From: an uncultured Holophagales bacterium
Lineage (GTDB): Bacteria; Acidobacteriota; Thermoanaerobaculia; Multivoradales; UBA5704
Assembly: GCA_963842525.1 (NCBI GenBank)
Contig: CAWJGT010000003.1
Location: 256,001-320,000 of the forward strand
Length of the DNA stretch: 64,000 bases
Direction: 5' to 3'
In this document: positions 1 through 64,000 of the stretch, one piece after another
Position numbering within the stretch: the first letter of the stretch is position 1
Layout of the letters: each line of letters opens with the position of its first letter
Notes under the pieces: model-generated
Database searches by the model: none
What the model was told of the DNA's origin: nothing
What the model saw: the letters and a program-made list of their open reading frames with translations, nothing else
Program-made: the position numbers and the translations under genes

Positions 1-1792
1 GGCGATGCCTCTCTACGACGAGGCGATCCGCCGCTATCGCGGGCTGGGCGATCTGCGGGGCTTGGCCGCGGTCCTCGACCGGCGCGGCACCGCCCTGGCC
101 CGGCTCGGCAGGTTGCCGGACGCCCTGGCCTCCTACCGCCGGGCTCTCGCCATCTTCCGGTCCACCGGCGAGCCCGGGAGCGAGGCTCACACCCTGGCCA
201 ACGTGGGGTGGATCCACGACGCGCTCGGCGATCCGCGGGCCGCCCTGGCCTGCCAGGAGCGGGCCCTCGGGCTGTTCCGCCGCCTGGGCGACCGCCATGC
301 CGAGGCGGAGACCCTGCTGGCCGTGGCGCGGGCCGAGCGCCGGCGCGGCCGCCTGGACCCGGCGCGCTCCCGCATCGAGGAGGCGCTCCGGCTCCTGGAA
401 GCCCTGCGCGGCGAGCCGCGCAGCCCGGAGCTGCGCACCTCGTATGTCGCCGTCCGCTACGACTTCTTCGAGCTTGCCATCGACCTCCTCATGGACCTCC
501 ACCGGCGCGATCCGCGGCAGGGCTTCGACGCCCGGGCCTTCGAGGTCAGCGAGCGCGCCCGGGCACGCAGCCTGATGGAGGAGATGGCCGCGGCGCGCTC
601 GCGGCAGCAACCCGGCGCGGACGATCACCCAGCGCCGGAGCCGCTCCGTCTGGAGGGGGTCCAGAGCCTCCTCGATCCGGACACGCTCCTCCTGGAGATC
701 GCGCTCGGCGAGCCGGCGAGCCATCTGTGGCTCGTGAGCCGGGACGGTCTGATCTCCCGGCGGCTCCCCGGCCGGGCGGCCCTGGAGGCGCAGGCGCAAA
801 GGGTCCGCGATCTGCTGCCGCGCAGCCACCGCCGGGGCGTCCGCCGGCAGGCCGACCTGGAGGCCGCCGCCCTCGGGCGGACCCTGCTCGGACCGGTGGT
901 CGACCAGATCGGGAGCCGCCGCCTGGTGATCGTGGCCGACGGTGCCCTCCTGGGTGTCCCCTTCGCCGCCCTGCCCATTCCCGACGGACCGGCGGCCGGC
1001 CGGCCGCTCCTGGCCGACCATGAGGTGGTCCAGCTTCCCTCCGCCTCCGTGCTCGGCCTCCTGCGCCGCCAGATGGCGAGCCGCCGGCCGCCGCCCCGCA
1101 CCCTCGCGGTGGTGGCGGACCCGGTCTTCACCGCGGACGACCCGCGCCTGCGGCGAGGCGACGTCCGGCTTGCCGCCCTGCCGGCTCTCGCGCGGCTTCC
1201 CTTCGCCGGCAGAGAGGCGGAAGCGCTCCTGCGCCTGGTGCCGGCCGAGGACCGGCTTGCCGCGCTCGGCTTCGCCGCCAGCCGGGAGACCGTGCTGGGC
1301 GGGGGGCTGGCCGATTACCGCATCGTCCACTTCGCCACCCACGCCTTCCTCGATGCCGGGCACCCCGAGCTGTCGGGGCTCGCCCTCTCCCGCTTCGACC
1401 CGGGCGGACGGCCGCGGGAAGGCGATCTGCGCGCCTGGGAGATCTACGGCCTCGATCTGCCGGCCGACCTGGTGGTGCTGAGCGCCTGCCGCACGGCGCT
1501 GGGCCGCCACGTGCCCGGCGAGGGCCTGATGGGCCTCACCCGCGCCTTCCTCCATGCCGGCGCCGGCCGCGTTCTGGTGAGCCTCTGGAACGTCAACGAC
1601 GAGGCCACGGCCGAGCTGATGAGTCACTTCTACCGCAACCTGCTGGAGCGCGGTGTCCGCGGCGTCCGCGGTGTCCGCGGCGTCCCGGCCGGCCGCGCCC
1701 TGCGCGAGGCCCAGCTCGCGCTGCGCAGCGATCCCCGTTGGGAGGCGCCCTACTACTGGGCGGGCTTCACGCTGCAGGGAGATTGGAGGTGA
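1..1792 (+). CDS. TPR-repeat + CHAT (caspase HetF-associated) protease, 5'-truncated by the window edge
   Basis: TPR-like repeats (A..LAN.G.I...LG....AL...ERAL); CHAT catalytic motifs IVHFATHA and LVVLSACRT; C-terminal PYYWAGFTLQGDW. Confidence 0.92.
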   Translation, partial: AMPLYDEAIRRYRGLGDLRGLAAVLDRRGTALARLGRLPDALASYRRALAIFRSTGEPGSEAHTLANVGWIHDALGDPRAALACQERALGLFRRLGDRHAEAETLLAVARAERRRGRLDPARSRIEEALRLLEALRGEPRSPELRTSYVAVRYDFFELAIDLLMDLHRRDPRQGFDARAFEVSERARARSLMEEMAAARSRQQPGADDHPAPEPLRLEGVQSLLDPDTLLLEIALGEPASHLWLVSRDGLISRRLPGRAALEAQAQRVRDLLPRSHRRGVRRQADLEAAALGRTLLGPVVDQIGSRRLVIVADGALLGVPFAALPIPDGPAAGRPLLADHEVVQLPSASVLGLLRRQMASRRPPPRTLAVVADPVFTADDPRLRRGDVRLAALPALARLPFAGREAEALLRLVPAEDRLAALGFAASRETVLGGGLADYRIVHFATHAFLDAGHPELSGLALSRFDPGGRPREGDLRAWEIYGLDLPADLVVLSACRTALGRHVPGEGLMGLTRAFLHAGAGRVLVSLWNVNDEATAELMSHFYRNLLERGVRGVRGVRGVPAGRALREAQLALRSDPRWEAPYYWAGFTLQGDWR

Positions 1793-1872
1793 TCTGAACA
1801 AATCGCCCTTCCGCCGGGTCACTAGGGCCTGGACAGAGACGAACGAGATCGGCAACCGCCAAAGGAGGCAAG

Positions 1873-2007
1873 ATGAACCGCGAAGCATTCGGCCCCAACG
1901 TGCTCGGACCCGTCCATGAGTCCACTCCTCCGCCCGATGAGAACGACGGTTCCAAGACCGGTCGAGAGGTCCCGCCTGCCACGCCGCCGAAGCCTGGGCG
2001 GAGCTGA
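1873..2007 (+). CDS. 44-aa Pro-rich small protein (MNREAFGPNVLGPVHESTPPPDENDGSKTGREVPPATPPKPGRS)
   Basis: AAAGGAGG Shine-Dalgarno at 1861-1868, ATG 1873, TGA 2005-2007; fills the gap between the CHAT and caspase genes; below the ORF-track length cutoff. Confidence 0.6.
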   Translation: MNREAFGPNVLGPVHESTPPPDENDGSKTGREVPPATPPKPGRS

Positions 2008-2031
2008 TCCGGGCCTCTGGAGGAACCAACC

Positions 2032-4064
2032 ATGCCCGAGCCGCGCCGCAAGCATGCGCTCGTCATCGGCATTGACCGCTATCCCGGGATGGGCGAGAAG
2101 CTCCAGCTCCGGGGGTGCGTCAACGACGCCAAGCTCATCACGCAGGAGCTGTGCGGCCGGTTCGGGTTCCCTTCCAAGGACGTGACCGTCCTGAAGGACG
2201 AGGCGGCGACCCGGGACGGCATCCTGTCGGCGATGCGCGGGCTGCTGGAGCGGGTGGGCCGCGACGAGGTCGTGGTCGTCACCTACAGCGGCCATGGCTC
2301 ATGGATGCCCGATCCCGACGGCGACGAGCCGGACGGCCGCGACGAGACCATCGTCCCCTTCGACAGCGGCCGGGGGGACCACCCCTGCCGCGATATCCCC
2401 GACGACGAGATCCATGCCTGGCTGCTCGACCTGAGCGAGGTCACCCCCTACATCACCCTGATCTTCGACTCCTGCTTTTCGGGGGGGATCGTCCGCGACA
2501 CGTTCTCGGCGCGGACCCGCTGGGTGCCGCCCCACGACCGCCCGGTCGAAGCTGCCCGCCGCTTCCGGCCGCGCGCGCGGGGCCTGCGCTGTTCCCCGTC
2601 GCCGAAAGGTCCCAGCGGATGGCTCCCGCTTGAGCGAGCGCTATATGCTGCTTGCGGGCTGCCGCCACGACGAGTGCTCGCACGAGCATGCGGCCCGGCC
2701 GGAGAGATGGCGGGTGGCCTTCTACCACGGAGCGCTCACCTACTTCCTCTGGAAGGAGATGGACGAGGCATGCGCGGAGGATGAGCTATCGCGACATGTT
2801 CGAGCGTGCGAGCGGCCGGGTGACGGCCGGTTTCCCGCCAGCATCCACAGCTGGAAGGGGCGCGGGACCGCGGGCCGTTCGGCTCCCGCCTCTTCGCGCC
2901 CTCGCGCTTTCTGCCTGTTTGCGGTCGCCGGGGGGAGCGGATCACGATCGGCGGCGGGGCGGCGCACGGGCCTGACGGTCGGATCGGAGTGGGCGATCCA
3001 CCCCCAGGGGCGCCAAGGCCGCGGACGGGACTCCGCGCCTCGCTCTGGCCCGGGTCTGCCGGGTCGACGCCGTGCAGGCGGAGGCGAGATCCGTGGGGGA
3101 GGACGGCTCGTCGTCCCGTGCAGGCCGGGGGACCGGGCCTTCGAGCACGCCCACCAGTACGGTGAGATGCGGCTGGCCGTCGAGATCGACGCGCCGGAAG
3201 GTTCGCGGGAGGACCTGGCCCGGGCTGTCCATCGCTCGAGCCTGTTGCGCCTGGCGAAGAGGAGGGAAAGCGGCAGGCGAAGGTTACCTCCTCTCTCCGC
3301 GACAGCGGTGGAGCGAAGTGATCCCGTGCCGCAGCTCGGAACGGTCGCCGAGCCGGTATGGGCTGTTGTCGGGCAGGACGGCGATCTGCTGATGCCGGTG
3401 TGATCCCCGCTGGAGAGCCCGGCGCTCTCGGCCGGCTCGTCGACAACCTCAATGCCCGCGCCCGCTACGAGAACATCCTGCAGCTCGAAAATCACGATCC
3501 GGAGAGCCGGCTAAGGGGTGCATCCGTTTCCGCCTGCTGCGCCGGCAAGGCGAGAGATGGGAGCCGGCCGAGGGAGACTCCGCCGTCTTCGCCGAAGGGG
3601 AGAGACTGGCCCTGGAAGTCGAGAACCGGTGCGACGGAGCCGGTCTACATCAGCGTCCTGGACCTCGGCCTCTCCGGACGGGTCAGCCAGGTCTATCCTG
3701 TACGCGGCGCCCGCGAGCCGCTGGCGCCGGGCAGGACCCTGCAGGTCGGCGTACGGAAAGGCGAGGAGCTGGAGTTGTACATGCCCCGGGCCTTCCCGTT
3801 CACCGGCGACCCCGCGACCGCCGAAGGCACCGAGCACCTCAAGCTCTTCGCCACCACCGGCGAGGCCGACTTCGAGCTGCTGGAGCAGGGGGATACCGCG
3901 CCGTGCGCGCGACGCGCCAATCCGCGGACCCGCTGGCCGAGCTGCTGAGCGCGGCCCTGGCCGAGGACGCCATGCGCGAGATCCGGCCCACAGGCCCATG
4001 TCCCGGACGCCGACTGGACCACGGTGACGCGCCCGTTCCTCTGCGGCGGAGGAAAGGGTCGTGA
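2032..4064 (+). CDS. caspase family (peptidase C14) protein with C-terminal DUF4384-like domain; several frameshifts
   Basis: HALVIGIDRY..LRGCVNDA, His motif YSGHGS, Cys motif FDSCFSGG; continues in frames 2630-3403 (LLAGCR, HGALTYFL) and 3358-3948 (VYISVLDLGLSG, EHLKLFATT); a TGA overlaps the next GTG. Confidence 0.8.
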
Positions 4065-6949
4065 AGTACCGGGATTTCGTGGTGCAGATCGGGCCGCCGG
4101 CCGGAGAGGTCTTCCCGGTGCGGGTCCTGGAGTCGCCGGCGGGTGCCGGTTCCGGCGAGTCCGTATGCCTGAGATGGTGCCGGCGGGTTCGAGCAGCGGC
4201 GAGGGTGCGCGAGACGTGGCCGGGCCGCTGCACGGCGGCTCTCTGCCCGCGCCCGAGGAGATGGGACGGAGGCTCTTCGCGGCTCTCTTCACGGGCGAGA
4301 TCCGGGACCGCTACTACCAGAGCCGGGGTGGCATCGACGACGGCGAAGGTCTGCGCATCCAGATCCGCTGCGATCCGCGCCAGCCGGATCTCCTGCCGAT
4401 CCAGGCCCTGCCCTGGGAAGCTCCTCTTTCAATCCGACGCCCGCTGCTTTCTCGGCCTCGACCGCCGAACGCCGGTCGTCCGCTATCTGGATGTGCCCGC
4501 GCCGGTGGAGCCGGCACCCCTGCCGGAACGGCTGCGGATCCTTGCCGTCCTCACCGCGCCGCCCGCATCGCCGAACAGTCCGCTGCTCGACCTGGAGCGG
4601 GAGCGCCGCTGGATCGAGGAGGCCTGCGGCGCCCAGCCGCGCCTCGAGCTGACGATCCTGGAGCGACCCGATCCGCAGGCCCTCCGCGACGAGCTGCTGC
4701 GTGCGGTGTCTCGCCGGGAGCCCTACCACGTGCTCCACTTCGCGGGGCACGGCACCTTCGACGGCGAGCGCGGCGAGGGAGCGCTGCTCTTCGCGACCGC
4801 GGAGGGCGAGGCGCGGCCGTTGACAGGGGACGAGCTGGCGCTCCTGGTGCGCGGCACCGGCGGGCTGCGGCTGGCCGTCCTCAACGCCTGCCACAGCGGC
4901 AGGATGGGTGCGGAGCCGGACCAGGATGCCTTCGCCGGCGTGGCGGCGGCGCTGCTCCTGGGCGGCCTCCCCGCGGTGCTCGGCATGCGCCGGCCCATCC
5001 CGGACGACTCGGCCGTCGCTTTCAGCGCCACCCTCTACCGGCGCCTCGCGCTGGGCGAGCCGATCGACGCCGCGGTCACCGAGGCCCGCCTGGCCATCTA
5101 CCGCCGCGGCCGCCCGGCGGCGGAGTGGAGCACGCCGGTGCTCTTCCTGCGCGCCCCCGACGGCCGGCTCTTCGCGGGCGAGGAAGGCGGCGACGCTGCC
5201 GCGCTCGCCGGCTACCTGGGGCGCCTCCGCGAGGCCTGCGCCGCGGCGTTCGCGACCCAGCTCGTCCGGCCCGACCGCCTGTACGTACCGCAGTTCGCCG
5301 GCCCGCACGGTGGAGAGCCGGCCGCCGAGGTCGAGCTGCTTGGCGAGATGCTCGGCTTCTGGCAGGGCGAGCAGCCGCGGGTCGCGGTCCTCGGCAACTA
5401 TGGGATGGGCAAGAGCTATTTTGCCTGGAAGACCGTGCTCGATCAGGCCGAGCGCGCTGGCGGAGCGCGGGGCCGCATCCCCGTGCTCTTTCCGCTGCGC
5501 GACTTCAACTACGGGGCCGCCGAGGCTGCGGAGGGGCTGCGGCACGACCTGGTGGACCAGATCCTGGGCCATCTCCGGCGGCTCGACTTCCCGGTGGCGT
5601 CGCGGCGCGAGCTCGTGCGCTGGATCGAGGACGGCCGCATCGGCATCGTCCTCGACGGCTTGGACGAGCTGCAGATCCCCGGCAACGTCTCGTGGCGGAG
5701 CGTCCTCGCGCCCCTCGCCGCCATCCCCGGCGCGTGCTTCGCCGTCACCGCGCGCACGGCCTATGTGGGCGGCGCGGCGGAGCTCGACGGCTGGCGCGTC
5801 CTCCACCTCCTGGAATGGAGCGAGCGGGAGTGGCGGCGCTTCCTGGAGCTCCGGGAGGACCGGCTCGCCGCGGTCGGCGGCGTCGATGCCTTCCTTGCCC
5901 TGGTGGCGAACCGACCCCAGCTCTCCCAGCTCACCACGCGCCCCCTCTGGTGCGCCATGATCGCGGCGGTCGCCGACCGGATCGCCGGCCTGGAGGACCT
6001 GGATCTCCCCGGGCTCTACCAGGAGTTCTTCGACGAGGCTGTCCGGCGCCGCAAGCTGGCGCACCAGGTCCTGTCCGTCCCGTGGCGCTACTGCGCCATG
6101 GAGCGCTTCGCCGAGGAGTGCGTGCTCGAGCGCCGGTCGTCGCTGCACGAGCGCCAGCTCGTCGCCCTGCTGACCGCGCTCTTCGAAACCATCGGGGAGC
6201 CGCGGCTGCGCGAATACCTGGCGCAGGAGGCGAAGACGTACGCCTTCCTCAACTGCGATCCCTACCGCCACTACAGCTTCGGGCATGCCTCGTTCGAGGG
6301 CGATTTCCTGGCCGCGCGCATCGCCCGCCGGCTCGTCGGGGAGGCCACGGGGCGGCCGTCGGGGCCGCCGGAACGGGTCCCCGGGCGCGACGTCCTCCTG
6401 GCCTGGGGCCTCGACGAGGACCAGGTGACCTTCGCGGCCGGCATCCTTCAGGGCGACCGGATCCTCCGCTCCCTGGGGATGCTGGAGCCCGAGGACGAGG
6501 GCCATGCGCAGCTCTACGCCGCCGTCTCCGAGGACCTCCGGAAGCGCCTGGAGAGCGACGGCGAGCCGCCGCCGCTGCGGCGCAATCTTTTCCGCCTTTT
6601 GCTCGCGCTGTCGCGTGGCCGGCGGCGCCCGCGGCTGCGCGGCCTTCGCCTCGACGGCGTGGATCTGTCAGGCCTCGACCTGTCCGGCTGCGACTTCGAG
6701 AACGTGGGGTTTGAAGGGGCCAACCTCTCCGCGGCGCGCTTCGCGAACAGCCGGCTGGCGCGCTGCGTCTTCCATGGCGCGGTGATCGACGGCGCCGACT
6801 TCACGGGCGCCGATCTGGCCGGGGCCGATCTGCGCGGGGTCGACCTGCCGCAGGTCCCGCCGGTCCTCGCCGGCCTGCGCAACGCGGACAGGGCCCAATT
6901 GGACGCGCGGGAGCGCCGGATTTTCGCGCTCTCTGACCGGGAGGGTTGA
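4061..6949 (+). CDS. CHAT-NACHT-pentapeptide repeat protein (NLR-like STAND NTPase)
   Basis: CHAT YHVLHFAGHG / LAVLNACHSG; Walker A GNYGMGKS; Walker B IVLDGLDE; C-terminal A(D/N)L pentapeptides; compensating frameshifts ~4165-4430 (real segment ...GRRLFAALF...LPWE lies in the 4024 frame). Confidence 0.88.
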   Translation: MKYRDFVVQIGPPAGEVFPVRVLESPAGAGSGESVCLRWCRRVRAAARVRETWPGRCTAALCPRPRRWDGGSSRLSSRARSGTATTRAGVASTTAKVCASRSAAIRASRISCRSRPCPGKLLFQSDARCFLGLDRRTPVVRYLDVPAPVEPAPLPERLRILAVLTAPPASPNSPLLDLERERRWIEEACGAQPRLELTILERPDPQALRDELLRAVSRREPYHVLHFAGHGTFDGERGEGALLFATAEGEARPLTGDELALLVRGTGGLRLAVLNACHSGRMGAEPDQDAFAGVAAALLLGGLPAVLGMRRPIPDDSAVAFSATLYRRLALGEPIDAAVTEARLAIYRRGRPAAEWSTPVLFLRAPDGRLFAGEEGGDAAALAGYLGRLREACAAAFATQLVRPDRLYVPQFAGPHGGEPAAEVELLGEMLGFWQGEQPRVAVLGNYGMGKSYFAWKTVLDQAERAGGARGRIPVLFPLRDFNYGAAEAAEGLRHDLVDQILGHLRRLDFPVASRRELVRWIEDGRIGIVLDGLDELQIPGNVSWRSVLAPLAAIPGACFAVTARTAYVGGAAELDGWRVLHLLEWSEREWRRFLELREDRLAAVGGVDAFLALVANRPQLSQLTTRPLWCAMIAAVADRIAGLEDLDLPGLYQEFFDEAVRRRKLAHQVLSVPWRYCAMERFAEECVLERRSSLHERQLVALLTALFETIGEPRLREYLAQEAKTYAFLNCDPYRHYSFGHASFEGDFLAARIARRLVGEATGRPSGPPERVPGRDVLLAWGLDEDQVTFAAGILQGDRILRSLGMLEPEDEGHAQLYAAVSEDLRKRLESDGEPPPLRRNLFRLLLALSRGRRRPRLRGLRLDGVDLSGLDLSGCDFENVGFEGANLSAARFANSRLARCVFHGAVIDGADFTGADLAGADLRGVDLPQVPPVLAGLRNADRAQLDARERRIFALSDREG

Positions 6950-6952
6950 GCC

Positions 6953-8527
6953 GTGTGGGAGCCGCTGCTCGAACGCGAGATCGAGAGCTGCACGTCGCCG
7001 GGGTGGTGGCGCGGGAGCGGCCAGCGGACGGTGTTCTGTCTCCTCGACCCACCCCGCCACGCCCTGCCCGCGGAGGCCTACCGCAAGGCGCAGGAGAGCA
7101 CAGTGCAGGTGTTCGCCGCGGTCCAGCAGTACCGCGCCGCTCCGCTCCCCATCGGCCTGCAGGACGATTTCTGGACGGTGGCGCAGAGGGATCTCGGCCC
7201 CGCCTTCGATCGTCCCCTCGCAGCCGATACTGCCGGCTACATCCAGCGCGGCGGCACCGGCATCGTGGCGGCCATCGCCGCGGCCAAGCCGCGTCCGCCG
7301 GTCCTGCGGCTGGAGAGCGAAGGCTTCGTCGCGGCCTACCAGCGCCTCCAGCAGGAGGCCATCTCGTTCATGGAGGATGCGGCGCCGTTCTTCGGCGCCC
7401 TGGTCGGCGCCTGGCGCGAGGCCGAGGCGCGGGTCGCCACGCCCGGGGTCCGCGAGCTGCGAGCGGCGCTGGAGGGCTTCCGGTCGCTCCAGGGAGGGCT
7501 GAGCGGCTCCCTGCGGGGGATCGCCGGCCTCGCCCGGTCCCTGGGCGTGGACCTGGAGACGCCGGCCTACCGGCCGATTGCCCTGTACGAGAAGATCGCC
7601 GAGCTCGAAGAGGGGCTCGACGAAGCCGCCACCAACCGTGACAAGAAGGCGCTGGAAGACGAGATCCGGGCACGCGTAAAGCCGCAGGCCGTCGAGCCGC
7701 GCGCCGCCGTGGAGCTCGCCCTCTACGAGCTGCTCGACCGCCACGAGGACGACGAGGACTACCGCGAGACCATCGCGGCCTTCCGCGAGCTGCTCGCACA
7801 GCCGGTCCTCCCGCCGCTGCCTGACTGGCTCCCCCGGTCGGTCGCCGAGAAGGTCGAGGGCTTCAGCGGCGACTACCTCGTCCAGGCGATCCGTATCCGG
7901 CCGGAGGATCAGCACCGGCCGCACAAGGGGCACGGCGAGCTGGTCTCGCGCCTCCTGGAGCTGGCCATCGTCCTGGGCATCGATCCGGCGCGCTATGCGC
8001 GGCTGCAGCGATTCGTCTACATCTCCAACCTCAACCACAGCATTCACGCGCTCAGCGGCTACGCTGCCGGCCCGGCGCTCCTGGCCGCGGTCGAAAAGCT
8101 GGGCGAGACCCTGCTCGCCCGCCGCGCCTCGGACCGCGAGAGGCGGCTCCTGGAGCAGGACCGGATGGCTCGATTCCTCGCCGAGCTGGGGAGGTTCCAC
8201 CTGGTCTACGACGCCGGCCTGCGGCGGGTGGTCCTGGGCTTCGACCTCGCCGGCTTCTGCCGCCTGCTGGCCGATCTGGGCGCCCGGCTCCCTGCCGGCT
8301 GGGAGGAGCGGGCGGCCGATCTCGATCGCCGGTTCGCGGCGGTGCGCGAGCTCTACCAGCGGACCCTCCTGCGCGGCAAGGACCTGGCAGGCAGCCTGCT
8401 CGCCGGCGCGGCGCAGCTCGGCGCGAGCGCCGCGATCCTCTACTGCGACGGCTACCTGAACCAGATCCTGGCCCCCTGGCTCCAGGGGCGCGATATCTCC
8501 TACTCCTTTCTCGTGCCGAAATGGTGA
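6953..8527 (+). CDS. hypothetical 524-aa protein, possibly a degenerate EreA/ChaN/TIKI-like fold with a helical insertion
   Basis: Long ORF with GC3-rich codon usage, 3 bp after the NACHT gene; C-terminal R..L...LL....AILYCDG.....L....ISYSFLVPK pattern. Confidence 0.75.
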   Translation: MWEPLLEREIESCTSPGWWRGSGQRTVFCLLDPPRHALPAEAYRKAQESTVQVFAAVQQYRAAPLPIGLQDDFWTVAQRDLGPAFDRPLAADTAGYIQRGGTGIVAAIAAAKPRPPVLRLESEGFVAAYQRLQQEAISFMEDAAPFFGALVGAWREAEARVATPGVRELRAALEGFRSLQGGLSGSLRGIAGLARSLGVDLETPAYRPIALYEKIAELEEGLDEAATNRDKKALEDEIRARVKPQAVEPRAAVELALYELLDRHEDDEDYRETIAAFRELLAQPVLPPLPDWLPRSVAEKVEGFSGDYLVQAIRIRPEDQHRPHKGHGELVSRLLELAIVLGIDPARYARLQRFVYISNLNHSIHALSGYAAGPALLAAVEKLGETLLARRASDRERRLLEQDRMARFLAELGRFHLVYDAGLRRVVLGFDLAGFCRLLADLGARLPAGWEERAADLDRRFAAVRELYQRTLLRGKDLAGSLLAGAAQLGASAAILYCDGYLNQILAPWLQGRDISYSFLVPKW

Positions 8528-8540
8528 AAGGAGGAACGGC

Positions 8541-9206
8541 GTGGCAGATCTTTCCGATGTTCCCGCAGCCGCTGCCGAGACGGTGGAGAAGAGCTGCCGG
8601 GGGAACCGCTACTGCTCGTTCACCGGACCCTTTCACCCGGAGCACCTGGCGGGGACCGGCCGCGGCCGGCCGCACGTAGTGGGGCGCTGCTACAGCTTCG
8701 GCTGCGGTGCCTACGTCTGCGACCGCTGCGCGCACCGCCGGCCCCTGCCCGGGCCGGACGGCCAGGCTTCCGGCCGGCTCGAAATGCTGTGCTGCCCCTT
8801 TGACGGCGAGCCTCTCGGGCGCGGCGACACGTGGCTGGTCCTCAGCCCGGAGGGGCGGGTCCGTCTTCCCTTAACTGCTGAACGTGGAGGGTCAAAGATC
8901 ATGCTTCTCACCCGGCAGCACTTCATCGAAATCGGACAGCAGTACAAGGTCTCCGAGGGCGAGGCGGCCACCATGTTCAACGTCTATGAGAGCGGCTTCC
9001 GCGAAACGGCACCGCCACACGCGCCGATGGAGGTCAATGAAGGCGTCCTCCAGACAATCCATCTCATCATGGTGCTGGTCTCCGCCTACAAGAGCGGTGG
9101 GATCAGCGACGAGGAGCTGGCCCGGGGCCTTCAGAAAGCGTTTGCTGACCGGCAAAAAGCAGCGCAGCCGAAGCGCGGCTTTTTTGCACGCCTCTTCGGA
9201 AGGTGA
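8541..9206 (+). CDS. hypothetical Cys-rich Zn-finger protein with C-terminal amphipathic helix
   Basis: AAGGAGG RBS before GTG; CxxxxxC...CxxxxCxxxxCxxC...CCPFD; ends KRGFFARLFGR; possible internal start at 8901. Confidence 0.7.
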   Translation: MADLSDVPAAAAETVEKSCRGNRYCSFTGPFHPEHLAGTGRGRPHVVGRCYSFGCGAYVCDRCAHRRPLPGPDGQASGRLEMLCCPFDGEPLGRGDTWLVLSPEGRVRLPLTAERGGSKIMLLTRQHFIEIGQQYKVSEGEAATMFNVYESGFRETAPPHAPMEVNEGVLQTIHLIMVLVSAYKSGGISDEELARGLQKAFADRQKAAQPKRGFFARLFGR

Positions 9207-9252
9207 GCCCCGTTCGCCTGAAACCTCCGCATCCTCCCGCCGTATCTCCCTC

Positions 9253-9298
9253 TTGACGACAGATGTAGTCACCGGGTAGGATGACTACAGACGTAGGC
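9253..9298 (+). promoter_or_regulatory. sigma70 promoter with two BlaI/CopY-type operator boxes
   Basis: TTGACG (9253) N18 TAGGAT (9277); GACGACAGATGTAGTC (9255-9270) and GACTACAGACGTAGGC (9283-9298) resemble TACA-N2-TGTA. Confidence 0.7.
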
Positions 9299-9323
9299 AG
9301 ATGTGGAGAACGACGGAGGACGG

Positions 9324-9710
9324 ATGAACCCCAGATCGATTGGAGACCAGGAGCTGGCGGTGCTGCGGTACGTCGCCGAGCAGGGGCCGACGACGGTGGG
9401 CCAGGTGGCCGAAGGGTTCGGCGAGCCGCGGGGGCTGGCGCGCTCGACGGTGCTCACGATGATGGAGCGGCTGCGCCAGAAGGGGCATCTGGACCGCGAG
9501 CCGGTGGACGGTGTGTTCCGGTACTTCTCGCCGGTGCCCGAAGGAGAGCTTCTGCGCGGCGCGGTGCGGACGTTCGTGGAGAAGACCCTCGACGGGTCCG
9601 TGTCGCCGTTCGTCGCCTATCTCTCGGAGACGGCGGAGGTCTCGGAGAGTGAGCTGGCGGAGCTCGAGGATCTTGTGGCCCGGCTCAAGTCGAAAAGGAA
9701 GGAGGGTTGA
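9324..9710 (+). CDS. BlaI/MecI/CopY family transcriptional repressor
   Basis: ELAVLRYV..GP.TV..V....LARSTVLTMMERLRQKGHL; GSVSPFVAYL; GGAGG RBS before ATG 9324. Confidence 0.93.
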   Translation: MNPRSIGDQELAVLRYVAEQGPTTVGQVAEGFGEPRGLARSTVLTMMERLRQKGHLDREPVDGVFRYFSPVPEGELLRGAVRTFVEKTLDGSVSPFVAYLSETAEVSESELAELEDLVARLKSKRKEG

Positions 9711-9711
9711 G

Positions 9712-11685
9712 ATGGACGGCTCGGCAACCCTGATCGGCCTGATCGGCCGTGCCTCGCTCCAGGGGGCGATCGCGATTGTCGCGGTGTGGGCCGTCTGCCG
9801 GCTCTTCCCGCGCCTGCCTGCCTCGCTGCGTTGCGGGCTCTGGTGGCTCGCCTGCCTGAAAGTGGTCCTCGGGCTCGTCTGGACCAACCCGGTACCGCTG
9901 CCGGTTCTGCCGGCCGCCGAGCGGCCACCCGTGACGCTCGTCGCCACGGCTCCCATGGCCGAGGCGGGGCCGGCTGCGGCCCACCCCTCGGCACCGCTCG
10001 ACGAGGCGGCGCCCTTCCCCTGGACGCTGGTACTGGTGGGGCTCTGGGCCGCCGGTCTCGTTGGACATCTCGCCTGGACCACCGGCCAGCTCCGGCGGGT
10101 TCGGGCAATCGTCCGGGAGGCCGAGCCCGTCAAGGAACGCTGGGTCGTGGACCTCTTCGCAGGGCTCCGGGAAGAGCCCGCATCACCCCGCGCGCCGAGG
10201 TGCTTTCCGCAGAGGTCGAGACGCCGCAGGTCCTCGGTCTGTTCCGGCCGGGGTCTTGCTTCCCCGGCGCACGCTCTCCCGCCTCTCTCCCGCAGAGCTG
10301 GCGATGACCCTCTGCCATGAGCTGCTCCATGTGCGTCGCGGCGACCTGTGGCTCGGCTGGGTGCCGGCGCTGGCGCAGCGGCTGTTCTTCTTTCACCCCC
10401 TCGCGCGGCTCGCGGTGCGCGAGTATGCGTTGGCCCGCGAGGCCGCCTGCGATGCGGAGGTGCTGCGGGTCCTCGATCCCGCTCCTGACGCCTATGGCCG
10501 GCTTCTCTTGAGATTGGGCGTGGCGCCTCGGGTCCCGCGGCTGGCCGCGGCGGGCGCCGCGCCCTCGGTTGAAACTCTGAAAAGGAGACTGATGATGCTG
10601 CAACAAGCTTCGGATAGAAAGCGCCTTCATCCCGCCTGGTGGGGGCTGGTCGTCCTCGTGGCTCTGGTGGGCCTGATCCCGTTCCAGATGGTGGCCCAGG
10701 GCCCGGAGGAGGAGGTCGCTCCGGTGGCCGCGGTCGAGCCTGTGCCTGAGATCGCGCCTGTCCCCGAAGGCGCGCCGGTCCCCGTGGTCGAGCCTGCGCC
10801 GGAGGCCCTGCCTGTCCCTGCGGAAAGCTCTCCCCGCGCCCGAGGCCCTGCCGGCCGTGGCGGGCGTGCCCGGTGCAGCAGCGCCTGTGCCCGCTGTGGC
10901 GGGCATGCCCGGTGTGGCGAGCGTGCCTGGTGTGCCATCCCTGCCCGTCCTCGCCGCCGCCGTGCCAGGCGCCTATCCGGCACCTCATGCGAAGGGGGCC
11001 GGGCAGTGCCGCCGGCGCCTCCGCGGCCGCCCGCGCCGCCAACTCCACCCAGAGCGCCGAGGGCGCGGCACGCTTCGTGGACCGACGACGGCGATGATTC
11101 CTATGTCGTCCGGCTGGATGGCAACCATCACATCATGAGCGGTTCCAGCTCGGAGTCTAAAAAAGGCCGGCAAGCTCCTGGTCTGCTCCGGGATCTGGTT
11201 CGAGCGCGACGGCAAGGAGTACGTCATCCGCGATGCGGCGACCGTCCGGCAGGTCGAGGGTGCTCTTCAAGCCCCAGACTCAGCTCGGCGAGAAGCAGGC
11301 CGGCCTGGGTGAGAAGCAAGCCGGCCTGGGAGAGAAGCAGGCGAAGATCGGTGCCCAGCAGGCCAAGCTCGGCGCCAAGATGGCTGGTCTCGGCGCGAAG
11401 CAGGCCTCTCTCGCCGCCCAGCAGGCGAGCCGGGGAGGGGAGGAGGATGACGATCTCGAAGAGAAGATGGAGGATCTTGGCCGCCAGATGGAGGCACTCG
11501 GCCGCCAGATGGAATAAGCTCGGCGAGCCCATGGAGGCAGCTCGGGCGCCAGCAGGAGAAGCTCGGAGAGCAGCAGGAGGCGCTGGGTGGGCAGCAGGAG
11601 AAGCTGGCTGGAGCAGGCCGAGCGCCAGCTCCGGACCATCCTGGACAAGGCGCTCGCGAGCGGTCTGGCCCAGGAAGTGAAGTAA
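9712..11685 (+). CDS. M56 family (BlaR1-like) metallopeptidase with Pro-rich linker and coiled-coil tail; frameshifted
   Basis: N-terminal TM helices, HELLHVRRGD (HExxH), REAACD, LKRRLMML; LGEKQAG heptads; spread over frames 9511-10320, 10061-11680 and 11233-11517. Confidence 0.85.
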
Positions 11686-11686
11686 A

Positions 11687-11927
11687 CCTCACCCCCTGTC
11701 CCCCTCTCCCATCGCACTCCCCCCACCGGGAGAGGGGGAACGCGTCTGATTGCCTGCGGCATTTCGGGGGAGGGTTGGAGTGGCGGAGAGGCGTTCGGGT
11801 GCAGCATGCTGTGCCCCTACAGCCTCCACTGGCAGGCAGCTCCGGTAAAAACCGCGAGGCTCCGCCTACGTCCCCCCTCTCCCGGTGCGGGGAGGGGGGC
11901 GACGGGAGAGGGGGCCAGGGGGTGAGG
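11687..11927. repeat. inverted pair of ~55-bp REP-like units (11687-11740, 11871-11927) with a nested GTAG-type palindrome (11796-11820)
   Basis: CCTCACCCCCTGTCCCCCTCTCCC...CCGGGAGAGGGGG and its reverse complement; minus strand GTAGGGGCACAGCATGCTGCACCCG. Confidence 0.85.
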
Positions 11928-13162
11928 TCACGGCCACAGCCACCAGATCGCCCCCCCCCCCGCCAGCGCCGCCCGAAGAGGACCGCCACCCGCCCGAAGA
12001 GAGCCCGGGTACCGAGGACGGCGACGATCCCCGCCTTGAAGACGAGGTTGGAGAGCACGGCGAGGAGGATCGCCCGCCAGCCGTCGCCCGCGGGGATGCG
12101 GCCGGCGTCGACCAGCCGGGCGGTCGAGAGGGTGAGGGCGTCGACGTCGGTCAGCCCGGAGAGCGCGGCCACTGTGTAGAGGCCGGCGGTGCCGAAGCGG
12201 TCGCGGGCGAAGGCGACGGCGAGGAGCACCGCGGCGTAGAGGGCCCCGAAGAAGAGGGCCGACCTGAGCTGCGCCGGGTTCCCCGGTTCGGGGGGCTCCG
12301 CGGCGTGGTCCCGGTCGGCGAGCCAGGCGACGACCGAAAGCACCGCCGCCACGCCGAACATGGCCCCGATCGGCGGCGCCAGGGCGAGGATCTGACCGGG
12401 GCCACGACCGCGATCTCGACCAGCACGCGGGCGAAAACGACGGTCGAGGCGATCATCACCACCAGGGCCGCCAGCCGGGAGAGCTTCCGGCGCCTCCTTC
12501 GTCCGGCGGGCGTAGCTGACCGTGGTGGCCGTGCTCGAGATGAGGCCGCCGAGGACCCCGGCGAGCACCGTCCCCGCCCCGCGCCGAACAGCTTGTACGC
12601 CACATACCCCGCCAGCGACAGCCCGACGATCAGCACCACCATCCACCAGATCTGGTAGGGATTGAGCACCCCATAGGGCCCAATGTCCCGGTCCGGCAGG
12701 ATCGGCAGGATGACCAGGGCAGAAGGACGAGCTGCATGATCGCCCGGATGTCCTGCTCCCCCATCCGCCCCACGAACCGGTGGAGGGGCTCCTTCAGATG
12801 AAAAGGACCGCAACCGCCCCGCCCAGGACGACCGCGAGCGTCAGCGGCGCGACGACCGTCCGGGCGCCGACGCCGTACATGACGAGAGCCGCGAACTCCG
12901 TCGTCTGCCCCGGATCGGCCTCCCCCTCGCGCAGCCGCACCAGGTTCCCCGACATCACCAGCCCCGCCACCGCCAGCAACCCCACCGCCACCACCCACCC
13001 GCCGAACGCCCGTCCGAGCAGCGCCGCCACCGCCCCGAGCAGCGTGATCAGGGCGAACGTGCGGATCCCCGCGATGGCGGAGTCGATCCGCTCCCGCTGC
13101 AGCCCGACCAGGAGCCCGAGCCCGAGGGCGACGGCGAGCTGGAGGAAAGGCTGCGGGATCAA
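11928..13162 (-). CDS. MgtC/SapB family membrane protein with DUF4010; frameshifted
   Basis: [75 protein letters not shown]. Confidence 0.85.
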
Positions 13163-13274
13163 TTCAAATAAGGTCTCTCCTGCCGGGCGGGCGGTCGGGT
13201 ACGGACGGACGGACGAGGGGATCGTGCGCGAGGCGCTGGAGGGAGAGGGACCTGCTCCGATCTGCTCCGGGAGT

Positions 13275-13516
13275 CGGACAGTTCGCGCCACGGATCGGAC
13301 GGTTTGCGCCAGCGGTGGGACGGTCCATGAAGCGGGTCGGACAGTCCGCCCCGCAGGTCGGACAGATTGTACCGCGGAGCGGACAGTTCGCGCCGAAGGT
13401 CGGACAGTTCCCGCCGCGGGGTGACCGCCATCATATCCGGCGTGAACCGTCCGACCCACGGAGCAAACCGTCCGACCTGCTTTGGTGGCGCCCGCGAGAT
13501 CGGCGCGAACTGTCCG
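13275..13516. repeat. degenerate 21-bp tandem array (7 units) followed by three inverted units
   Basis: CGGACAGTTC-like cores at 13275, 13296, 13317, 13338, 13359, 13380, 13401; reverse-complement cores at 13444, 13465, 13507. Confidence 0.85.
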
Positions 13517-13659
13517 TTCCGGTCTGGTGGCCACAGCAAAACCGGAGCGAGGTTCCGACCTGGTCTGGTGGTCGTCCCAAAATCGGGTCAACCGTTCGCC
13601 GCCCCGAACGTCGCCGTAGAGACGCCTGGTCCGGGACCACGAACCTCACGGCGAAGCCA

Positions 13660-14000
13660 AGCGAGAACGAGAAACCATTGGCGAAGATCGTCCCGGCCAG
13701 GGAAAAGGAAAACGAGCCGCACGCCCTTTCCGGGTTCCAAGGAGGCCCGAGGACGACGATCCGTTCTTCTCAACGATTGAGGAGATCGTGGAAAGCCGTT
13801 TCGAGCACAGGCCGAGAGTGCTGGGAGAAACCTCGGCCGCCCGCCAGAGGACGTCTACGCGGTGAACGGCTATCTGCTGGACACCAACGTTCTTTCGGAG
13901 CTCCCGCCAAAAGCCCCTGCCTCCAAGTTCTGGAGCGCATCCGCCGGGTTCCTGCGCTGACCACATCATCGATTTGTGTGCTGGCTTCCGTCATGGAGCC
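13660..14000 (+). pseudogene. decayed type II TA pair: Phd/YefM-like antitoxin 3' part plus VapC/PIN toxin 5' part
   Basis: EKPLAKIVP...DDDPFFSTIEEIVESR ending in GTGA, which overlaps GTG 13862 of MNGYLLDTNVLSEL; truncated at a REP fragment near 14000. Confidence 0.65.
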
Positions 14001-14069
14001 CCCCCGCCGGGAGAGGGGGGACGCATTCGGAGCTACCGTGCCGGACCTCGCCGAACTGCCTCAGCAACG

Positions 14070-14125
14070 TTCCCCCTCTCCCGGGGATGGGCGGGTGGGA
14101 GATGGGGAGGGGGCCAGGGGTGAGG
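14070..14125 (-). repeat. REP-like unit (partial partner at ~14001-14020)
   Basis: TTCCCCCTCTCCCGGGG...GGGGAGGGGGCCAGGGGTGAGG. Confidence 0.8.
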
Positions 14126-14645
14126 TCACGGCCACAGCCACCAGATCGCCGCCCCGCCCGCCAGCGCCAGCCCGAAGAGGACGGCGATGCGGCCGAACAA
14201 GGCCCAGCATGGCCCCGATCGGCGGCCGACGGCCCGAGCTGGCTCAGCGCCACGATCGCGACCTCGACCAGCACCCGGGCGAAGACCACCGTCGATGCGA
14301 TCATCACGACGAGAGCGGCCAGCACCGTCCGTGCACCCGCTCCGAACAGCTTGTAGGCTACGTACCCGGCCAGCGACAGGCCGACGATCAGCACCACCAT
14401 CCACCAGATCTGGGAGGGGTTGAGCACCCAGATGGCCCCATGTCCCGGTCCGGCAGGACCGGCAGGATGACCAGGGCGAGGAGGACGAGCTGCATGACCG
14501 CCGCAGGTCCTGCTCGCCGATCTTCCCCACGAACCGGTGGAGCGACTCCTTCAGATGAAGCAGGACCGCGACCGCGCCCCCCAGGACCACGGCGAACGCG
14601 AGCGGCGCGACGACCGTCAGGGCTCCGCCCGATTACATCACCAGG
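14126..14645 (-). pseudogene. internally deleted, 5'-truncated paralog of the MgtC/DUF4010 gene
   Basis: [28 protein letters not shown] and ...AAIWWLWP* match the 11928-13162 gene with substitutions and two internal deletions. Confidence 0.8.
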
Positions 14646-14834
14646 GCCGCGAGCAGAGAGTGCCGTTTGCCTACGATGGCGCATGGCTTTATCTCTCTTT
14701 TTCTTTCTGCGCTTACTAGCTCGGAAAACCCTTGTCTTGCCGATCTGTTGCGTATAATCGGTAACGCGAAATCGCTCAACGAGACCGGGAATGGGGTAGA
14801 CCCCCGTCCCTGACAAGCGACAAGGGAGCCTGGA

Positions 14835-14860
14835 GAGAAATTTCTAAGTTCGTCCGTCCA
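14835..14860 (+). promoter_or_regulatory. candidate ECF promoter upstream of the haloperoxidase
   Basis: GAGAAATTTCTAAGTT-CGTCCGTC-CA; same motif and spacing at 21923-21948(-) and 22891-22916(+). Confidence 0.5.
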
Positions 14861-14943
14861 ATTTGGGAATAGCTTTGCGGCTGAAATGACCTAAGGGAGT
14901 GCGTGCGACATTGATACCAGGTTAATGGTAGAAAGGAAGAACG

Positions 14944-16445
14944 ATGGCGACTGACTACATTCTTATCTAGAACGGTTTGTTTAAAGCAAACCGCGTCAGC
15001 CACACCGACGGCAGCAAGGAGCAGAACGGTCCAACGCTGCAGCTCGCGTGCCATGGCGATTGTGCACTTGGCAATGTATGACGCCTACGCGGGCGTAGTG
15101 AAAGAGCCGGCGAAATTGCCACATTACATCACGCCCGCCACGCCGCTCCATCAGGTTCCTCCATCCAGGCAGCGGTCGGGGGAGCCGCGTTCGAGACCCG
15201 ATGACTCTCTACCGAGCCAGCTCGAGTCTTCGAGGACAAGCTCTTGATGCATGGCGATGGATCGAATCCCGGGCATGATTTCGGCCGGCAGGTCGGGCAG
15301 GCGATCTTGATGGACCGCGAGGAGGACCCGGCAGCAAGTCAAGGCAAGTACCGGCCCACAAGGGACGTGGCGGGCACCGAGTTGATCAACAACCCTAGCC
15401 AGGGGTTCCACGGACCGGCCTATGGTACCGCCAAGGCTTTCGCCCTCAAAGCCCTCCACAAGTTGAACAAGCCGCCCTTCGACGACACTGTCTACGAGAA
15501 GGCGCTGCGGCAGGTTCGCGCCAAGGGAATCAAACCGGAGTTGATGGGAGAGTTCCCGCCAATCTCCAAAACGACCGCCGCTCTGCGGAAGAGACCCTGA
15601 TCGGGATCTTCTGGGGCTACGACGGTGCCGCCGGGCTCGGCACGCCGCCGCGCCTCTACAACCAGATCGTACGGAAGATCTCGATCGCCAAGGGGACCAG
15701 CGAGCGCGACAACGCCAGGTTGTTCGCCTTCGTCAACGCCGCCATGGGCGATGCCGGCATCCTGGCCTGGGAGCAGAAGTACGTCCATGATTTCTGGCGG
15801 CCGGTGGTCGGAATAAGAGAGCACGACAAGTCGCTGGGCCCCATCGATGAGGGACAGCCGATGCCGGCGGCGGACCGGATCTCCAAGGACGCCGATCCCT
15901 CCTGGCTGCCCCTGGGCGCGCCTTCATCCAATTCGGCAAGTGCCTGCGTGATGACCGCCCAAGCGACCTTCCCATTCGCCAACGCGCAGTTCGGCCGGGT
16001 GAAGAACTTCACGCCGAACTTCCCGGCTTACCCCTCGGGCCATGCCACCTTTGGGGCGGCCGCCCTGCACATCCTTCGCCTCTTCTACAAAGTCCCCGCA
16101 GGAGATACAAACCCAGACACCCTGTTGAACGGGTTGAAGAACCCGGATGGCACGGACATCTTCTTCGTCTCCGACGAGCTCAACGACAAGACGCAGGACA
16201 ACAACGGCACAGTCCGCCCGCTCCACCGCCGCAAGTTCAAGGACGGTGTGTGGGACATGATCATCGAAAACGGATTGAGCCGCATCTTCCTGGGTGTCCA
16301 CTGGAGCTTCGACGCCTTCGCGGTCAAGGCCAACGGCGCACCCAATCTGTCGAAGAACATCGGCGGCGTGCGGCTCGGATTGGATATCGCGGAGGACATC
16401 TTCGCCTTCGGCGGTAAGAAGGCGCCGAAGAAGTCGTCGGTTTGA
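14944..16445 (+). CDS. vanadium-dependent haloperoxidase (chloroperoxidase-like, PAP2 superfamily); 5' half frameshifted
   Basis: GPT..SRAMAIVHLAMYDAY; WEQKYVHDFWRP; FPAYPSGHATFG; ENGLSRIFLGVHW; in-frame TAG at 14968 where Trp is expected. Confidence 0.85.
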
Positions 16446-16551
16446 GGGGGGAGCAACCTCGCAGGAGGGACGGTGCTGGGCCGTTCCTCCTGGGCTCACC
16501 CCATCTTCAATTTTCTCGCCTTGTGCTCAGGCCGACTTTCATCACAGGTCG

Positions 16552-17511
16552 CTAAGGCGGGTTATAAATACTCGCTATCTTGAGAAGATCAACACAGGCA
16601 TAAAACGGCGTGACAAAATGAAATTTTGCCTCAGCGGTGGTGTATGAGTAGAGTCCGAGCGCATCCCCCCTGTCAGCTTCCTTTTTTTCCATCACTGTGA
16701 GGGAGCCTGAGTCTCCCCATTGACCGAAATTCTGGCCTCTCACAAGAATCTGGTTATCAAACACGACTTTCGTCGGATTCATTCCGCTCATGGTGATCTC
16801 GTACGAGATCATCGCGGTCACGTCGAGTACTTTGCCATTCTTGTCACTCGCCAGATTTGTCACCTTTCTTTTCACAGTCTGCGGAGCATTCTGCTTTGTT
16901 ATGTACTTCCCGCTGATCCGCCCATCTCTCTTCAGATCGACCCTGCCCTCGCATGGATCGACCTCGTCCTCGCATGGCAGGAAGAGTGCGCAGTCCGCTG
17001 AGTTGCTTTGCCCTTGCCCGGTATTGAACCCGCCAAAGCGCCACGATTTTCCCGCTGGTTTAAAGTCGTTTGGTGGAGACAGGACCCTCACGACGTGCTC
17101 TTCTCGTAAGTAAAAAATGTGCTCCACTGTCAGAACGGCCTTCGTCGAATCTTCGTGATAGACAAAACAACCTACACATCCCGGGTCCCCATCTTGCGGC
17201 TTGATCACCGACGCGGGTTCCAGTGAAAATTTTTTTCTGACCGCCGCCAAAAGATTTCCAAAGAAAGTGAAAAACCCGTGTCTGATGGCCTCCATTGGCG
17301 GCGGAGCGGGCGTGCCTCTATGCAACTCGACGAAGTCCAAGAAATCGGCCTCGACGCTCTGAAGGGTGGCCAACGCCGCCTCGCGGTCAGTGTAGAAGAC
17401 GATGAGTCTTTCCTCGACAGGATCTATTCCCACCCCGTTGATGCCATCTGCAGTACCATTGACTATTCTGGCCTTTAAAGTTTTTTTCATCTCTTCGATT
17501 CGAGCGTCCAT
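16552..17511 (-). CDS. trypsin-like (PA clan, Nal1-like) serine protease
   Basis: GCVGCFV, LTVEH (His), ADCALF (Asp), GDSGS (Ser); N-terminal prodomain-like INGVGID..LIVF; start overlaps the upstream stop. Confidence 0.75.
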   Translation of the reverse strand: MDARIEEMKKTLKARIVNGTADGINGVGIDPVEERLIVFYTDREAALATLQSVEADFLDFVELHRGTPAPPPMEAIRHGFFTFFGNLLAAVRKKFSLEPASVIKPQDGDPGCVGCFVYHEDSTKAVLTVEHIFYLREEHVVRVLSPPNDFKPAGKSWRFGGFNTGQGQSNSADCALFLPCEDEVDPCEGRVDLKRDGRISGKYITKQNAPQTVKRKVTNLASDKNGKVLDVTAMISYEITMSGMNPTKVVFDNQILVRGQNFGQWGDSGSLTVMEKKEADRGDALGLYSYTTAEAKFHFVTPFYACVDLLKIASIYNPP

Positions 17512-18473
17512 TATCTGAAGCCCTCAAAGTAACCGCCAGTACAAGGCTTTTCTGTTGCCCCCGCCGAATCGTCTCTGGGAACCGGCACACGCCAGCAAAG
17601 CCATCGACTGGTTTCGCTGGAGAGGCCATAGAACACTTCGAAATCCGGATCGGGAATTCGTTGAACTCTCCTTGGGAGGATCGGATCTGGTTGAAAAAGG
17701 GCAGGGATCTCTGTCTCTGTGTGTACGATGTCGATCCGCAGCACACCCCTTTCTGGGATTTTTAGTATGTAGTCGGAAATATCCGGATCGCCGCTTTCTT
17801 TCCAGATCATGCTCTTGATCGTCACCTCATACCAATCGGCCGGCAGGCGAACCTTCCACGTCAGTTGGTTTGCTAATTCTCTTTTCCAAACCCGCTTTCG
17901 ATATTTGGGAGTGCCAAAGAAGGAATAGACGTAACCAAAATCAACTTTATCGCGCTTGTTTCTAAAAAAGCCGGTTACTGCCAAGTCGCCAGTGGTTAAC
18001 TGAAACGCAGCGGACAGGCCTCTCCTGTCGAAGTCTTTGCTCTTGGGATGGAACCGGAGAGATGCGTATCTATGTTTTGGCGAGATTTCCGACATCTGCG
18101 GCATATAGCACTTCACGTCGGGATGTATGGTGATTTTATTGGTTGGGAAACCAAAATCGAGTTGCTCTCCAAGCAAGAGGATAGCCGCTTGAGCCGGTGG
18201 ACGAGTATCCACCGCTTTCTTTGCGTACTCCCCATCCTGAAAGAGAGCTTCTATTTCGCCGGTAGTCTTATCCTTGTCAATTAGATCTTCGTTGACGATC
18301 AGAAAACCGAAGTGCGGGCTGCGGGCCGGCAGGAGGTTTTCGATGGGGCGCCACCGCGAGGGAGTGGGTACGAGTGCGTTCGGCATCAGCGCCCATAAAG
18401 TATCACCGTCGGGAACGTAGGCGATGGCTCCATGCAAACGCACCTCTAGGTACTTAGTTGATTCTTGATGCAT
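17511..18473 (-). CDS. hypothetical 320-aa beta-rich protein
   Basis: AAGGAGG RBS before ATG 18473; uninterrupted AT-richer ORF between the CHAT and protease genes. Confidence 0.8.
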   Translation of the reverse strand: MHQESTKYLEVRLHGAIAYVPDGDTLWALMPNALVPTPSRWRPIENLLPARSPHFGFLIVNEDLIDKDKTTGEIEALFQDGEYAKKAVDTRPPAQAAILLLGEQLDFGFPTNKITIHPDVKCYMPQMSEISPKHRYASLRFHPKSKDFDRRGLSAAFQLTTGDLAVTGFFRNKRDKVDFGYVYSFFGTPKYRKRVWKRELANQLTWKVRLPADWYEVTIKSMIWKESGDPDISDYILKIPERGVLRIDIVHTETEIPALFQPDPILPRRVQRIPDPDFEVFYGLSSETSRWLCWRVPVPRDDSAGATEKPCTGGYFEGFR

Positions 18474-18543
18474 GCTTTTTCCCTCCTTGCTTGGAAACGT
18501 ATCTCGCATAGCCGGCCAGGAACCTCCAGCTTCGCTTCCCGCA

Positions 18544-21500
18544 TCAGATCCCACTCTCAATCACCTCCACTCCTCCCCATGTCCACGGCCGCTCTTGCCA
18601 ATCCTCGATCTCCTCTCGCGCCTGCCGCACCGCTGCCGCCGCATCGCCCAACTGGCGGCACGACCTGTGGAACATGGGAAAGTAGCTCGCCGCATCGTCG
18701 TCATCAATCTTCCAAAGGGTCCCGACTACGGCTCTTGCGCCGCTGGCCAGGAACGGTCGCGCCAGGCCGCCGAGGCCTTCGCCGCTGCTCCGGCGACGCT
18801 CTCGCAAGCCGAGAGGACGACCAGGGGCCGGCGCGGCAGGTCGGGAAGCTCGCTGCCAGAGCCGGTCCAGATTGACAGTCTCTTTCTCAAAGGCCAGCCA
18901 ACTCCACTCGCTGCGGGTCGAGTTCGCCGAGGCGTGCGTCGCAAGATGGAGCACATCGGCTCTCGGTGCGCACCTGCGGAAGCTCGCCCAGTCGTTGGCC
19001 CGGCAGCGGTCCGAAGCAGCTCCTCCATAGACCTCGCGCACAGCATCGGACTCCCCGACCGCCCGGGGCAGCGGATCGAGACCGAGAGCCGGATGAAATG
19101 AGGCGAAGCCCAGGCTCAGCACCGGAAGCCCCTCGTACGTAGGAACGGCGCGCCGGCCCTGCACAAAGCCTAGGAGTTGGCGCACGCTCGGAGCGAAGGA
19201 TAGGAGGAATATCTCATCCAGATAGCCGCCGGAAGCTGGATTCCACAAAGCGCGGAACGGCACGCCGTATAGCTCGGAATCGGGAATCAGGATCACTCGC
19301 TCCGTTCCTGCCGGCAGGCGTTCCAGGACGGGTGCAAGGAGTTCCTCAAAAAGCGCTCCAGAACTGCGCTTCCAGGCATCCAGTTCGCGCTCCCGCGAGA
19401 GCGAGCGGATGCGTTGGCCGAGCTTTTCTTGAAGAGTGAGGATCACCTGGTCCAGGCGCCCTCGGCTAAGGATCCACGCGACGGCCCGCTCGCCGAAAAC
19501 TGCGTATTCGACGATGGCCGTATCCGCCGGCACGGCGGCGGTGAATCGGTCCACGTCTTTGCGCCCGGGTAGCCAGAGCTCGGCGCTCCTGCGGGGGGCC
19601 AGGCGGTCGCGCATCTCCTCGGACAGCAAGAAAGCGGCCGGGCTCGGCTTGCTCCCGGCCGCATCAAGCTCCATCTTCAGAAGCTCCTCGTAGACTTGTC
19701 GCAGCTCGCTGGGTGAGCGCCTCTCGGCGCGCTCCGGCCGAAAACGATCGTTCTGATCCCAACGCCGGAATAGCTGGAGCCCGGCCCAGTATTCGGCAGA
19801 TGCCTCCTCCGGGCGGTCGAGCCGCTGGAGGACTTGGGCTCGCGCGGCCCGCGCCCGCGCCGCGGGAACCGCGAGCCCCCTGGCCTCGTAGCCCGCCGCT
19901 ACCTGGTTGAGGAGCTCGGCGGCCTCTTCCCGCTCGGTCGTGGACCTGTCGTTACCGGCCAGCCAGCGCGCCCGCGACGTGGTGAGGTCGATCTCCGTCC
20001 GCTCCTTGCCATCAGAGTCCGGAGCGGCAAGCAACAGCTCCCCGGCTTGGTTGAGGGCGTCCTTGGCAGCCGCCACGTCCGGTGTGAGGGCAGCTACCCG
20101 AAGCCAGGAATCCACCGCACACAGGGGCCGGTCGGGAAGATCTGGGCAGGCGTCGGCCGCTTCCATTCTCAGCTCGACGGCCGCTCGGCTAAACCGGCCG
20201 GCCGCCGCAGTGGCAGCAACCACATAGATGGAGTACCGATCCCAAGGATCCACCACCCACGATGCAGCCAAGAGCGCAGCAGCCAAATCCGTCGACGACT
20301 CACGCTCCCGACCAAGCAACCCGAGCAACTCGGCGATCATCGCCGCAATGACCGAAGAGGTTTCTCGATCACCCAGCGCCTCGAAATGCTGTCGGGCATC
20401 CCGATAAACGTCGACCGCCGCCTCCAGCCGGCCCTCCAAACTGATCCGAAAGGCGGCAATGCGCCGCGCCTCAGCCGCGATGGAAGGAAACCGTCCCCTC
20501 TCGGCCGCCAGATCGAGATCGTGGAGCTCGGCCCAGTCCGGCTCCGTTATCAGCCAGGCCCGCAGTACTCGGGCTCGCAGCTCAAAGGGACTTGTCGCGG
20601 CCCGAAAATCCGCAATCGCACTTTCGAGGAGCGCGAAGGCGGCGCCCGTCTGCTCTTCTCGCGCGCGCGAGCAGGCACGGCCAAAGGCTTGGTGGCCACG
20701 AGCTAGCCGGTCGAGTCGCGTTTGGTCTCCAGCCTGTTGGGCCTCGCGGATCGCGGCAGCACTTGCCGCCAGAAGCCGGCCGCCGTTTCCAGGAAGAGTC
20801 GATGCAACGACCTCGGCATCGGAGAGAGCTGCTTCGGCATTGGTAAGAGCTGCCGCGGCATCGGCCTGTCGGCTGGCGAGAAATTGTTCCGCCCAGCGAG
20901 TGAGGAGAATCCTCTCGCCAACCAGACGGGCAGCCCATGGATTTCTCTCCACCGCGGCAAGATCGATTTCCGGAGTCGCAAGTAGCTCGCTCCAGGACCG
21001 GCTCGAGGGAGCCTCCTGCTCCAGCCGGTTGAGCCGCTGTGCCGCTTCCTGAGCCCAGGCGGATCTGGCGTCCTGATCCAGGTAACGCCGCCAAGCGGCG
21101 ATAGGCCGGGCACGCAGTCCGAGTCTTTCGAGGGCGAAGGCTTGGTTGAACAAAGCTGGCAACGAGGGTTCCAACTGCGCCGAGCGCTGGGCCAGTTCGA
21201 CGGCTTCAAGCGCGGGCCACGGGTCTCCCGTGACATCGCTCTCCGCAAGCAAAGCCGCCGCAAGGTCATTGAGGAACCGAGGATCGTCAGGTTTCTGGGC
21301 GAGGGCTCTCCGAAGCAAGGCGACTGCCGCGTCTGGTTTTCCATTCAGAAGGTTAAGAACGGCCAGTGCTGCCCGGCTCTCCGGTGAAGCATTTCGTGCA
21401 TCGGCCGCCCTCTGAATCGCCACAGAGATCTTGCGGGGAACAGGCAATTCGTGCGAGGCCTCTACGGCCGAAGCGGCGTCTCCACGAGTTGAGGTCGGAG

Positions 21501-21796
21501 CACCCCCGGCCTTGGTGGAGGGCCGACTCGTGGAAGATGGGCGGCGGTAGGGTCTGTAGGAGCTTCTCCCCGGACACGCGCCCTTCGATCGGCCGAGACG
21601 GCCCGAGAGAGTCCAGCAAGCGCTGATGGTCCTTGCTGTAAGCCTGCTCACTCCCAGGCTCCGGGGCAAGAAACTCCTTGAGCGGAGTCAGGGCGAGCAG
21701 CCCAACGAGGCTGAGTCCAAGGAGTGACCACCGCAAGGCTCGCCGCAACGCGCCTCCGATCTCTCGACGTGTACCAGTCTCGCGGAGTGCGCCCAT
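18544..21796 (-). CDS. membrane-anchored TPR-CHAT protease; frameshifted
   Basis: N-terminal hydrophobic helix (WSLLGLSLVGLLAL, frame 21353-21847); TPR LNDLAAALL/ALFNQAFALERLG; LIPDSELYGVPFRAL; His motif VLHLATHA; Cys motif LVVLSACES in frame 18726-19046; FLASGARAVVGTLWKIDD. Confidence 0.85.
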
Positions 21797-21922
21797 CCAC
21801 CAAGGGTGGGCCCGGCACAAAGGCAGACTGGAGTCGATACAAGACACAAGATAGCACGGGGCTGAAGCGTTCGTCGAGCTGCCGAATTACCGCCGATGCT
21901 TATCCAGATCTCATCCTAAAGG

Positions 21923-21948
21923 TAGACGGACGTTGCCGCCGTTTTCCG
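21923..21948 (-). promoter_or_regulatory. candidate ECF promoter upstream of the CHAT operon
   Basis: minus strand CGGAAAACGGCGGCAA-CGTCCGTC-TA. Confidence 0.5.
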
Positions 21949-22077
21949 AAAATCCCAACCAGAGATTGGACATAATGCCTCTTAGTCACACTACCTGGTG
22001 AAGCCGGGCTACACATCAAGAGCACCCACTTCTTATACAATCGACCCGTTACTACGGTCTCGTCGCCAACCTCCTCC

Positions 22078-22878
22078 ATGGCCACCCTCCCCTGCCCCCC
22101 CGAGCTGACCCCTGAGCAGCTCTTCCTTGCCTACCTGAAGGACATCCAGGAGGCGGCGGCCCGCGCGTGCCGGCGGCATCGGCTCAGCCCAGAGGCCGCA
22201 GAGGATTTCCCCTCCTGGGCCATCGAGAAGATCATCGACGACGACTACGGCGTCATCCGGAAGTTTCAGGGGAAGAGTACTTTTCGCACCTACATCACCA
22301 TGGTCGTCCAGCGCCTGATGCTGGATTACAAGAACCACATCTGGGGGAAGTGGCGGAAATCGGCGGAGGCGGAGCGGCTGGGACCGGTGGCGGAACGGCT
22401 CGAGGTGCTGCTGGTCCGGGATGGGGTGCCGTTCGAGGAGGCCTGCGGGCTCCTGCGGACGAACGAGAAGGTGGAGATGTCCTGGGAGGCTCTGGCCGAC
22501 TTGGCGGGGAAGCTGCCTTTCCGCAATCCGCCCCGGCGGATGGAGCGGGAGGAGGCGCTTCTGAATCGGCCGGGAGGCGAGCTGGATCCGGAACGGCGTA
22601 TGCTTTGGAGGGAGGATCAGGCCCGCTGGCAGGAGATCCTAGCCCTGTTCGCTGGGATCCTGAAGACTCTCCCCAAAGAGGACCAGGTCATCGCCAGGAT
22701 GCGAGGCGAGCAGAAGGTGGTCGACATCGCCAGGTGTTTGGGATTGGACCAGAAGTCGCTGTATCGCCGGCTGGAGAAGATTTTCGCGACTTTACGCGCC
22801 GAGCTCGAGAAACGCGGGGTTACTACGGAGGAGATCCGAGAGATCCTCGGATTCCCGGAGGGCCACTTCGATGCCTGA
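22078..22878 (+). CDS. ECF-type sigma-70 factor with an insertion between regions 2 and 4
   Basis: AAEDF....IEKIIDDDY.VIRKFQGKSTFRTYITMVVQRLMLDY (region 2); LPKEDQ...DIARCLGLDQKSLYRRLEK (region 4). Confidence 0.88.
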   Translation: MATLPCPPELTPEQLFLAYLKDIQEAAARACRRHRLSPEAAEDFPSWAIEKIIDDDYGVIRKFQGKSTFRTYITMVVQRLMLDYKNHIWGKWRKSAEAERLGPVAERLEVLLVRDGVPFEEACGLLRTNEKVEMSWEALADLAGKLPFRNPPRRMEREEALLNRPGGELDPERRMLWREDQARWQEILALFAGILKTLPKEDQVIARMRGEQKVVDIARCLGLDQKSLYRRLEKIFATLRAELEKRGVTTEEIREILGFPEGHFDA

Positions 22879-22890
22879 CTGGCCGACCCG

Positions 22891-22916
22891 GGTAATCCTG
22901 GTTCCGCGTCCGTCCC
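22891..22916 (+). promoter_or_regulatory. candidate ECF promoter upstream of the anti-sigma gene
   Basis: GGTAATCCTGGTTCCG-CGTCCGTC-CC. Confidence 0.5.
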
Positions 22917-22971
22917 ATAGGGTGAATGAGCTTGTGCGCCAGAAACTTGGCGCAGTCTCCTTGCTGGAGTA

Positions 22972-24018
22972 GTGATGGATTCTTCTAGCGATACATGCCT
23001 GGCAATGGATGCATGTCCTCCCCTAGAGGACATTGCGGCCTTCCTGGACTGCACACTTTCGGCCGAGGAGCGGGATCGGATCGTGGCCCACCTCGCCGAT
23101 TGCGAGACCTGTTATGAGATGTTCGCCGGGGCCGCGGACTTCCTGACAGGCAAGCCGAAGGACCTGGAGACCATGACCGAGCCGGAGGGAAAGGTGGTGC
23201 GGTTCCCTTTCCCGAGTAGGACGACACCCCCCAGGTGGCTTGCTGCGGCCGCCGCAGCCGCATTGGTTGTGGTGGTCGTTGGGGGCGGATTCGTTTACCG
23301 CGACATGTACACACAGCCAAAGTTGGCCGTGGCCGAGTTGACTGAGCCGGTCTTGAGCAAGGCTGGAATCGTTGGCCAGCTTTACGATTGGTCCCGATTC
23401 CGAGGCCTCGGGAGCCCGAGTGGGTTCGAAGAGGAAGACGCCCGACGCGCCTTCATAGTGGGTGCCCGTCTCGTGGACCTCGGCTTGAGCTCCCACGTCG
23501 GGGACGTCGAGCAGACCCAGGAGGCCCTTCGGGCAATCGGTGAGCAACTCGACAATGCCCTTCTGATGGACGCCATGGCAAAGCGCTATCTCGCCGAAAA
23601 GGAGAAGGTCAAGACGGCATCGGACGCTCGGGAGATCGCCGAACAGATACAGGCGAGGGAGAGAGAATTAGAGAGCGACGAGGCCTCGACACTACTCCCC
23701 GAGTATCTCGCCTTCGGCAAGTGGGCCGAGTCGGGCCACGTGGCCGCCGCTCTCGAAAATCCTGCGTTCTTCGAGGACCGCACCAACCGGCGTTTCCTTT
23801 CATGGCTGCTCCGGCAGGAGGAGGAACCGGAGCAGCCGGGTGCTCTTCAGCTCCTCCTCTCCCGGCTACAGCACCGAGGCGAGATGCCGCTGGATTCAGA
23901 GGTCCTCGATCCTCTCCAGAGGATACAGGACACCCTGGCGCAGGGCGATCTCCAGAAGACGGACTATGAAGCCCTGAAGGCGAGCTTCGACAGCATCATT
24001 GGGCATTACGACATCTAG
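22972..24018 (+). CDS. zf-HC2 (ZAS) transmembrane anti-sigma factor
   Basis: CPPLEDIAAFLD..LS.EER..IVAHLADCETC (HxxxCxxC); TM WLAAAAAAALVVVVVGGGFVY; start may be 23005. Confidence 0.88.
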   Translation: MMDSSSDTCLAMDACPPLEDIAAFLDCTLSAEERDRIVAHLADCETCYEMFAGAADFLTGKPKDLETMTEPEGKVVRFPFPSRTTPPRWLAAAAAAALVVVVVGGGFVYRDMYTQPKLAVAELTEPVLSKAGIVGQLYDWSRFRGLGSPSGFEEEDARRAFIVGARLVDLGLSSHVGDVEQTQEALRAIGEQLDNALLMDAMAKRYLAEKEKVKTASDAREIAEQIQARERELESDEASTLLPEYLAFGKWAESGHVAAALENPAFFEDRTNRRFLSWLLRQEEEPEQPGALQLLLSRLQHRGEMPLDSEVLDPLQRIQDTLAQGDLQKTDYEALKASFDSIIGHYDI

Positions 24019-24033
24019 ATTCGTCTGACTCGC

Positions 24034-24420
24034 GATCGATCCAGCGTCACCCTGAACGCGTATCGAGCGACCTGGATGCATTTCGGGTCACCTGGATCGA
24101 TCCAGCGTGACGCAGAACGCGTTCCGGGCGACTCTGGATGCGTTTCGCGCGACCTCGATCCATCCAGGGTGCTCGATACGCGTTACGGGTGACCGGGATC
24201 GATTCAGCGTCACCCTGAACGCATAACGCGTGCCCTGGATGCATTCCGCGTGAGCCGAAATCCATTCAGGGTGACCTGGACGCGTTTCGCGAGCTCGATA
24301 GCGATCCAGGATGACTTGAAACGCGCTGCAGGTGACTCTGGATCGATCCACGTGGCTCTGAACGCATGCACGTGACTCTGGATCGATCCAGGTGACTCGA
24401 AACGCGTATCAGATCGCTCC
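24034..24420. repeat. degenerate ~21-bp tandem array
   Basis: Recurring GATCGATCCAGCGTCACCCTG / AACGCGT...GACTCTG / GATGCATT...ACCTG units over ~390 bp. Confidence 0.8.
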
Positions 24421-25872
24421 AGATGCGTGGTCTCCCGCTCGCCACAGCTCTTCCAGCTCCCTTACCTCCCGCAACAGCGTCTCCCGGCAGGCCCGGAGCT
24501 CGTCGGCCACCTTTTTCCTGGTCCGCAGAAGGAGATACGCCCGCGCCTCCTGCCAGAAACGCCGGCTGGTCTCGTAGAAGAGGACGGCGATGTAGCCGGT
24601 GACCGGCCCTATTAATAAGGTCAGGGGCACCGCCCAGCCTCCCAGCCAGGGGGAGAGATACCGGGCGGCCAGCCAGGCTTCGATCCCCCAGGTCAGCGGG
24701 TAGAAGAGGACGGCTCCCAGCAGCTTGTAGGTGGCGATCTGGTCAGGGATCCGGCGGGCGATGGGTGGGGCGAGGAGATGGATGAGCTGGTAGGGGATGA
24801 AGTTGAGGACGGTGCCGACCAGCGCCAGCGGGAGATGGAACAGGAGGCGGAGGAGGGTACGGCCGGCGAAGCGGAGGACCGGGGAGAAGGGGTAGGCGGC
24901 GGCGACCTGGTCGTCCCGGAGATGGACAGCCTTGAGGAGCCGGTCGTAAGAACGGACAGCCTCTACGACGGCTTCGACTCTCTCGGGGAAGCGGCGCCTC
25001 AGGTCTTCGTAGCCCTCCAGGAAGGCCTGCTGGATCGGGAACTGCTCGGCGAGGCGGCGCCGGCCGGGGAGGTCGACCTGGGCGCGGCCGTAGAGCTCGG
25101 CGGCGCGGAGGATCAGCCGGGCCTCTTCCCAGGTGTCGTAGCTCAGGGTCACCTCTTCGAGGGCCTGCGAGACTCTCTCGGTCAGGGCTCGGACGGCTGC
25201 GACGTTGTCCGCCCGGTCGAGGGCCACCTCGGGAGCGGGATCGATCGGCTCCCCTACCTGGACGAGGGCCCTCGAACGGAAGCTCACCTTGGCGTCGAAG
25301 AGGAGGCCGATGGGGACGATGCGGACGGAGCGGCCCTCACCCCCCGGCCCCCTCTCCCATCCGCACTCCCTTCCCCCGGGAGAGGGGGAGATTGCCGGCG
25401 TGGACGCCGGCGCTCCCAGGGCAGACCTCTTCCGCTCATAGCCCAGGACGATCCTGGCGAGGCCGGTTTTCAGGGGCTGGAGGGCGGGCTCGCTGTGGCT
25501 CTTGCCTTCGGGGAAGAGGGCGACGGCTCCTCCTTCGGCCAGGACTTCGTGGCAACGGGCGAAGGTCTCCTCGTTCTGCGCGGTGTCCACTTGGTCCTGG
25601 CGGCGGTAGACGGGGATGGCTCCGGCCAGGTCGGCCCAGGGGCGGACGACCGGGTTCTTCCAGAGGGTGTGCTTGGCCAAGAGATGCGGATGGACCGGCA
25701 GCGGCCCCAGGAGGAAGAGCGGGTCGATCAGGCCGTTGACATGGTTGGCCACCAGGACCAGGGGGCGGCCGCGGGGGATGCGTTCCGCTCCGACCACCTC
25801 CACGCTGCGGAAAAAGACCCGGAGGATCAGCCGGAAGAAGGCGGAAAGGATGTCGTCACGGCGCCGCCGCAC
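24409..25872 (-). CDS. PlsC-family lysophospholipid acyltransferase with C-terminal TM helices
   Basis: LVANHVNGLID (NHx4D), GAIPVYR, LFPEGKSH, LKTGLARI; carries an in-frame REP insertion. Confidence 0.9.
   Translation of the reverse strand: MRRRRDDILSAFFRLILRVFFRSVEVVGAERIPRGRPLVLVANHVNGLIDPLFLLGPLPVHPHLLAKHTLWKNPVVRPWADLAGAIPVYRRQDQVDTAQNEETFARCHEVLAEGGAVALFPEGKSHSEPALQPLKTGLARIVLGYERKRSALGAPASTPAISPSPGGRECGWERGPGGEGRSVRIVPIGLLFDAKVSFRSRALVQVGEPIDPAPEVALDRADNVAAVRALTERVSQALEEVTLSYDTWEEARLILRAAELYGRAQVDLPGRRRLAEQFPIQQAFLEGYEDLRRRFPERVEAVVEAVRSYDRLLKAVHLRDDQVAAAYPFSPVLRFAGRTLLRLLFHLPLALVGTVLNFIPYQLIHLLAPPIARRIPDQIATYKLLGAVLFYPLTWGIEAWLAARYLSPWLGGWAVPLTLLIGPVTGYIAVLFYETSRRFWQEARAYLLLRTRKKVADELRACRETLLREVRELEELWRAGDHASGAI
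25335..25419. repeat. REP-like unit plus GCCGGCGTGGACGCCGGC palindrome inserted in frame in the acyltransferase CDS
   Basis: CCTCACCCCCCGGCCCCCTCTCCCATCCGCACTCCCTTCCCCCGGGAGAGGGGG (25335-25390) matches the intergenic copies. Confidence 0.85.
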
Positions 25873-27181
25873 CGGCCGGCTCCTCGGGGCCTTGGTCGTG
25901 CTCTCCCTGCCAGGACTCGGCCGCGGCCCGGCCGCGCCGCTCGTCGACGAAGGAGATCCCGATCAGGCCGAGGACGAAGAAGGCCGCCGTGGAGAGCATG
26001 GCGACCCTCTGCGAGCCGGCCGACGAGGAGATCAGCCCGAAGATCAGGGGGCCGATCATGTAGCCGGCCTTGCCTGCCAGGCCCCAGAACCCGAAAAACT
26101 CGGCGCTCTTTTCCGGCGGCGTGAAGAGGCCCACCAGGGCCCGCGAGGCCGATTGCAGAGACCCGATCCCCAGCCCCGCGAAGAGGCCGACTCCCCAGAA
26201 GAACGCCTTGGTCTCGGAGAAATAGGCACCGGCGCAGACCAGGATCCAGAGGACGAGGGCGATCTGGATCGTCCGCACGCCGCCGATCCGGTCCTGGACC
26301 CAGCCAAAGAGGAAGGCACCTCCCGCCGCGGAGAGCTGGAGGAAGATGAAGAGGAGGATCAGCTCGCCGGAGGTGAAGCCCAGGGTGTTGGCTGCATAGA
26401 TCCCCGCGAACGCGACGACCGAGGTGAGCCCCGCGTAGAAGAGGAGGTAGACGGCGAGGAAGCGGACGATCTCCTGAAAATGGCGGATCGACCTGGCGGT
26501 CTCGGCGAGCCGGGCAAAGCCGTCCTGCACGTACTGAAGGGCCGTCTGCGTCCCGCGCGGCGCCCGCTCTTTCAAGAAGAGGAAGGTGGGCAGGGCCGCC
26601 AACAGGAAGAAGAGAGCGGTCAGCAGCCAGGCGAGGCGCAGGTTGGGGAGGTTGGCTTCCACGTAGCCGCCGGCCAGGAGGGGCCGGACGAGGACGAGGG
26701 AGCCCAGGCCGCCGAAATAGCCGATCCCCCAGCCCAGGCCCGAGATCTTGCCGATGTTGTCCGGCGTCGAGATCTCCGGCAGGAAAGCGCCTGCCAGGTT
26801 CTCCCCGAAGGAGAAGCCCACGAAGGAGAGCACGAACATGGCGAGGGCCAGCTCCACCCGGCCAGGAGTGGCGAAGTAGAGCATCGCCGTCCCCACTACG
26901 CAGGTGGCGTAGGTGAAAAAAAGAAAAAACTTTTTCCGCCCCGAGTCGTCCGCGACCGCTCCCACGATGGGCGAGAACAGCAGGACGATCAGGTTGCCGA
27001 CGGCGAGGGCTGCTCCCCACAGGGAGTCGCCCTGGCCCGGAGGCGCCACCAGCCGGGTGAAGTAGACGCCGAACGCCGCGGTGACGATGACTGTCGTATA
27101 GCTGCTGTTGGCGAAGTCGAACATCGCCCAGCCGAAGATCTCGCGCCGTTTCGGCGGCGGGTGGGCCCTGGGTGCGGTCAT
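25856..27181 (-). CDS. MFS transporter (UMF1/ATG22-like)
   Basis: REIFGWAMFDFANSSY, PIVGAVAD..GRKK, GKISGLGWGIGYFGG, QSASRAL, AEFFGFW. Confidence 0.92.
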   Translation of the reverse strand: MTAPRAHPPPKRREIFGWAMFDFANSSYTTVIVTAAFGVYFTRLVAPPGQGDSLWGAALAVGNLIVLLFSPIVGAVADDSGRKKFFLFFTYATCVVGTAMLYFATPGRVELALAMFVLSFVGFSFGENLAGAFLPEISTPDNIGKISGLGWGIGYFGGLGSLVLVRPLLAGGYVEANLPNLRLAWLLTALFFLLAALPTFLFLKERAPRGTQTALQYVQDGFARLAETARSIRHFQEIVRFLAVYLLFYAGLTSVVAFAGIYAANTLGFTSGELILLFIFLQLSAAGGAFLFGWVQDRIGGVRTIQIALVLWILVCAGAYFSETKAFFWGVGLFAGLGIGSLQSASRALVGLFTPPEKSAEFFGFWGLAGKAGYMIGPLIFGLISSSAGSQRVAMLSTAAFFVLGLIGISFVDERRGRAAAESWQGEHDQGPEEPAGAAAP

Positions 27182-27316
27182 GGTTGGAGGTCTTCTATCA
27201 CGGACAGGGACCGGTTGCACGGGGAGAGGCCCGCATGGGTGCCCGGGCCGCACCTTGTCTGGTGAAGAGCCAACCTGCTACCCTCAGCAGCCCGGGGAAC
27301 GTTCAGGAGACTTGTC

Positions 27317-27829
27317 ATGGCCGAGAAATCGAAGCTGGATATTGCCGCCAACATCGCTATCCTGGTGGTCTGCGCGATCGCCGCGTTCATCCTCGTCCGC
27401 AACCACTTCTTCCCGCAGCGTCCGCCGGGGGCTCCTCCGGAGATCGAGGCGGGCGAACAGTACGACGCTCTGCGCAGCGTAGTGCCTGCCGGCGCCGAGC
27501 GAGCGCTGATCGTGGCGCTCTCGCCGACGTGCCACTTCTGCACCGAGAGCATGCCTTTTTACAAGCGGCTCATCGACCAGCGCAACCAATCGGGCTCGCA
27601 GGTCAAGGTCGTCGCGGCCGTGCCCCGGCCCGAGGCCCAGGCCGAGGAGTCGCAGAAGCTCACCGAGGCCGGGGTGCAGCCCGACGCCATTGTGCCGCTG
27701 GAATTCGCGGCGGTCCGGGTCAACGGCACCCCGACCATCCTGTTGGTCGACAAGCAGGGCAAGGTCCTCGGCGTCTGGGTTGGCAAGCTGCCGGAGAAAG
27801 GCGAGAAGGACGTCCTGAAGACGCTGTAG
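27317..27829 (+). CDS. membrane-anchored thioredoxin-fold redoxin
   Basis: N-terminal TM, SPTCHFC (CxxC), GTPTILLVD. Confidence 0.88.
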   Translation: MAEKSKLDIAANIAILVVCAIAAFILVRNHFFPQRPPGAPPEIEAGEQYDALRSVVPAGAERALIVALSPTCHFCTESMPFYKRLIDQRNQSGSQVKVVAAVPRPEAQAEESQKLTEAGVQPDAIVPLEFAAVRVNGTPTILLVDKQGKVLGVWVGKLPEKGEKDVLKTL

Positions 27830-27830
27830 G

Positions 27831-28034
27831 CCTCACCCCCTGTCCCCCTCTCCCATCGCACTCCCTTCCCCCGGGAGAGGGGGAACGTAGTTGGTGCTCT
27901 GAGGGAATAGCTGGCAGTTTCTTCTCAGAGACTCTCCTTTTCGAGAGATCCTCGACCTCGCCTCAAAGCTCCATCTGCGTCCCCCCTCTCCCGGTCGGGG
28001 GGAGTGCGACGGGAGAGGGGGACAGGGGGTGAGG
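27831..28034. repeat. inverted pair of REP-like units (27831-27885, 27980-28034)
   Basis: Same consensus and arrangement as 11687-11927. Confidence 0.85.
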
Positions 28035-28038
28035 ATCT

Positions 28039-28054
28039 TGGCACTTCTCTTGCT
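28039..28054 (+). promoter_or_regulatory. sigma54 (-24/-12) promoter
   Basis: TGGCAC-N5-TTGCT upstream of the ferritin-like gene. Confidence 0.6.
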
Positions 28055-28110
28055 CTCGTTTCCCTATACTCGGGCAATGGTGCTCCGAAGACGTTAAAAA
28101 GGGAGCCGAG

Positions 28111-28614
28111 ATGCAGATCGATTCACTTCAGAAACTCTACGTGGAAGAGCTCAAGGACATCTACAGCGCGGAAAAGCAGATTCTTCAAGCCCTTCCCAAG
28201 ATGGCGAAGAAGGCCTCCAACGAGCAGCTCCGTACAGCATTCCAGGAGCATCTCGAGCAGACGCGGGGCCAGGTCGAACGCCTCGACCGGATCTTCGAGC
28301 GGCTCGGCAAGAGCCCACGGGGCAAGAAGTGCAAGGGCATGGAGGGGCTCATCGAGGAGGGCAAGGAGGTCCTCGAGGAGGACATGGAGGACGAGGTGCG
28401 GGACGCCGCCCTGATCGCCGCCGCACAGAGGGTCGAGCACTACGAGATCGCCGCCTACGGCACCGTCCGCACCTATGCGGAGCTGCTGGGTGAGAAGGGG
28501 GACGCGAAGCTCCTCCAGCAGACGCTCGACGAGGAAGGCACTACGGACAAGAAGCTCAGCCAGCTCGCCGAGAGCACGGTCAACCTCGAGGCGCTGGAGC
28601 CTGTTGGAGCCTGA
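28111..28614 (+). CDS. yciF: YciE/YciF ferritin-like protein (DUF892)
   Basis: ELKDIYSAEKQ, HLEQT..QVERL, CKGMEGLI, AAQRVEHYEIAAYG. Confidence 0.93.
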   Translation: MQIDSLQKLYVEELKDIYSAEKQILQALPKMAKKASNEQLRTAFQEHLEQTRGQVERLDRIFERLGKSPRGKKCKGMEGLIEEGKEVLEEDMEDEVRDAALIAAAQRVEHYEIAAYGTVRTYAELLGEKGDAKLLQQTLDEEGTTDKKLSQLAESTVNLEALEPVGA

Positions 28615-28676
28615 CCGGCGAGATTCCTGCATATTGTTGACGGATCGAAGGTGGAGGGCGAGGAGAGACCGATCCG

Positions 28677-29564
28677 GTGACCGGAAAGAGCTCGTCGAGG
28701 GGGAGGCGGAAGGATCTGCGGCGCTCGGTGCGCGAGTATGCGCGTGGCGTGATCGGGGGCCTCATCTTCAGCCTCCCGCTCCTCTACACCATGGAAGTCT
28801 GGTGGGCCGGGTTCATCGCCCGGCCCTTGCATCTTCTCGCCTATTTCGCGGTCGGTTTCCTCCTTCTCTTCGGGTACAACCGATATGCCGGGCTCCACCG
28901 GGACGCGGGCTGGCTGGAGGTGGCTTTCGAGGCGGTCGAGGAGACGGGCCTCGGGCTGCTGGTGGCGACCGGCCTGCTCTGGCTCCTCGGGCAGATCGAC
29001 GCGACCATGACGGTGAGCGAGGTCATGGGCAAGATCGTCGTCGAGGCGGTCACGGTGGCCATCGGCGTCTCGGTCGGCTCCGCACAGCTCGGCGGTAATG
29101 GCAAGGCGGGCAAGACGGGCAAGGGGGATCAGGGGATGAAAGGGGGCGGGGAGAAGAACGAGCCTCCCCTCGGGCTGTCGGGGCACCTGGCGCTCTCGGC
29201 GTGCGGTGCGGTGCTGTTCGCCAGCAATGTGGCTCCGACCGAGGAGATCATCCAGATCGCCGTCGAGGCCTCGCGCTGGAAAGTGGTCGGGCTCGCCCTC
29301 CTCTCCCTGGCTTTGGCGGCGGTGATCCTCTTCTACAGCGACTTCCATGGCTCGGAATCGGCGCGCTCGCCCGAGGACGGACCGGGCGTCGTCGCCCTCC
29401 GGGTCTCGGTCAACTATGCGATGGCTCTGGCGGTCTCGGCCTTCATCCTCTGGTTCTTCGGCCGGTTCGACGGCGCCTCCCTGGGGATCGGCGTCTCCCT
29501 GACCGTGGTGCTGGGGGTTGCCGCGTCGCTCGGAGCGTCCGCGGGGAGGCTCCTCCTGGAATGA
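28677..29564 (+). CDS. TIGR02587/DUF2391 family integral membrane protein
   Basis: GGLIFSLPLLYTMEVWW, NVAPTEE, ASLGASAGRLLL. Confidence 0.88.
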   Translation: MTGKSSSRGRRKDLRRSVREYARGVIGGLIFSLPLLYTMEVWWAGFIARPLHLLAYFAVGFLLLFGYNRYAGLHRDAGWLEVAFEAVEETGLGLLVATGLLWLLGQIDATMTVSEVMGKIVVEAVTVAIGVSVGSAQLGGNGKAGKTGKGDQGMKGGGEKNEPPLGLSGHLALSACGAVLFASNVAPTEEIIQIAVEASRWKVVGLALLSLALAAVILFYSDFHGSESARSPEDGPGVVALRVSVNYAMALAVSAFILWFFGRFDGASLGIGVSLTVVLGVAASLGASAGRLLLE

Positions 29565-29944
29565 GCAGGCTCGAAAAGAACCCGCTGGAATGGACCGTCT
29601 TCACGTTCGGCCTTCTCGCCGTGCTCGCCACGGTCGGATTTCTGGTCTACGACGCGGCGACGGTCGACGATGCACCGCCGGACCTGCGGGTCGAGATCGG
29701 CCAACCCCTCCGCCGCTCCGGGGCTTTCGCGGTGCCGGTCACGGTGCACAATCGCGGCAGCGAGACGGCCGAAGGGGTCAGCGTGGAGGTCGTGCTCCAG
29801 GTGCCGGGAAGCCCGCCGGAGACCGCCGGCTTCGAGGTCTCCTTCGTCCCTCGCCAGTCCAGGCGCGAAGGGTGGGTCACCTTCCGCCAGGACCCCCGCC
29901 TGGGCCGGCTGACCGGCCGCGCGGCCGGCTACGAAACCCCCTGA
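29561..29944 (+). CDS. TIGR02588 family protein
   Basis: KNPLEWTVF + TM, V.N.G..TAE.V.VEV, FVP..S...G...F..DP, GYETP; ATGA overlap with the upstream gene. Confidence 0.85.
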   Translation: MSRLEKNPLEWTVFTFGLLAVLATVGFLVYDAATVDDAPPDLRVEIGQPLRRSGAFAVPVTVHNRGSETAEGVSVEVVLQVPGSPPETAGFEVSFVPRQSRREGWVTFRQDPRLGRLTGRAAGYETP

Positions 29945-29995
29945 CCGAGGTGTGATAGGGTCTGGCGCTTGCGCCGAGAGTGAAGGAGCGTACGT

Positions 29996-31915
29996 TTGGA
30001 AACGTCATCCGTCGTCAGCGGGCCGGCTTCTTCCCACAACGATCAAGACGACGACAGCGGTCTTCGGCCCCTGGCCGGGCTGGCCCTCGGCGCCCTGGGA
30101 GTGGTCTACGGCGACATCGGCACGAGCCCGCTCTATGCCCTGCGCGAGTGCTTCCACGGCTCGCATGCGGTGCCGCCGACGCCCGTCAACGTGCTCGGCG
30201 TCCTGTCCCTGATCTTCTGGTCGCTGATCATCGTCATCTCGATCAAATACCTGGTCTTCGTCATGCGCGCCGACAACCGGGGCGAGGGAGGCATCCTGGC
30301 GCTCCTGGCCCTGATCCGGACGGAACGGGGCCGCCGCGGGATCCTGATCGCTCTGGGGCTCTTCGGCGCCTCCCTGCTCTACGGGGATGGCATGATCTCT
30401 CCCGCGATGGCCGTGATCAGCGCGGTCGAGGGCCTGGGCGTGGCGACCTCGTTCTTCGATCCATACATCGTCCCGATCACGATCGTCATCCTGATCGGGC
30501 TGTTCATGTTGCAGCGGCGGGGCACCGGCGGAATCGGCGCCCTGTTCGGCCCGGTGATGATCGTCTGGTTCATTGTCATTGCCGCGCTGGGGATCCGCTG
30601 GATCGTCCAGGAGCCCGGGGTGCTCGCTGCGATCAATCCTTGGTACGCCGTGGTTTTCTTCGCACGGAACGGCGTCAAGGGATTCCTGGTGCTCGGCTCC
30701 GTGTTCCTCGTCGTCACCGGCGGCGAGTCGCTCTACGCGGACATGGGGCATTTCGGGCGGATCCCGATCCGGCTCGCCTGGTTCAGCCTGGTGCTCCCCG
30801 CCTTGTTGCTCAATTATTTCGGGCAGGGCGCGCTGCTGCTGCGCGAGCCCGGCGCCGCCGAGCACGTCTTCTACCGGCTGGTGCCGCAGTCTCCCTGGCT
30901 GCTCTACCCGCTGGTCGCCCTGGCCATGGTCGCGACGGTGATCGCTTCGCAGGCGGTCATCGCGGGCGCCTTCTCGCTCACCCGCCAGGCTGTCCAGCTC
31001 GGCTACACCCCGCGCGTCGAGATCGTCCATACCTCGGAAGAGGAGATCGGGCAGATCTACATCCCGTCCATCAACTGGATCCTGATGTTGTCCACGATCG
31101 GCCTGGTGCTCGGGTTCCAGAAATCGACCAACCTGGCCGCCGCCTATGGGGTCGCCGTCACCACCACCATGGTGATCACCACGTTCCTGGCCTACGTCGT
31201 AGCCCGCGAGCTGTGGGGATGGGGCCGGATCTCGGCCGTGCTGCTGATGGGGGCCTTCCTGGTGATCGACCTCGCGTTCTTCAGCGCGAACATCGTGAAG
31301 GTCCCTGACGGCGGCTGGTTCCCGCTGGTGATCGCCAGCCTCGTCTATTTGTTGATGACCACCTGGAAGCAGGGCCGCAGGCTTCTCGCCGAGCGCACCG
31401 GCGAAGGCGCCCTGCCGCTCGAGGAGTTCGTGCGCCAGGTCCAGCCGGGCTCCCCGATCCGCGTACCGGGCACCGCGGTCTTCCTGACCACCAATCCACA
31501 GGGGACGCCCACCACCCTGCTCCACAACCTCAAGCACAACAAGGTCCTGCACGAGCAGGTGGTGTCGATGACGGTGGTGACCGAGGAGGTGCCGAGCGTG
31601 CCGCAGCGCAACCGGGTGGACATCGAGCCGCTGGAGAAGGGGTTCTACCGGGTGATCGCCCACTACGGCTTCACGCAGGACCCCTGGGCGGCCCAGGTGG
31701 TCGAGGCGTTGCGGGACAAAGGCCTGATCCTCGACCCCATGCGAACGACGTACTTCCTCGGCCGCGAGACGCTGATCCCGGTCCGGGGCGGCGGCATGAT
31801 GACCTGGCGCAAGAGGCTTTTCGTCGTGATGGCAAGGAATGCGGTCCGCTTCACCGACTTCTTCCGCATCCCGGTCAACCGGGTGGTCGAGCTCGGGATG
31901 CAGATCCGGCTGTAG
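29996..31915 (+). CDS. kup: KUP/HAK/KT potassium transporter
   Basis: GVVYGDIGTSPLY, ADNRGEGG, LYADMGHFG, HNLKHNKVLHE, VVELG. Confidence 0.97.
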   Translation: METSSVVSGPASSHNDQDDDSGLRPLAGLALGALGVVYGDIGTSPLYALRECFHGSHAVPPTPVNVLGVLSLIFWSLIIVISIKYLVFVMRADNRGEGGILALLALIRTERGRRGILIALGLFGASLLYGDGMISPAMAVISAVEGLGVATSFFDPYIVPITIVILIGLFMLQRRGTGGIGALFGPVMIVWFIVIAALGIRWIVQEPGVLAAINPWYAVVFFARNGVKGFLVLGSVFLVVTGGESLYADMGHFGRIPIRLAWFSLVLPALLLNYFGQGALLLREPGAAEHVFYRLVPQSPWLLYPLVALAMVATVIASQAVIAGAFSLTRQAVQLGYTPRVEIVHTSEEEIGQIYIPSINWILMLSTIGLVLGFQKSTNLAAAYGVAVTTTMVITTFLAYVVARELWGWGRISAVLLMGAFLVIDLAFFSANIVKVPDGGWFPLVIASLVYLLMTTWKQGRRLLAERTGEGALPLEEFVRQVQPGSPIRVPGTAVFLTTNPQGTPTTLLHNLKHNKVLHEQVVSMTVVTEEVPSVPQRNRVDIEPLEKGFYRVIAHYGFTQDPWAAQVVEALRDKGLILDPMRTTYFLGRETLIPVRGGGMMTWRKRLFVVMARNAVRFTDFFRIPVNRVVELGMQIRL

Positions 31916-31917
31916 AC

Positions 31918-31974
31918 CCTCACCCCCTGGCCCCCTCTCCCATCCGCACTCACGCCCGCCCGGGAGAGGGGGAA
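31918..31974 (+). repeat. REP-like unit between convergent genes
   Basis: CCTCACCCCCTGGCCCCCTCTCCC...CCGGGAGAGGGGG. Confidence 0.85.
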
Positions 31975-31988
31975 TGGATCAAACGGGA

Positions 31989-33347
31989 TCAGACTCCCGG
32001 CATCGCCTTCTTGAGCGGCTTGAGCAGCAGGGCCAGCACCACGGCCATGAAGAGCGACAGGGCGCCCAACATGGCGAAGAAGGTGGAGTGCAGCATGTCG
32101 TCCCAGAGGACGCCGACGCCGGTCAGCTTGTTGCCGATGGCCGTGGCCAGGAACCAGCCGCCCATCATCAGGCCGCGCAGGCGGATCGGGGCGACCTTGG
32201 AGACGAGCGACAGGCCCATGGGCGAGAGCATCAGCTCGCCGAGCGTGATCACCCCGTAAGCACCGACCAGCCATGCCGGCGAGACCCGGCCCACGTCGCC
32301 GCCCGCCTTGCCGGCGAAGTACATGACGAAGTAGGCGGCGCCCGTCAGGCACATGCCGATCGCCATCTTGGTCGGCGTCGACGGCTCGCGTCCGCGCTTG
32401 TCGAGGGCTCCCCAGAACCAGATCAGAGGGAAGGTCAGGAGGATCACCCACCCCGGGTTGATCGCGTTCGAGATGATGCCGCTGACTTCCCAGTCGGTGT
32501 TGTCGTTGGCCCAGTAGGTCCATGTCGTCTGGTTCTGATGGAACACCATCCAGAAGACGATGACGATCAGGAAGATGACGATCAGGGCCAGGATCCGCCG
32601 CGAGTCGGGGACGAGGTCGATCGGGTTCTGCCGGCTCACGCCTTTGGGCGGGAGGTCCACCGCGACGGCGGCGGACGAGGACGGCGCCTTCAAGCCTGGA
32701 CGGTCGGCCGCTTCCACGTGGCGCTTGAAGAACCAGAGGATGGCGACCGAGATCACCATGCCCAGGGCGCCCATGAAGAAGGCCGGGTGATAGCCGAACC
32801 GGTTCACCATGAATTCGGCGACCACCGGCGCCAGGAAGGCTCCGATGTTGATGCCCATGTAGAAGATGTTGTAGGCGCGGTCCTTGAGGTGGCTCCCCTC
32901 CGGATAGAGGTTGCCCACCATGGCCGAGACGTTGGGCTTGAAGAAGCCGTTGCCGACGACCAGGCAGGCGAGGGCCGCGATCATGACCGGGACCGACCGG
33001 ACCGCCAGCAGGGCATGGCCGGCCATGAAGAAAAGGCCGCCCAGCATCACCGACCTGCGGTAGCCCAGCTTGCGGTCGGCGATCAGGCCGCCGATCAGGG
33101 GGCTGGCGTAGACGAACGCCAGGTACCAGGACCAGATCCCGGTGGCGCGGTCCTGGCTCCAGCCGAACCCCTGATCGGAGTTCTGGACGTAGAGGGCCCA
33201 CATCCCTCCCACGGTGTAGAAGCTGAAACGCTCCCACATCTCGGTGAAGAAGAGGACGTAGAGGCCCTTCGGATGCCGGTCGGCTCCGCTGCCCCCATGG
33301 GCTGTATCCAGCGCGGAAGCGGCTTCATTCGCGATACGTGTGCTCAT
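31989..33347 (-). CDS. POT/PTR family proton-dependent oligopeptide transporter
   Basis: HPKGL..LFFTEMWERFSFY, GNGFFKPN, FYMGINIG, GELMLSPMGLS. Confidence 0.95.
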   Translation of the reverse strand: MSTRIANEAASALDTAHGGSGADRHPKGLYVLFFTEMWERFSFYTVGGMWALYVQNSDQGFGWSQDRATGIWSWYLAFVYASPLIGGLIADRKLGYRRSVMLGGLFFMAGHALLAVRSVPVMIAALACLVVGNGFFKPNVSAMVGNLYPEGSHLKDRAYNIFYMGINIGAFLAPVVAEFMVNRFGYHPAFFMGALGMVISVAILWFFKRHVEAADRPGLKAPSSSAAVAVDLPPKGVSRQNPIDLVPDSRRILALIVIFLIVIVFWMVFHQNQTTWTYWANDNTDWEVSGIISNAINPGWVILLTFPLIWFWGALDKRGREPSTPTKMAIGMCLTGAAYFVMYFAGKAGGDVGRVSPAWLVGAYGVITLGELMLSPMGLSLVSKVAPIRLRGLMMGGWFLATAIGNKLTGVGVLWDDMLHSTFFAMLGALSLFMAVVLALLLKPLKKAMPGV

Positions 33348-33716
33348 GCTCGAGCTTCCTCCTTCCCTCCGGCGATTTCGGATGTCCGATCGATGGCCAT
33401 GAGTCGCTCGATCCTCCGCAAAGGGAATGAATGGTTGCGGCTCCCGGCTCCAAGCCGCGCCTCCTCACTTCGACTGGCGGGCGGGAGCTTACCATGCGCC
33501 ATGCGCCGCGCCGTAGGGCTCAGCAAGGCGGGTGCCAGAGGCCGCCCTCACCCACCTGGCCCCCGAAGGGCAGCGAAGCTCGTCCTCGACCGAGGACAGG
33601 GGTGTGCTCGAAAAGGCGACGGTTTCCCGCGCCCCGTTTTCAGGCTCTCCGGCCCAAGGACACCCAAACCCTTGTGGCGCAGTGCTTTCCACTTCGGGTC
33701 AGGGAGCGGCGGCGTA

Positions 33717-33732
33717 TGGCACCCCGATTGCT
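33717..33732 (+). promoter_or_regulatory. sigma54 (-24/-12) promoter
   Basis: TGGCAC-CCCGA-TTGCT. Confidence 0.6.
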
Positions 33733-33742
33733 CTCTCGGAAT

Positions 33743-33847
33743 AGTGGCCTATCCGACCCGCGGCGAGCAATCGCCGCGCGGCACCCTGAGGGAAGCCGGA
33801 CAGCTCGTCGTTTCGTTCCGGCTTCCCTCCCCTCCTCTCCTCCTCCG
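33743..33847 (+). ncRNA. candidate small RNA (two hairpins plus CU-rich tail)
   Basis: Follows the sigma54 motif; CGCGGCGA-GCAA-TCGCCGCG (33759-33778) and GAGGGAAGCCGGA-N16-TCCGGCTTCCCTC (33788-33829). Confidence 0.35.
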
Positions 33848-33874
33848 GACCGCAAGATCGTAGAATTGGCGCTC

Positions 33875-34990
33875 ATGAAGCCGTCCGACCCCCTGTCGCC
33901 CTTGCGCGACTCGCTCGCCGAGATCGACCGCGCCCTGCTCGAGCTGCTGCGCCGCCGCATGGAGCTGGCCGCCGAGGTCGGCCGCATCAAGGCCGAGAGC
34001 GCCATGCCGGTCGTCGTGCGCGACGTCGAGGACCGGGTGCTCACCCGCGCCCGCCAGCACGCCGAGGCCTGCGGCGTCTCCGAAGAGGTCATGGCAAGCG
34101 TCTTCGAGGCCATCATCCGCGGCTCGGTCGAACGCCAGTACCGGGTCGGCATCTCGCTGCGCCAGCAGCGCGGCGGGCGGATGCTGATCGTCGGCGGCGC
34201 CGGCGGCATGGGCGGCTGGTTCCGTGGCTTCCTCGAGCTGGCCGGGCACGAGGTGGACATCGCCGATCCGTCCTACGCCAGCGTGCCGGAGGCGCCCGGG
34301 CGCTATCGCAGCCTGGACGGCGTGGACGACCTCGACGGCTACGCGGCGATCCTGGTCTCGGTCCCGCTCTCCCGCACGGCGGTGGTCCTGCAGCAGGTCG
34401 TGGAGCGGCGGCCAAGGGGGTCGGTCATCGAGCTCGCCTCCATCAAGGCGCCGCTCACCGGCGTGCTGGAGCGGGCGCGCGAGCTGGGGGTGCGCGTCTT
34501 CGCCCTGCACCCGATGTTCGGCCCGGGCAAGTCGTTCTACGAGACCCTGACCTTCGTCCTCGCCACGCAGGGCGATCCGGCGGAGGAGAAGCGGGAGCTG
34601 GAGCAGTTCATCCGCCACCCCTACACGCGGCTGGTGGCCGTCGCCTTCCCTCACCATGACCGGCTCATGGGCTGGCTCCTCGGCCTCGCCCACCTGAGCA
34701 ACATCTTGTTCGGCGCCGCCCTCACACAGGCCGGGATCGACGCCGAAGAGCTGCACGACTGCGCCTCCACCACCTTCCGCCGCCAGGCCGAGGCGGCCCT
34801 CCTGGTGCTCGGACAGAACTCGGACCTCTATCTCGACATCCAGCACCTGAACCCGCACCGCCACGAGGTCTACACCGCGACGCGCGAGGCCCTCGACAAG
34901 ATCCAGGCGCTGGTGGAAAAGCACGACCGCGAGGGCTTCCGCCAGCTCATGGTCGCGTCGCGGGGGCTGCTGGAGCGGGAGGAGGGGTAA
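33875..34990 (+). CDS. tyrA: bifunctional chorismate mutase / prephenate dehydrogenase
   Basis: LRDSLAEIDRALLELLRRRM (CM); IVGGAGGMG, ELASIK, HPMFGP, HDRLM (PDH); TAGAAT 8 nt before the ATG suggests a leaderless mRNA. Confidence 0.88.
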   Translation: MKPSDPLSPLRDSLAEIDRALLELLRRRMELAAEVGRIKAESAMPVVVRDVEDRVLTRARQHAEACGVSEEVMASVFEAIIRGSVERQYRVGISLRQQRGGRMLIVGGAGGMGGWFRGFLELAGHEVDIADPSYASVPEAPGRYRSLDGVDDLDGYAAILVSVPLSRTAVVLQQVVERRPRGSVIELASIKAPLTGVLERARELGVRVFALHPMFGPGKSFYETLTFVLATQGDPAEEKRELEQFIRHPYTRLVAVAFPHHDRLMGWLLGLAHLSNILFGAALTQAGIDAEELHDCASTTFRRQAEAALLVLGQNSDLYLDIQHLNPHRHEVYTATREALDKIQALVEKHDREGFRQLMVASRGLLEREEG

Positions 34991-35053
34991 GACCCTACGT
35001 TTCGCCATGGCACGCCGCTTGAACCGCCGGGAAGGATAGGAGGGAGGGACGAC

Positions 35054-35338
35054 ATGCAGATCGAAGTCCAGCACGATGAGCAGGCGCAGAAGTACTACGT
35101 CCTGACCGACGGCATGGAGTCGGTCCTCAAATACAGCCCTGCCGGGGAGCGGACCCTCAACTTCCGGAGCACGTACGTGCCGCCGGAGCTGCGCGGCCGG
35201 GGCATCGCGGACGAGATCGTGCGGGTCGCCCTGGATGACGCCCTGGAACAGGGGTACAAAGTCATCCCCTCCTGCTGGTTCGTCCGCGTCTACATGGATC
35301 GCCACCCCGCCAAGTACCAACAGCTCCGCGCCGGGTAG
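35054..35338 (+). CDS. minimal GNAT N-acetyltransferase (YjdJ-like)
   Basis: TYVPPELRGRGIA, KVIPSCWFV. Confidence 0.92.
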   Translation: MQIEVQHDEQAQKYYVLTDGMESVLKYSPAGERTLNFRSTYVPPELRGRGIADEIVRVALDDALEQGYKVIPSCWFVRVYMDRHPAKYQQLRAG

Positions 35339-35420
35339 CCTCACCCCCTGAGAAAGCCTCCGCAAGTCGCGGTCGACGTCCCTGCGGTCCGCGCGACAGG
35401 GACCACGGTCCGTAACAGGA

Positions 35421-37106
35421 CTAGGGCCGGGCCGCTTCTGCCTGTGCCGCCTTGCCGAACGTTTCGCCGAAGAAATCGCCCGGATTCCAGCTCGGCGCCG
35501 CATCTTCCTGCGCCACCTGCCAGGCGAGCATGAAATTGAGCCGCGCGAACGTCGCGCCGGAAGCGAAGTCGAACGTCTGGCGCATGTCATCGCCCGGCTT
35601 GTGGTAGGTGGTCTGCCGCCATTTCATGAGGAGCTCTCCAGTGGCGGCGGGATCGTCTGACTTCAGACCGTTGGTCAGGAAGAGGGCCGGGATCCCCTGG
35701 CGGACGAAGGAGAGCTGGTCGCTGCGGATGAAGACCACCTCCTCCGGAAAAGGGTCCGGGCTCACCGTGAGGCCCAGGCGGCCGGCCGCCGGCTCGACGA
35801 GCTTGCCGAGGCTCGAATGCTCCGCCCCGAAGGCCACGACGTCGCGCACGGGATAGAGCATCAGGAACATGTCGAGGTTGATGTTGGCGACGATCCTGCC
35901 GCGGGGCAGGGTCGGATGGCGGGCGAAATAGTCCGATCCCTGAAGCCCCTGCTCCTCGGCGGTCACAGCAAGGAACAGCAGCGAGCGCCGGGGCCGCTCT
36001 CCAAGGCTCGCGAAGGCGTAGGCCACCTCCAGCAGGACCGCGATCCCGGATGCGTTGTCGTAGGCCCCGTTGTAGATGGAGTCGCCGTCGATCGGCGCGC
36101 CGATGCCCATGTGGTCGAGGTGGGCGGACAGGACGACGTACTCGTCGCGCAGGACCGGATCCCAGCCGGGCACCACGCCGGCCACGTTGGGGCTCTCGGC
36201 GCGCTCGTGCCGGCTCACCGTGCGCAGGCTCGCCTGGACGGGTAGCTCGAACGACTGCGGCCGGCCCTCCTTGGCGCCTGCGAAGACCTGCTCCAGCGAG
36301 CGGGGCGTCCCCGCGAAGAGGTCCTCCGCCGCCTTGCGGCTGAGCAGGCCGACGCCACGCACCGAAGGAAAGGCGTAGAAGGGCTGGCCCGTCTCGTCGA
36401 GCCACAGGAAGCCCGGCTCCTTGCTGGACCGCGCCATGTTCTCCCAGCGGATCCGCTGCTCGTCCTCCGGAGTCAGCACCCCGAGGACGCCAACGGCCCC
36501 GTGCGCAACGAGGTTTTCCCGTTTCAGCAAAGTCGACGAGTACCAGGCATGCTGGTCGCTCGGGAAGGCAGCCGGGGCGCCGGACAGGAGCACGACGATC
36601 TTCCCGCGGACGTCGATGCCGGCATAGTCGTCATACCCCAGCGCGGTGGCAGTGACACCGTAGCCGACGAAGACCACGGGAGCCGTGACGCTCGAATCCT
36701 CCTCGGCAAGGGTCTGGGACTGGAGGAGGAAGTCCTCGCCTGCCTCGAGCTCGGTCCGCTTGCCGTCGCGAATCAGCGCCAGGGAGGACCCGTCCGCGAC
36801 CGGAGTGGCCTTGCGCAGCGGAACAGCCTGGAAGTAGCCGCCCGCCTCGCCCCCCGGCTTGAGCCCCAGCGCCTCGAACCGCGCCGCCACATACTTTGCC
36901 GCCAGCTCGTAGCCGCGCGAGCCGGTGCCGCGGCCCTCCAGCAGGTCGTCCGCCAGGAACCGCATATGGGCCTGGATCGCCTCAGGCTGGATCCGCGACA
37001 GGGCCAGGTCCACTTCCGCCCCGGCTGGATGCGCGACAGCCGGAGGAACCAGCGCGAGAACACAGACAGCGGCGAGGGCGGCTTTTTGAGGGCGCGATGC
37101 GGGCAT
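35421..37106 (-). CDS. secreted M28 family metallopeptidase with PA domain
   Basis: Signal peptide; LADDLLEGRGTG, SAHLDH, NGAYDNASG, TAEEQGL, NLDM, RSDQ, YHKPGD. Confidence 0.94.
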   Translation of the reverse strand: MPASRPQKAALAAVCVLALVPPAVAHPAGAEVDLALSRIQPEAIQAHMRFLADDLLEGRGTGSRGYELAAKYVAARFEALGLKPGGEAGGYFQAVPLRKATPVADGSSLALIRDGKRTELEAGEDFLLQSQTLAEEDSSVTAPVVFVGYGVTATALGYDDYAGIDVRGKIVVLLSGAPAAFPSDQHAWYSSTLLKRENLVAHGAVGVLGVLTPEDEQRIRWENMARSSKEPGFLWLDETGQPFYAFPSVRGVGLLSRKAAEDLFAGTPRSLEQVFAGAKEGRPQSFELPVQASLRTVSRHERAESPNVAGVVPGWDPVLRDEYVVLSAHLDHMGIGAPIDGDSIYNGAYDNASGIAVLLEVAYAFASLGERPRRSLLFLAVTAEEQGLQGSDYFARHPTLPRGRIVANINLDMFLMLYPVRDVVAFGAEHSSLGKLVEPAAGRLGLTVSPDPFPEEVVFIRSDQLSFVRQGIPALFLTNGLKSDDPAATGELLMKWRQTTYHKPGDDMRQTFDFASGATFARLNFMLAWQVAQEDAAPSWNPGDFFGETFGKAAQAEAARP

Positions 37107-37203
37107 TCGTTCCTCCTGGTGACATCGATCCGCGCGCCATTCTACTCGCGCGGGGCCAGCGGTCACGCCAGCGACGCCTACGGCGTGGTACGATTTTGGT
37201 CCA

Positions 37204-37602
37204 ATGACATTGAACATCAACATCGCCAGGGACTTGGAGATGGGGCTGCGCGCGGCCGCCGGGCGCGAGGGCTTGCCGCTCGATAACTATGTCCTGCAGG
37301 TGATCGAAGGACACCTGCGCGCCGTTGATGATCCGACTGGCGACAATGAGACGGCCTTGCTGCAGCAGGTCAACCTTGGTCTTTCCGACGAGGCTTGGCA
37401 TCGCCTCCGTGCACTTTCGGCGAAACGCCAGGCCGAATCCCTGAGCCAAGACGAGCAGGCGGAGCTCATCCAGCTCTCCGATGCGATGGAGCAGGCGAAC
37501 GCGCGCCGCATCGCGGCGCTCGCCAAGCTGGCTGAAATGCGCGGCACCACATTGGACGCGCTGATGGCGGATTTGGAGCTCGCTTCGCCGGGGTATGTCT
37601 GA
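37204..37602 (+). CDS. hypothetical protein, putative antitoxin-like partner of the HNH gene
   Basis: N-terminal RHH-like segment, LS.DEQAELIQL....EQANARR..AL..LA..RG; 8-bp overlap with HNH. Confidence 0.75.
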   Translation: MTLNINIARDLEMGLRAAAGREGLPLDNYVLQVIEGHLRAVDDPTGDNETALLQQVNLGLSDEAWHRLRALSAKRQAESLSQDEQAELIQLSDAMEQANARRIAALAKLAEMRGTTLDALMADLELASPGYV

Positions 37603-38020
37603 GCCGCAGCTCACATCCTCCTTGAAGGCGTTGGTCGCCGAACGGGCTCGGCTCTGTTGCGAATACTGTCTCAGCCAGTTGCGGTACTCGCCCGACCCGT
37701 TTTCGGTTGAGCATATTATCCCGCGTGCCCGCGGTGGTACCGATGATCCGGCCAACCTTGCGCTCGCATGTTCGGGATGCAACGGCCGAAAATACACGCA
37801 TGTCGTGGCCGTCGACCCCGTGACCGGCGAAGACGCGCCGCTCTTTCATCCAAGGCGGCACCGTTGGTCCGACCATTTCATGTGGAGCGAGGACTTCACC
37901 GAGATCCTCGGCCTGACCCGGACTGGGCGGGCAACTGTCCAAAAGTTGGTGCTCAATCGGCCCGGTGTAGTCAACCTACGCCGCACCCTTGCTGGCATTG
38001 CCAGGCACCCTCCAGAGTAG
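37595..38020 (+). CDS. HNH endonuclease
   Basis: RA...CEYC, EHIIP...GGT....NLALAC..CN..K, LFHPR. Confidence 0.92.
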   Translation: MSEPQLTSSLKALVAERARLCCEYCLSQLRYSPDPFSVEHIIPRARGGTDDPANLALACSGCNGRKYTHVVAVDPVTGEDAPLFHPRRHRWSDHFMWSEDFTEILGLTRTGRATVQKLVLNRPGVVNLRRTLAGIARHPPE

Positions 38021-38080
38021 CCGCAAAGGAATAACAGAACCGCGCAGAGTCCGGAGCCGTCCGCGTGGACCTGTGTGCGG

Positions 38081-38656
38081 CTATCCGGCGCTCTCGTAGG
38101 CCTGCCGGATCCAGCCGATGAGCTCTGTGTCCACTTCGCCGGCGCCGGTGACCTTCACCTTGTACTGGCACATGCCGCCGGGAGGCAGGGCGGCCAGCCG
38201 GTCGGTGGCGGGGATCCCTTTCATGTTGAGGCCGACCTCGATCCGGTCCTTCGTCGCGGGCCCGATCATCGCGAACTGCTTCTTGCGGCGCAGGCTCACA
38301 TAGCCCTTCTTGGGCACGGTCTCGAAGGTGCCGAATTCCTCGATCGCCGCCATGAGCTTGTCGTGCGCGGCTCGGAGATGTGCTTTGTTGCCGGAGTAGA
38401 TTTCGCCGATGACATCGGCGGTTGAAGCGCCGCTGGCCTCCGCCGCGCTCTGGCCGTCCGAGCTCAGAGCAAGATGCGCCAGGGTGTTGGCGTCGCCATG
38501 CCCGAGCCCGAGCGTGCTCTTCAGCATGTCCCGGATCTCGCCGTGTTTGCTCAGGCCGCTCTGTGCGATGAGAGCGCGCAGCTCGTCGAGGCTCTTTCCC
38601 GTCTTGGCTTCGATGTTGCGGAGCTGGGTCTCCCGCGCTTTGTCCAGGCTGCTCAT
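38081..38656 (-). CDS. DUF4287/DUF5655 domain protein
   Basis: NIEAKTGKS, LGHGDAN, PKKGYVSLRRKKQFA, WIRQAY. Confidence 0.85.
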   Translation of the reverse strand: MSSLDKARETQLRNIEAKTGKSLDELRALIAQSGLSKHGEIRDMLKSTLGLGHGDANTLAHLALSSDGQSAAEASGASTADVIGEIYSGNKAHLRAAHDKLMAAIEEFGTFETVPKKGYVSLRRKKQFAMIGPATKDRIEVGLNMKGIPATDRLAALPPGGMCQYKVKVTGAGEVDTELIGWIRQAYESAG

Positions 38657-38777
38657 CGGCTCGCACCTCCCAGGGAGACTATATATAAGAGACCGCCGGG
38701 CCGCATGGATGGGACCGGCGGCCTGGGCCGCTCCCTTCACCGAACCCTGAAGGGTGCTGAGGTGGTACGATTTCCCT

Positions 38778-39038
38778 ATGACTCTGAAACTGAAGCTTCC
38801 GCAAGAGCTGGAGGAAGAGCTGAGCACCGAGGCTTCGAAGCTCGGCCTGCCTCTCCCCGAATACGCTCTCCGCGTGCTGTCAACCCGCCGGCCCCCCGCA
38901 GCGACACCGAAGACGGGCGCGGAGCTCGTGGCTTACTGGCGCGCCGAGGGATTGATCGGCACGCGGCCTGAGATCGGTGACAGCCTCGAGCACGCCCGCG
39001 CGCTACGCCGGAGCGCGGAAAAGAGGGTACGGACCTGA
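38778..39038 (+). CDS. putative antitoxin
   Basis: MTLKLKLPQELEEEL..EA...GL....YAL; directly upstream of a PIN gene. Confidence 0.8.
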   Translation: MTLKLKLPQELEEELSTEASKLGLPLPEYALRVLSTRRPPAATPKTGAELVAYWRAEGLIGTRPEIGDSLEHARALRRSAEKRVRT

Positions 39039-39041
39039 CCC

Positions 39042-39422
39042 GTGGTTCTTCTGGATACCGACATCCTCATCGACCTTCAACGCGGCTACGGCCCCGCTGT
39101 GGCTTGGTTTGACACGCTCGATGAGCCGCCGTCCGTCCCAGGCCTGGTCGTGATGGAGATGGTTCAGGACGCACAGAATTCAGAACAGGTCCGCAAGGCC
39201 CTCAAGCTTGTGGCGCCGTTGCCCGTCGTCTGGCCCACCGAGGCGGATTGCGCCCGCGCACTGTCCGATTTCACCGCCTTCCACCTCTCCCACAAGCTGG
39301 GTCTGCTGGACGCCCTGATCGCCGCCTGTGCGGTCGGCCGGGGCGCGACCCTGTGTACTTTCAACCGCAAGCACTACAAAGTCGTCCCCGGCCTGACAAT
39401 TGTTCCGCCGTACGAGAAGTAA
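39042..39422 (+). CDS. vapC: PIN domain (VapC) toxin
   Basis: LLDTDILID, DALIAACA, L.TFNRKHY. Confidence 0.92.
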   Translation: MVLLDTDILIDLQRGYGPAVAWFDTLDEPPSVPGLVVMEMVQDAQNSEQVRKALKLVAPLPVVWPTEADCARALSDFTAFHLSHKLGLLDALIAACAVGRGATLCTFNRKHYKVVPGLTIVPPYEK

Positions 39423-39428
39423 CCGCCC

Positions 39429-40283
39429 CTACCCCCGCGGCTTCCTTGCCCGCACGAAGGCGCTCATGAACTTGCCGTCGATCTCCGGGGCGACCGTGGC
39501 GGGGTCGAGGCCTGCGTCGGCGAGGAAGTCGCGGGCGTCTTCGATACGGTAGATCCGGGTCGGCTCGACCTCGATCTCTTCGAAACCGGCTTCGGCCAGC
39601 AGGGTGCGGTACTCCGACTCCTCCAGGGCGCCGGCGACGCAGCCGATCCACAGCTCCACGTTGCGGCGCAGGGTCTCCGGCACATCGCCGCGGACGACGA
39701 CGTCGGAGACGGCGAAGCGGCCGCCCGGCCGGAGGACGCGGAAGGCCTCGGCGAGGACCCGGCGCTTGTCGGCCGAAAGGTTGATGACGCAGTTGGAGAT
39801 GATCACGTCCACGGCGGCCTCGGGGAGCGGGATCGCCTCGATCTCCCCTTTCAGGAACTCGACGTTCTCGACGCCGGCCTTCCTCTGGTTCTCGCGCGCC
39901 AGATCGAGCATGTCGTCGGTCATGTCGAGGCCGTAGGCCTTGCCGGCCGGCCCGACCCGGCGCGCCGAAAGGAGCACGTCGATCCCTCCGCCCGAGCCGA
40001 GGTCGAGGACCACTTCGCCGGGCAGGAGCTCCGCGAGCATCGTCGGATTGCCACACCCCAGCGAAGCGAGCACAGCTTCGGCCGGAAGGACCGAGGTCTG
40101 CGCCTCGTCGTAGAGGTCCGACGTGATCGGGTCCTTCCCCGTGCCGCAGCTCCCGCAGCCGCAGGAGGAGACGGCGCCTTTCCGGGCGTTGCGCGCGGCC
40201 TCGCCGTATTTCGCCTGCACCGCATCGCGGAGCGCGGAGGGATCGAGGGTCTGGGTGGTCTGATCGGGGGTCTGGGTGTCCAT
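39429..40283 (-). CDS. arsM: arsenite S-adenosylmethionine methyltransferase
   Basis: [45 protein letters not shown]. Confidence 0.95.
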
Positions 40284-40300
40284 GTTTGTTCCTTTCTTGG

Positions 40301-40317
40301 TTGTCAGTTGCAACTAC
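40301..40317. promoter_or_regulatory. candidate MarR operator upstream of arsM
   Basis: TTGTCAGTTGCAACTAC with palindrome AGTTGCAACT; near-identical copy at 40889-40905. Confidence 0.65.
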
Positions 40318-40338
40318 CTGGGCAAAAAAATTTGGCCC

Positions 40339-40866
40339 TCAGGGGATGCGGCAGCAGCTCCCGCCCCCGGTCTCGACGCGCGCTTCGGCGGCCCGGGCGA
40401 GCCGGGCGAGGAGCTGCGTCATGGCCCGGCGGATTTCGGGGTCGAAGCCGGCCAGGAGGCTCTTCTCCTCCTCCAGGATCGAATCCCGGATCGTTCTCTC
40501 CAGGGTCCGGCCCGCCTCGGTCGCCTCCAGGAACACGGCCCGGCGGTCGTCGGGATGGGGGGAGCGCGCCACATAGCCCTTGCGCTCCAGGGCGTCCACC
40601 ACCCGGCTGGCCGTGCTCTTGTCGAGGTACAAGTGCGCCGCGAGGTCGTTCAGCGTCATCCCGCCCCGCCGCACGAGCGCCTCCAGGCCGTAGCACTGGG
40701 TCACGGAGATGTCGTAGCAGCAGATCCGGTCGCGGTCGCGGAACTGGTAGACGCGGACCAAATCTGAGAGCGCGTCGTAGAGGCTCGCCGTGTCCCGCTC
40801 CAGCTCGGGGTCTTCCGTTTGCATCGGCAGGACCGGCAGGATCGGGAGGGCGGTCTTCGCTTCCAT
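40339..40866 (-). CDS. MarR family regulator with two vicinal Cys pairs
   Basis: RICCYDISVTQC, LDKSTASRVVDALERKGYV, DRRAV, C-terminal GSCC. Confidence 0.92.
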   Translation of the reverse strand: MEAKTALPILPVLPMQTEDPELERDTASLYDALSDLVRVYQFRDRDRICCYDISVTQCYGLEALVRRGGMTLNDLAAHLYLDKSTASRVVDALERKGYVARSPHPDDRRAVFLEATEAGRTLERTIRDSILEEEKSLLAGFDPEIRRAMTQLLARLARAAEARVETGGGSCCRIP

Positions 40867-40888
40867 GGAGAGAGCCTACACCAAACAG

Positions 40889-40905
40889 TTGGCAGTTGCA
40901 ACTAC
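40889..40905. promoter_or_regulatory. candidate MarR operator upstream of marR
   Basis: TTGGCAGTTGCAACTAC. Confidence 0.65.
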
Positions 40906-40964
40906 ATTCTGCTCTCGGCTTCGAAATAAGAGGCCGGAGAGGTTACGTTGTCGATTCCAACGCC

Positions 40965-43832
40965 ATGAAAAGACGCCTGATCTCCCCGCTGCTCCTCCTG
41001 CTCGTCCTGGCCGGCGCCTGCGCTCCGACCCAGGCCCCCAGAACCGCTCCGGCAGCCAACCCCGCCGCCGCCCTGTCGACCGATCTCGCAGCGGAGCTCC
41101 CGACCGATCCGGCCGTGAAGGTCGGCAAGCTCGAGAACGGGCTGACCTATTTCATCCGTAGGAACGCGGTGCCGGCGGACCGGGTCGAGCTGTACCTGGT
41201 GGTCAACGCCGGCTCGGTGCTGGAGGACGAGGACCAGCTCGGGCTGGCCCATTTCGTCGAGCACATGGCGTTCAACGGCACCGAGCGCTTTGCCAAGCAG
41301 GAGCTCGTGCAGTACCTCGAGTCGATCGGCATGCGCTTCGGGGCGGACGTCAACGCCTACACCAACTTCGACGAGACCGTCTATACGCTGACCGTGCCGA
41401 CCGACAAGCCGGAATTCGTCGAGAAGGGGCTCGAAATCCTGGAGGACTGGGCGCACGGCATCACCTTCGACCCGGCCGAGGTCGACAAGGAGCGGGGGGT
41501 GGTCGTCGAGGAGTGGCGGCTCGGCCGCGGAGCCCAGGCGCGCATGCAGGACGAGCAGTTCCCGATCCTGTTCCAGGGCTCGCGCTACGCCGAGCGGCTC
41601 CCCATCGGCAAGAAGGAGGTGCTGGAGACCGCTTCGGCCGAGACCCTACGGCGCTTCTACCGCGACTGGTACCGCCCGGACCTGATGGCGGTCGTCGCGG
41701 TGGGCGACATCGACCGGGTGCGGATGGAAGAGCTGATCCGCCAGCGCTTCGGCCATCTGCGCGGCCCCGGGAATCCGCGTCCGCGCGAGCTGTTCCCTGT
41801 CCCGGACCATGCCGAGACCCTGGTGGCCGTCACCACGGACCCCGAGGAGACGGACACGAAGATCAGCCTCTTCTCCAAGCAGCCGGTCCGGCCGCAGAAC
41901 AAGGTCGGCGACTATCGACGGATGATCGTCGAGGCCCTCTACCACGGCATGCTCACCGCCCGGCTGGACGAGATCGCCCGGCAGGCCGACCCGCCGTTCC
42001 TGTGGGCGGGGTCGAGCTCAGGCCTGTTCGTCCGGTCGAGCGAGGTGACCTTCCAGGATGCGGCGGTGCGGGAAGGCGAGGTCGAGCGCGGGCTCGCCGC
42101 ACTCCTGGCCGAGGTCGAGCGGGTGCGCCGGCACGGCTTCACCGCCACCGAGCTGGAGCGCGCCAAGGTGATCTGGCTGCGGGGCTACGAGCAGGCCGCG
42201 CAGCAGCAGGGCACGATCGCATCCCCCACCTTCGCGCAGGAGTACGTCCGCGTCTTCCTCGAAGACGAGTCCATGCCCGGCATCGCGGCGGAGCACGCGC
42301 TGACCCGGGCCCTCCTGCCCGGCATCGGCCTGCAGGAGCTCAACCACCTCGCCGACGAATGGCTCCAGGACCGCAACCGGGTGATCCTGGTCACTGCCCC
42401 CCGCAAGGAGGGGACGGCGGCGCCCACGCGGGAGGCCCTGCTCACCGTCTTCCGGTCCGTGAAGGAGAGCGAGATCACGCCCTTTGTGGACCGGGTCCAG
42501 GAGGGTCCCCTGGTCGCCAAGGTCCCCGCGCCTGGACGGATCGTCGAGGAGAAGAAGATCGAGGAGCTGGGAGTCACCGAGTGGCGGCTGTCGAACGGCG
42601 TGCGGGTGGTGCTGCGGCCGACCGACGTGGGGAAGGACCAGATCTTCCTCACCGCCTTCAGCCCCGGCGGCCACTCGCTGGTTTCGGACGCCGAGCTTCC
42701 GTCGGCCCTGTTCGCCGCCCCGGCGGTGAGCGAAGGCGGCGTGGGCAGCTTCGACGAGGTCATGCTGGAGAAGGCGCTCGCCGGCAAGGGCGTGCGGGTG
42801 GAGCCCTACATCACGCAGCTCGAGGAGGGGGTCCAGGGGGCCGCCTCGGGCCGCGACGTCGAGACCCTGTTCGAGCTCGTCTATCTGACCCTGACGGCGC
42901 CGCGGAAGGACGAGGACGCGTTCCGCTCCTTCCAAACCCTGCTCCACGCCGCCGTCCAGAACCGGCTGGCGCAGCCCGAGACGGTCTTCGGCGACAAGAT
43001 GACCGAGGCGCTCACGCAGCACCACCCGCGCTGGGAGCCGGTGAGCCCCGCATGGGTCGACCGTATCGACCTCGACACCGCCTACCGGATCTACCAGGAC
43101 CGCTTCGCCGACCTCGGGGATGCGACGTTCGTGATCGTCGGGAGCTTCACGACCGCCTCGATCAAGCCGCTGGTGCTGACCTGGCTGGGCAGCCTCCCCT
43201 CCAACGGCCGCCAGGAGACCTGGCGGGACGTGGGCATGCGGCCGCCCGGCGGGGTCGTGCGGGTGGACGTCGAGAAGGGGATCGAGCCCAAGGCCCAGGT
43301 GCGGATGGTCTTCACCGGCGACGCGCCCTTCACCCGGCAGGACCGGCACGACCTGAACGCGCTGGCGGCCGTCCTGGACACCCGGCTGCGCGAGGTGCTG
43401 CGCGAGGACATGGGCGCGGTCTACGGCGTCCAGGTGTCGGGCGACATCATCCGCCGGCCGCGCGAGCGCTATAACTTCAACGTCGGCTTCGGCTGCGCTC
43501 CGGAGAAGGTGGACGAGCTGGTGCAGGCCGTGTTCGCCGAGATCGACGCGATCCAGCGCAACGGAGTGGCGGAGAGCTATCTCCAGCAGGTCCGGGAGAC
43601 CGAGCGGCGGCAGCGCGAGCTCGACCTCCAGGACAACCAGTTCTGGCTCGGCATCCTCGAGCTGTACTACACCGAGGGGCTCGACCCCCGGGACATCCTG
43701 CGCTTCGACGACCTGGTGCAGACGGTCAGCTCGGACCGGGTGCGGGACACGGCCCGGCGCTACCTGACCACGGAGCGGTATGTGCTGGGGGTACTGAAGC
43801 CGGAGGGGGGCGCGGCCAAGGCGGCGAGCTGA
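40965..43832 (+). CDS. M16 (insulinase/PqqL-like) zinc protease, lipoprotein
   Basis: Lipobox LAGAC; GLAHFVEHMAFNG (HxxEH), NAYTNFDETVY, RLPIG, LREDMGAVY. Confidence 0.95.
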   Translation: MKRRLISPLLLLLVLAGACAPTQAPRTAPAANPAAALSTDLAAELPTDPAVKVGKLENGLTYFIRRNAVPADRVELYLVVNAGSVLEDEDQLGLAHFVEHMAFNGTERFAKQELVQYLESIGMRFGADVNAYTNFDETVYTLTVPTDKPEFVEKGLEILEDWAHGITFDPAEVDKERGVVVEEWRLGRGAQARMQDEQFPILFQGSRYAERLPIGKKEVLETASAETLRRFYRDWYRPDLMAVVAVGDIDRVRMEELIRQRFGHLRGPGNPRPRELFPVPDHAETLVAVTTDPEETDTKISLFSKQPVRPQNKVGDYRRMIVEALYHGMLTARLDEIARQADPPFLWAGSSSGLFVRSSEVTFQDAAVREGEVERGLAALLAEVERVRRHGFTATELERAKVIWLRGYEQAAQQQGTIASPTFAQEYVRVFLEDESMPGIAAEHALTRALLPGIGLQELNHLADEWLQDRNRVILVTAPRKEGTAAPTREALLTVFRSVKESEITPFVDRVQEGPLVAKVPAPGRIVEEKKIEELGVTEWRLSNGVRVVLRPTDVGKDQIFLTAFSPGGHSLVSDAELPSALFAAPAVSEGGVGSFDEVMLEKALAGKGVRVEPYITQLEEGVQGAASGRDVETLFELVYLTLTAPRKDEDAFRSFQTLLHAAVQNRLAQPETVFGDKMTEALTQHHPRWEPVSPAWVDRIDLDTAYRIYQDRFADLGDATFVIVGSFTTASIKPLVLTWLGSLPSNGRQETWRDVGMRPPGGVVRVDVEKGIEPKAQVRMVFTGDAPFTRQDRHDLNALAAVLDTRLREVLREDMGAVYGVQVSGDIIRRPRERYNFNVGFGCAPEKVDELVQAVFAEIDAIQRNGVAESYLQQVRETERRQRELDLQDNQFWLGILELYYTEGLDPRDILRFDDLVQTVSSDRVRDTARRYLTTERYVLGVLKPEGGAAKAAS

Positions 43833-43897
43833 CCTCACCCCCTGTCCCCCTCTCCCGGTCGGGGGGAGAGCATGGGAGAGGTGGACAGGGGGTGAGG
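43833..43897. repeat. REP-like element collapsed into a single hairpin
   Basis: CCTCACCCCCTGTCCCCCTCTCCC...GGGAGAGGTGGACAGGGGGTGAGG directly after the stop codon. Confidence 0.85.
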
Positions 43898-43970
43898 ACT
43901 GGGCGGGCGGGAAGCTTTTCTCCTCCAGGCCTGTTGTCCCCTCCGAGCTCGCTCACCGCCTTGCATTGAC

Positions 43971-43999
43971 TTGCGGCCGGGCGTTCCTCCCGCTATACT
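43971..43999 (+). promoter_or_regulatory. sigma70 promoter of the str operon
   Basis: TTGCGG-N17-TATACT. Confidence 0.6.
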
Positions 44000-44261
44000 C
44001 TGGCCTCCCGCTGCCTGCCATCGGGTTCGAGGCGATTGGTAGTTGACGCCGCTTCGTGTCTCAGTTAGTATCTGCGGGTTTCGCTGCCGAGGGTCCTGCC
44101 AGGGACCTGGGCAGGTTGTCTTCGTTCGGAAGACCAAGAACCCTGAACAAGATCGTTCGGGGCCGGAGCATGGGCCTTCCAAGCTCATCGAGGGATGGGC
44201 CGGGAGATCTGCCGCTCCGGAGCGGATATCGGAAAAACGGATCGACGGAGATCTGAGACGC

Positions 44262-44636
44262 ATGCCTACGATTCATCAATTGGTGCGCAAGGGCCGCGAG
44301 CGCGTGGTGGCGAAGACCAAGAGCCCCGCTCTGCAGAGCTCGCCACAGAAGCGCGGCGTCTGCGTGCGCGTCTATACCCAGACGCCCAAGAAGCCGAACT
44401 CGGCGCTGCGCAAGGTCGCCCGCGTGCGGCTGACCAACGGCATCGAGGTGACCACCTATATCCCGGGCGTCGGCCACAACCTGCAGGAGCACTCGATCGT
44501 GCTCATCCGCGGCGGCCGCGTGAAGGACCTCCCGGGGGTGCGCTATCACGTCATCCGCGGCACCCTGGACGCCGTGGGCGTGCAGGGGCGCAGGCAGGGA
44601 CGGTCGAAGTACGGCGCCAAGCGCCCGAAGAGCTGA
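44262..44636 (+). CDS. rpsL: 30S ribosomal protein S12
   Basis: [27 protein letters not shown]. Confidence 0.99.
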
Positions 44637-44673
44637 TCCGCTGATCCGAAGACCCTGAGGAGACGAAGAAGTC

Positions 44674-45144
44674 ATGCCGAGGCGGAGAGAGATTCCCAAG
44701 CGCGAGATCCTGCCGGATCCGCTGTACAACTCGCAGCTTGTGACCAAGTTCGTGAACGTGGTCATGCGGGACGGCAAGAAGACGGTCGCCGAGCGGATCC
44801 TGTACGACGCGCTGGAGATGATCCGGCAGCGCACGAACGACGATCCGATGAAGGTGTTCAAGAAGGCGATCGAGAACGTCAAGCCGGCGGTCGAGGTCAA
44901 GTCGCGCCGCGTCGGCGGGTCGACCTACCAGGTCCCCGTCGAGGTGCGCCCGAGCCGCAAGCTGGCGCTCTCCATGCGCTGGATCATCGCGACGGCCCAG
45001 AGCCGCGGCGAGAAGACGATGCGCCAGCGCCTGGCCGGAGAGCTTTTGGACGCCGCAGAGAACCGCGGCGCCGCGATCAAGAAGAAGGAAGATACGCACC
45101 GAATGGCAGAGGCCAACAAGGCGTTCGCGCACTACCGCTGGTAG
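44674..45144 (+). CDS. rpsG: 30S ribosomal protein S7
   Basis: [24 protein letters not shown]. Confidence 0.99.
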
Positions 45145-45297
45145 GCGCGAATCGCGCTACGCTCCCCGAGCCGTGGCCCCGTGATCCAGGTAACCGGATC
45201 TCGCAGGGCCCGCCGGCCTCCAGCCCTCATTGCGTCGACGATTTCGAGCTTCAGAACCAGGTTAGTCAGGACGGAAGAGAGAGAAGACGGTCGCACC

Positions 45298-47385
45298 ATG
45301 GCTAGGCAAGTACCTCTGAACGACACCCGTAATATCGGGATCATGGCGCACATCGACGCCGGTAAGACGACGACGACGGAGCGCATCCTCTTCTACACCG
45401 GTGTGAACTACAAGATCGGTGAGGTGCACGAGGGGACCGCCACCATGGACTGGATGGTGCAGGAGCAGGAGCGCGGCATCACGATCACCTCCGCCGCCAC
45501 GACCTGTTTCTGGACCCATGATGAGACCAACCACCGGATCAACATCATCGACACGCCCGGTCACGTGGATTTCACCGCCGAGGTCGAGCGGTCGCTGCGC
45601 GTCCTCGACGGTGCGGTCGCCGTCTTCGACTCGGTCGCCGGCGTCGAGCCGCAGTCCGAGACGGTCTGGCGCCAGGCCGACCGCTATCGCGTGCCGCGCA
45701 TCGCCTTCGTCAACAAGATGGACCGCGTCGGCGCCGACTTCGACCGCACGGTCTCGATGATGCGCACGCGTCTCGCCGCCAACCCCGTGGTGATCCAGCT
45801 CCCCTGGGGCAAGGAGGACACCTTCAAGGGGATCATCGACCTGGTCGAGATGAAGGGGATCTACTACAAGGACGAGACCCTGGGCGCCGACTACGAGGTG
45901 ACCGAGATCCCCGAGGAGTACCTCGACCGCGCCCACAAGATGCGCGAGCAGATGGTCGAGTCGATCTCGGAGACCGACGACCAGCTCCTCGAGAAGTACC
46001 TGTCGGGCGAGGAGGTCACCAACGACGAGCTCAAGGCGGCGCTGCGCCGGGCGACGATCGCCAACCAGGCGCAGCCGGTGATCTGCGGCAGCGCCTTCAA
46101 GAACAAGGGCGTCCAGCCGCTGCTCGACGCGGTCGTCGACTACCTGCCGTCGCCGCTCGACATCCCGCCGATGGAGGGGACCGACCTCTCGGGCGAGAAG
46201 AAGGTGGTCCGCAGCTCGTCGGACGAGGAGCCGTTCTCCGGCCTGGTCTTCAAGATCATGAGCGACCCGTACGTCGGCCAGCTCGTGTTCTTCCGCGTCT
46301 ATTCGGGCCATATCGAGTCGGGCTCCGCGGTGATGAACGCCAAGCGGGGCAGCAACGAGCGCATCGGCCGGCTCTTGAAGATGCACGCCAACAAGCGCGA
46401 GGAGATCTCGGAGGTCTGGGCGGGCGACATCGCGGCGGCGGTGGGTTTGAGGAACGTCACCACCGGCGACACGATCTGCAACCCCAAGAACCCGGTGATC
46501 CTGGAAGCGATGAGCTTCCCCGAGCCGGTGATCGCGGTGTCGATCGAGCCCAAGACCAAGGCCGACCAGGAGAAGCTCGGCCTCGCTCTCGCCAAGCTGA
46601 TGCAGGAGGACCCGACGTTCCGCGTCCACACGGACAAGGACACGGGCCAGACCCTGATCTCCGGCATGGGCGAGCTGCACCTCGAGATCATCACCGACCG
46701 CCTGGTGCGCGAGTTCAACGTCGGCGCCAACATCGGCCGGCCGCAGGTGGCCTACAAGGAGACCCTCACCGCCGAGGCCGAGGGCGAGGGCCGCTTCATC
46801 CGCCAGACCGGCGGCCGCGGCCAGTACGGCCACGCCAAGATCCGGGTGCGTCCAACCGCCGAGGCCGACTATGTGTTCAACAACAAGATCATCGGCGGCT
46901 CGATCCCCAAGGAGTACATCAAGCCGATCGATCAGGGCATCCACGAGGCGATGGAGACCGGTCCGCTCGCCGGCTATCCGATGACCGGCGTCGAGATCGA
47001 GCTCTACGACGGCAGCTATCACGACGTCGACTCGTCGGAGATCGCGTTCAAGATCGCCGGCTCCATGGCCTTCCAGGACGCCTGCAAGCGGGCCCGCCCG
47101 GTGCTCATGGAGCCCATCATGGCGGTGGAGATCACCACGCCCGAGGACTACATGGGCGAGGTCATCGGCGACATCACGTCGCGCCGCGGCCGGGTGCAGA
47201 GCATGGAGGCGCGCGGCAACGCGCAGGTGATCACCTGCAAGGTGCCGCTGTCCGAGATGTTCGGCTATGCCACGGACCTGCGGTCTCTGACCCAGGGCCG
47301 GGCCAACTACAGCATGCAGTTCGCGGCCTATGAGCAGGCCCCCAAGAACGTCGAGACCGAGGTCGTGGCCAAAGCGGCAGGGTAA
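45298..47385 (+). CDS. fusA: elongation factor G
   Basis: [27 protein letters not shown]. Confidence 0.99.
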
Positions 47386-47438
47386 AACCGGCCGGATAAA
47401 ACTGCGGGCCAAAGATTCATTCGAGCGAGGAGAGAGTC

Positions 47439-48632
<1,194 letters not shown>

Positions 48633-48641
48633 GGGACAGCC

Positions 48642-48959
<318 letters not shown>

Positions 48960-48969
48960 GGCCGACGAG

Positions 48970-49608
48970 GTGTCAGTGATGGAAGGCATCCTGGGACAGA
49001 AGCTGGGCATGACCCAGATCTATGCGGAGGACGGGACGGTGGTCCCGGTCACCGTGATCAAGGCGGGGCCCTGCCTGGTCGTGCAGAAGAAGACGATCGC
49101 GATCGACGGCTACGATGCCGTGCAGATCGGCCTGGTGGAGGACCGTCCGCCGAAGAAGGTGAACCAGCCCCTCGGCGGGCACTTCAAGAAGGTCGGGGTT
49201 CCCCCGGTGCGCCGGCTGGCGGAGCTCCCGCTGTCCGACGGCGAGGAGATCAACCCCGGAGACGAGATCAAGGCCTCGATCTTCGCCGAGAAGGACTTCG
49301 TCGACGTCGTGGGGACGAGCAAGGGCAAGGGCTACCAGGGCGTGGTCAAGCGCCACGGCTTTGCCGGCGGCCGGGCCAGCCATGGCTCGATGTTCCACCG
49401 GGCGCCCGGCTCGATCGGCTCGTCGGCCTACCCGTCGCGGGTCTTCCCCGGCATGCGTGCCGGCGGCCGCATGGGCGGCGAGCGGGTGACGGTGAAGAAC
49501 CTGCAGATCGTCAAGATCGACGCCGAGCGCAACCTGATCTATGTGCGGGGCGCCGTGCCCGGTCCGAAGAGCGGTTACCTGACCATTCAGCGGGCCAAGC
49601 GGGGCTGA
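48970..49608 (+). CDS. rplC: 50S ribosomal protein L3
   Basis: [22 protein letters not shown]. Confidence 0.99.
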
Positions 49609-49637
49609 GCGCACAGCGCGGTGAGGACAACCCAGTT

Positions 49638-50261
49638 ATGAAGATCGCAGTCAAGAATTTTGACAACCAGCAGGTGCGCGAGGTCGAGGTGCCGGATGCG
49701 GTGTTCGCCTATCCGTACAACGAGCACCTGATCCACGAGGCGGTCGAGGCCTACCGCGCCGGGCTGCGCGCCGGCACGCACAAGACCAAGACGCGCTCCG
49801 AGGTCTCCGGCTCGGGCAGGAAGCTCTGGCGCCAGAAGGGGACCGGCCGTGCCCGCACCGGCGACATCCGCAACCCGAAGTGGCGCAAGGGCGGCACGGT
49901 GCACGGTCCGGTGCCGCACAGCCACGAGAAGCACCTGTCGGTGCGCGAGAAGAAGAACGCTTTGAAATCGGCGCTGTCGCGCAAGGCGGCCGACGCTCAG
50001 ATCGTGGTCCTCGAGACCATGGACCTGGACGGCCACCGCACCAAGGACCTCGTGCAGCGGCTGGGCGGGCTGGGCATCGCCGGCAAGGCGCTGCTGATCG
50101 ACAGCCAAGACAACCGGAACCTGTCGCTCGCGGCGCGCAACGTGCCGGGCCTGAAAACGGTCGACGCGCTGGGGGTCAACGTCTACGACGTGGTCCACCG
50201 CGGGGTTCTCGTGGTCAGCGAGGGCGCGCTCAACCGGCTGGTGGAGGTGCTGGCGAAATGA
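49638..50261 (+). CDS. rplD: 50S ribosomal protein L4
   Basis: TKTRSEVSG, RQKGTGRAR. Confidence 0.99.
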   Translation: MKIAVKNFDNQQVREVEVPDAVFAYPYNEHLIHEAVEAYRAGLRAGTHKTKTRSEVSGSGRKLWRQKGTGRARTGDIRNPKWRKGGTVHGPVPHSHEKHLSVREKKNALKSALSRKAADAQIVVLETMDLDGHRTKDLVQRLGGLGIAGKALLIDSQDNRNLSLAARNVPGLKTVDALGVNVYDVVHRGVLVVSEGALNRLVEVLAK

Positions 50262-50548
50262 AGATCCAGGAGATCATCCGCCGCCCGCTGATCACCGAGA
50301 AGTCGACGGAGCAGCGCGAGGACAAGAACATCATCGCCTTCGAGGTGCACCGCGACGCCAACAAGATCGAGGTGAAGCGCGCCGTCGAGACCCAGTTCAA
50401 GGTCAAGGTCGCCGAGGTCCGCATCGCCAACGTGCACGGCAAGGTGCGCCGCCAGGGGCGGTACTCCGGCCGGCGTCCGGACTGGAAGAAGGCCTACGTC
50501 CGTCTGGTCGAGGGCGAGAAGCAGATCGAGTTCTTCGAGGGGATGTAA
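50258..50548 (+). CDS. rplW: 50S ribosomal protein L23
   Basis: [24 protein letters not shown]. Confidence 0.98.
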
Positions 50549-50552
50549 GACG

Positions 50553-51381
50553 ATGCCCATCAAGGAAAGAAAGCCGATCAATTCGTCGAGCCGGTTCCAG
50601 ACCTACGTCACGTTCGAGGAGGTCACCCGGGACCGGCCGCACAAGCCGCTGACCGAGGGGAAGAAGAAGACCGGCGGGCGCAACAACAAGGGCCAACTCA
50701 CCTCGTGGTGGCGCGGCGGCGGCCACAAGCGCCGCTATCGCGTGGTCGACTTCAAGCGCGAGAAGCACGGCATTCCTGCGAAGGTCGCGAGCGTCGAATA
50801 CGACCCCAACCGGTCGGCCCGCATCGCGCTGCTCCACTACGTCGACGGCGAGAAGCGCTACATCCTCTGGCCGGACGGGCTGGCGGTGGGCTCGACCGTC
50901 GTGTCGGGCGACACCGTCGAGGTCAACGTCGGCAACGCGCTGCCGCTCGCGCAAGATCCCCCTGGGCACGGTGGTCCACAACATCGAGCTCAAGATCGGC
51001 AAGGGCGGCCAGATGGTGCGCAGCGCCGGCACCGGCGCCCAGCTCATGGCGCGCGAGGGCTCGTGGGCGCAGGTCAAGCTCCCTTCGGGCGAGGTGCGCA
51101 AGGTCCACGTCGACTGCTACGCCACCATCGGCCAGGTGGGCAACCTGGACCATGAGAACGTGTCGATCGGCAAGGCGGGGCGCAACCGCTGGCTCGGCTG
51201 GCGGTCGCACAACCGCGGCGTCACCATGAACCCCGTGGACCACCCGATGGGCGGCGGCGAGGGCCGGACCTCCGGCGGCCGCCATCCCACGACGCCGTGG
51301 GGCGTGCCGACCAAGGGTTACAAGACCCGGAACAACAAACGCACGGACCGGATGATCGTCCGCCGCCGCAACAAGAAGTAA
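50553..51381 (+). CDS. rplB: 50S ribosomal protein L2 (one frameshift near 50955, probable sequencing error)
   Basis: [26 protein letters not shown]; then [20 protein letters not shown] in another frame. Confidence 0.97.
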
Positions 51382-51396
51382 GGACCGGAGAGAGAC

Positions 51397-51684
51397 ATGT
51401 CGCGTTCACTCAAAAAGGGCTACTTCATCGACGACCATCTGGTCGCCAAGATCAACGGGATGAACGACCGGGGGGACAAGCGGGTCATCCGCACCTGGTC
51501 GCGCCGCTCGACGGTCATCCCGGAGATGGTCGGGCACACCCTCGCGGTGCACAACGGCAACAAGTTCATTCCGGTGTACGTCAGCGAGAACATGGTCGGG
51601 CACAAGCTCGGCGAGTTCGCCATGACCCGGACCTTCCGCGGCCACGGCGGCAAGAAGGCCGAGAAGGGCGCCAGGCCCCGGTGA
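51397..51684 (+). CDS. rpsS: 30S ribosomal protein S19
   Basis: [21 protein letters not shown]. Confidence 0.99.
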
Positions 51685-51701
51685 CCGGAGGGATTGAGAT
51701 C

Positions 51702-52052
51702 ATGGAAGTGACAGCGCGGCTTCGTTATCTGCAGGGCTCGGCGCAGAAGGTGCGGCTGGTGGCCGACCTGATCCGCGGCAAGGGGGTCCAGGAGGCGGTC
51801 AACCTCCTCCAGGTCACCAACAAGGTGGCGGCCAAGCACGTGCAGAAGTGTCTCAAGTCGGCGATCGCCAACGCGGAGAACCGGGAGGACCACGTCGACG
51901 TGGACCGGCTCTACGTCAAGGAGATCTTCGTCGACGGAGGTCCGATGCTGAAGCGGATCCAGCCGGCACCGATGGGGCGGGCGTTCCGCATCCTCAAGCG
52001 GCAGAGCCACATCACGATCAAGCTCGACACCCGCAAGGGTGACGGCAGGTAG
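51702..52052 (+). CDS. rplV: 50S ribosomal protein L22
   Basis: KVRLVADLIRG, SAIANA, SHITI. Confidence 0.98.
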   Translation: MEVTARLRYLQGSAQKVRLVADLIRGKGVQEAVNLLQVTNKVAAKHVQKCLKSAIANAENREDHVDVDRLYVKEIFVDGGPMLKRIQPAPMGRAFRILKRQSHITIKLDTRKGDGR

Positions 52053-52064
52053 GAGAGGACGAAC

Positions 52065-52715
52065 GTGGGTCAGAAAACGCACCCCTACGGGTTCCGGCTC
52101 GTCTACAACAAGACCTGGCATTCGCGCTGGTACGGCGACGCCAAATACGCCGACACCCTGCACGAAGACCTGAAGCTGCGCGCCCGCCTGAAGAGCCGGC
52201 TCGCCCATGCGGGCGTGTCCGAAGTCGACATCGAGCGCGCGGCCGACAAGCTGCGGGTGAGCATCTACACGTCGCGGCCGGGCATCATCATCGGCCGCCG
52301 CGGCGCCGAGGTGGACAAGCTGCGCGACGACCTCCAGAAGGAGATGGGGCGCGAGGTCCACATCAACATCCAGGAGATCCAGCGGCCGGAGCTCGACGCC
52401 CAGCTCGTGGCGCAGTCGATCGCCGGCCAGCTCGAGCGGCGCGTCTCCTTCCGCCGGGCCATGAAGAAGGCCATGGAGTCGGCCTTCCGGTTCGGTGCCA
52501 AGGGGGTCAAGATCATGGTCAGCGGCCGCCTGGGCGGCGCCGAGATCGCGCGCTCCGAGTGGTACCAGGAGGGGCGGCTGCCGCTCCACACCCTGAAGGC
52601 CGACATCGACTACGGCTTCGCCGAGTCGCGGACCACCTACGGCGTCATCGGCTGCAAGGTGTGGGTCTACAAGGGCGATCTCCTGAAGGAAAAGAGCCGG
52701 CGCGCGAGCGCGTAG
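52065..52715 (+). CDS. rpsC: 30S ribosomal protein S3
   Basis: [29 protein letters not shown]. Confidence 0.99.
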
Positions 52716-52745
52716 AGAAACAGTGCCCGTTCGGAGATTTTTCTC

Positions 52746-53165
<420 letters not shown>

Positions 53166-53169
53166 GGAG

Positions 53170-53370
53170 ATGAAAGCATCACAATTTCGTGATCAGACCG
53201 TCGAGGAGCTGCGCGAGCGTGAGCGCGAGCTGTCCGAGCAGCTCTTCGCCCTGCGCCTGCAGAAGGTGACCGGCCAGCTCGAGAAGCCGGCGCGTATCCG
53301 CGAGGTGCGCAAGGACCTCGCGCGGGTGTTGACCGTCCTGCACGAGAAGCGCGGACAGGTCCGAGCTTAG
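53170..53370 (+). CDS. rpmC: 50S ribosomal protein L29
   Basis: [20 protein letters not shown]. Confidence 0.97.
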
Positions 53371-53378
53371 GAGAACCC

Positions 53379-53690
53379 ATGGCCCAGATGGCGGAAAACA
53401 CGGCGGAAAAAACAGAGCAGACCCAGGACGCCGGCGATGCGCGCGGGCGGCGGCAGGTCAAGGTGGGCAAGGTGGTGAGCAACAAGATGGACAAGACGGT
53501 GGTCGTGACGGTCGAGAACACCGTGACCCACCGGCTCTACCACCGCGGCATGAAGAGGACCTCCAAGTTCGCGGCGCACGACGAGGAGAACCGTTGCAAT
53601 GTCGGAGACCTGGTGGAGATCGTCTCCAGCCGGCCGCTCTCCAGGACCAAGCGCTGGCGGGTCCGCGAGATCCTGCAGCGCGCCGAGTAG
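53379..53690 (+). CDS. rpsQ: 30S ribosomal protein S17
   Basis: [23 protein letters not shown]. Confidence 0.98.
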
Positions 53691-53699
53691 AGGTGAGCG

Positions 53700-54068
53700 A
53701 TGATCCAGATGGGAACGATTCTCGACGTGGCGGACAACTCGGGCGCGAAGAAGATCGCCTGCATCCACCTGCGGGGCGGATCGGCCGGGCAGTACGGGCG
53801 CCTGGGCGACGTGATCACCGCCTCGGTCAAGGAGGCGGCGCCCGACGGGACGGTCAAGAAGGGCCAGGTCGTCAGGGCGGTCATCGTGCGCACGGTCAAG
53901 GAGCAGCGGCGCAAGGACGGGAGCTATATCCGCTTCGATACCAACTCCGCCGTTCTGGTCAACGATGCGGGCGAGCCCGTCGGCACGCGCGTCTTCGGTC
54001 CGGTGGCGCGGGAGCTGCGCGAGCGGCGGTTCATGAAAATCGTCTCCCTGGCGCCGGAGGTGATCTGA
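53700..54068 (+). CDS. rplN: 50S ribosomal protein L14
   Basis: [20 protein letters not shown]. Confidence 0.99.
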
Positions 54069-54069
54069 G

Positions 54070-54393
54070 ATGGAAAAATTGAAAGTCCGGAAAAACGACC
54101 AGGTGCTCGTGACGTCGGGCAAGGACCGGGGGGCGCGCGGCCGTGTGCTGCGCGTGCTCGCCGGCGAAGGCAAGGCGATCGTCGAGCGCGTGAACATGAT
54201 CAAGCGGCACACCAAGCCCAACCCGAACAAGGGGGTTCAGGGTGGCATCCTCGAGCGCGAGGCGCCGATCCAGGTGTCGAACCTGAAGGTCGTCTGCCCG
54301 GAGTGCGGCAAGCCGTCGCGGCTGGGCCGCAAGCGGCTCGAAGACGGCCGCGGCGTGCGGGTGTGCAAGAGCTGCGGCGCTACTTTCGGTTGA
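54070..54393 (+). CDS. rplX: 50S ribosomal protein L24
   Basis: KOW motif [13 protein letters not shown], two CxxC pairs. Confidence 0.98.
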
Positions 54394-54407
54394 GGTTTCG
54401 AAAGGAC

Positions 54408-55067
54408 ATGGCTAAGAACAAGGCGGACACGAAGGGCGAAAAGGGTGGCGGCAAGGCCGCGAAGGCGGGGGCCCGGCCCTCGTCCCAGGCGGCAGACGTC
54501 GAGGCACGCCCGACGCCCGAGGGGTATGTGCCGCGTCTGAGGCAGCGCTACCTCGAGGAGGTCGTGCCACGGCTCCAGAAGGAGTTCGGCATCGGCAACG
54601 TCATGGCGGTGCCGCGGATCGAGAAGATCTCGCTCAACATGGGCGTGGGCGAGGCGATCCAGAACATCAAGATCCTCGACGACGCGGTCGAGGAGATGGC
54701 GGCCCTCGCCGGCCAGCGGCCGGCGATCACGCGGGCGCAGAAGTCGATCGCCGCGTTCAAGGTGCGCCAGGGCATGCCCATCGGCTGCCGGGTGACCTTG
54801 AGAGGGAAGCGCATGTGGGAGTTCCTGGACCGGCTGATCACGATCGCGCTGCCGCGCGTGCGCGACTTCCGCGGCGTCTCGGCCAAGAGCTTCGACGGCC
54901 GCGGCAACTACACCGTCGGTATCCGGGACCATCTGATCTTCACCGAGGTCGACTACAACAAGGTCGAGAAGCCCAAGGGGATGAACATCACGATCGTGAC
55001 GACCGCGGGCAACGACGAGCGCTGCCAGTACCTGCTGCGCGAGCTCGGCATGCCGTTCCAGCGCTAG
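54408..55067 (+). CDS. rplE: 50S ribosomal protein L5 (N-terminal extension)
   Basis: [33 protein letters not shown]. Confidence 0.98.
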
Positions 55068-55076
55068 GAGACGCCA

Positions 55077-55262
55077 GTGGCTACGACTGCAAAGATCGCC
55101 AAAGAGAAGAAGAAGCTGAAGTTCGAGATCCGCCACCGCAACCGGTGCCGGGTCTGCGGTCGGCCGCGCGGCTATTACCGCAAGTTCGGCCTGTGCCGGA
55201 TCCACATGCGGGATCTCGCGCTCCAGGGCTATCTGCCCGGCGTGATCAAGGCGAGCTGGTAG
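55077..55262 (+). CDS. rpsN: 30S ribosomal protein S14 type Z
   Basis: [25 protein letters not shown]. Confidence 0.98.
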
Positions 55263-55280
55263 AGAGACGAGGAGACGACG

Positions 55281-55679
55281 ATGAGCATGACCGATCCCAT
55301 CGCGGACCTGCTGAGCCGGATCCGCAACGCCCATACGGCCAAGCACGACCGGCTGGACATACCCGTCTCCAAGCAGAAGCTGGAAGTCTGCCGGATCCTC
55401 AAGGAAGAGGGTTTCATCCGCAACTACCGGGTGGTCGAGGCGACTCCCGTGGGCACCCTGCGCGTCTTCCTGCGCTACAGCGCCGAAGGCGAGCCGGCGA
55501 TCAACCACGTGGAGCGCATCAGCAAGCCGGGCCGGCGGGTCTACCGCGGCGCCGGCGAGATCAAGCCGGTGCGCAACGGCCTCGGCGTGGGGATCGTCTC
55601 GACGTCGCAGGGCCTGCTCACCGACGCCCAGGCGCGCGAGCGCAAGGTCGGCGGCGAGATGATCTGCGAGCTCTGGTAG
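55281..55679 (+). CDS. rpsH: 30S ribosomal protein S8
   Basis: DPIADLLSRIRNA, ISKPGRRVY. Confidence 0.99.
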   Translation: MSMTDPIADLLSRIRNAHTAKHDRLDIPVSKQKLEVCRILKEEGFIRNYRVVEATPVGTLRVFLRYSAEGEPAINHVERISKPGRRVYRGAGEIKPVRNGLGVGIVSTSQGLLTDAQARERKVGGEMICELW

Positions 55680-55717
55680 AGCGGACGTTGGTAGGACGCT
55701 GGTAGGAGATAACCGAG

Positions 55718-56269
55718 ATGTCGCGCATAGGAAGAATGCCGATCCAGGTTCCGAGCGGGACCTCCATAGAGCTCAAGGACGGGGTGTTCACCGCCCAGGG
55801 CCCCAAGGGCCAGGTGGCGCAGCCGGTGTTCGACGGCTACCCCGTGAACGTGGAAGGGAACGTCGTGACGATCACGCGGCCGGGCGACACCGGGCCGGAG
55901 CGCGCCCGGCACGGCCTGCTGCGGGCGCTGCTCGCCAACGCCGTGCAAGGGGTGTCGGCCGGCTTCACCCGGCAGCTCGACATCGTCGGCGTCGGCTATC
56001 GCGCCGAGGTGAAGGGCGACCGTGTGCAGTTCGCGCTCGGCTACTCGCACCCGGTGCTCTATCCCATCCCCGAGGGGATCAAGATCGAGATCGACACCAA
56101 GGCCAACCGGGTCACCGTCACCGGCGCCGACCGCCAGCAGGTCGGGCAGGTGGCGGCGGAGATCCGCGGTTTGCGCCGGCCCGATCCCTACAAGGGGAAG
56201 GGGATCCGCTACACCGGCGAGATCCTGCGCCGCAAGGCGGGCAAGGCCGGCAAGGCCGGGGGCAAGTAG
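55718..56269 (+). CDS. rplF: 50S ribosomal protein L6
   Basis: MSRIG, GVGYRA, PYKGKGIRY. Confidence 0.99.
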   Translation: MSRIGRMPIQVPSGTSIELKDGVFTAQGPKGQVAQPVFDGYPVNVEGNVVTITRPGDTGPERARHGLLRALLANAVQGVSAGFTRQLDIVGVGYRAEVKGDRVQFALGYSHPVLYPIPEGIKIEIDTKANRVTVTGADRQQVGQVAAEIRGLRRPDPYKGKGIRYTGEILRRKAGKAGKAGGK

Positions 56270-56303
56270 ACCGGTAAGGCCGGTGGCAAGTAAGGGGTAA
56301 GCC

Positions 56304-56690
56304 ATGACCGAGCATGTGACGAAGAGAATGAAGAAGAAGCGGGAGCGCCGCGAGCGCGCCCACCAGAGGCTCCGCCAGCGGGTGCGCGGCACCGCCGAGC
56401 AGCCGCGCCTGTCGGTGTACAAGAGCCTGAAGTTCATCTATGTGCAGGTGATCGACGACGACCAGGGGCAAACCCTCGCGCAGGCGAGCTCGGCCGACGC
56501 GGACGTCCGGCAGCAGCTCTCCGGGTCGGGGAGCAACCAGCAGGCGGCGAAGCTCGTGGGCGAGACGATTGCCGCCCGGGCCAAGGAGAAGGGCATCGCG
56601 AAGGTGGTCTTCGACCGGGGCGGCTACGTCTATCACGGCAACGTCAAGGCGCTGGCCGACAGCGCCCGCGAGAAGGGTCTGCAGTTCTGA
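56304..56690 (+). CDS. rplR: 50S ribosomal protein L18
   Basis: [19 protein letters not shown]. Confidence 0.98.
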
Positions 56691-56711
56691 GCCCGAAGGA
56701 AGGAGACGAGC

Positions 56712-57317
56712 TTGGCCAGGGAATTCGAGCGCGAGCGCGATAGTGAGTTTTTCGAGCAGGTCGTCCATATCAACCGCGTGACCAAGGTGGTCAAGGGTGG
56801 CAAGAACTTCTCGTTCTCCGCCCTGGTGGTGATCGGCGACGGCAACGGCCGTGTGGGCTATGGCGCCGGCAAGGCGAAAGAGGTGCCCTCGGCCATCCGC
56901 AAGGGGATCGAGATCGCCAAGCGGAACATGATCCAGGTGCCGGTCAAGGGGACCTCCATCCCCCACGAGGCGCTGGGCATTTTCGGCGCCGGCCGGGTGT
57001 TGTTGAAACCGGCCTCCCCGGGCACGGGCGTGATCGCCGGCGGTCCCGTGCGGGCCGTGGTCGAAGGGGCCGGCATCCAGGACATCCTGACCAAGTCGCT
57101 GGGCTCGACCAATCCCCACAACGTGGTGAAGGCGACCTTCGACGCGCTGCTGAGCCTGCGGAGCGAGGAGGACGTCATGCGCCTCCGCGGTATCACCGGC
57201 CGGGCCGATCGTGCCGACCGGGTGGAGAAGAAGCCGGGTCAGCCCGCCGGCCAGCCGGCGGCTGCGCCGGCTCCGGCCGTCGAGGAGGCCCCCGCCGAGC
57301 CTGCCGCGTCCCGCTGA
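56712..57317 (+). CDS. rpsE: 30S ribosomal protein S5
   Basis: [20 protein letters not shown]. Confidence 0.99.
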
Positions 57318-57387
57318 GCCCGCTGAGCCCGCTGAGAATACCGAGGCCGCCGAGGCTACGGCCTGATGAGCCCGGAGGACACGAGAG

Positions 57388-57591
57388 ATGGCTGACAACG
57401 AAGGGAAGAAGATCACGATCCGCCAGGTGCGCAGCTCCATCGGCACGCGCCGCGAGCACCGCGAGGTGCTTAAGGGGCTCGGCCTGCGGCGGATCCGTCA
57501 CGAGGTGGTGCGGGATGACACGCCCGCCGTCCGCGGCATGGTGAACAAGATCCGGTATCTGGTCGAGCTGGTCGAGACAGCCGAGGGGTGA
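57388..57591 (+). CDS. rpmD: 50S ribosomal protein L30
   Basis: VRSSIG, LGLRRI, AVRGMV. Confidence 0.97.
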
Positions 57592-57593
57592 TC

Positions 57594-58040
57594 ATGAAGC
57601 TACACGAGCTGTCCCCCGCCAGGGGAAGCAAGCATTCGAGAAAACGGGTAGGCCGCGGGCCCGGCTCCGGGCTCGGCAAAACCGCCGGGCGCGGCGAGAA
57701 GGGGCAGAAGTCCCGCAAGGGCTACAGCCAGCGCCTCGGCTTCGAGGGGGGCCAGATGCCTCTCGTCCGCCGTGTGCCCAAGCGCGGGTTCACCAACATC
57801 TGGAGGACGGAGTACGCCGTCATCAACGTCGGCGCCCTGGCCGAGCTCGACGGGCTCGACGGGGAGATCAGCCCCGAGGTGCTCGTCCAGCATGGTCTCG
57901 TGCGCTCCGGGATGCCGGTCAAGGTCCTGGGCGAGGGCGAGATCGGCAAGCCGCTGCGGGTGACGGCCCAGAAGTTCAGCAAGTCGGCCCGCGCCAAGAT
58001 CGAGGCGGCGGGCGGAACATGCGAGGAGCAGCAGGCGTGA
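57594..58040 (+). CDS. rplO: 50S ribosomal protein L15
   Basis: [20 protein letters not shown]. Confidence 0.99.
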
Positions 58041-59422
58041 TCGACAGCTTCCGGAACATCTTCGCCATCCCCGACCTGCGCAAGCGGGTGCTCTTCACCT
58101 TCGGGTTGCTGGCCGTCTACCGGATCGGGTGCTACATCCCGACCCCGGGCATCGACCCGCAGGCGCTGGTCGAGTTCATGCAGGCGGCCAAGCAAGGCTT
58201 CCTGGGGTTCGTCAACACCTTCACGGGCGGGAGCCTGGAGAAGATCGCGGTGTTCGCGCTGGGCATCATGCCCTACATCACCGCCTCGATCATCCTGCAG
58301 CTCCTGACCGTGGTGTGGCCCTACCTCGAGAAGCTGTCCAAGGAAGGGGAGCTGGGGCGGCGCAAGATCACCCAGTACACGCGCTACGGCACGGTGCTCA
58401 TCTCGATCATCCAGGGCACGGGCATCGCCTTGTTCCTGGAGAGCGTGACGACGCCGGGCGGCGCGGCGCTGGTGCCGAACCCGGGCTTCGGCTTCCGCAT
58501 CATGACCGTGATCACGCTGACCACCGGCACGGCCTTCGTCATGTGGCTGGGCGAGCAGATCAGCGAGCGCGGCATCGGCAACGGCATCTCGCTGATCATC
58601 TTCGCCGGCATCGTCGTGGGCCTCATCCCGGCGATCCTGCAGACGGTCGACAGCATCCAGAGCGGCAACCAGAGCCTGCTGCGGATCCTCGTGCTGCTGG
58701 CCTTCATGGTGGTCGTCGTGGCCTTCATCGTCTACATGGAGCGGGCGCAGCGGCGGATTCCGGTGCAGTACGCCAAGCGGGTGGTCGGCCGCCGGGTCTA
58801 CGGCGGGCAGAGCACCTATCTGCCGCTGCGGGTCAACTCGGGCGGCGTCATCCCGGTGATCTTCGCCAGCTCGGTGGTGACCGTGCCGACGGTGATCGCC
58901 GGCATGTTCCAGGAGACCGAGTGGGTGCAGCGGCTCGCGGGCTTCATCGGCTACGGGCAGCCGATCTACTACCTGCTGCAGGTCATCACCATCATCTTCT
59001 TCTCGTACTTCTACATCTCGATCATCTTCAACCCGGCGGACCTCGCCGAGAACATGCGGAAGTACGGCGGGTTCATCCCGGGCATCCGGCCGGGCAAGCG
59101 GACGGCCGAGTACATCGACCGCATCCTGACCCGGTTGACGCTGGTCGGCTCGCTCTACCTGGCGGCGGTGACCGTGCTGCCGGAGTTCCTGCTGACCGGT
59201 TTCCACGTGCAGGGGCTGCCGTGGCTCGGACCACGGATCGCGGGATACTTCCCGGAATGGTTCACCACCGGCCTGGGGATCAACTTCTATTTCGGCGGCA
59301 CCTCGCTCCTCATCGTGGTCGGCGTCGCGATGGACACACTCCAGCAGGTGGAGAGCCAGCTCGTGATGCGCAACTACGAGGGGTTCATGAAGAAGGGTCG
59401 CATCCGTGGGCGCCGGAGCTGA
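58037..59422 (+). CDS. secY: preprotein translocase subunit SecY
   Basis: [40 protein letters not shown]. Confidence 0.99.
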
Positions 59423-60002
59423 TCACGAGAATGGCACCGGTCCGCGGGTGGTCCTCCTGGGCCCGCCCGGCGCGGGCAAGGGGACGCAGGCGCACCTGTT
59501 GTGCCTGCGTCTCGCTGTCCCTGCCATCTCGACCGGCGACATGCTGCGCCAGGCGGTGGCGGACGGCAGCGAGCTCGGCCGGCGTGTCCAGGGCGTCATG
59601 GCCTCCGGCGAGCTGGTGGACGACAGCCTGATGGCCGAGGTGGTGCGCGAGCGGCTGGAGCGGCCGGACGCCCGGGGAGGATACCTGCTGGACGGCTATC
59701 CGCGGACCCTGTCGCAGGCGGAGACGCTCGCGGGGATCCTGCGGGAGTCCGGCCGGGACCTGAATGCTGTGCTGCTGGTCGAGGTGCCCGAGGACGAGCT
59801 GGTGCGGCGGATCCTGCTGCGCCGGCGGGGTGAGGACGACACCGAAGACGTGGTCCGGGAGCGCCTGCGCGTCTACCGGGAAAAAACGGAGCCGCTGATC
59901 GGTTATTATAGGGAGCGCGGTCTGCTGCGCGAGATCGACGGCGACCGGCCGGTCGAGGAGGTCGCCTCCCGGATGTCCGACGAGCTCGGGGTGAGCGGCT
60001 GA
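59406..60002 (+). CDS. adk: adenylate kinase (short LID)
   Basis: GPPGAGKGTQA, ISTGDMLR, LDGYPRT. Confidence 0.97.
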   Translation: MGAGADHENGTGPRVVLLGPPGAGKGTQAHLLCLRLAVPAISTGDMLRQAVADGSELGRRVQGVMASGELVDDSLMAEVVRERLERPDARGGYLLDGYPRTLSQAETLAGILRESGRDLNAVLLVEVPEDELVRRILLRRRGEDDTEDVVRERLRVYREKTEPLIGYYRERGLLREIDGDRPVEEVASRMSDELGVSG

Positions 60003-60751
60003 TGGTGCTCAAAACCCCGGGCGAAATCCAGTTGATGGACGAGGCCAACCGGATCGTCCGCCAGGTGCTGGACGAGGTGGGCCAGGCCATCGTTCCCGGG
60101 GTGACCCCGCGGGAGCTGGACCGCGTTGCGGAAAAAGTCATCCGTGGCGCCGGCGGCGTCCCGGCGTTCCTGAACTACCGGGGCTATCCGGCGACGCTGT
60201 GCATCTCGGTCAACGACGTCATCGTCCACGGCATCCCCAACAACGTCGCGCTGCAGGCGGGGGACATCGTGGGGATCGACTGCGGTGTCATGTACAAGGG
60301 GTACTACGGCGACGCGGCGCGGACCTTTGCGGTGGGGGAGATCTCGACGGAGGCCCAGCGGCTCCTGGCGGTGACCGAGGAGGCGTTGCGGCGGGCGGTC
60401 GCGCAGGTGCGCCCCGGCGGGCGTCTCGGGGACATCGGGTACGCCGTACAGCGTTACGCCGAGAGCCAGGGGTTCTCGGTCGTGCGCGAGTTTTCGGGAC
60501 ACGGGATCGGCACCGCGCTGCATGAGGACCCACAGATCCCGAACTACGGAGCGCCGGGCAAGGGCCCGAAGCTCAAGCCCGGGATGGTCCTGGCGATCGA
60601 GCCGATGGTCAACGCAGGAGGCTGCGGCGTCCGCATGGACGCCGACGGCTGGACGGCGCGGACCGAGGACGGCTCACTCTCGGCCCACTTCGAGTACTCC
60701 GTGGCAGTGACCCCGCAGGGGTCCCGGGTGCTCGGGTGGGACCGGATCTGA
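60002..60751 (+). CDS. map: type I methionine aminopeptidase
   Basis: SVNDVIVHGIP, GHGIG..LHEDP, AIEPM, AHFE. Confidence 0.98.
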   Translation: MVLKTPGEIQLMDEANRIVRQVLDEVGQAIVPGVTPRELDRVAEKVIRGAGGVPAFLNYRGYPATLCISVNDVIVHGIPNNVALQAGDIVGIDCGVMYKGYYGDAARTFAVGEISTEAQRLLAVTEEALRRAVAQVRPGGRLGDIGYAVQRYAESQGFSVVREFSGHGIGTALHEDPQIPNYGAPGKGPKLKPGMVLAIEPMVNAGGCGVRMDADGWTARTEDGSLSAHFEYSVAVTPQGSRVLGWDRI

Positions 60752-60776
60752 TTTCTGATTGAGAGAGGAAGGACGA

Positions 60777-60998
60777 TTGTCCAAGAAAGAAGAGGCGATC
60801 GAGGTCGAGGCGACGGTGATCGAGCCGCTGCCGAACGCGATGTTCCGGGTGCAGCTCGACAACAAACACCAGGTTCTGGCGCACATTTCCGGGAAGATGC
60901 GCAAGCACTTCATCCGGATCCTGCCCGGGGACCGCGTCCTCGTCGAGCTGTCGCCGTACGACCTCAACCGGGGACGCATCGTCTACCGTTTGAAGTAG
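60777..60998 (+). CDS. infA: translation initiation factor IF-1
   Basis: [24 protein letters not shown]; TTG start. Confidence 0.98.
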
Positions 60999-61019
60999 CG
61001 GCTGGAAAGGGAATCGGTC

Positions 61020-61133
61020 ATGAAAGTACGTTCATCCGTCAAGCGGATCTGCCCCAAGTGCAAAGTCGTGCGGCGCAAGGGCGTCGTGCGGGTGATCTGC
61101 GAGAACCCGAAACATAAACAGCGTCAGGGATAG
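61020..61133 (+). CDS. rpmJ: 50S ribosomal protein L36
   Basis: Read from sequence: [37 protein letters not shown]. Confidence 0.98.
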
Positions 61134-61141
61134 GAAGAGCT

Positions 61142-61525
61142 ATGGCACGTATCGCAGGGGTCGACCTGCCCCAGAACAAGCAGGTATGGATCGGGCTCAC
61201 GTACATCTACGGCATCGGCCGGTCGCGCTCGCGCGACATCCTGGCCAAGTCGCAGGTGCCCGACACGACGAAGGTGAAGGATCTGACCGAGGACGAGGCG
61301 CGCCGCATCCGTAAGGTCATCACGGATGAGGGCCGGGTCGAGGGCGACCTGCGCAAGGAGGTCAGCCAGAACATCAAGCGCCTGATGGAGATCGGCTGCT
61401 ACCGCGGTGTCCGTCACCGCCGGGGCCTGCCGGCGCGCGGCCAGCGGACGCAGACCAACGCACGCACACGCAAGGGGCCGCGGCGCGGCGCCGTGGCGGG
61501 CAGGAAAAAGGCGACCAAGAAGTAA
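61142..61525 (+). CDS. rpsM: 30S ribosomal protein S13
   Basis: [24 protein letters not shown]. Confidence 0.99.
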
Positions 61526-61549
61526 GGTCGTAGCGAGGAGAGCTAGGAG

Positions 61550-61951
61550 ATGGCCAAAACGGATAAGAAGGACCGGAAGAGCACCAAGAAGCGGGAGAAG
61601 CGCAACGTCCCGCACGGCGTGGCGCACATCCAGTCGACCTTCAACAACACGATCATCTCGATCTCGGACCCGGAGGGCAACCTGCTGTCCTGGTCGTCCG
61701 CGGGTCGGATCGGTTTCAAGGGCTCGCGCAAGGGCACTCCGTTCGCGGCCCAGGTGGCGGCGCAGAACGCCGGCAGCCACGTGAAGGACGTGGGCATGCG
61801 CTCGGTGGACGTCCTGGTCAAGGGACCGGGCGCCGGGCGCGAGTCGGCCGTCCGCGCGTTGCAGGCTTCGGGGCTGGAGGTGAAGTCCATCAAGGACGTC
61901 ACGCCCATCCCCCACAACGGCTGCCGTCCGCGCAAGCGCCGCCGCGTGTAA
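61550..61951 (+). CDS. rpsK: 30S ribosomal protein S11
   Basis: [19 protein letters not shown]. Confidence 0.99.
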
Positions 61952-62069
61952 GAGAGAGCAGGGCAGGGATCGCCGAGCCGCTTCGGGTGTGCCGGAGCGG
62001 CTTGTCTGGCGTCTTCCCAAGCTGAAGTCCCCGTAGCCTCGGGGAGAGGACGTCGAGGAGAGAACACAA

Positions 62070-62699
<630 letters not shown>

Positions 62700-62716
62700 T
62701 CGGGAAGGAGTCACGA

Positions 62717-63697
62717 ATGCTTTGGAAAGGTTTTCAGCGCCCCAAGCGCATCGAAGTCGATCACGAGACACTGACGCAGACGTTCGGCCGCTTTACCGCG
62801 CAGCCGTTCGAGCGTGGCTTCGCCACCACGATCGGCAACGCCCTGCGCCGGTGCCTGCTTTCCTCGATCGAGGGTGCCGCGATCACCGCGGTCCACATCG
62901 AGGGTGTGCTGCACGAGTTCTCGTCTCTGCCCGGCGTGGTGGAAGACGTGACGGACACGATCCTCAACCTGAAGCAGGTCGCGATCCACCTGCACAGCGA
63001 GGAGCCCAAGGTGCTCTCGATCGATGTCGAGGGGCCGGGCAAGGTGATCGCCGGACAGATGACCGAGGATCCGCAGATCGAGATCTTCGATCCGAACGTC
63101 CACATCGCCACCCTGAACGAAGAGGCCCGTCTGAAAATGCAGGTCCAGGTCAAGCGTGGCCGCGGCTACGTCTCGGCCGACCGCAACTTCGACGAGTCGA
63201 TGGGCATCGGCTGGATCCCGGTCGACTCGGCGCACAGCCCGGTCCGGCGGGTCAACTACCGGGTCGAGGCGGCGCGCCTCGGCCAGACCACCGACTACGA
63301 GCGTCTCGTCCTCGAGGTCTGGACCAACGGCACGGTCAGCCCGGAGGAGGCGGTGTCGCTCGCGTCCATGCTGCTCAAGGACCACCTCGGCATCTTCATC
63401 CAGTCCGAGGAGAGCCTGCGGCACGACGGCGCCGAGCGGAGCCGTGAGGAGCTGGCGGGCCTCGACGCCCTGCTCGCCAAGAATATCGACGAGCTCGACC
63501 TGTCGGTCCGCTCGGCGAACTCGTTGAAAAACGCCAACATCCACACGCTGCGCGACCTGGTGCGCCGGACCGAGAAGGACATGCTGGAGACCAAGAACTT
63601 CGGCAAGAAGTCCCTCGAGGAGGTGCAGGAGGTCCTGGACAAGCTGGGCCTTGCGCTCGGCATGGACGTGGTGGACCGGCCTGCGGCTTCGGCCTGA
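62717..63697 (+). CDS. rpoA: DNA-directed RNA polymerase subunit alpha
   Basis: PFERGF.TTIGNALRR, LSVRSAN.L, NFGKKSL. Confidence 0.99.
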   Translation: MLWKGFQRPKRIEVDHETLTQTFGRFTAQPFERGFATTIGNALRRCLLSSIEGAAITAVHIEGVLHEFSSLPGVVEDVTDTILNLKQVAIHLHSEEPKVLSIDVEGPGKVIAGQMTEDPQIEIFDPNVHIATLNEEARLKMQVQVKRGRGYVSADRNFDESMGIGWIPVDSAHSPVRRVNYRVEAARLGQTTDYERLVLEVWTNGTVSPEEAVSLASMLLKDHLGIFIQSEESLRHDGAERSREELAGLDALLAKNIDELDLSVRSANSLKNANIHTLRDLVRRTEKDMLETKNFGKKSLEEVQEVLDKLGLALGMDVVDRPAASA

Positions 63698-63709
63698 GGA
63701 GAGCAGATC

Positions 63710-64000
63710 ATGCGTCACGCTGTCAGAGGCAGGAAGCTGGGGCGGACCTCGTCCCATCGCGAAGCCCTGTTCCGCAACCAGCTCCAGTCGCTCGTGATCA
63801 GCGAGCGGATCATCACCACGCTGCCCAAGGCCAAGGAGCTGCGTCCGATCGCCGAAAGGGTGATCACCCGCGGCAAGCACGGCACCGTGCACGACCGCCG
63901 CTGGGTGCTGCGCTGGGTGCTCAAGCGCGACCTCGTCAAAAAGGTCTTCGATGAGATCGCGCCGCGCTTCACCGAGCGTCCGGGCGGCTACCTGAGGATC
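63710..64000 (+). CDS. rplQ: 50S ribosomal protein L17 (3'-truncated)
   Basis: MRH...[30 protein letters not shown]. Confidence 0.98.

Follow-up and report, generated by a model that had tools for sequence, protein, structure and literature searches.

Gene organization of the locus

The window is a 64,000-nucleotide stretch of DNA from an uncultured Holophagales bacterium, and its first part carries six genes, all co-directional on the + strand. Every member of the gene list given by a sequence-only reading of this DNA was found: the 3' part (596 of 950 codons) of a TPR-CHAT gene (1-1792), identified by its Pfam CHAT and TPR domains; a small open reading frame (ORF) of 44 amino acids (1873-2007); a gene for a caspase-family C14 protease (2032-3948; Pfam and PADLOC), which is frame-broken as assembled; a gene for a CHAT-NACHT-pentapeptide protein, an NLR-like STAND protein described from its Pfam domains and Walker motifs (4061-6949); a gene for a protein of 524 amino acids, hereafter the partner, characterized by synteny and predicted fold (6953-8527); and a gene for a Cys-rich protein of 221 amino acids, characterized by synteny and invariant cysteines (8541-9206). 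The first three are assigned to module A and the last three to module B. The proposal that these genes are tightly coupled holds for the last three only, since the partner gene starts 3 nt past the NACHT stop codon and the Cys-rich gene 13 nt past the partner stop codon, whereas TPR-CHAT and caspase are separated by 239 nt (which contain the small ORF), and caspase and CHAT-NACHT by 112 nt.

The three proteases retain their His and Cys motifs, as stated earlier and as read directly off the translation: FATHA (1331-1345) and LSACRT (1478-1495) in TPR-CHAT; YSGHGS (2284-2301) and FDSCFSG (2464-2484) in the caspase; FAGHG and LNACHSG in CHAT-NACHT. We take FATHA/LSACRT and FAGHG/LNACHSG to be the positions of the CHAT His-Cys dyad. 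As CHAT matches amount to 63 in this 9.95-Mb genome, the presence of two neighbouring CHAT genes is weak evidence when taken alone.

No gasdermin or other known effector family was detected among the ORFs scanned in 1-23000, in agreement with the earlier view that the locus has no recognisable known effector. Likewise, no SAVED, cyclase or Cas10 family occurred among the scanned window ORFs, and no CRISPR genes in the window. The search with the PADLOC-DB 2.0.0 profiles recognized no known defence system: it yielded matches to single domains only (caspase, SAVED_CHAT and BovA for the CHAT part, and TPR), no match to the partner, the Cys-rich protein or the small peptide, and no system call. 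The flanks of the locus carry housekeeping and regulatory genes, with no defence island, and no phage genes or mobile-element marks surround module B in the window. Nothing in these searches spoke for a defence role.

An ECF sigma, anti-sigma, TPR-CHAT and caspase cassette

The full TPR-CHAT ORF (950 amino acids; L001 14940-17792) begins 1,060 nt before the window start, which cuts it. It matches the Pfam CHAT (E 3.8e-68; 230.5 bits for a cut-off of 24) and TPR_12 (E 9.8e-23) families, and possesses a hydrophobic N-terminal signal or anchor segment (residues 4-30) of a kind found neither in the caspase nor in CHAT-NACHT. An ECF sigma gene had been suspected upstream; it is present (L001 11029-11634; Pfam), and it is accompanied by a gene for a zf-HC2 zinc anti-sigma factor of 255 amino acids (L001 11650-12417; Pfam). 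Two genes, one of them of the Uma2 family (Pfam), lie between anti-sigma and TPR-CHAT. In one relative (L014), the anti-sigma part, comprising the zinc motif and the transmembrane segment, is fused in frame ahead of TPR-CHAT. From this fusion behind a transmembrane segment and from the hydrophobic N-terminus, we propose that TPR-CHAT is probably an exported, extracytoplasmic protein.

The caspase matches Pfam Peptidase_C14 (PF00656; E 1.1e-18; 68.2 bits for a cut-off of 21.4) in its first frame, over profile positions 1-152 of 233 only, and the PADLOC caspase model (E 2.1e-16). It is laid out as a protease, a middle domain and a C-terminal domain that is weakly DUF4384-like (E 0.13 only). Intact homologues of 690-805 amino acids are 52-59% identical to it over an N-terminal query of 173 residues, and homologues were found in 24 of 41 genomes (G000 included; 23 of 40 relatives). 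Fourteen contexts of these genes were fetched, of which 13 were informative: a CHAT gene stands beside the caspase in ten of them, an ECF sigma gene occurs in nine, and the window order on one strand, ECF - (anti-sigma) - CHAT - caspase, is found in six related loci. Judging from these gene orders, module A, which extends from upstream of the window to 3948, is a cassette recurring in this bacterial family of the class Thermoanaerobaculia. Its components are most likely an ECF sigma factor and a membrane zinc anti-sigma factor, together with two proteases, TPR-CHAT (exported) and a caspase-like one (cytoplasmic), and a small disordered peptide. CHAT-SAVED is confined to L014, whose cassette sits within a type III-B CRISPR locus containing such a gene; the caspase homologue of relative G011 adjoins the CHAT-SAVED gene and Cmr genes.

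The product of the 44-amino-acid ORF is hydrophilic, Cys-free and rich in Pro, Gly, Thr, Asp and Glu, and the ATG of the ORF is preceded, at a distance of 5 nt, by an AAGGAGG ribosome-binding site. An ATG ORF of 38-60 amino acids preceded by a strong Shine-Dalgarno sequence occupies the CHAT-caspase gap in seven of seven co-directional loci, for a background of 104 in 2330 windows (4.5%). This positional conservation indicates that the small gene, as listed earlier, is probably real. The peptides of the seven loci show no mutual sequence similarity, and the third-position GC signal is absent from the ORF of the window.

Frame changes in the caspase and CHAT-NACHT genes

As assembled, no single frame spans the entire caspase. 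A comparison with intact homologues by ungapped tblastn indicated that its reading frame changes at least seven times from ~2550 to ~3630 (frame path 1>2>0>1>2>1>0>1), the mapped segments being 44-71% identical to the homologues. In the CHAT-NACHT gene, two frame changes near the start, at ~4159 and ~4415, compensate each other and leave residues ~34-119 of the listed 962-amino-acid ORF out of frame. If these nine changes were real, the caspase and possibly CHAT-NACHT would be dead here, and the region would be a decaying one, functionless in this organism, with a caspase pseudogene and perhaps an NLR-like one. This explanation accounts for the confinement of all nine changes to ~1.9 kb (2550-4420), with none in 4420-9206 or in the 2.85-kb TPR-CHAT gene; for the duplicate contig C15, which likewise fails to restore the frame at ~4157; and for the neighbouring BlaR1 and MgtC/DUF4010 genes, which are also divided between frames. 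We nevertheless regard it as rather unlikely, from the following lines of evidence. First, the homologous caspase segments contain no in-frame stop codon, and their identity to the homologues is similar in the shifted segments (~44-63%) and in the intact N-terminal part (57-60%). Second, C15 overlaps window positions 3551-18949 with 98.1% identity and 73 gap openings, and indels between the two contigs occur at or near the sites of frame changes (3635, 4041 and 4156). Third, a compensated triple 1-nt insertion in C15 (window 5782-5848) contradicts all three homologues, with which the window copy agrees, so that indel errors are present in this assembly. Fourth, CHAT matches are split across adjacent pieces at four further places in the genome. 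Fifth, an assembly tangle is suggested by the position of the noisy stretch, which extends across the end of C15 (3551). The frame changes are probably assembly noise.

An NLR-like protein with two conserved partners

The CHAT-NACHT protein matches the Pfam CHAT (PF12770; E 1.7e-32; 113.5 bits for a cut-off of 24) and Pentapeptide (E 2.4e-14) families. Its NACHT domain scores 26.4 bits, just below the curated cut-off of 26.7, and the score reaches 28.4 bits in the orthologue P0161 and 36.8 bits in the L007 homologue; a Walker A motif (GNYGMGKS, 5393-5416) and a Walker B motif (LDGLDE, 5651-5668) are present. The layout is of the effector/NTPase/repeat-sensor type: the CHAT protease comes first, then the NACHT NTPase and a helical region, and pentapeptide repeats form the C-terminus. 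Intact orthologues have 952-963 amino acids (P0161, P0162 and P0163), and NACHT-pentapeptide proteins of other genomes carry a TIR or Metallophos domain instead of CHAT at their N-terminus.

The partner has no Pfam family, and its own family counts 22 representatives at E<=1e-30 among 1.84 billion proteins. Its AF2 model (pLDDT 74.6) has a predicted alpha/beta core interrupted by a helical insertion of ~370 residues. A structure search, which had been suggested earlier, revealed a possible resemblance: VIA-align returned ChaN (Z 8.2), HopBA1 (Z 7.6), 2qgm (Z 6.5) and EreC (Z 6.5) at ranks 1, 2, 15 and 16 of 48,161 chains, Z-scores of 6.5-8.2 being in the range reported for models lacking a clear match, whereas Foldseek found nothing at E<=0.001. 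The modelled core of the partner resembles in this way the ChaN/EreA/HopBA1 fold, to the proteins of which the partner has no significant sequence match; the Pfam ChaN family gave a weak match (E 0.036) in one of 17 distant partner homologues. In the partner family, CLLDPP and CDGY replace the His motifs of the distant relatives (IHIQDAH and GGFH types). As IQDAH/GGFH-type motifs are presumably the catalytic motifs of Ere/Tiki enzymes, an esterase or Tiki-like catalysis is unlikely for the partner. The partner family is also linked to the N-termini of uncharacterised proteins of 2,000-6,000 amino acids without a Pfam domain.

The third protein, also without a Pfam family, consists of an N-terminal Cys-rich domain and a helical C-terminal half. 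Six cysteines of the domain (C19, C25, C50, C60, C63 and C85) are invariant in six sequences, and the domain is presumed to bind zinc. A terminator-like hairpin occurs at 9166-9180.

Module B is rare, and its patchy distribution spans Acidobacteriota and Gemmatimonadota. The partner family occurs in one of 41 relatives and in one of 401 phylum-sample genomes (G000 only in both cases, so that the other 40 and 400 genomes searched gave no match), and in two of 401 class-sample genomes. A scan of the NACHT clade returned 37 loci, three of which are true clade members; the partner gene is adjacent in all three, and in none of the other 34. The partner adjoins a NACHT-pentapeptide gene in L018, L019 and L007/L020. 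The order in L018 and L019 is that of the window, with a TIR-NACHT-pentapeptide gene followed by the partner and then by a protein that starts with the Cys-rich domain. The NACHT protein of L007/L020 is of the Metallophos type, the partner gene there is convergent, and a Cys-rich ORF lies 4.3 kb upstream on the NACHT strand. The three components are therefore together in three further genomes, i.e., in four of four counting the window. In addition, homologues of NACHT, the partner and the Cys-rich protein (the latter 76% identical) were assigned to a 12,686-bp contig, and homologues of NACHT and the partner to contigs of 31,582 and 15,822 bp, co-location on these three contigs being deduced from equal contig sizes alone. 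The synteny sample is small (four genomes and three contigs, out of 22 family representatives).

L019 contains a second pair, made of a distant partner homologue (hhalign probability 92.5) and a NACHT-less protein whose similarity is limited to the helical and pentapeptide region (hhalign probability 99.3), which ties the partner to the sensor region. Far from being orphans, as regarded earlier, the partner and Cys-rich genes are genuine companions conserved with the NACHT gene. The most fitting view of module B is that of a bacterial NLR-like system in a new, three-gene form.

A single proteolytic cascade or two modules

The sequence-only reading proposed a multi-tier protease cascade with the peptide or the two orphans as candidate substrates. 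In such a model, CHAT-NACHT and/or TPR-CHAT would cleave and activate the caspase, the peptide or the two orphan proteins being the substrates or effectors. Part of this model has a published precedent: in the type III-B CRISPR locus of Haliangium ochraceum, SAVED-CHAT activates PCaspase, which cleaves a sigma factor, according to the available text of that report (10.1101/2023.06.23.546230). It is also consistent with the co-direction of the six genes and with the conserved pairing of TPR-CHAT and caspase genes, adjacent in the ten contexts mentioned above. Furthermore, fragments of the caspase gene and of all three module B genes occur in sequencing run X1. They come from a close relative (mostly <95% identity), which thus retains both caspase and CHAT-NACHT sequences; a 553-nt contig of this run extends from the end of the caspase over most of the spacer before CHAT-NACHT (3485-4032), so that the A/B juxtaposition is common to at least two close organisms.

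Five lines of evidence argue against a single cascade. First, modules A and B were never together in the other genomes examined, and module A profiles gave no match in L018-L020, be it for the ECF sigma, anti-sigma, CHAT or caspase component. Second, the caspase occurs in 23 of the 40 relatives and the partner family in none. Third, TIR or Metallophos replaces the CHAT effector of the NACHT protein while both partner proteins stay, which also argues against these proteins being the substrates of the protease. Fourth, the probable extracytoplasmic location of TPR-CHAT is not shared by the caspase. Fifth, the three protease genes are parted by the 239- and 112-nt gaps. The synteny therefore supports co-conservation within A and within B but not across them, and the three-tier form of the cascade is unsupported and, in our view, quite improbable. 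We propose instead that the gene set represents two separately conserved functional units standing side by side, each working as described below, a reading to which we assign a probability of roughly 0.55. Cross-talk between B and A may occur, by analogy with the CHAT-to-caspase activation documented in another system.

Proposed functions and relation to known systems

From the gene content, motifs, synteny and fold resemblance, we infer the following functional steps. By analogy with DdvA/DdvS, the periplasmic TPR-CHAT of module A would sense an envelope signal, perhaps phage-derived, and clip the anti-sigma factor, thereby freeing the sigma factor. The caspase would be a cytoplasmic output or a second regulatory protease, and the small peptide could be a caspase bait, a caspase inhibitor or a translational leader.

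In Myxococcus xanthus, a defence island is controlled by DdvA, an anti-sigma factor with a periplasmic TPR-CHAT part, and in the accessible part of its description DdvA-like proteins are found only in Myxococcota and one Comamonas (PMC11506125). As far as that description goes, module A similarly pairs an ECF sigma factor and a zinc anti-sigma factor with a large, presumably extracytoplasmic TPR-CHAT possessing a His-Cys dyad, and the L014 fusion recalls DdvA itself. Three features set module A apart from DdvA: the window locus encodes the anti-sigma factor (255 amino acids) and TPR-CHAT (950 amino acids) separately, two minus-strand genes intervening; a caspase gene, instead of CBASS or CRISPR genes, is conserved downstream; and the host phylum is Acidobacteriota. 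Similarly to the SAVED-CHAT/PCaspase locus, as it appears in the available text, the window clusters a CHAT gene, a C14 caspase gene and a sigma factor, but it has no SAVED, cyclase or CRISPR component, and the CHAT of its caspase is a putatively exported TPR-CHAT with an ECF/anti-sigma pair. PDB sequence searches with the caspase returned metacaspases only and no PCaspase.

In module B, the N-terminal effector of the STAND protein would be swappable (CHAT here, TIR or metallophosphatase elsewhere), the NACHT domain would serve as an oligomerisation switch, and the C-terminal helical and pentapeptide region as the sensor. The partner and the Cys-rich protein, kept whatever the effector, most likely belong to the sensing or regulatory side and are not substrates; they could act as co-sensors, guarded targets or inhibitors. 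Activation would lead to CHAT proteolysis, and then to growth arrest or cell death.

This organization recalls the bNACHT proteins of Kibby et al. (10.1101/2022.07.19.500537), the available part of which lists pentapeptide repeats, TIR, caspase-type peptidases and calcineurin-like phosphoesterases among the associated domains, and describes genes that are rarely in operons, the latter being poorly conserved. The module B protein shares their three-part build of effector, NACHT NTPase and repeat sensor, in this order from the N-terminus. It differs from that description in that a putative ChaN/EreA-fold partner and a Cys-rich gene are kept with NACHT in four of four genomes, PADLOC has no matching NACHT model, and an antiphage role of this clade is a prediction. 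The partner itself can be compared with the EreA/EreC, ChaN, HopBA1 and BcR135/136 fold as presented in the accessible text of PMC7979712, since its model aligns best with ChaN and then HopBA1; it departs from EreA, ChaN and HopBA1 by its helical insertion and by the CLLDPP and CDGY motifs standing in place of the His motifs of its distant relatives.

Module B might alternatively be a STAND signalling or regulatory unit foreign to immunity and cell death, operating for instance in housekeeping proteolysis or in small-molecule sensing via the ChaN-like protein. Such a role would fit with the surroundings of module B in the window, devoid of defence genes, phage genes and mobile-element marks, with the lack of a PADLOC system call, with the G706 neighbours of module B (a response regulator and an ABC ATPase), and with ChaN-fold proteins binding haem or hydrolysing small molecules, in the same partial account (PMC7979712). 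We consider it unlikely because the swapped domains (CHAT, TIR and calcineurin-like phosphoesterase) are listed as bacterial NACHT conflict effectors in the available text of 10.1101/2022.07.19.500537, the distribution is patchy, crosses phyla and excludes the relatives searched, and additional STAND and TIR genes adjoin module B in L018 and L019.

Returning to the two-unit reading, its most specific form is a tentative one, possible more than probable. Module B would be an undescribed three-gene NLR-like immune system of at least two phyla, in which a ChaN/EreA-fold protein deprived of its catalytic histidines and a small Cys-rich zinc protein would join the pentapeptide-repeat sensor of the NACHT protein (the effector being CHAT, TIR or phosphoesterase) in an obligate complex for sensing or guarding. 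Module A, for its part, would represent an envelope-sensing cassette of the DdvA kind in split form, with the micro-ORF product as a disordered bait or inhibitor of a prokaryotic caspase.

As a matter of annotation, these data caution that adjacent protease genes do not make one cascade in a genome with ~60 CHAT genes. Module A would carry the ECF sigma/TPR-CHAT (DdvA) and CHAT-plus-caspase (PCaspase) ideas from Myxococcota to Acidobacteriota, and its positionally conserved micro-ORF could be the missing substrate or inhibitor. As bacterial NLR-like proteins have mostly been described as single-gene sensors, a clade keeping two invariant partner genes through effector exchange would make partner-assisted or guard-type sensing, a central theme in plant and animal NLR biology, tractable in a prokaryotic setting.

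Gene Content and Layout of the Region 1–9206

We favour a reading of the region 1–9206 as two juxtaposed modules. Module A, which starts upstream of the window and ends at 3948, comprises genes for an ECF sigma factor, a zf-HC2 anti-sigma factor, a TPR-CHAT protein and a caspase, plus a 44-aa ORF. Module B comprises a CHAT-NACHT-pentapeptide gene, a gene for a 524-aa partner (6953–8527, +) and a gene for a 221-aa Cys-rich protein (8541–9206, +).

The source assembly (9.95 Mb, 34 contigs, ~68% G+C), in which the window occupies 256,001–320,000 of contig C3, has coding frames that are well defined by third-position G+C. The six co-directional ORFs announced by the sequence-only reading are all there, and the His and Cys motifs it ascribed to all three proteases are present in translation. 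The TPR-CHAT gene (1–1792, +; Pfam CHAT, E 3.8e-68, and TPR repeats) is truncated by the window edge; its full ORF, of 950 aa, has a hydrophobic N-terminal segment. The first-frame ORF of the caspase (2032–2784, +) matches Pfam Peptidase_C14 (E 1.1e-18) over profile positions 1–152 of 233 only. The CHAT-NACHT-pentapeptide gene (4061–6949, +) matches Pfam CHAT (1.7e-32) and pentapeptide repeats (2.4e-14), and its NACHT domain, which scores 26.4 bits versus a Pfam cut-off of 26.7, has Walker A and Walker B motifs. The tight coupling attributed to the whole row holds for the last three genes (gaps of 3 and 13 nt) and not for the other junctions, namely the 239-nt TPR-CHAT/caspase gap, which contains the 44-aa ORF, and the 112-nt caspase/CHAT-NACHT gap.

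The 44-aa, 524-aa and 221-aa ORFs are without Pfam family, and a PADLOC search of the ORFs of 1–9206 returned domain-level matches only, none of them on these three. Matches in PDB sequence searches were limited to metacaspases, TPR proteins and pentapeptide proteins. We looked for an ECF-type promoter motif common to the regions upstream of the ECF, TPR-CHAT, caspase and NACHT genes and saw nothing convincing; a sigma-70 scan yielded a single promoter-like site, 5' of the BlaI gene. This BlaI-type repressor gene (9297–9710, +), which also has a palindrome ahead of it, has orthologues in all five same-genus genomes; the region upstream of it in four same-genus genomes is not syntenic with the window and revealed no insertion boundary for module B.

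Frame Changes in the Caspase and CHAT-NACHT Genes

Using ungapped tblastn with the intact caspase homologues of relatives, we traced the caspase along the frame path 1>2>0>1>2>1>0>1 over ~2550–3630. As compared to its intact orthologue P0161, the CHAT-NACHT protein has residues 34–119 in another frame (shifts at ~4159 and ~4415), and no frame change was seen over 4420–9206. If these changes were real, the locus would be decaying. The following lines of evidence make assembly noise the likelier explanation, so that we regard decay as rather unlikely. First, contig C15 (15,433 bp) duplicates positions 3551–18949 of the window with 98.1% identity (208 mismatches and 73 gap openings, concentrated at 11000–15500 and 18000–18950); it may stem from a second strain or be a duplicate left unpolished. 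The two copies differ by indels at 3635, 3886, 3985, 4041 and 4156. Three 1-nt insertions in C15 (5782–5848) garble 22 codons and are contradicted by all three homologues, which agree with the window's version; therefore, indel errors exist in this assembly. Second, CHAT matches are broken between frames at four further places in the genome, and two genes downstream are likewise split: the BlaR1 M56 peptidase gene that follows BlaI (together 9297–11677, +) between two frames, and an MgtC/DUF4010 membrane protein gene (11270–13645, −), inside the stretch duplicated by C15, across three overlapping frames. Third, the homologous caspase segments have no internal stop codon, and the identity of the shifted segments to their homologues resembles that of the intact part. 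The one public DNA run found, which shares 5% of the words, comes from a related organism and not from this strain; its short contigs leave most of 2547–3484 without cover. No RNA run turned up.

The ECF Sigma/TPR-CHAT/Caspase Cassette

As the sequence-only reading had envisaged, there is an ECF sigma gene upstream (11029–11634 in L001, the stretch of this genome that includes the region preceding the window), and it is followed by the zf-HC2 anti-sigma gene (L001 11650–12417), the product of which has one transmembrane segment. A 177-aa ORF and a Uma2-family endonuclease gene (L001 12859–14777, −) lie between the anti-sigma and TPR-CHAT genes; this junction is contiguous in relatives and interrupted here by these two minus-strand genes.

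Caspase homologues occur in 24 of the 41 genomes sampled from the family and the order (the source genome counted), with 52–59% identity over the N-terminal 173-aa query and open frames of 690–805 aa. Fourteen contexts were taken, one of which was too short, and the other 13 were scored with profiles built from sequences of this analysis. A CHAT gene adjoins the caspase in 10 of these 13 contexts, and an ECF sigma gene occurs in nine. Six contexts (L014, L016, L017, L064, L066 and L070) display the order ECF, (anti-sigma), TPR-CHAT, caspase on a single strand, and in L014 an anti-sigma portion is joined in frame ahead of TPR-CHAT. The caspase contexts of L067, L068 and L069 have neither a CHAT nor an ECF sigma gene.

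These features parallel two described systems. In DdvA/DdvS (PMC11506125), a CBASS-CRISPR island is under the control of a periplasmic TPR-CHAT anti-sigma factor; in SAVED-CHAT/PCaspase (10.1101/2023.06.23.546230), SAVED-CHAT activates PCaspase, and PCaspase in turn cleaves a sigma factor. In addition, a review (PMC8999054) mentions CHAT proteins among the gene neighbours of the ECF group ECF54. The L014 cassette (G011:C1:1061000–1080000, a complete genome) is located within a type III-B CRISPR locus (Cmr3, RAMPs, Cas6-like) that also has a CHAT-SAVED gene; this arrangement of cassette, CHAT-SAVED and Cmr genes recalls the SAVED-CHAT/PCaspase locus.

The 44-aa ORF shows no codon-bias signal and no detectable homologue. 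An ATG ORF of 38–60 aa, starting 80–180 nt past the CHAT stop, is present in all seven co-directional CHAT-caspase gaps examined, each time with an AAGGAGG-like site and a hydrophilic, Cys-free peptide; among 2330 control windows, 104 (4.5%) passed the same filter, a share that falls to 1.4% when a 5-mer Shine-Dalgarno site is required. We take the 44-aa ORF as real and as belonging to module A, and would guess that its peptide acts as a bait, an inhibitor or a leader. L017 (~8900–9330) and L066 (start 553 nt past the CHAT stop) have another conserved ORF between micro-ORF and caspase, which is absent from the window; it is ~75 aa long, and the two copies share a W-W-x-Y-T-F-L motif.

A second TPR-CHAT gene (18547–21687, −; 1047 codons) lies further downstream. 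Divergent to it, at 21976–24015 (+), are an ORF of 300 aa and a zf-HC2 anti-sigma gene (22930–24015), and the genes of 18547–24015 may be another anti-sigma/TPR-CHAT unit. In the whole genome CHAT is very strongly expanded, with 63 domain matches (~57 genes; several matches are split between frames) versus only three for the C14 caspase. The products of L001 39–9510, ahead of the window, are a Ser/Thr kinase with PD40 repeats, a kinase-LANC_like (LanL-like) protein, a DUF1028 protein and a PAS-GGDEF protein; the stretch is regulatory in character and no defence island.

The NACHT Protein and Its Two Partners

Word search gave three homologues of the 524-aa partner; searched exhaustively with a profile, 1.84 billion representatives yielded 155 at E≤1e-3, of which 22 reach E≤1e-30. 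The 41 relatives and the 401 genomes of the phylum sample contained no member outside the source genome; in the class sample (401 genomes) the family occurs in the source genome and one other, G706. Locus searches returned no related loci with the partner as query, nor any for P0152 and P0013 (genome contigs) or A3 and P0004 (metagenome contigs).

Species-representative genomes, scanned with an alignment of the NACHT protein family as query, yielded 37 loci, only three of which (from Gemmatimonadales, Acidobacteriaceae and Thermoanaerobaculia, the last being G706) fall in the clade of the window's protein. The partner gene is adjacent in these three loci versus none of the 34 others. In G706, this gene and one for a Metallophos-NACHT-pentapeptide protein face each other tail to tail. 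The NACHT proteins of L018 and L019 have a TIR domain, and there the partner comes next on the same strand. The Cys-rich domain, with six invariant Cys residues, is the N-terminus of the gene immediately after the partner in L018 and L019; in G706 it is an ORF of 131 aa that lies upstream, on the strand of the NACHT gene. Equal contig size is an indirect sign that homologues of the NACHT, partner and Cys-rich proteins lie together (12,686 bp), and likewise those of the NACHT and partner proteins (31,582 and 15,822 bp). P0206, the contig of which equals in length that of the partner homologue P0011, is a pure pentapeptide-repeat protein and was rejected as a case of NACHT co-occurrence.

In L019, the Cys-rich gene extends into a helical, pentapeptide-bearing part with homology to the NACHT C-terminus (hhalign probability 99.3) and is followed by a distant partner homologue (probability 92.5). 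This second pair links the partner family with the sensor region rather than with the effector. In both L018 (10207–15718) and L019 (10186–15751), the TIR-NACHT and partner genes are succeeded by the Cys-rich/helical/pentapeptide protein and then the distant partner homologue; next in row is a DUF4062-NACHT gene in L018 and a TIR gene instead in L019. These rows resemble related sensor pairs arrayed in tandem.

The AF2 model of the partner (pLDDT 74.6) has an alpha/beta core formed from both termini and a large helical insertion. Foldseek found nothing for it at E≤0.001. Exhaustive VIA-align ranked ChaN first (Z 8.2, rmsd 6.8, 200 aligned), HopBA1 second (Z 7.6, rmsd 4.2, 149 aligned) and 2qgm and EreC 15th and 16th (Z 6.5 each), all Z values being inside the range given for unmatched models. 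These four proteins are of types described as sharing one common fold (EreC structure paper, PMC7979712). Because four members of one fold appear together, and because Pfam ChaN weakly matches one of 17 distant partner homologues (E 0.036), we propose a ChaN/EreC-type fold for the partner. The distant homologues have His-containing motifs that the partner family lacks, and a non-catalytic binding role seems likelier for the partner. The partner family is also distantly related to the first ~500–600 residues of proteins of 2,000–6,000 aa (P0027, P0031, P0042, P0048 and others); among 18 homologues scanned with Pfam, five exceed 2,000 aa, four being without Pfam family and P0035 having only a sub-threshold ACT match. 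The AF2 model of the Cys-rich protein is poor (pLDDT 58.5), and an ESM Atlas search gave no score above 0.83.

One Cascade or Two Modules

The sequence-only reading saw a single three-protease cascade, with the 44-aa peptide or the 524-aa and 221-aa proteins as candidate substrates. Co-conservation does not support it, the module A profiles having no match in L018, L019 and L020 (the G706 locus). The idea of a cascade is reasonable for the TPR-CHAT/caspase pair, which is a conserved unit, and does not extend to the three proteases. Even within this pair, TPR-CHAT is probably extracytoplasmic, as judged from its sequence, so that its direct cleavage of the caspase is doubtful. Cross-talk between CHAT-NACHT and the caspase is possible; the pattern of co-conservation leads us to favour two juxtaposed modules.

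The effector-NACHT-pentapeptide architecture is known in outline (10.1101/2022.07.19.500537). We found no description of the two conserved partners of NACHT in PADLOC or in the literature searched, nor of the three-gene unit in the searched literature on NACHT, CHAT and pentapeptide or on bNACHT, and no relevant paper on NACHT/STAND together with Tiki/TraB/EreA/GumN. From its architecture, the swapping of its effectors and its patchy distribution, we infer a putative role of module B in defence.

Follow-up and report, generated by a model that had tools for sequence, protein, structure and literature searches.

What does a large TPR-CHAT protease do in a bacterium of the Acidobacteriota when its gene lies back to back with those of an ECF-type sigma factor and an anti-sigma factor, and which of the neighbouring genes belong to the same system? 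The question is raised by a 64,000-nucleotide stretch (the window) of a contig from an uncultured Holophagales bacterium. An earlier note on this DNA likened the locus to the protease-gated sigma switch of type III-E CRISPR systems, with a second protease and a vanadium haloperoxidase (VHPO) as its outputs. From the comparisons presented here we lean, with modest confidence, towards a different reading, in which the locus combines a split form of the DdvS/DdvA-type ECF signalling module with a conserved pair of companion genes.

A sigma/anti-sigma pair faces a TPR-CHAT operon

All of the genes named in the earlier note were found in the window, which also contains assembly indels (see below). 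The features are collected in Table 1.

Table 1. Features of the locus, with positions in the window.
Feature	Position	Strand	Basis
Vanadium-haloperoxidase-like gene	14915..16445	+	VCPO_N and chloroperoxidase match of the C15 copy
Probable chymotrypsin-fold (Nal1/trypsin-like) serine peptidase, 319 aa	16552..17511	-	His/Asp/Ser triad
'Orphan', 320 aa, large family without a Pfam model	17511..18473	-	Profile family, hhalign
Membrane-anchored TPR-CHAT protease, DdvA type, ~1083 aa	18544..21796	-	Pfam CHAT and TPR families
ECF-type promoter-like bipartite motif (GGAAA, 10-11 nt, GTCCGTCT), toward CHAT operon	21924..21947	-	Motif search
ECF-type sigma-70 family factor, 266 aa	22078..22878	+	NCBIfam TIGR02937
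Single-pass zf-HC2 anti-sigma factor	22972..24018	+	Pfam zf-HC2

The sigma factor is recognised by its NCBIfam model (E 1.6e-14; the score of 53.9 bits clears the cut-off of 42.9); Pfam Sigma70_r2 gives only 19.6 bits, which is under the cut-off, and regions 2 and 4 of the protein are separated by an insert of some 60-70 aa. Of 40 relatives, 33 have a homolog of it. Its homology to DdvS is at best putative, since the sigma profile matched neither DdvS nor any ECF sigma factor in the PDB, the best match being region 4 of SigF (E 0.008). The anti-sigma gene starts 94 nt downstream of the sigma gene, and its product matches zf-HC2 above the cut-off (E 3.4e-6, 27.5 bits against 22.2). As read from the sequence, this N-terminal domain is followed by a hydrophobic membrane stretch and then by a C-terminal domain that is helical, spans about 235 aa and is presumed to lie outside the cytoplasm. 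The residues H40, C44 and C47 of the H-x3-C-x2-C motif are invariant in 10/10 sequences, and the best solved matches of the family profile are the N-terminal domain of DdvA (8rlz, E 1e-4) and DdvA (8rot, E 7.8e-4).

The divergently encoded TPR-CHAT protein matches Pfam CHAT with an E value of 5.2e-29, as well as TPR families. Its best natural solved match is again DdvA (8rot_B, E 4.8e-36), whereas Csx29-type chains score about 1e-7. The CHAT histidine and cysteine are invariant in 16/16 relatives. A single membrane helix is found in the N-terminus of the window protein once its frame is restored, and among 34 full-length relatives a crude hydropathy scan flagged such a helix in 25, counting two doubtful cases.

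The orphan family and the changing third gene

The second gene of the operon encodes a beta-rich protein whose family includes 2,222 cluster representatives at E<=1e-3 and has an invariant His54 and Cys311. Profile comparison with hhalign places it together with the proteins encoded after CHAT in the relatives (probability 97.1%, E 6.7e-11). A Pfam scan of 54 family members gave no credible match (two marginal hits, E 0.0014 and 0.0043, each in a single member), and PADLOC assigned none of its families (0). The AF2 model (pLDDT 73, pTM 0.78) had no solved-structure counterpart among the matches listed by Foldseek and VIA. No leader sequence was detected in 40/40 family members checked, and the window protein likewise has no signal peptide. 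The orphan family is an undescribed, widespread and conserved partner of the proposed split DdvA-type module.

The third gene overlaps the stop of the orphan gene by one base. Its product has no signal peptide and no Pfam or NCBIfam family, and is probably a chymotrypsin-fold serine peptidase, judging from the sequence: H131, D173 and S268 (in G[DH]SG) are invariant in 5/5 sequences, follow the order His-Asp-Ser, and are spaced by 42 and 95 residues, close to the 45 and 93 residues of chymotrypsin. Matches to NAL1 chains are weak (E about 0.3), hhalign gives a probability of 0.2% against the Trypsin_2-type third genes of other loci, and the AF2 model is poor (pLDDT 48); Atlas feature matches of 0.96 to clusters carrying Nal1_C/Trypsin provide a lead only. 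The peptidase class at this position changes from locus to locus. Pfam peptidase domains were found in 16 of the 22 third genes scanned (C14, C39/C70, S8, Trypsin/Trypsin_2, M36 and M48), two others carry DUF6345, and four are without a family, one of which (in L042) matches the window peptidase family with an E value of 4.2e-10. The earlier note had called for a survey of partners recurring with the sigma and CHAT homologs; a second protease, of varying class, does recur, in these 16 of 22 third genes, but the VHPO does not (0/66 loci).

The layout recurs across the Acidobacteriota

Recurrence was assessed in two sets of 20 loci, one chosen by sigma homology only within the window's family and order, and the other by orphan-family homology only across the phylum. 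In the sigma-anchored set, CHAT is followed directly by an orphan-family gene at 16 of 20 loci, the remainder being two contig ends (L017 and L034) together with L021 and L022. CHAT adjoins the orphan gene on the same strand at 18/20 orphan-anchored loci, lying upstream in 17 and downstream in one. The layout recurs across family, order and phylum, and the divergent arrangement of sigma and zf-HC2 anti-sigma with TPR-CHAT, orphan and protease, as first described, holds up as a recurring unit. Proteins in which a zinc-binding anti-sigma domain (ZAS), a transmembrane helix (TM) and TPR-CHAT are fused also occur in Acidobacteriota, with a sigma gene upstream in 8/9 cases and an orphan-family gene downstream in 7/9.

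The bipartite promoter-like motif occurs once in the region containing these genes. Among 12 divergent sigma/CHAT loci, eight carry an exact GTCCGTC on the CHAT-ward strand with GAAA at a fixed distance before it; 2000 shuffles gave a mean of 0.43 loci and a maximum of 3. No such motif was found upstream of sigma at the loci with fused ZAS-TM-CHAT proteins. At L029 all genes run in one direction and the motif still lies upstream of sigma, which is a poor fit to a simple CHAT-promoter reading. A motif had also been claimed to be common to three upstream regions (the sigma/CHAT intergenic region and those of the VHPO and of the orphan/protease genes), but we could not recover it: these regions have no exact 7-8-mer and no one-mismatch 9-11-mer in common.

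The survey also bears on a possible, though on balance doubtful, alternative, namely that CHAT, orphan and peptidase form an autonomous triad, such as a cassette for proteolytic defence or cell death, or a system for protein maturation. On this view the core of the triad would work without a sigma factor, and sigma and anti-sigma would here serve only to control its expression or would be no more than conserved neighbours. CHAT-orphan adjacency (34/40 loci overall) is tighter than that of sigma and CHAT, and the sigma link appears to be optional for the triad, since no sigma or anti-sigma hit was present in the fetched stretch at 12 of the 18 orphan-anchored loci with CHAT next to the orphan gene. 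The high frequency of peptidases as third genes points the same way, as do two loci (L058 and L070) that combine an orphan-family protein bearing a lipoprotein-type leader with a secreted M36 peptidase as the third gene product, suggesting that the pair works in one compartment. Against autonomy, the sigma/anti-sigma pair adjoins the triad at 16/20 loci in the window's family and order, and the existence of anti-sigma/CHAT fusions, in other Acidobacteriota as in DdvA, speaks for a direct functional link.

Frameshifts, base composition and the case for decay

Several reading frames are broken in the window, and its locus has a 98% duplicate in a second contig, C15. Between them, C15 and an independent metagenome contig have intact frames at three indel sites of the window. 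The N-terminal part of CHAT, which contains the membrane helix, lies in another frame of the window upstream of about position 21564; base 21564 is absent from an independent contig of run X1, and its removal gives a 1083-aa CHAT frame from an ATG at 21796. The earlier note had reported His and Cys dyad motifs in this protein. The catalytic histidine is indeed in frame, but the cysteine motif LVVLSACES falls out of frame between indels near positions 18785 and 18854, and is in frame in C15. We attribute this shift to a probable assembly error.

It is highly improbable that the locus is instead decaying, with CHAT and VHPO as pseudogenes in an arrangement that no longer functions. Such decay would account for a VHPO gene spread over three frames, a CHAT start in another frame and an out-of-frame catalytic cysteine. 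However, C15 has the VHPO gene and the cysteine motif in frame and the orphan and peptidase genes broken, while the latter two are intact in the window; the errors look random between the copies because each is broken where the other is intact. Moreover, the independent contig is without the extra base at 21564, and the out-of-frame stretch of the window gene still codes for a near-perfect CHAT motif.

An AT-rich effector end at about 14.7-18.5 kb had also been noted. The effect is strong at 16.5-18.5 kb, where GC is 0.50-0.53 against 0.67-0.69 for the contigs, but weaker at 14.5-16.5 kb (0.56-0.65). GC3 in the cassette is 0.5-0.7 compared with about 0.9 in flanking genes. Within the genus, identity is 67-68% for the acyltransferase, 52-56% for sigma, 33-38% for anti-sigma, 26-43% for CHAT and about 20% for the orphan. 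The low GC3, the fall in identity from sigma through CHAT to the orphan and the non-homologous third genes together suggest cassette swapping under diversifying selection, a pattern that fits a role in defence or antagonism.

The vanadium haloperoxidase is a bystander

The operon was described as converging on a VHPO. A convergent VHPO-like gene is present, but in the window it does not form one open frame and is instead spread over three (14915-15247, 15205-15600 and 15399-16445). Eleven small indels between 14923 and 15552 separate it from the C15 copy, which is a single frame of 522 aa. That copy matches Pfam VCPO_N above the cut-off (E 1e-8) and, over residues 168-498, the Curvularia vanadium chloroperoxidase and related chains (1idu, E 5.5e-48), with which the PSGH and RIFLGVHW (RxxxGxH) motif regions of the PAP2-like active site align. 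The likeness to the Curvularia inaequalis enzyme lies in VCPO_N and these two motif regions; the gene here differs in being bacterial, in encoding at most 522 aa and in being broken by indels in the window.

No VHPO homolog was found at any of 66 related loci (1.11 Mb searched). Orthologs (58-61%) in four relatives sit elsewhere, in one genome (G010) 1.2 Mb away from its sigma/CHAT locus. The proposed role of the VHPO as an output of the module is not supported, given this absence and the placement of the orthologs, and the lack of co-occurrence is what the earlier note itself had named as grounds for refutation. The VHPO is a strain-specific bystander outside the module, probably an unrelated insertion.

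A model for the locus

Returning to the split DdvS/DdvA-type module, which we moderately favour, the TPR-CHAT domain would lie outside the cytoplasmic membrane and act as both a sensor and a site-1-type protease. Upon receiving a signal, CHAT would remove or remodel the domain that the separate anti-sigma factor carries outside the cytoplasm, and intramembrane proteolysis would then free sigma. With GGAAA...GTCCGTCT as its conserved promoter, the operon of CHAT, orphan and peptidase would be transcribed by the freed sigma factor. The result would be positive feedback, and the orphan-family protein and the peptidase would constitute an output or effector pair. The sense-cleave-transcribe logic of the earlier note remains plausible because sigma, anti-sigma, CHAT, orphan and second protease recur as a unit. 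Direct contact between CHAT and the orphan is topologically doubtful, because neither the orphan nor the peptidase has a signal peptide, while prediction places the TPR-CHAT domain outside the membrane.

More speculatively, membrane TPR-CHAT, orphan-family protein and interchangeable peptidase may constitute a widespread and undescribed three-component proteolytic cascade, in which the orphan would be the common, conserved substrate or pro-effector, activated by the peptidase of each particular cassette, and sigma pairs, including DdvS/DdvA, would be one among several wirings to transcription. We regard this as a tentative possibility. If it were true, the cassettes, hypervariable, low in GC and placed at a fixed site on the chromosome, would amount to an immune-type locus of Acidobacteriota.

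Comparison with known systems

In bacterial gasdermin operons the class of the neighbouring protease can vary (caspase-like, trypsin-like, subtilisin-like or CHAT), and the conserved, beta-rich protein of about 300 aa beside class-swapping proteases is reminiscent of them. The orphan family differs in having an invariant histidine and a C-terminal cysteine rather than an N-terminal lipidated cysteine, and no gasdermin match was obtained in the PADLOC or 54-member Pfam searches described above, or among the listed Foldseek and VIA matches.

The type III-E CRISPR Craspase system comprises Cas7-11/gRAMP, the TPR-CHAT protein Csx29, Csx30, Csx31 and an ECF-like sigma factor. The resemblance lies in protease-gated transcription logic and in the genetic linkage of a TPR-CHAT protease with an ECF-like sigma factor and with small proteins whose family is unknown. 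We give very little credence to the earlier proposal of a switch resembling Craspase, with the orphan as a Csx30 analogue that sequesters sigma and is cut by CHAT, and with the peptidase and VHPO as outputs: its components are co-located as in type III-E loci and CHAT does weakly match Csx29-type chains, but sigma already has a dedicated, classical zf-HC2 anti-sigma factor, CHAT is membrane-anchored, unlike the soluble Csx29, and resembles DdvA much more closely, PADLOC and Pfam give no match for the orphan, and neither the VHPO nor the common upstream motif withstood scrutiny. Nor were Cas families, including any Cas7-11 or CRISPR context, seen among the Pfam-scanned neighbouring ORFs. Craspase is therefore not the closest analogy.

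That place belongs to DdvS/DdvA. The combination had been thought undescribed, which is only partly right: according to the published account, the DdvS-DdvA operon of M. xanthus shows the same arrangement of four parts (PMC11506125). There are also differences. Anti-sigma and TPR-CHAT are here two proteins encoded divergently on opposite strands instead of one polypeptide, and the anti-sigma factor has its own C-terminal domain; sigma has no detectable closeness to a solved DdvS chain; the motif is GGAAA-N10-11-GTCCGTC rather than the GTAA-N16-CGT of the DdvS/DdvA promoter; and the peptidase is serine-type, not C25. The DdvS/DdvA regulon includes CBASS/CRISPR defence genes, whereas none were noticed here among the Pfam-scanned ORFs at 8.5-27 kb. 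The likenesses are an ECF-type sigma factor, a zinc-finger anti-sigma domain, one membrane helix, a large TPR-CHAT of a family that carries the His-Cys dyad (its cysteine motif being out of frame in the window) and has the strong profile match to 8rot_B, and the occurrence of fused DdvA-type proteins in the window's own phylum. Compared by layout, they extend to a protein of unknown function encoded next to ddvA, and in its overall arrangement the locus resembles what in Myxococcus is a phage-defence switch.

Gene content and state of the assembly

The locus lies within contig C3 of a 9.9-Mb assembly (34 contigs, ~68% GC), and the observation of the earlier note holds in part: the gene layout that it set out is present, namely an ECF-type sigma factor, an anti-sigma, a divergent TPR-CHAT gene, an orphan, a protease and a convergent vanadium-haloperoxidase-like (VHPO) gene. 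In the anti-sigma, a hydrophobic stretch is followed by ~235 more residues. The same note described the effector end as AT-rich, which is true of 16.5-18.5 kb (GC 0.50-0.53) but not of 14.5-16.5 kb (0.56-0.65). Rfam matched no family in window positions 14-26 kb, which include an array of repeats lying between the stops of the anti-sigma gene and of a convergent acyltransferase gene.

Features of the sigma/CHAT locus and its surroundings (window positions unless another locus is named)
Feature	Position	Strand	Remarks
ECF-type sigma	22078-22878	+	TIGR02937, 53.9 bits against a cut-off of 42.9; Pfam region 2 sub-threshold
zf-HC2 anti-sigma	22972-24018	+	Pfam above cut-off
TPR-CHAT gene		-	Opposite strand to sigma and anti-sigma; Pfam CHAT, E 5.2e-29
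Orphan, 320 aa	17511-18473	-	Without family match
Peptidase, 319 aa	16552-17511	-	Start overlaps orphan stop by one base
VHPO-like gene	ends 16445	+	Convergent on the CHAT-orphan-peptidase operon
ECF-like promoter motif, including GTCCGTCT (~21924)	21924-21947	-	Only match in the region of the finding
TAnAAT-type box	22034-22041		CTxxTA[TC]A[GC]AATC
MgtC/DUF4010 membrane-protein gene	11267-13591 and 13966-14816		Several frames
Duplicated part of MgtC/DUF4010 gene, ~340 nt	12559-12894, copy at 14316-14652		86% identity; adjoins VHPO
BlaI/Penicillinase_R-type repressor gene	9303-9710		Pfam E 6.2e-26; upstream of a messy stretch at 9.7-14.8 kb
Repeats, imperfect and partly palindromic	24031-24410		~380 nt; periods of ~20, 40, 61 and 102 nt; no Rfam match
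Orphan-family gene at L058	11424-12428		Lipoprotein-type signal peptide
Orphan-family gene at L070	11391-12428		Lipoprotein-type signal peptide

Several of these genes are interrupted, and a second contig of the same assembly (C15) helps in reading them. All 15,433 nt of C15 are a 98.1% copy of window positions 3551-18949 with 84 gap columns, and most of the differences are 1-nt indels. The VHPO gene is spread over three frames in the window and forms a single 522-aa frame in C15, whereas the orphan and peptidase genes are broken in C15 and intact in the window. The His/Cys dyad that the earlier note assigned to the CHAT protein is likewise only partly borne out by the window itself: the catalytic motif LVVLSACES stands in another frame there, between indels at ~18785 and ~18854, but its counterpart in C15 (LIVLSACES) is in frame. 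Upstream of ~21564 in the window, a third frame encodes the N-terminus of CHAT, which has a membrane helix and a positively charged tail. In the public soil-metagenome run X1, one contig is missing exactly base 21564, and without that base the CHAT gene forms a 1083-aa frame from an ATG at 21796, the same length as in relatives. Contigs from X1 and two further runs (X2 and X3) cover 12/30, 8/30 and 6/30 bins; the Cys site and the VHPO indels fall where high-identity cover is lacking. Because C15 and the window are broken at different genes, and because X1 lacks base 21564, we read the window frameshifts as probable assembly errors. Since each contig of the pair carries frameshifts absent from the other, the assembly either contains many 1-nt indel errors or represents two strain variants.

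Recurrence of the arrangement

Close homologs of the peptidase and of the orphan yielded four non-self matches each among 5.8 billion proteins, with contigs of 191,300 and 3,971 nt represented in both cases, and at one locus (L004) the two homologs are adjacent. No peptidase homolog was found among the 40 relatives searched, and a locus search with the peptidase alignment returned nothing from genome contigs and one 1.5-kb contig from metagenomes. Sigma homologs are present in 33 of the 40 relatives. Around the top-scoring sigma matches we retrieved 20 loci. In most of them tblastn placed sigma, anti-sigma and a divergent CHAT gene beside one and the same acyltransferase, and it gave no match to VHPO, peptidase or orphan in any of the 20. 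The first gene past CHAT in this set is always of low GC3 and encodes ~300-350 aa, and its members form a divergent family which aligns with the orphan group of the window (hhalign probability 97.1%, E 6.7e-11, 250 columns). We built HMMs for five targets (sigma, anti-sigma, CHAT domain, orphan family, peptidase) and ran them against six-frame ORFs; CHAT was followed directly by an orphan-family gene at all of the sigma-anchored loci except two at contig ends (L017 and L034) and two others (L021 and L022). A second, orphan-anchored set came from 401 genomes chosen to sample the phylum, 14 of which gave orphan-family matches; the two loci of this set that lack an adjacent same-strand CHAT gene are the weakest partial matches.

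The strongest rival reading of these loci is that CHAT, orphan and peptidase form an autonomous triad to which the link with sigma is optional, and in its favour no sigma gene lies near 12 of the 18 orphan-anchored CHAT loci. The preferred reading, in which sigma, anti-sigma, CHAT, orphan and protease belong together as the earlier note had proposed, draws on the CHAT-orphan arrangement at 16/20 sigma-anchored and 18/20 orphan-anchored loci. On its contig C1 (L046, ~660-664 kb; L056, ~78-82 kb) the genome under study (G000) also contains at least one further CHAT-orphan-family unit, with a classical trypsin bearing a signal peptide as its third gene, as well as a degraded unit split over several frames.

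The third gene

A convincing ORF for a third gene was available in 22 of the 34 CHAT-orphan units listed; 21 of these encode at least 190 aa and start within ~40 bp of the orphan, the start at L046 being 283 bp downstream. The other 12 units, with no ORF, short or implausible ORFs, or a contig end, were left unscanned. Pfam peptidase domains were found in 16 of the 22 and are of very mixed class: C14 caspase (2), C70/C39 papain-like (3), S8 subtilase (4), Trypsin or Trypsin_2 (4), M36 (2) and M48 (1). Two of the remainder carry DUF6345 and four have no Pfam family, although one of the latter (at L042) matches the window peptidase family at E 4.2e-10. The window peptidase itself gave no significant family or fold match, and its AF2 model (pLDDT 48) was too poor for structure searches. 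Its leads were Nal1/trypsin-type clusters in the Atlas (0.96) and NAL1 chains at E ~0.3. His131, Asp173 and Ser268 are invariant, the serine standing in a G[DH]SG motif, with spacings similar to those of chymotrypsin. We regard the third gene of the window as probably encoding a serine peptidase of the PA clan.

The orphan family

Searched with the family profile, 1.84 billion cluster representatives yielded 2,222 proteins at E<=1e-3, 993 of them at E<=1e-10. Stand-alone proteins of 195-410 aa account for 148 of the best 150 of the 2,222, most being ~300-370 aa long. When 54 diverse members are aligned, two residues never vary, His54 and Cys311 (numbered as in the window), and Pro297, Phe278 and Gly162 are each conserved in >90%. 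Pfam gave no credible match to the 54 members (two marginal matches, each to a single member), the family profile found nothing among PDB sequences at E<=1, and the window orphan had no match in PADLOC and no usable match in the Atlas. An AF2 model built from 14 sequences is beta-rich (pLDDT 73, pTM 0.78); Foldseek found nothing in the PDB at E<=0.001, and a VIA wide comparison with 48,161 chains reached a best Z of 2.2, with no solved fold. A complex prediction for residues 440-1106 of the L020 CHAT with its orphan-family partner scored 0.00 against a mark of 0.32, which is evidence neither way. A hydrophobic leader is absent from all 40 members whose match begins at the family N-terminus. 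At three fused-type loci (L055, L058 and L070) the orphan-family members begin with signal or lipoprotein-type leaders, and at the last two the next gene encodes a secreted M36 metallopeptidase.

The haloperoxidase neighbour

Judged by sequence, the 522-aa frame of C15 is a clear relative of vanadium chloroperoxidase (Pfam VCPO_N, E 1e-8; Curvularia VCPO chains, E 5.5e-48, with the active-site motifs aligned). The earlier note had proposed both this enzyme and the protease as outputs of the sigma/CHAT module; of the two, the survey of neighbourhoods ties only the protease to it. No VHPO homolog occurs in 66 related loci (1.11 Mb). Four relatives from other genera do have orthologs, at 58-61% identity, though at other genomic locations: in one (G010) the ortholog is 1.2 Mb away from the sigma/CHAT locus, and in another (G019) it and the best sigma match are on separate contigs. 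Same-genus relatives have only paralogs at 33-35%. In the window, the VHPO gene sits between the module and the duplicated fragment of the MgtC/DUF4010 gene, a gene which flanks the module in relatives. The VHPO looks like a strain-specific insertion, of which the MgtC/DUF4010 duplicate marks the edge.

Promoter-like motifs

On the CHAT-ward strand of the divergent loci, GTCCGTC with GAAA at a fixed 10-12 nt before it occurs at 8 of 12 loci, whereas 2000 shuffles averaged 0.43 and never exceeded 3. This motif is built like an ECF promoter (GGAAA ... CGTC) and in the window is ~130 nt upstream of the CHAT start; a genome-wide search found 12 sites, none of them at the paralogous CHAT locus. Two observations fit poorly. 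At L029 all genes run in one direction, yet the CHAT-ward motif still lies upstream of sigma, and upstream of sigma in the fused loci a GTCCGTC-type motif was not found. A TAnAAT-type box with equivalents in L018-L036, 40-70 nt upstream of the sigma start in most relatives, resembles a housekeeping -10 element, not an ECF promoter. The single motif that the earlier note saw in three upstream regions was not recovered, in that no word was found in common between the regions upstream of sigma/CHAT, of VHPO and of the orphan or peptidase. A scan for consensus promoters and terminators gave fewer matches than shuffles.

Discussion

The cassette is hypervariable. Among congeners, identity to the window is highest for the acyltransferase (67-68%) and declines through sigma (52-56%), anti-sigma (33-38%) and CHAT (26-43%) to the orphan (~20%), and the third genes are non-homologous. 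In one congener (G002) the adjacent cassette is absent and sigma abuts the MgtC gene. The GC3 of cassette genes is 0.5-0.7 compared with ~0.9 in the flanks, both in the window and in relatives. This identity gradient, the genome without the cassette and the low GC3 together are typical of a cassette that evolves fast and can be swapped at one fixed chromosomal site.

By analogy with the mechanism proposed for DdvA, we favour a model in which the TPR-CHAT protein would sense a signal and cut the external domain of the separate anti-sigma. Sigma would then be freed by intramembrane proteolysis and, acting at the conserved motif, could drive the CHAT-orphan-peptidase operon. Judging from how the fused form is oriented and from the positive-inside N-terminus, the TPR-CHAT domain most likely lies on the outer side of the cytoplasmic membrane; hydropathy, crudely scanned, flags a helix in 25 of 34 full-length CHAT relatives, of which two are doubtful. 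Most likely the peptidase and the orphan-family protein work as a pair, given their translational coupling in the window and the export signals that change together in L058 and L070. The orphan may act as a substrate, a pro-effector or a regulator. Efforts to characterise the new family defined here (~2,200 clusters at 50% identity) should be helped by its strong genomic association.

The closest known system is the ECF sigma DdvS and membrane TPR-CHAT anti-sigma DdvA of Myxococcus xanthus. A profile of 16 CHAT proteins has as its best natural solved match DdvA (8rot_B, 991 aa; E 4.8e-36), compared with ~1e-7 for Csx29-type Craspase chains, so that DdvS/DdvA displaces the type III-E CRISPR Craspase that the earlier note had offered as analogue. 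The best solved matches of the anti-sigma profile are the DdvA N-terminal domain (8rlz, E 1e-4), identified as DdvANt in PMC11506125, and DdvA (E 7.8e-4). The sigma profile did not match DdvS, and single-sequence PDB searches with CHAT, sigma and anti-sigma gave a TPR protein or nothing. Our literature search on the CHAT domain with ECF sigma, anti-sigma or Acidobacteria found only the DdvA work relevant; the main text of the ECF reclassification paper mentions neither CHAT nor caspase. In the DdvA report, DdvA is an anti-sigma that spans the membrane, and its periplasmic TPR-CHAT may cleave the linker of the same protein, with RseP acting afterwards; DdvA-like anti-sigmas were found only in Myxococcota and one Comamonas (its Table S7 may bear on this), and the signal and two downstream genes are left unexplained (PMC11506125).

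Nine loci from Acidobacteriota MAGs (L057-L063, L065 and L070) have a zinc anti-sigma domain (ZAS) and one membrane helix (TM) fused to TPR-CHAT, with sigma upstream in 8/9 and the orphan family downstream in 7/9. In DdvA, too, anti-sigma and TPR-CHAT are one protein, whereas the window encodes two. Because the parts are separate here and fused in DdvA-type loci, the window locus is, on its gene sequences, a split form, with an anti-sigma and a membrane-anchored TPR-CHAT. Its GAAA-N10-12-GTCCGTC motif is unlike the GTAA-N16-CGT given for DdvS (PMC6061681). Two companions, an unknown protein and a peptidase, follow in Myxococcus as well, a likeness to the window in layout. What is new is the split variant, the large partner family and the peptidase swapping in DdvA-type modules. 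DdvA-type logic extends to Acidobacteriota, where it occurs fused as well as split. The link to sigma is optional, whereas CHAT proteins of this type keep two partners, a large uncharacterised family and a peptidase of freely exchanged catalytic class. The CHAT-orphan-peptidase loci therefore supply concrete candidates, open to testing, for what is still missing from DdvA-type signalling.
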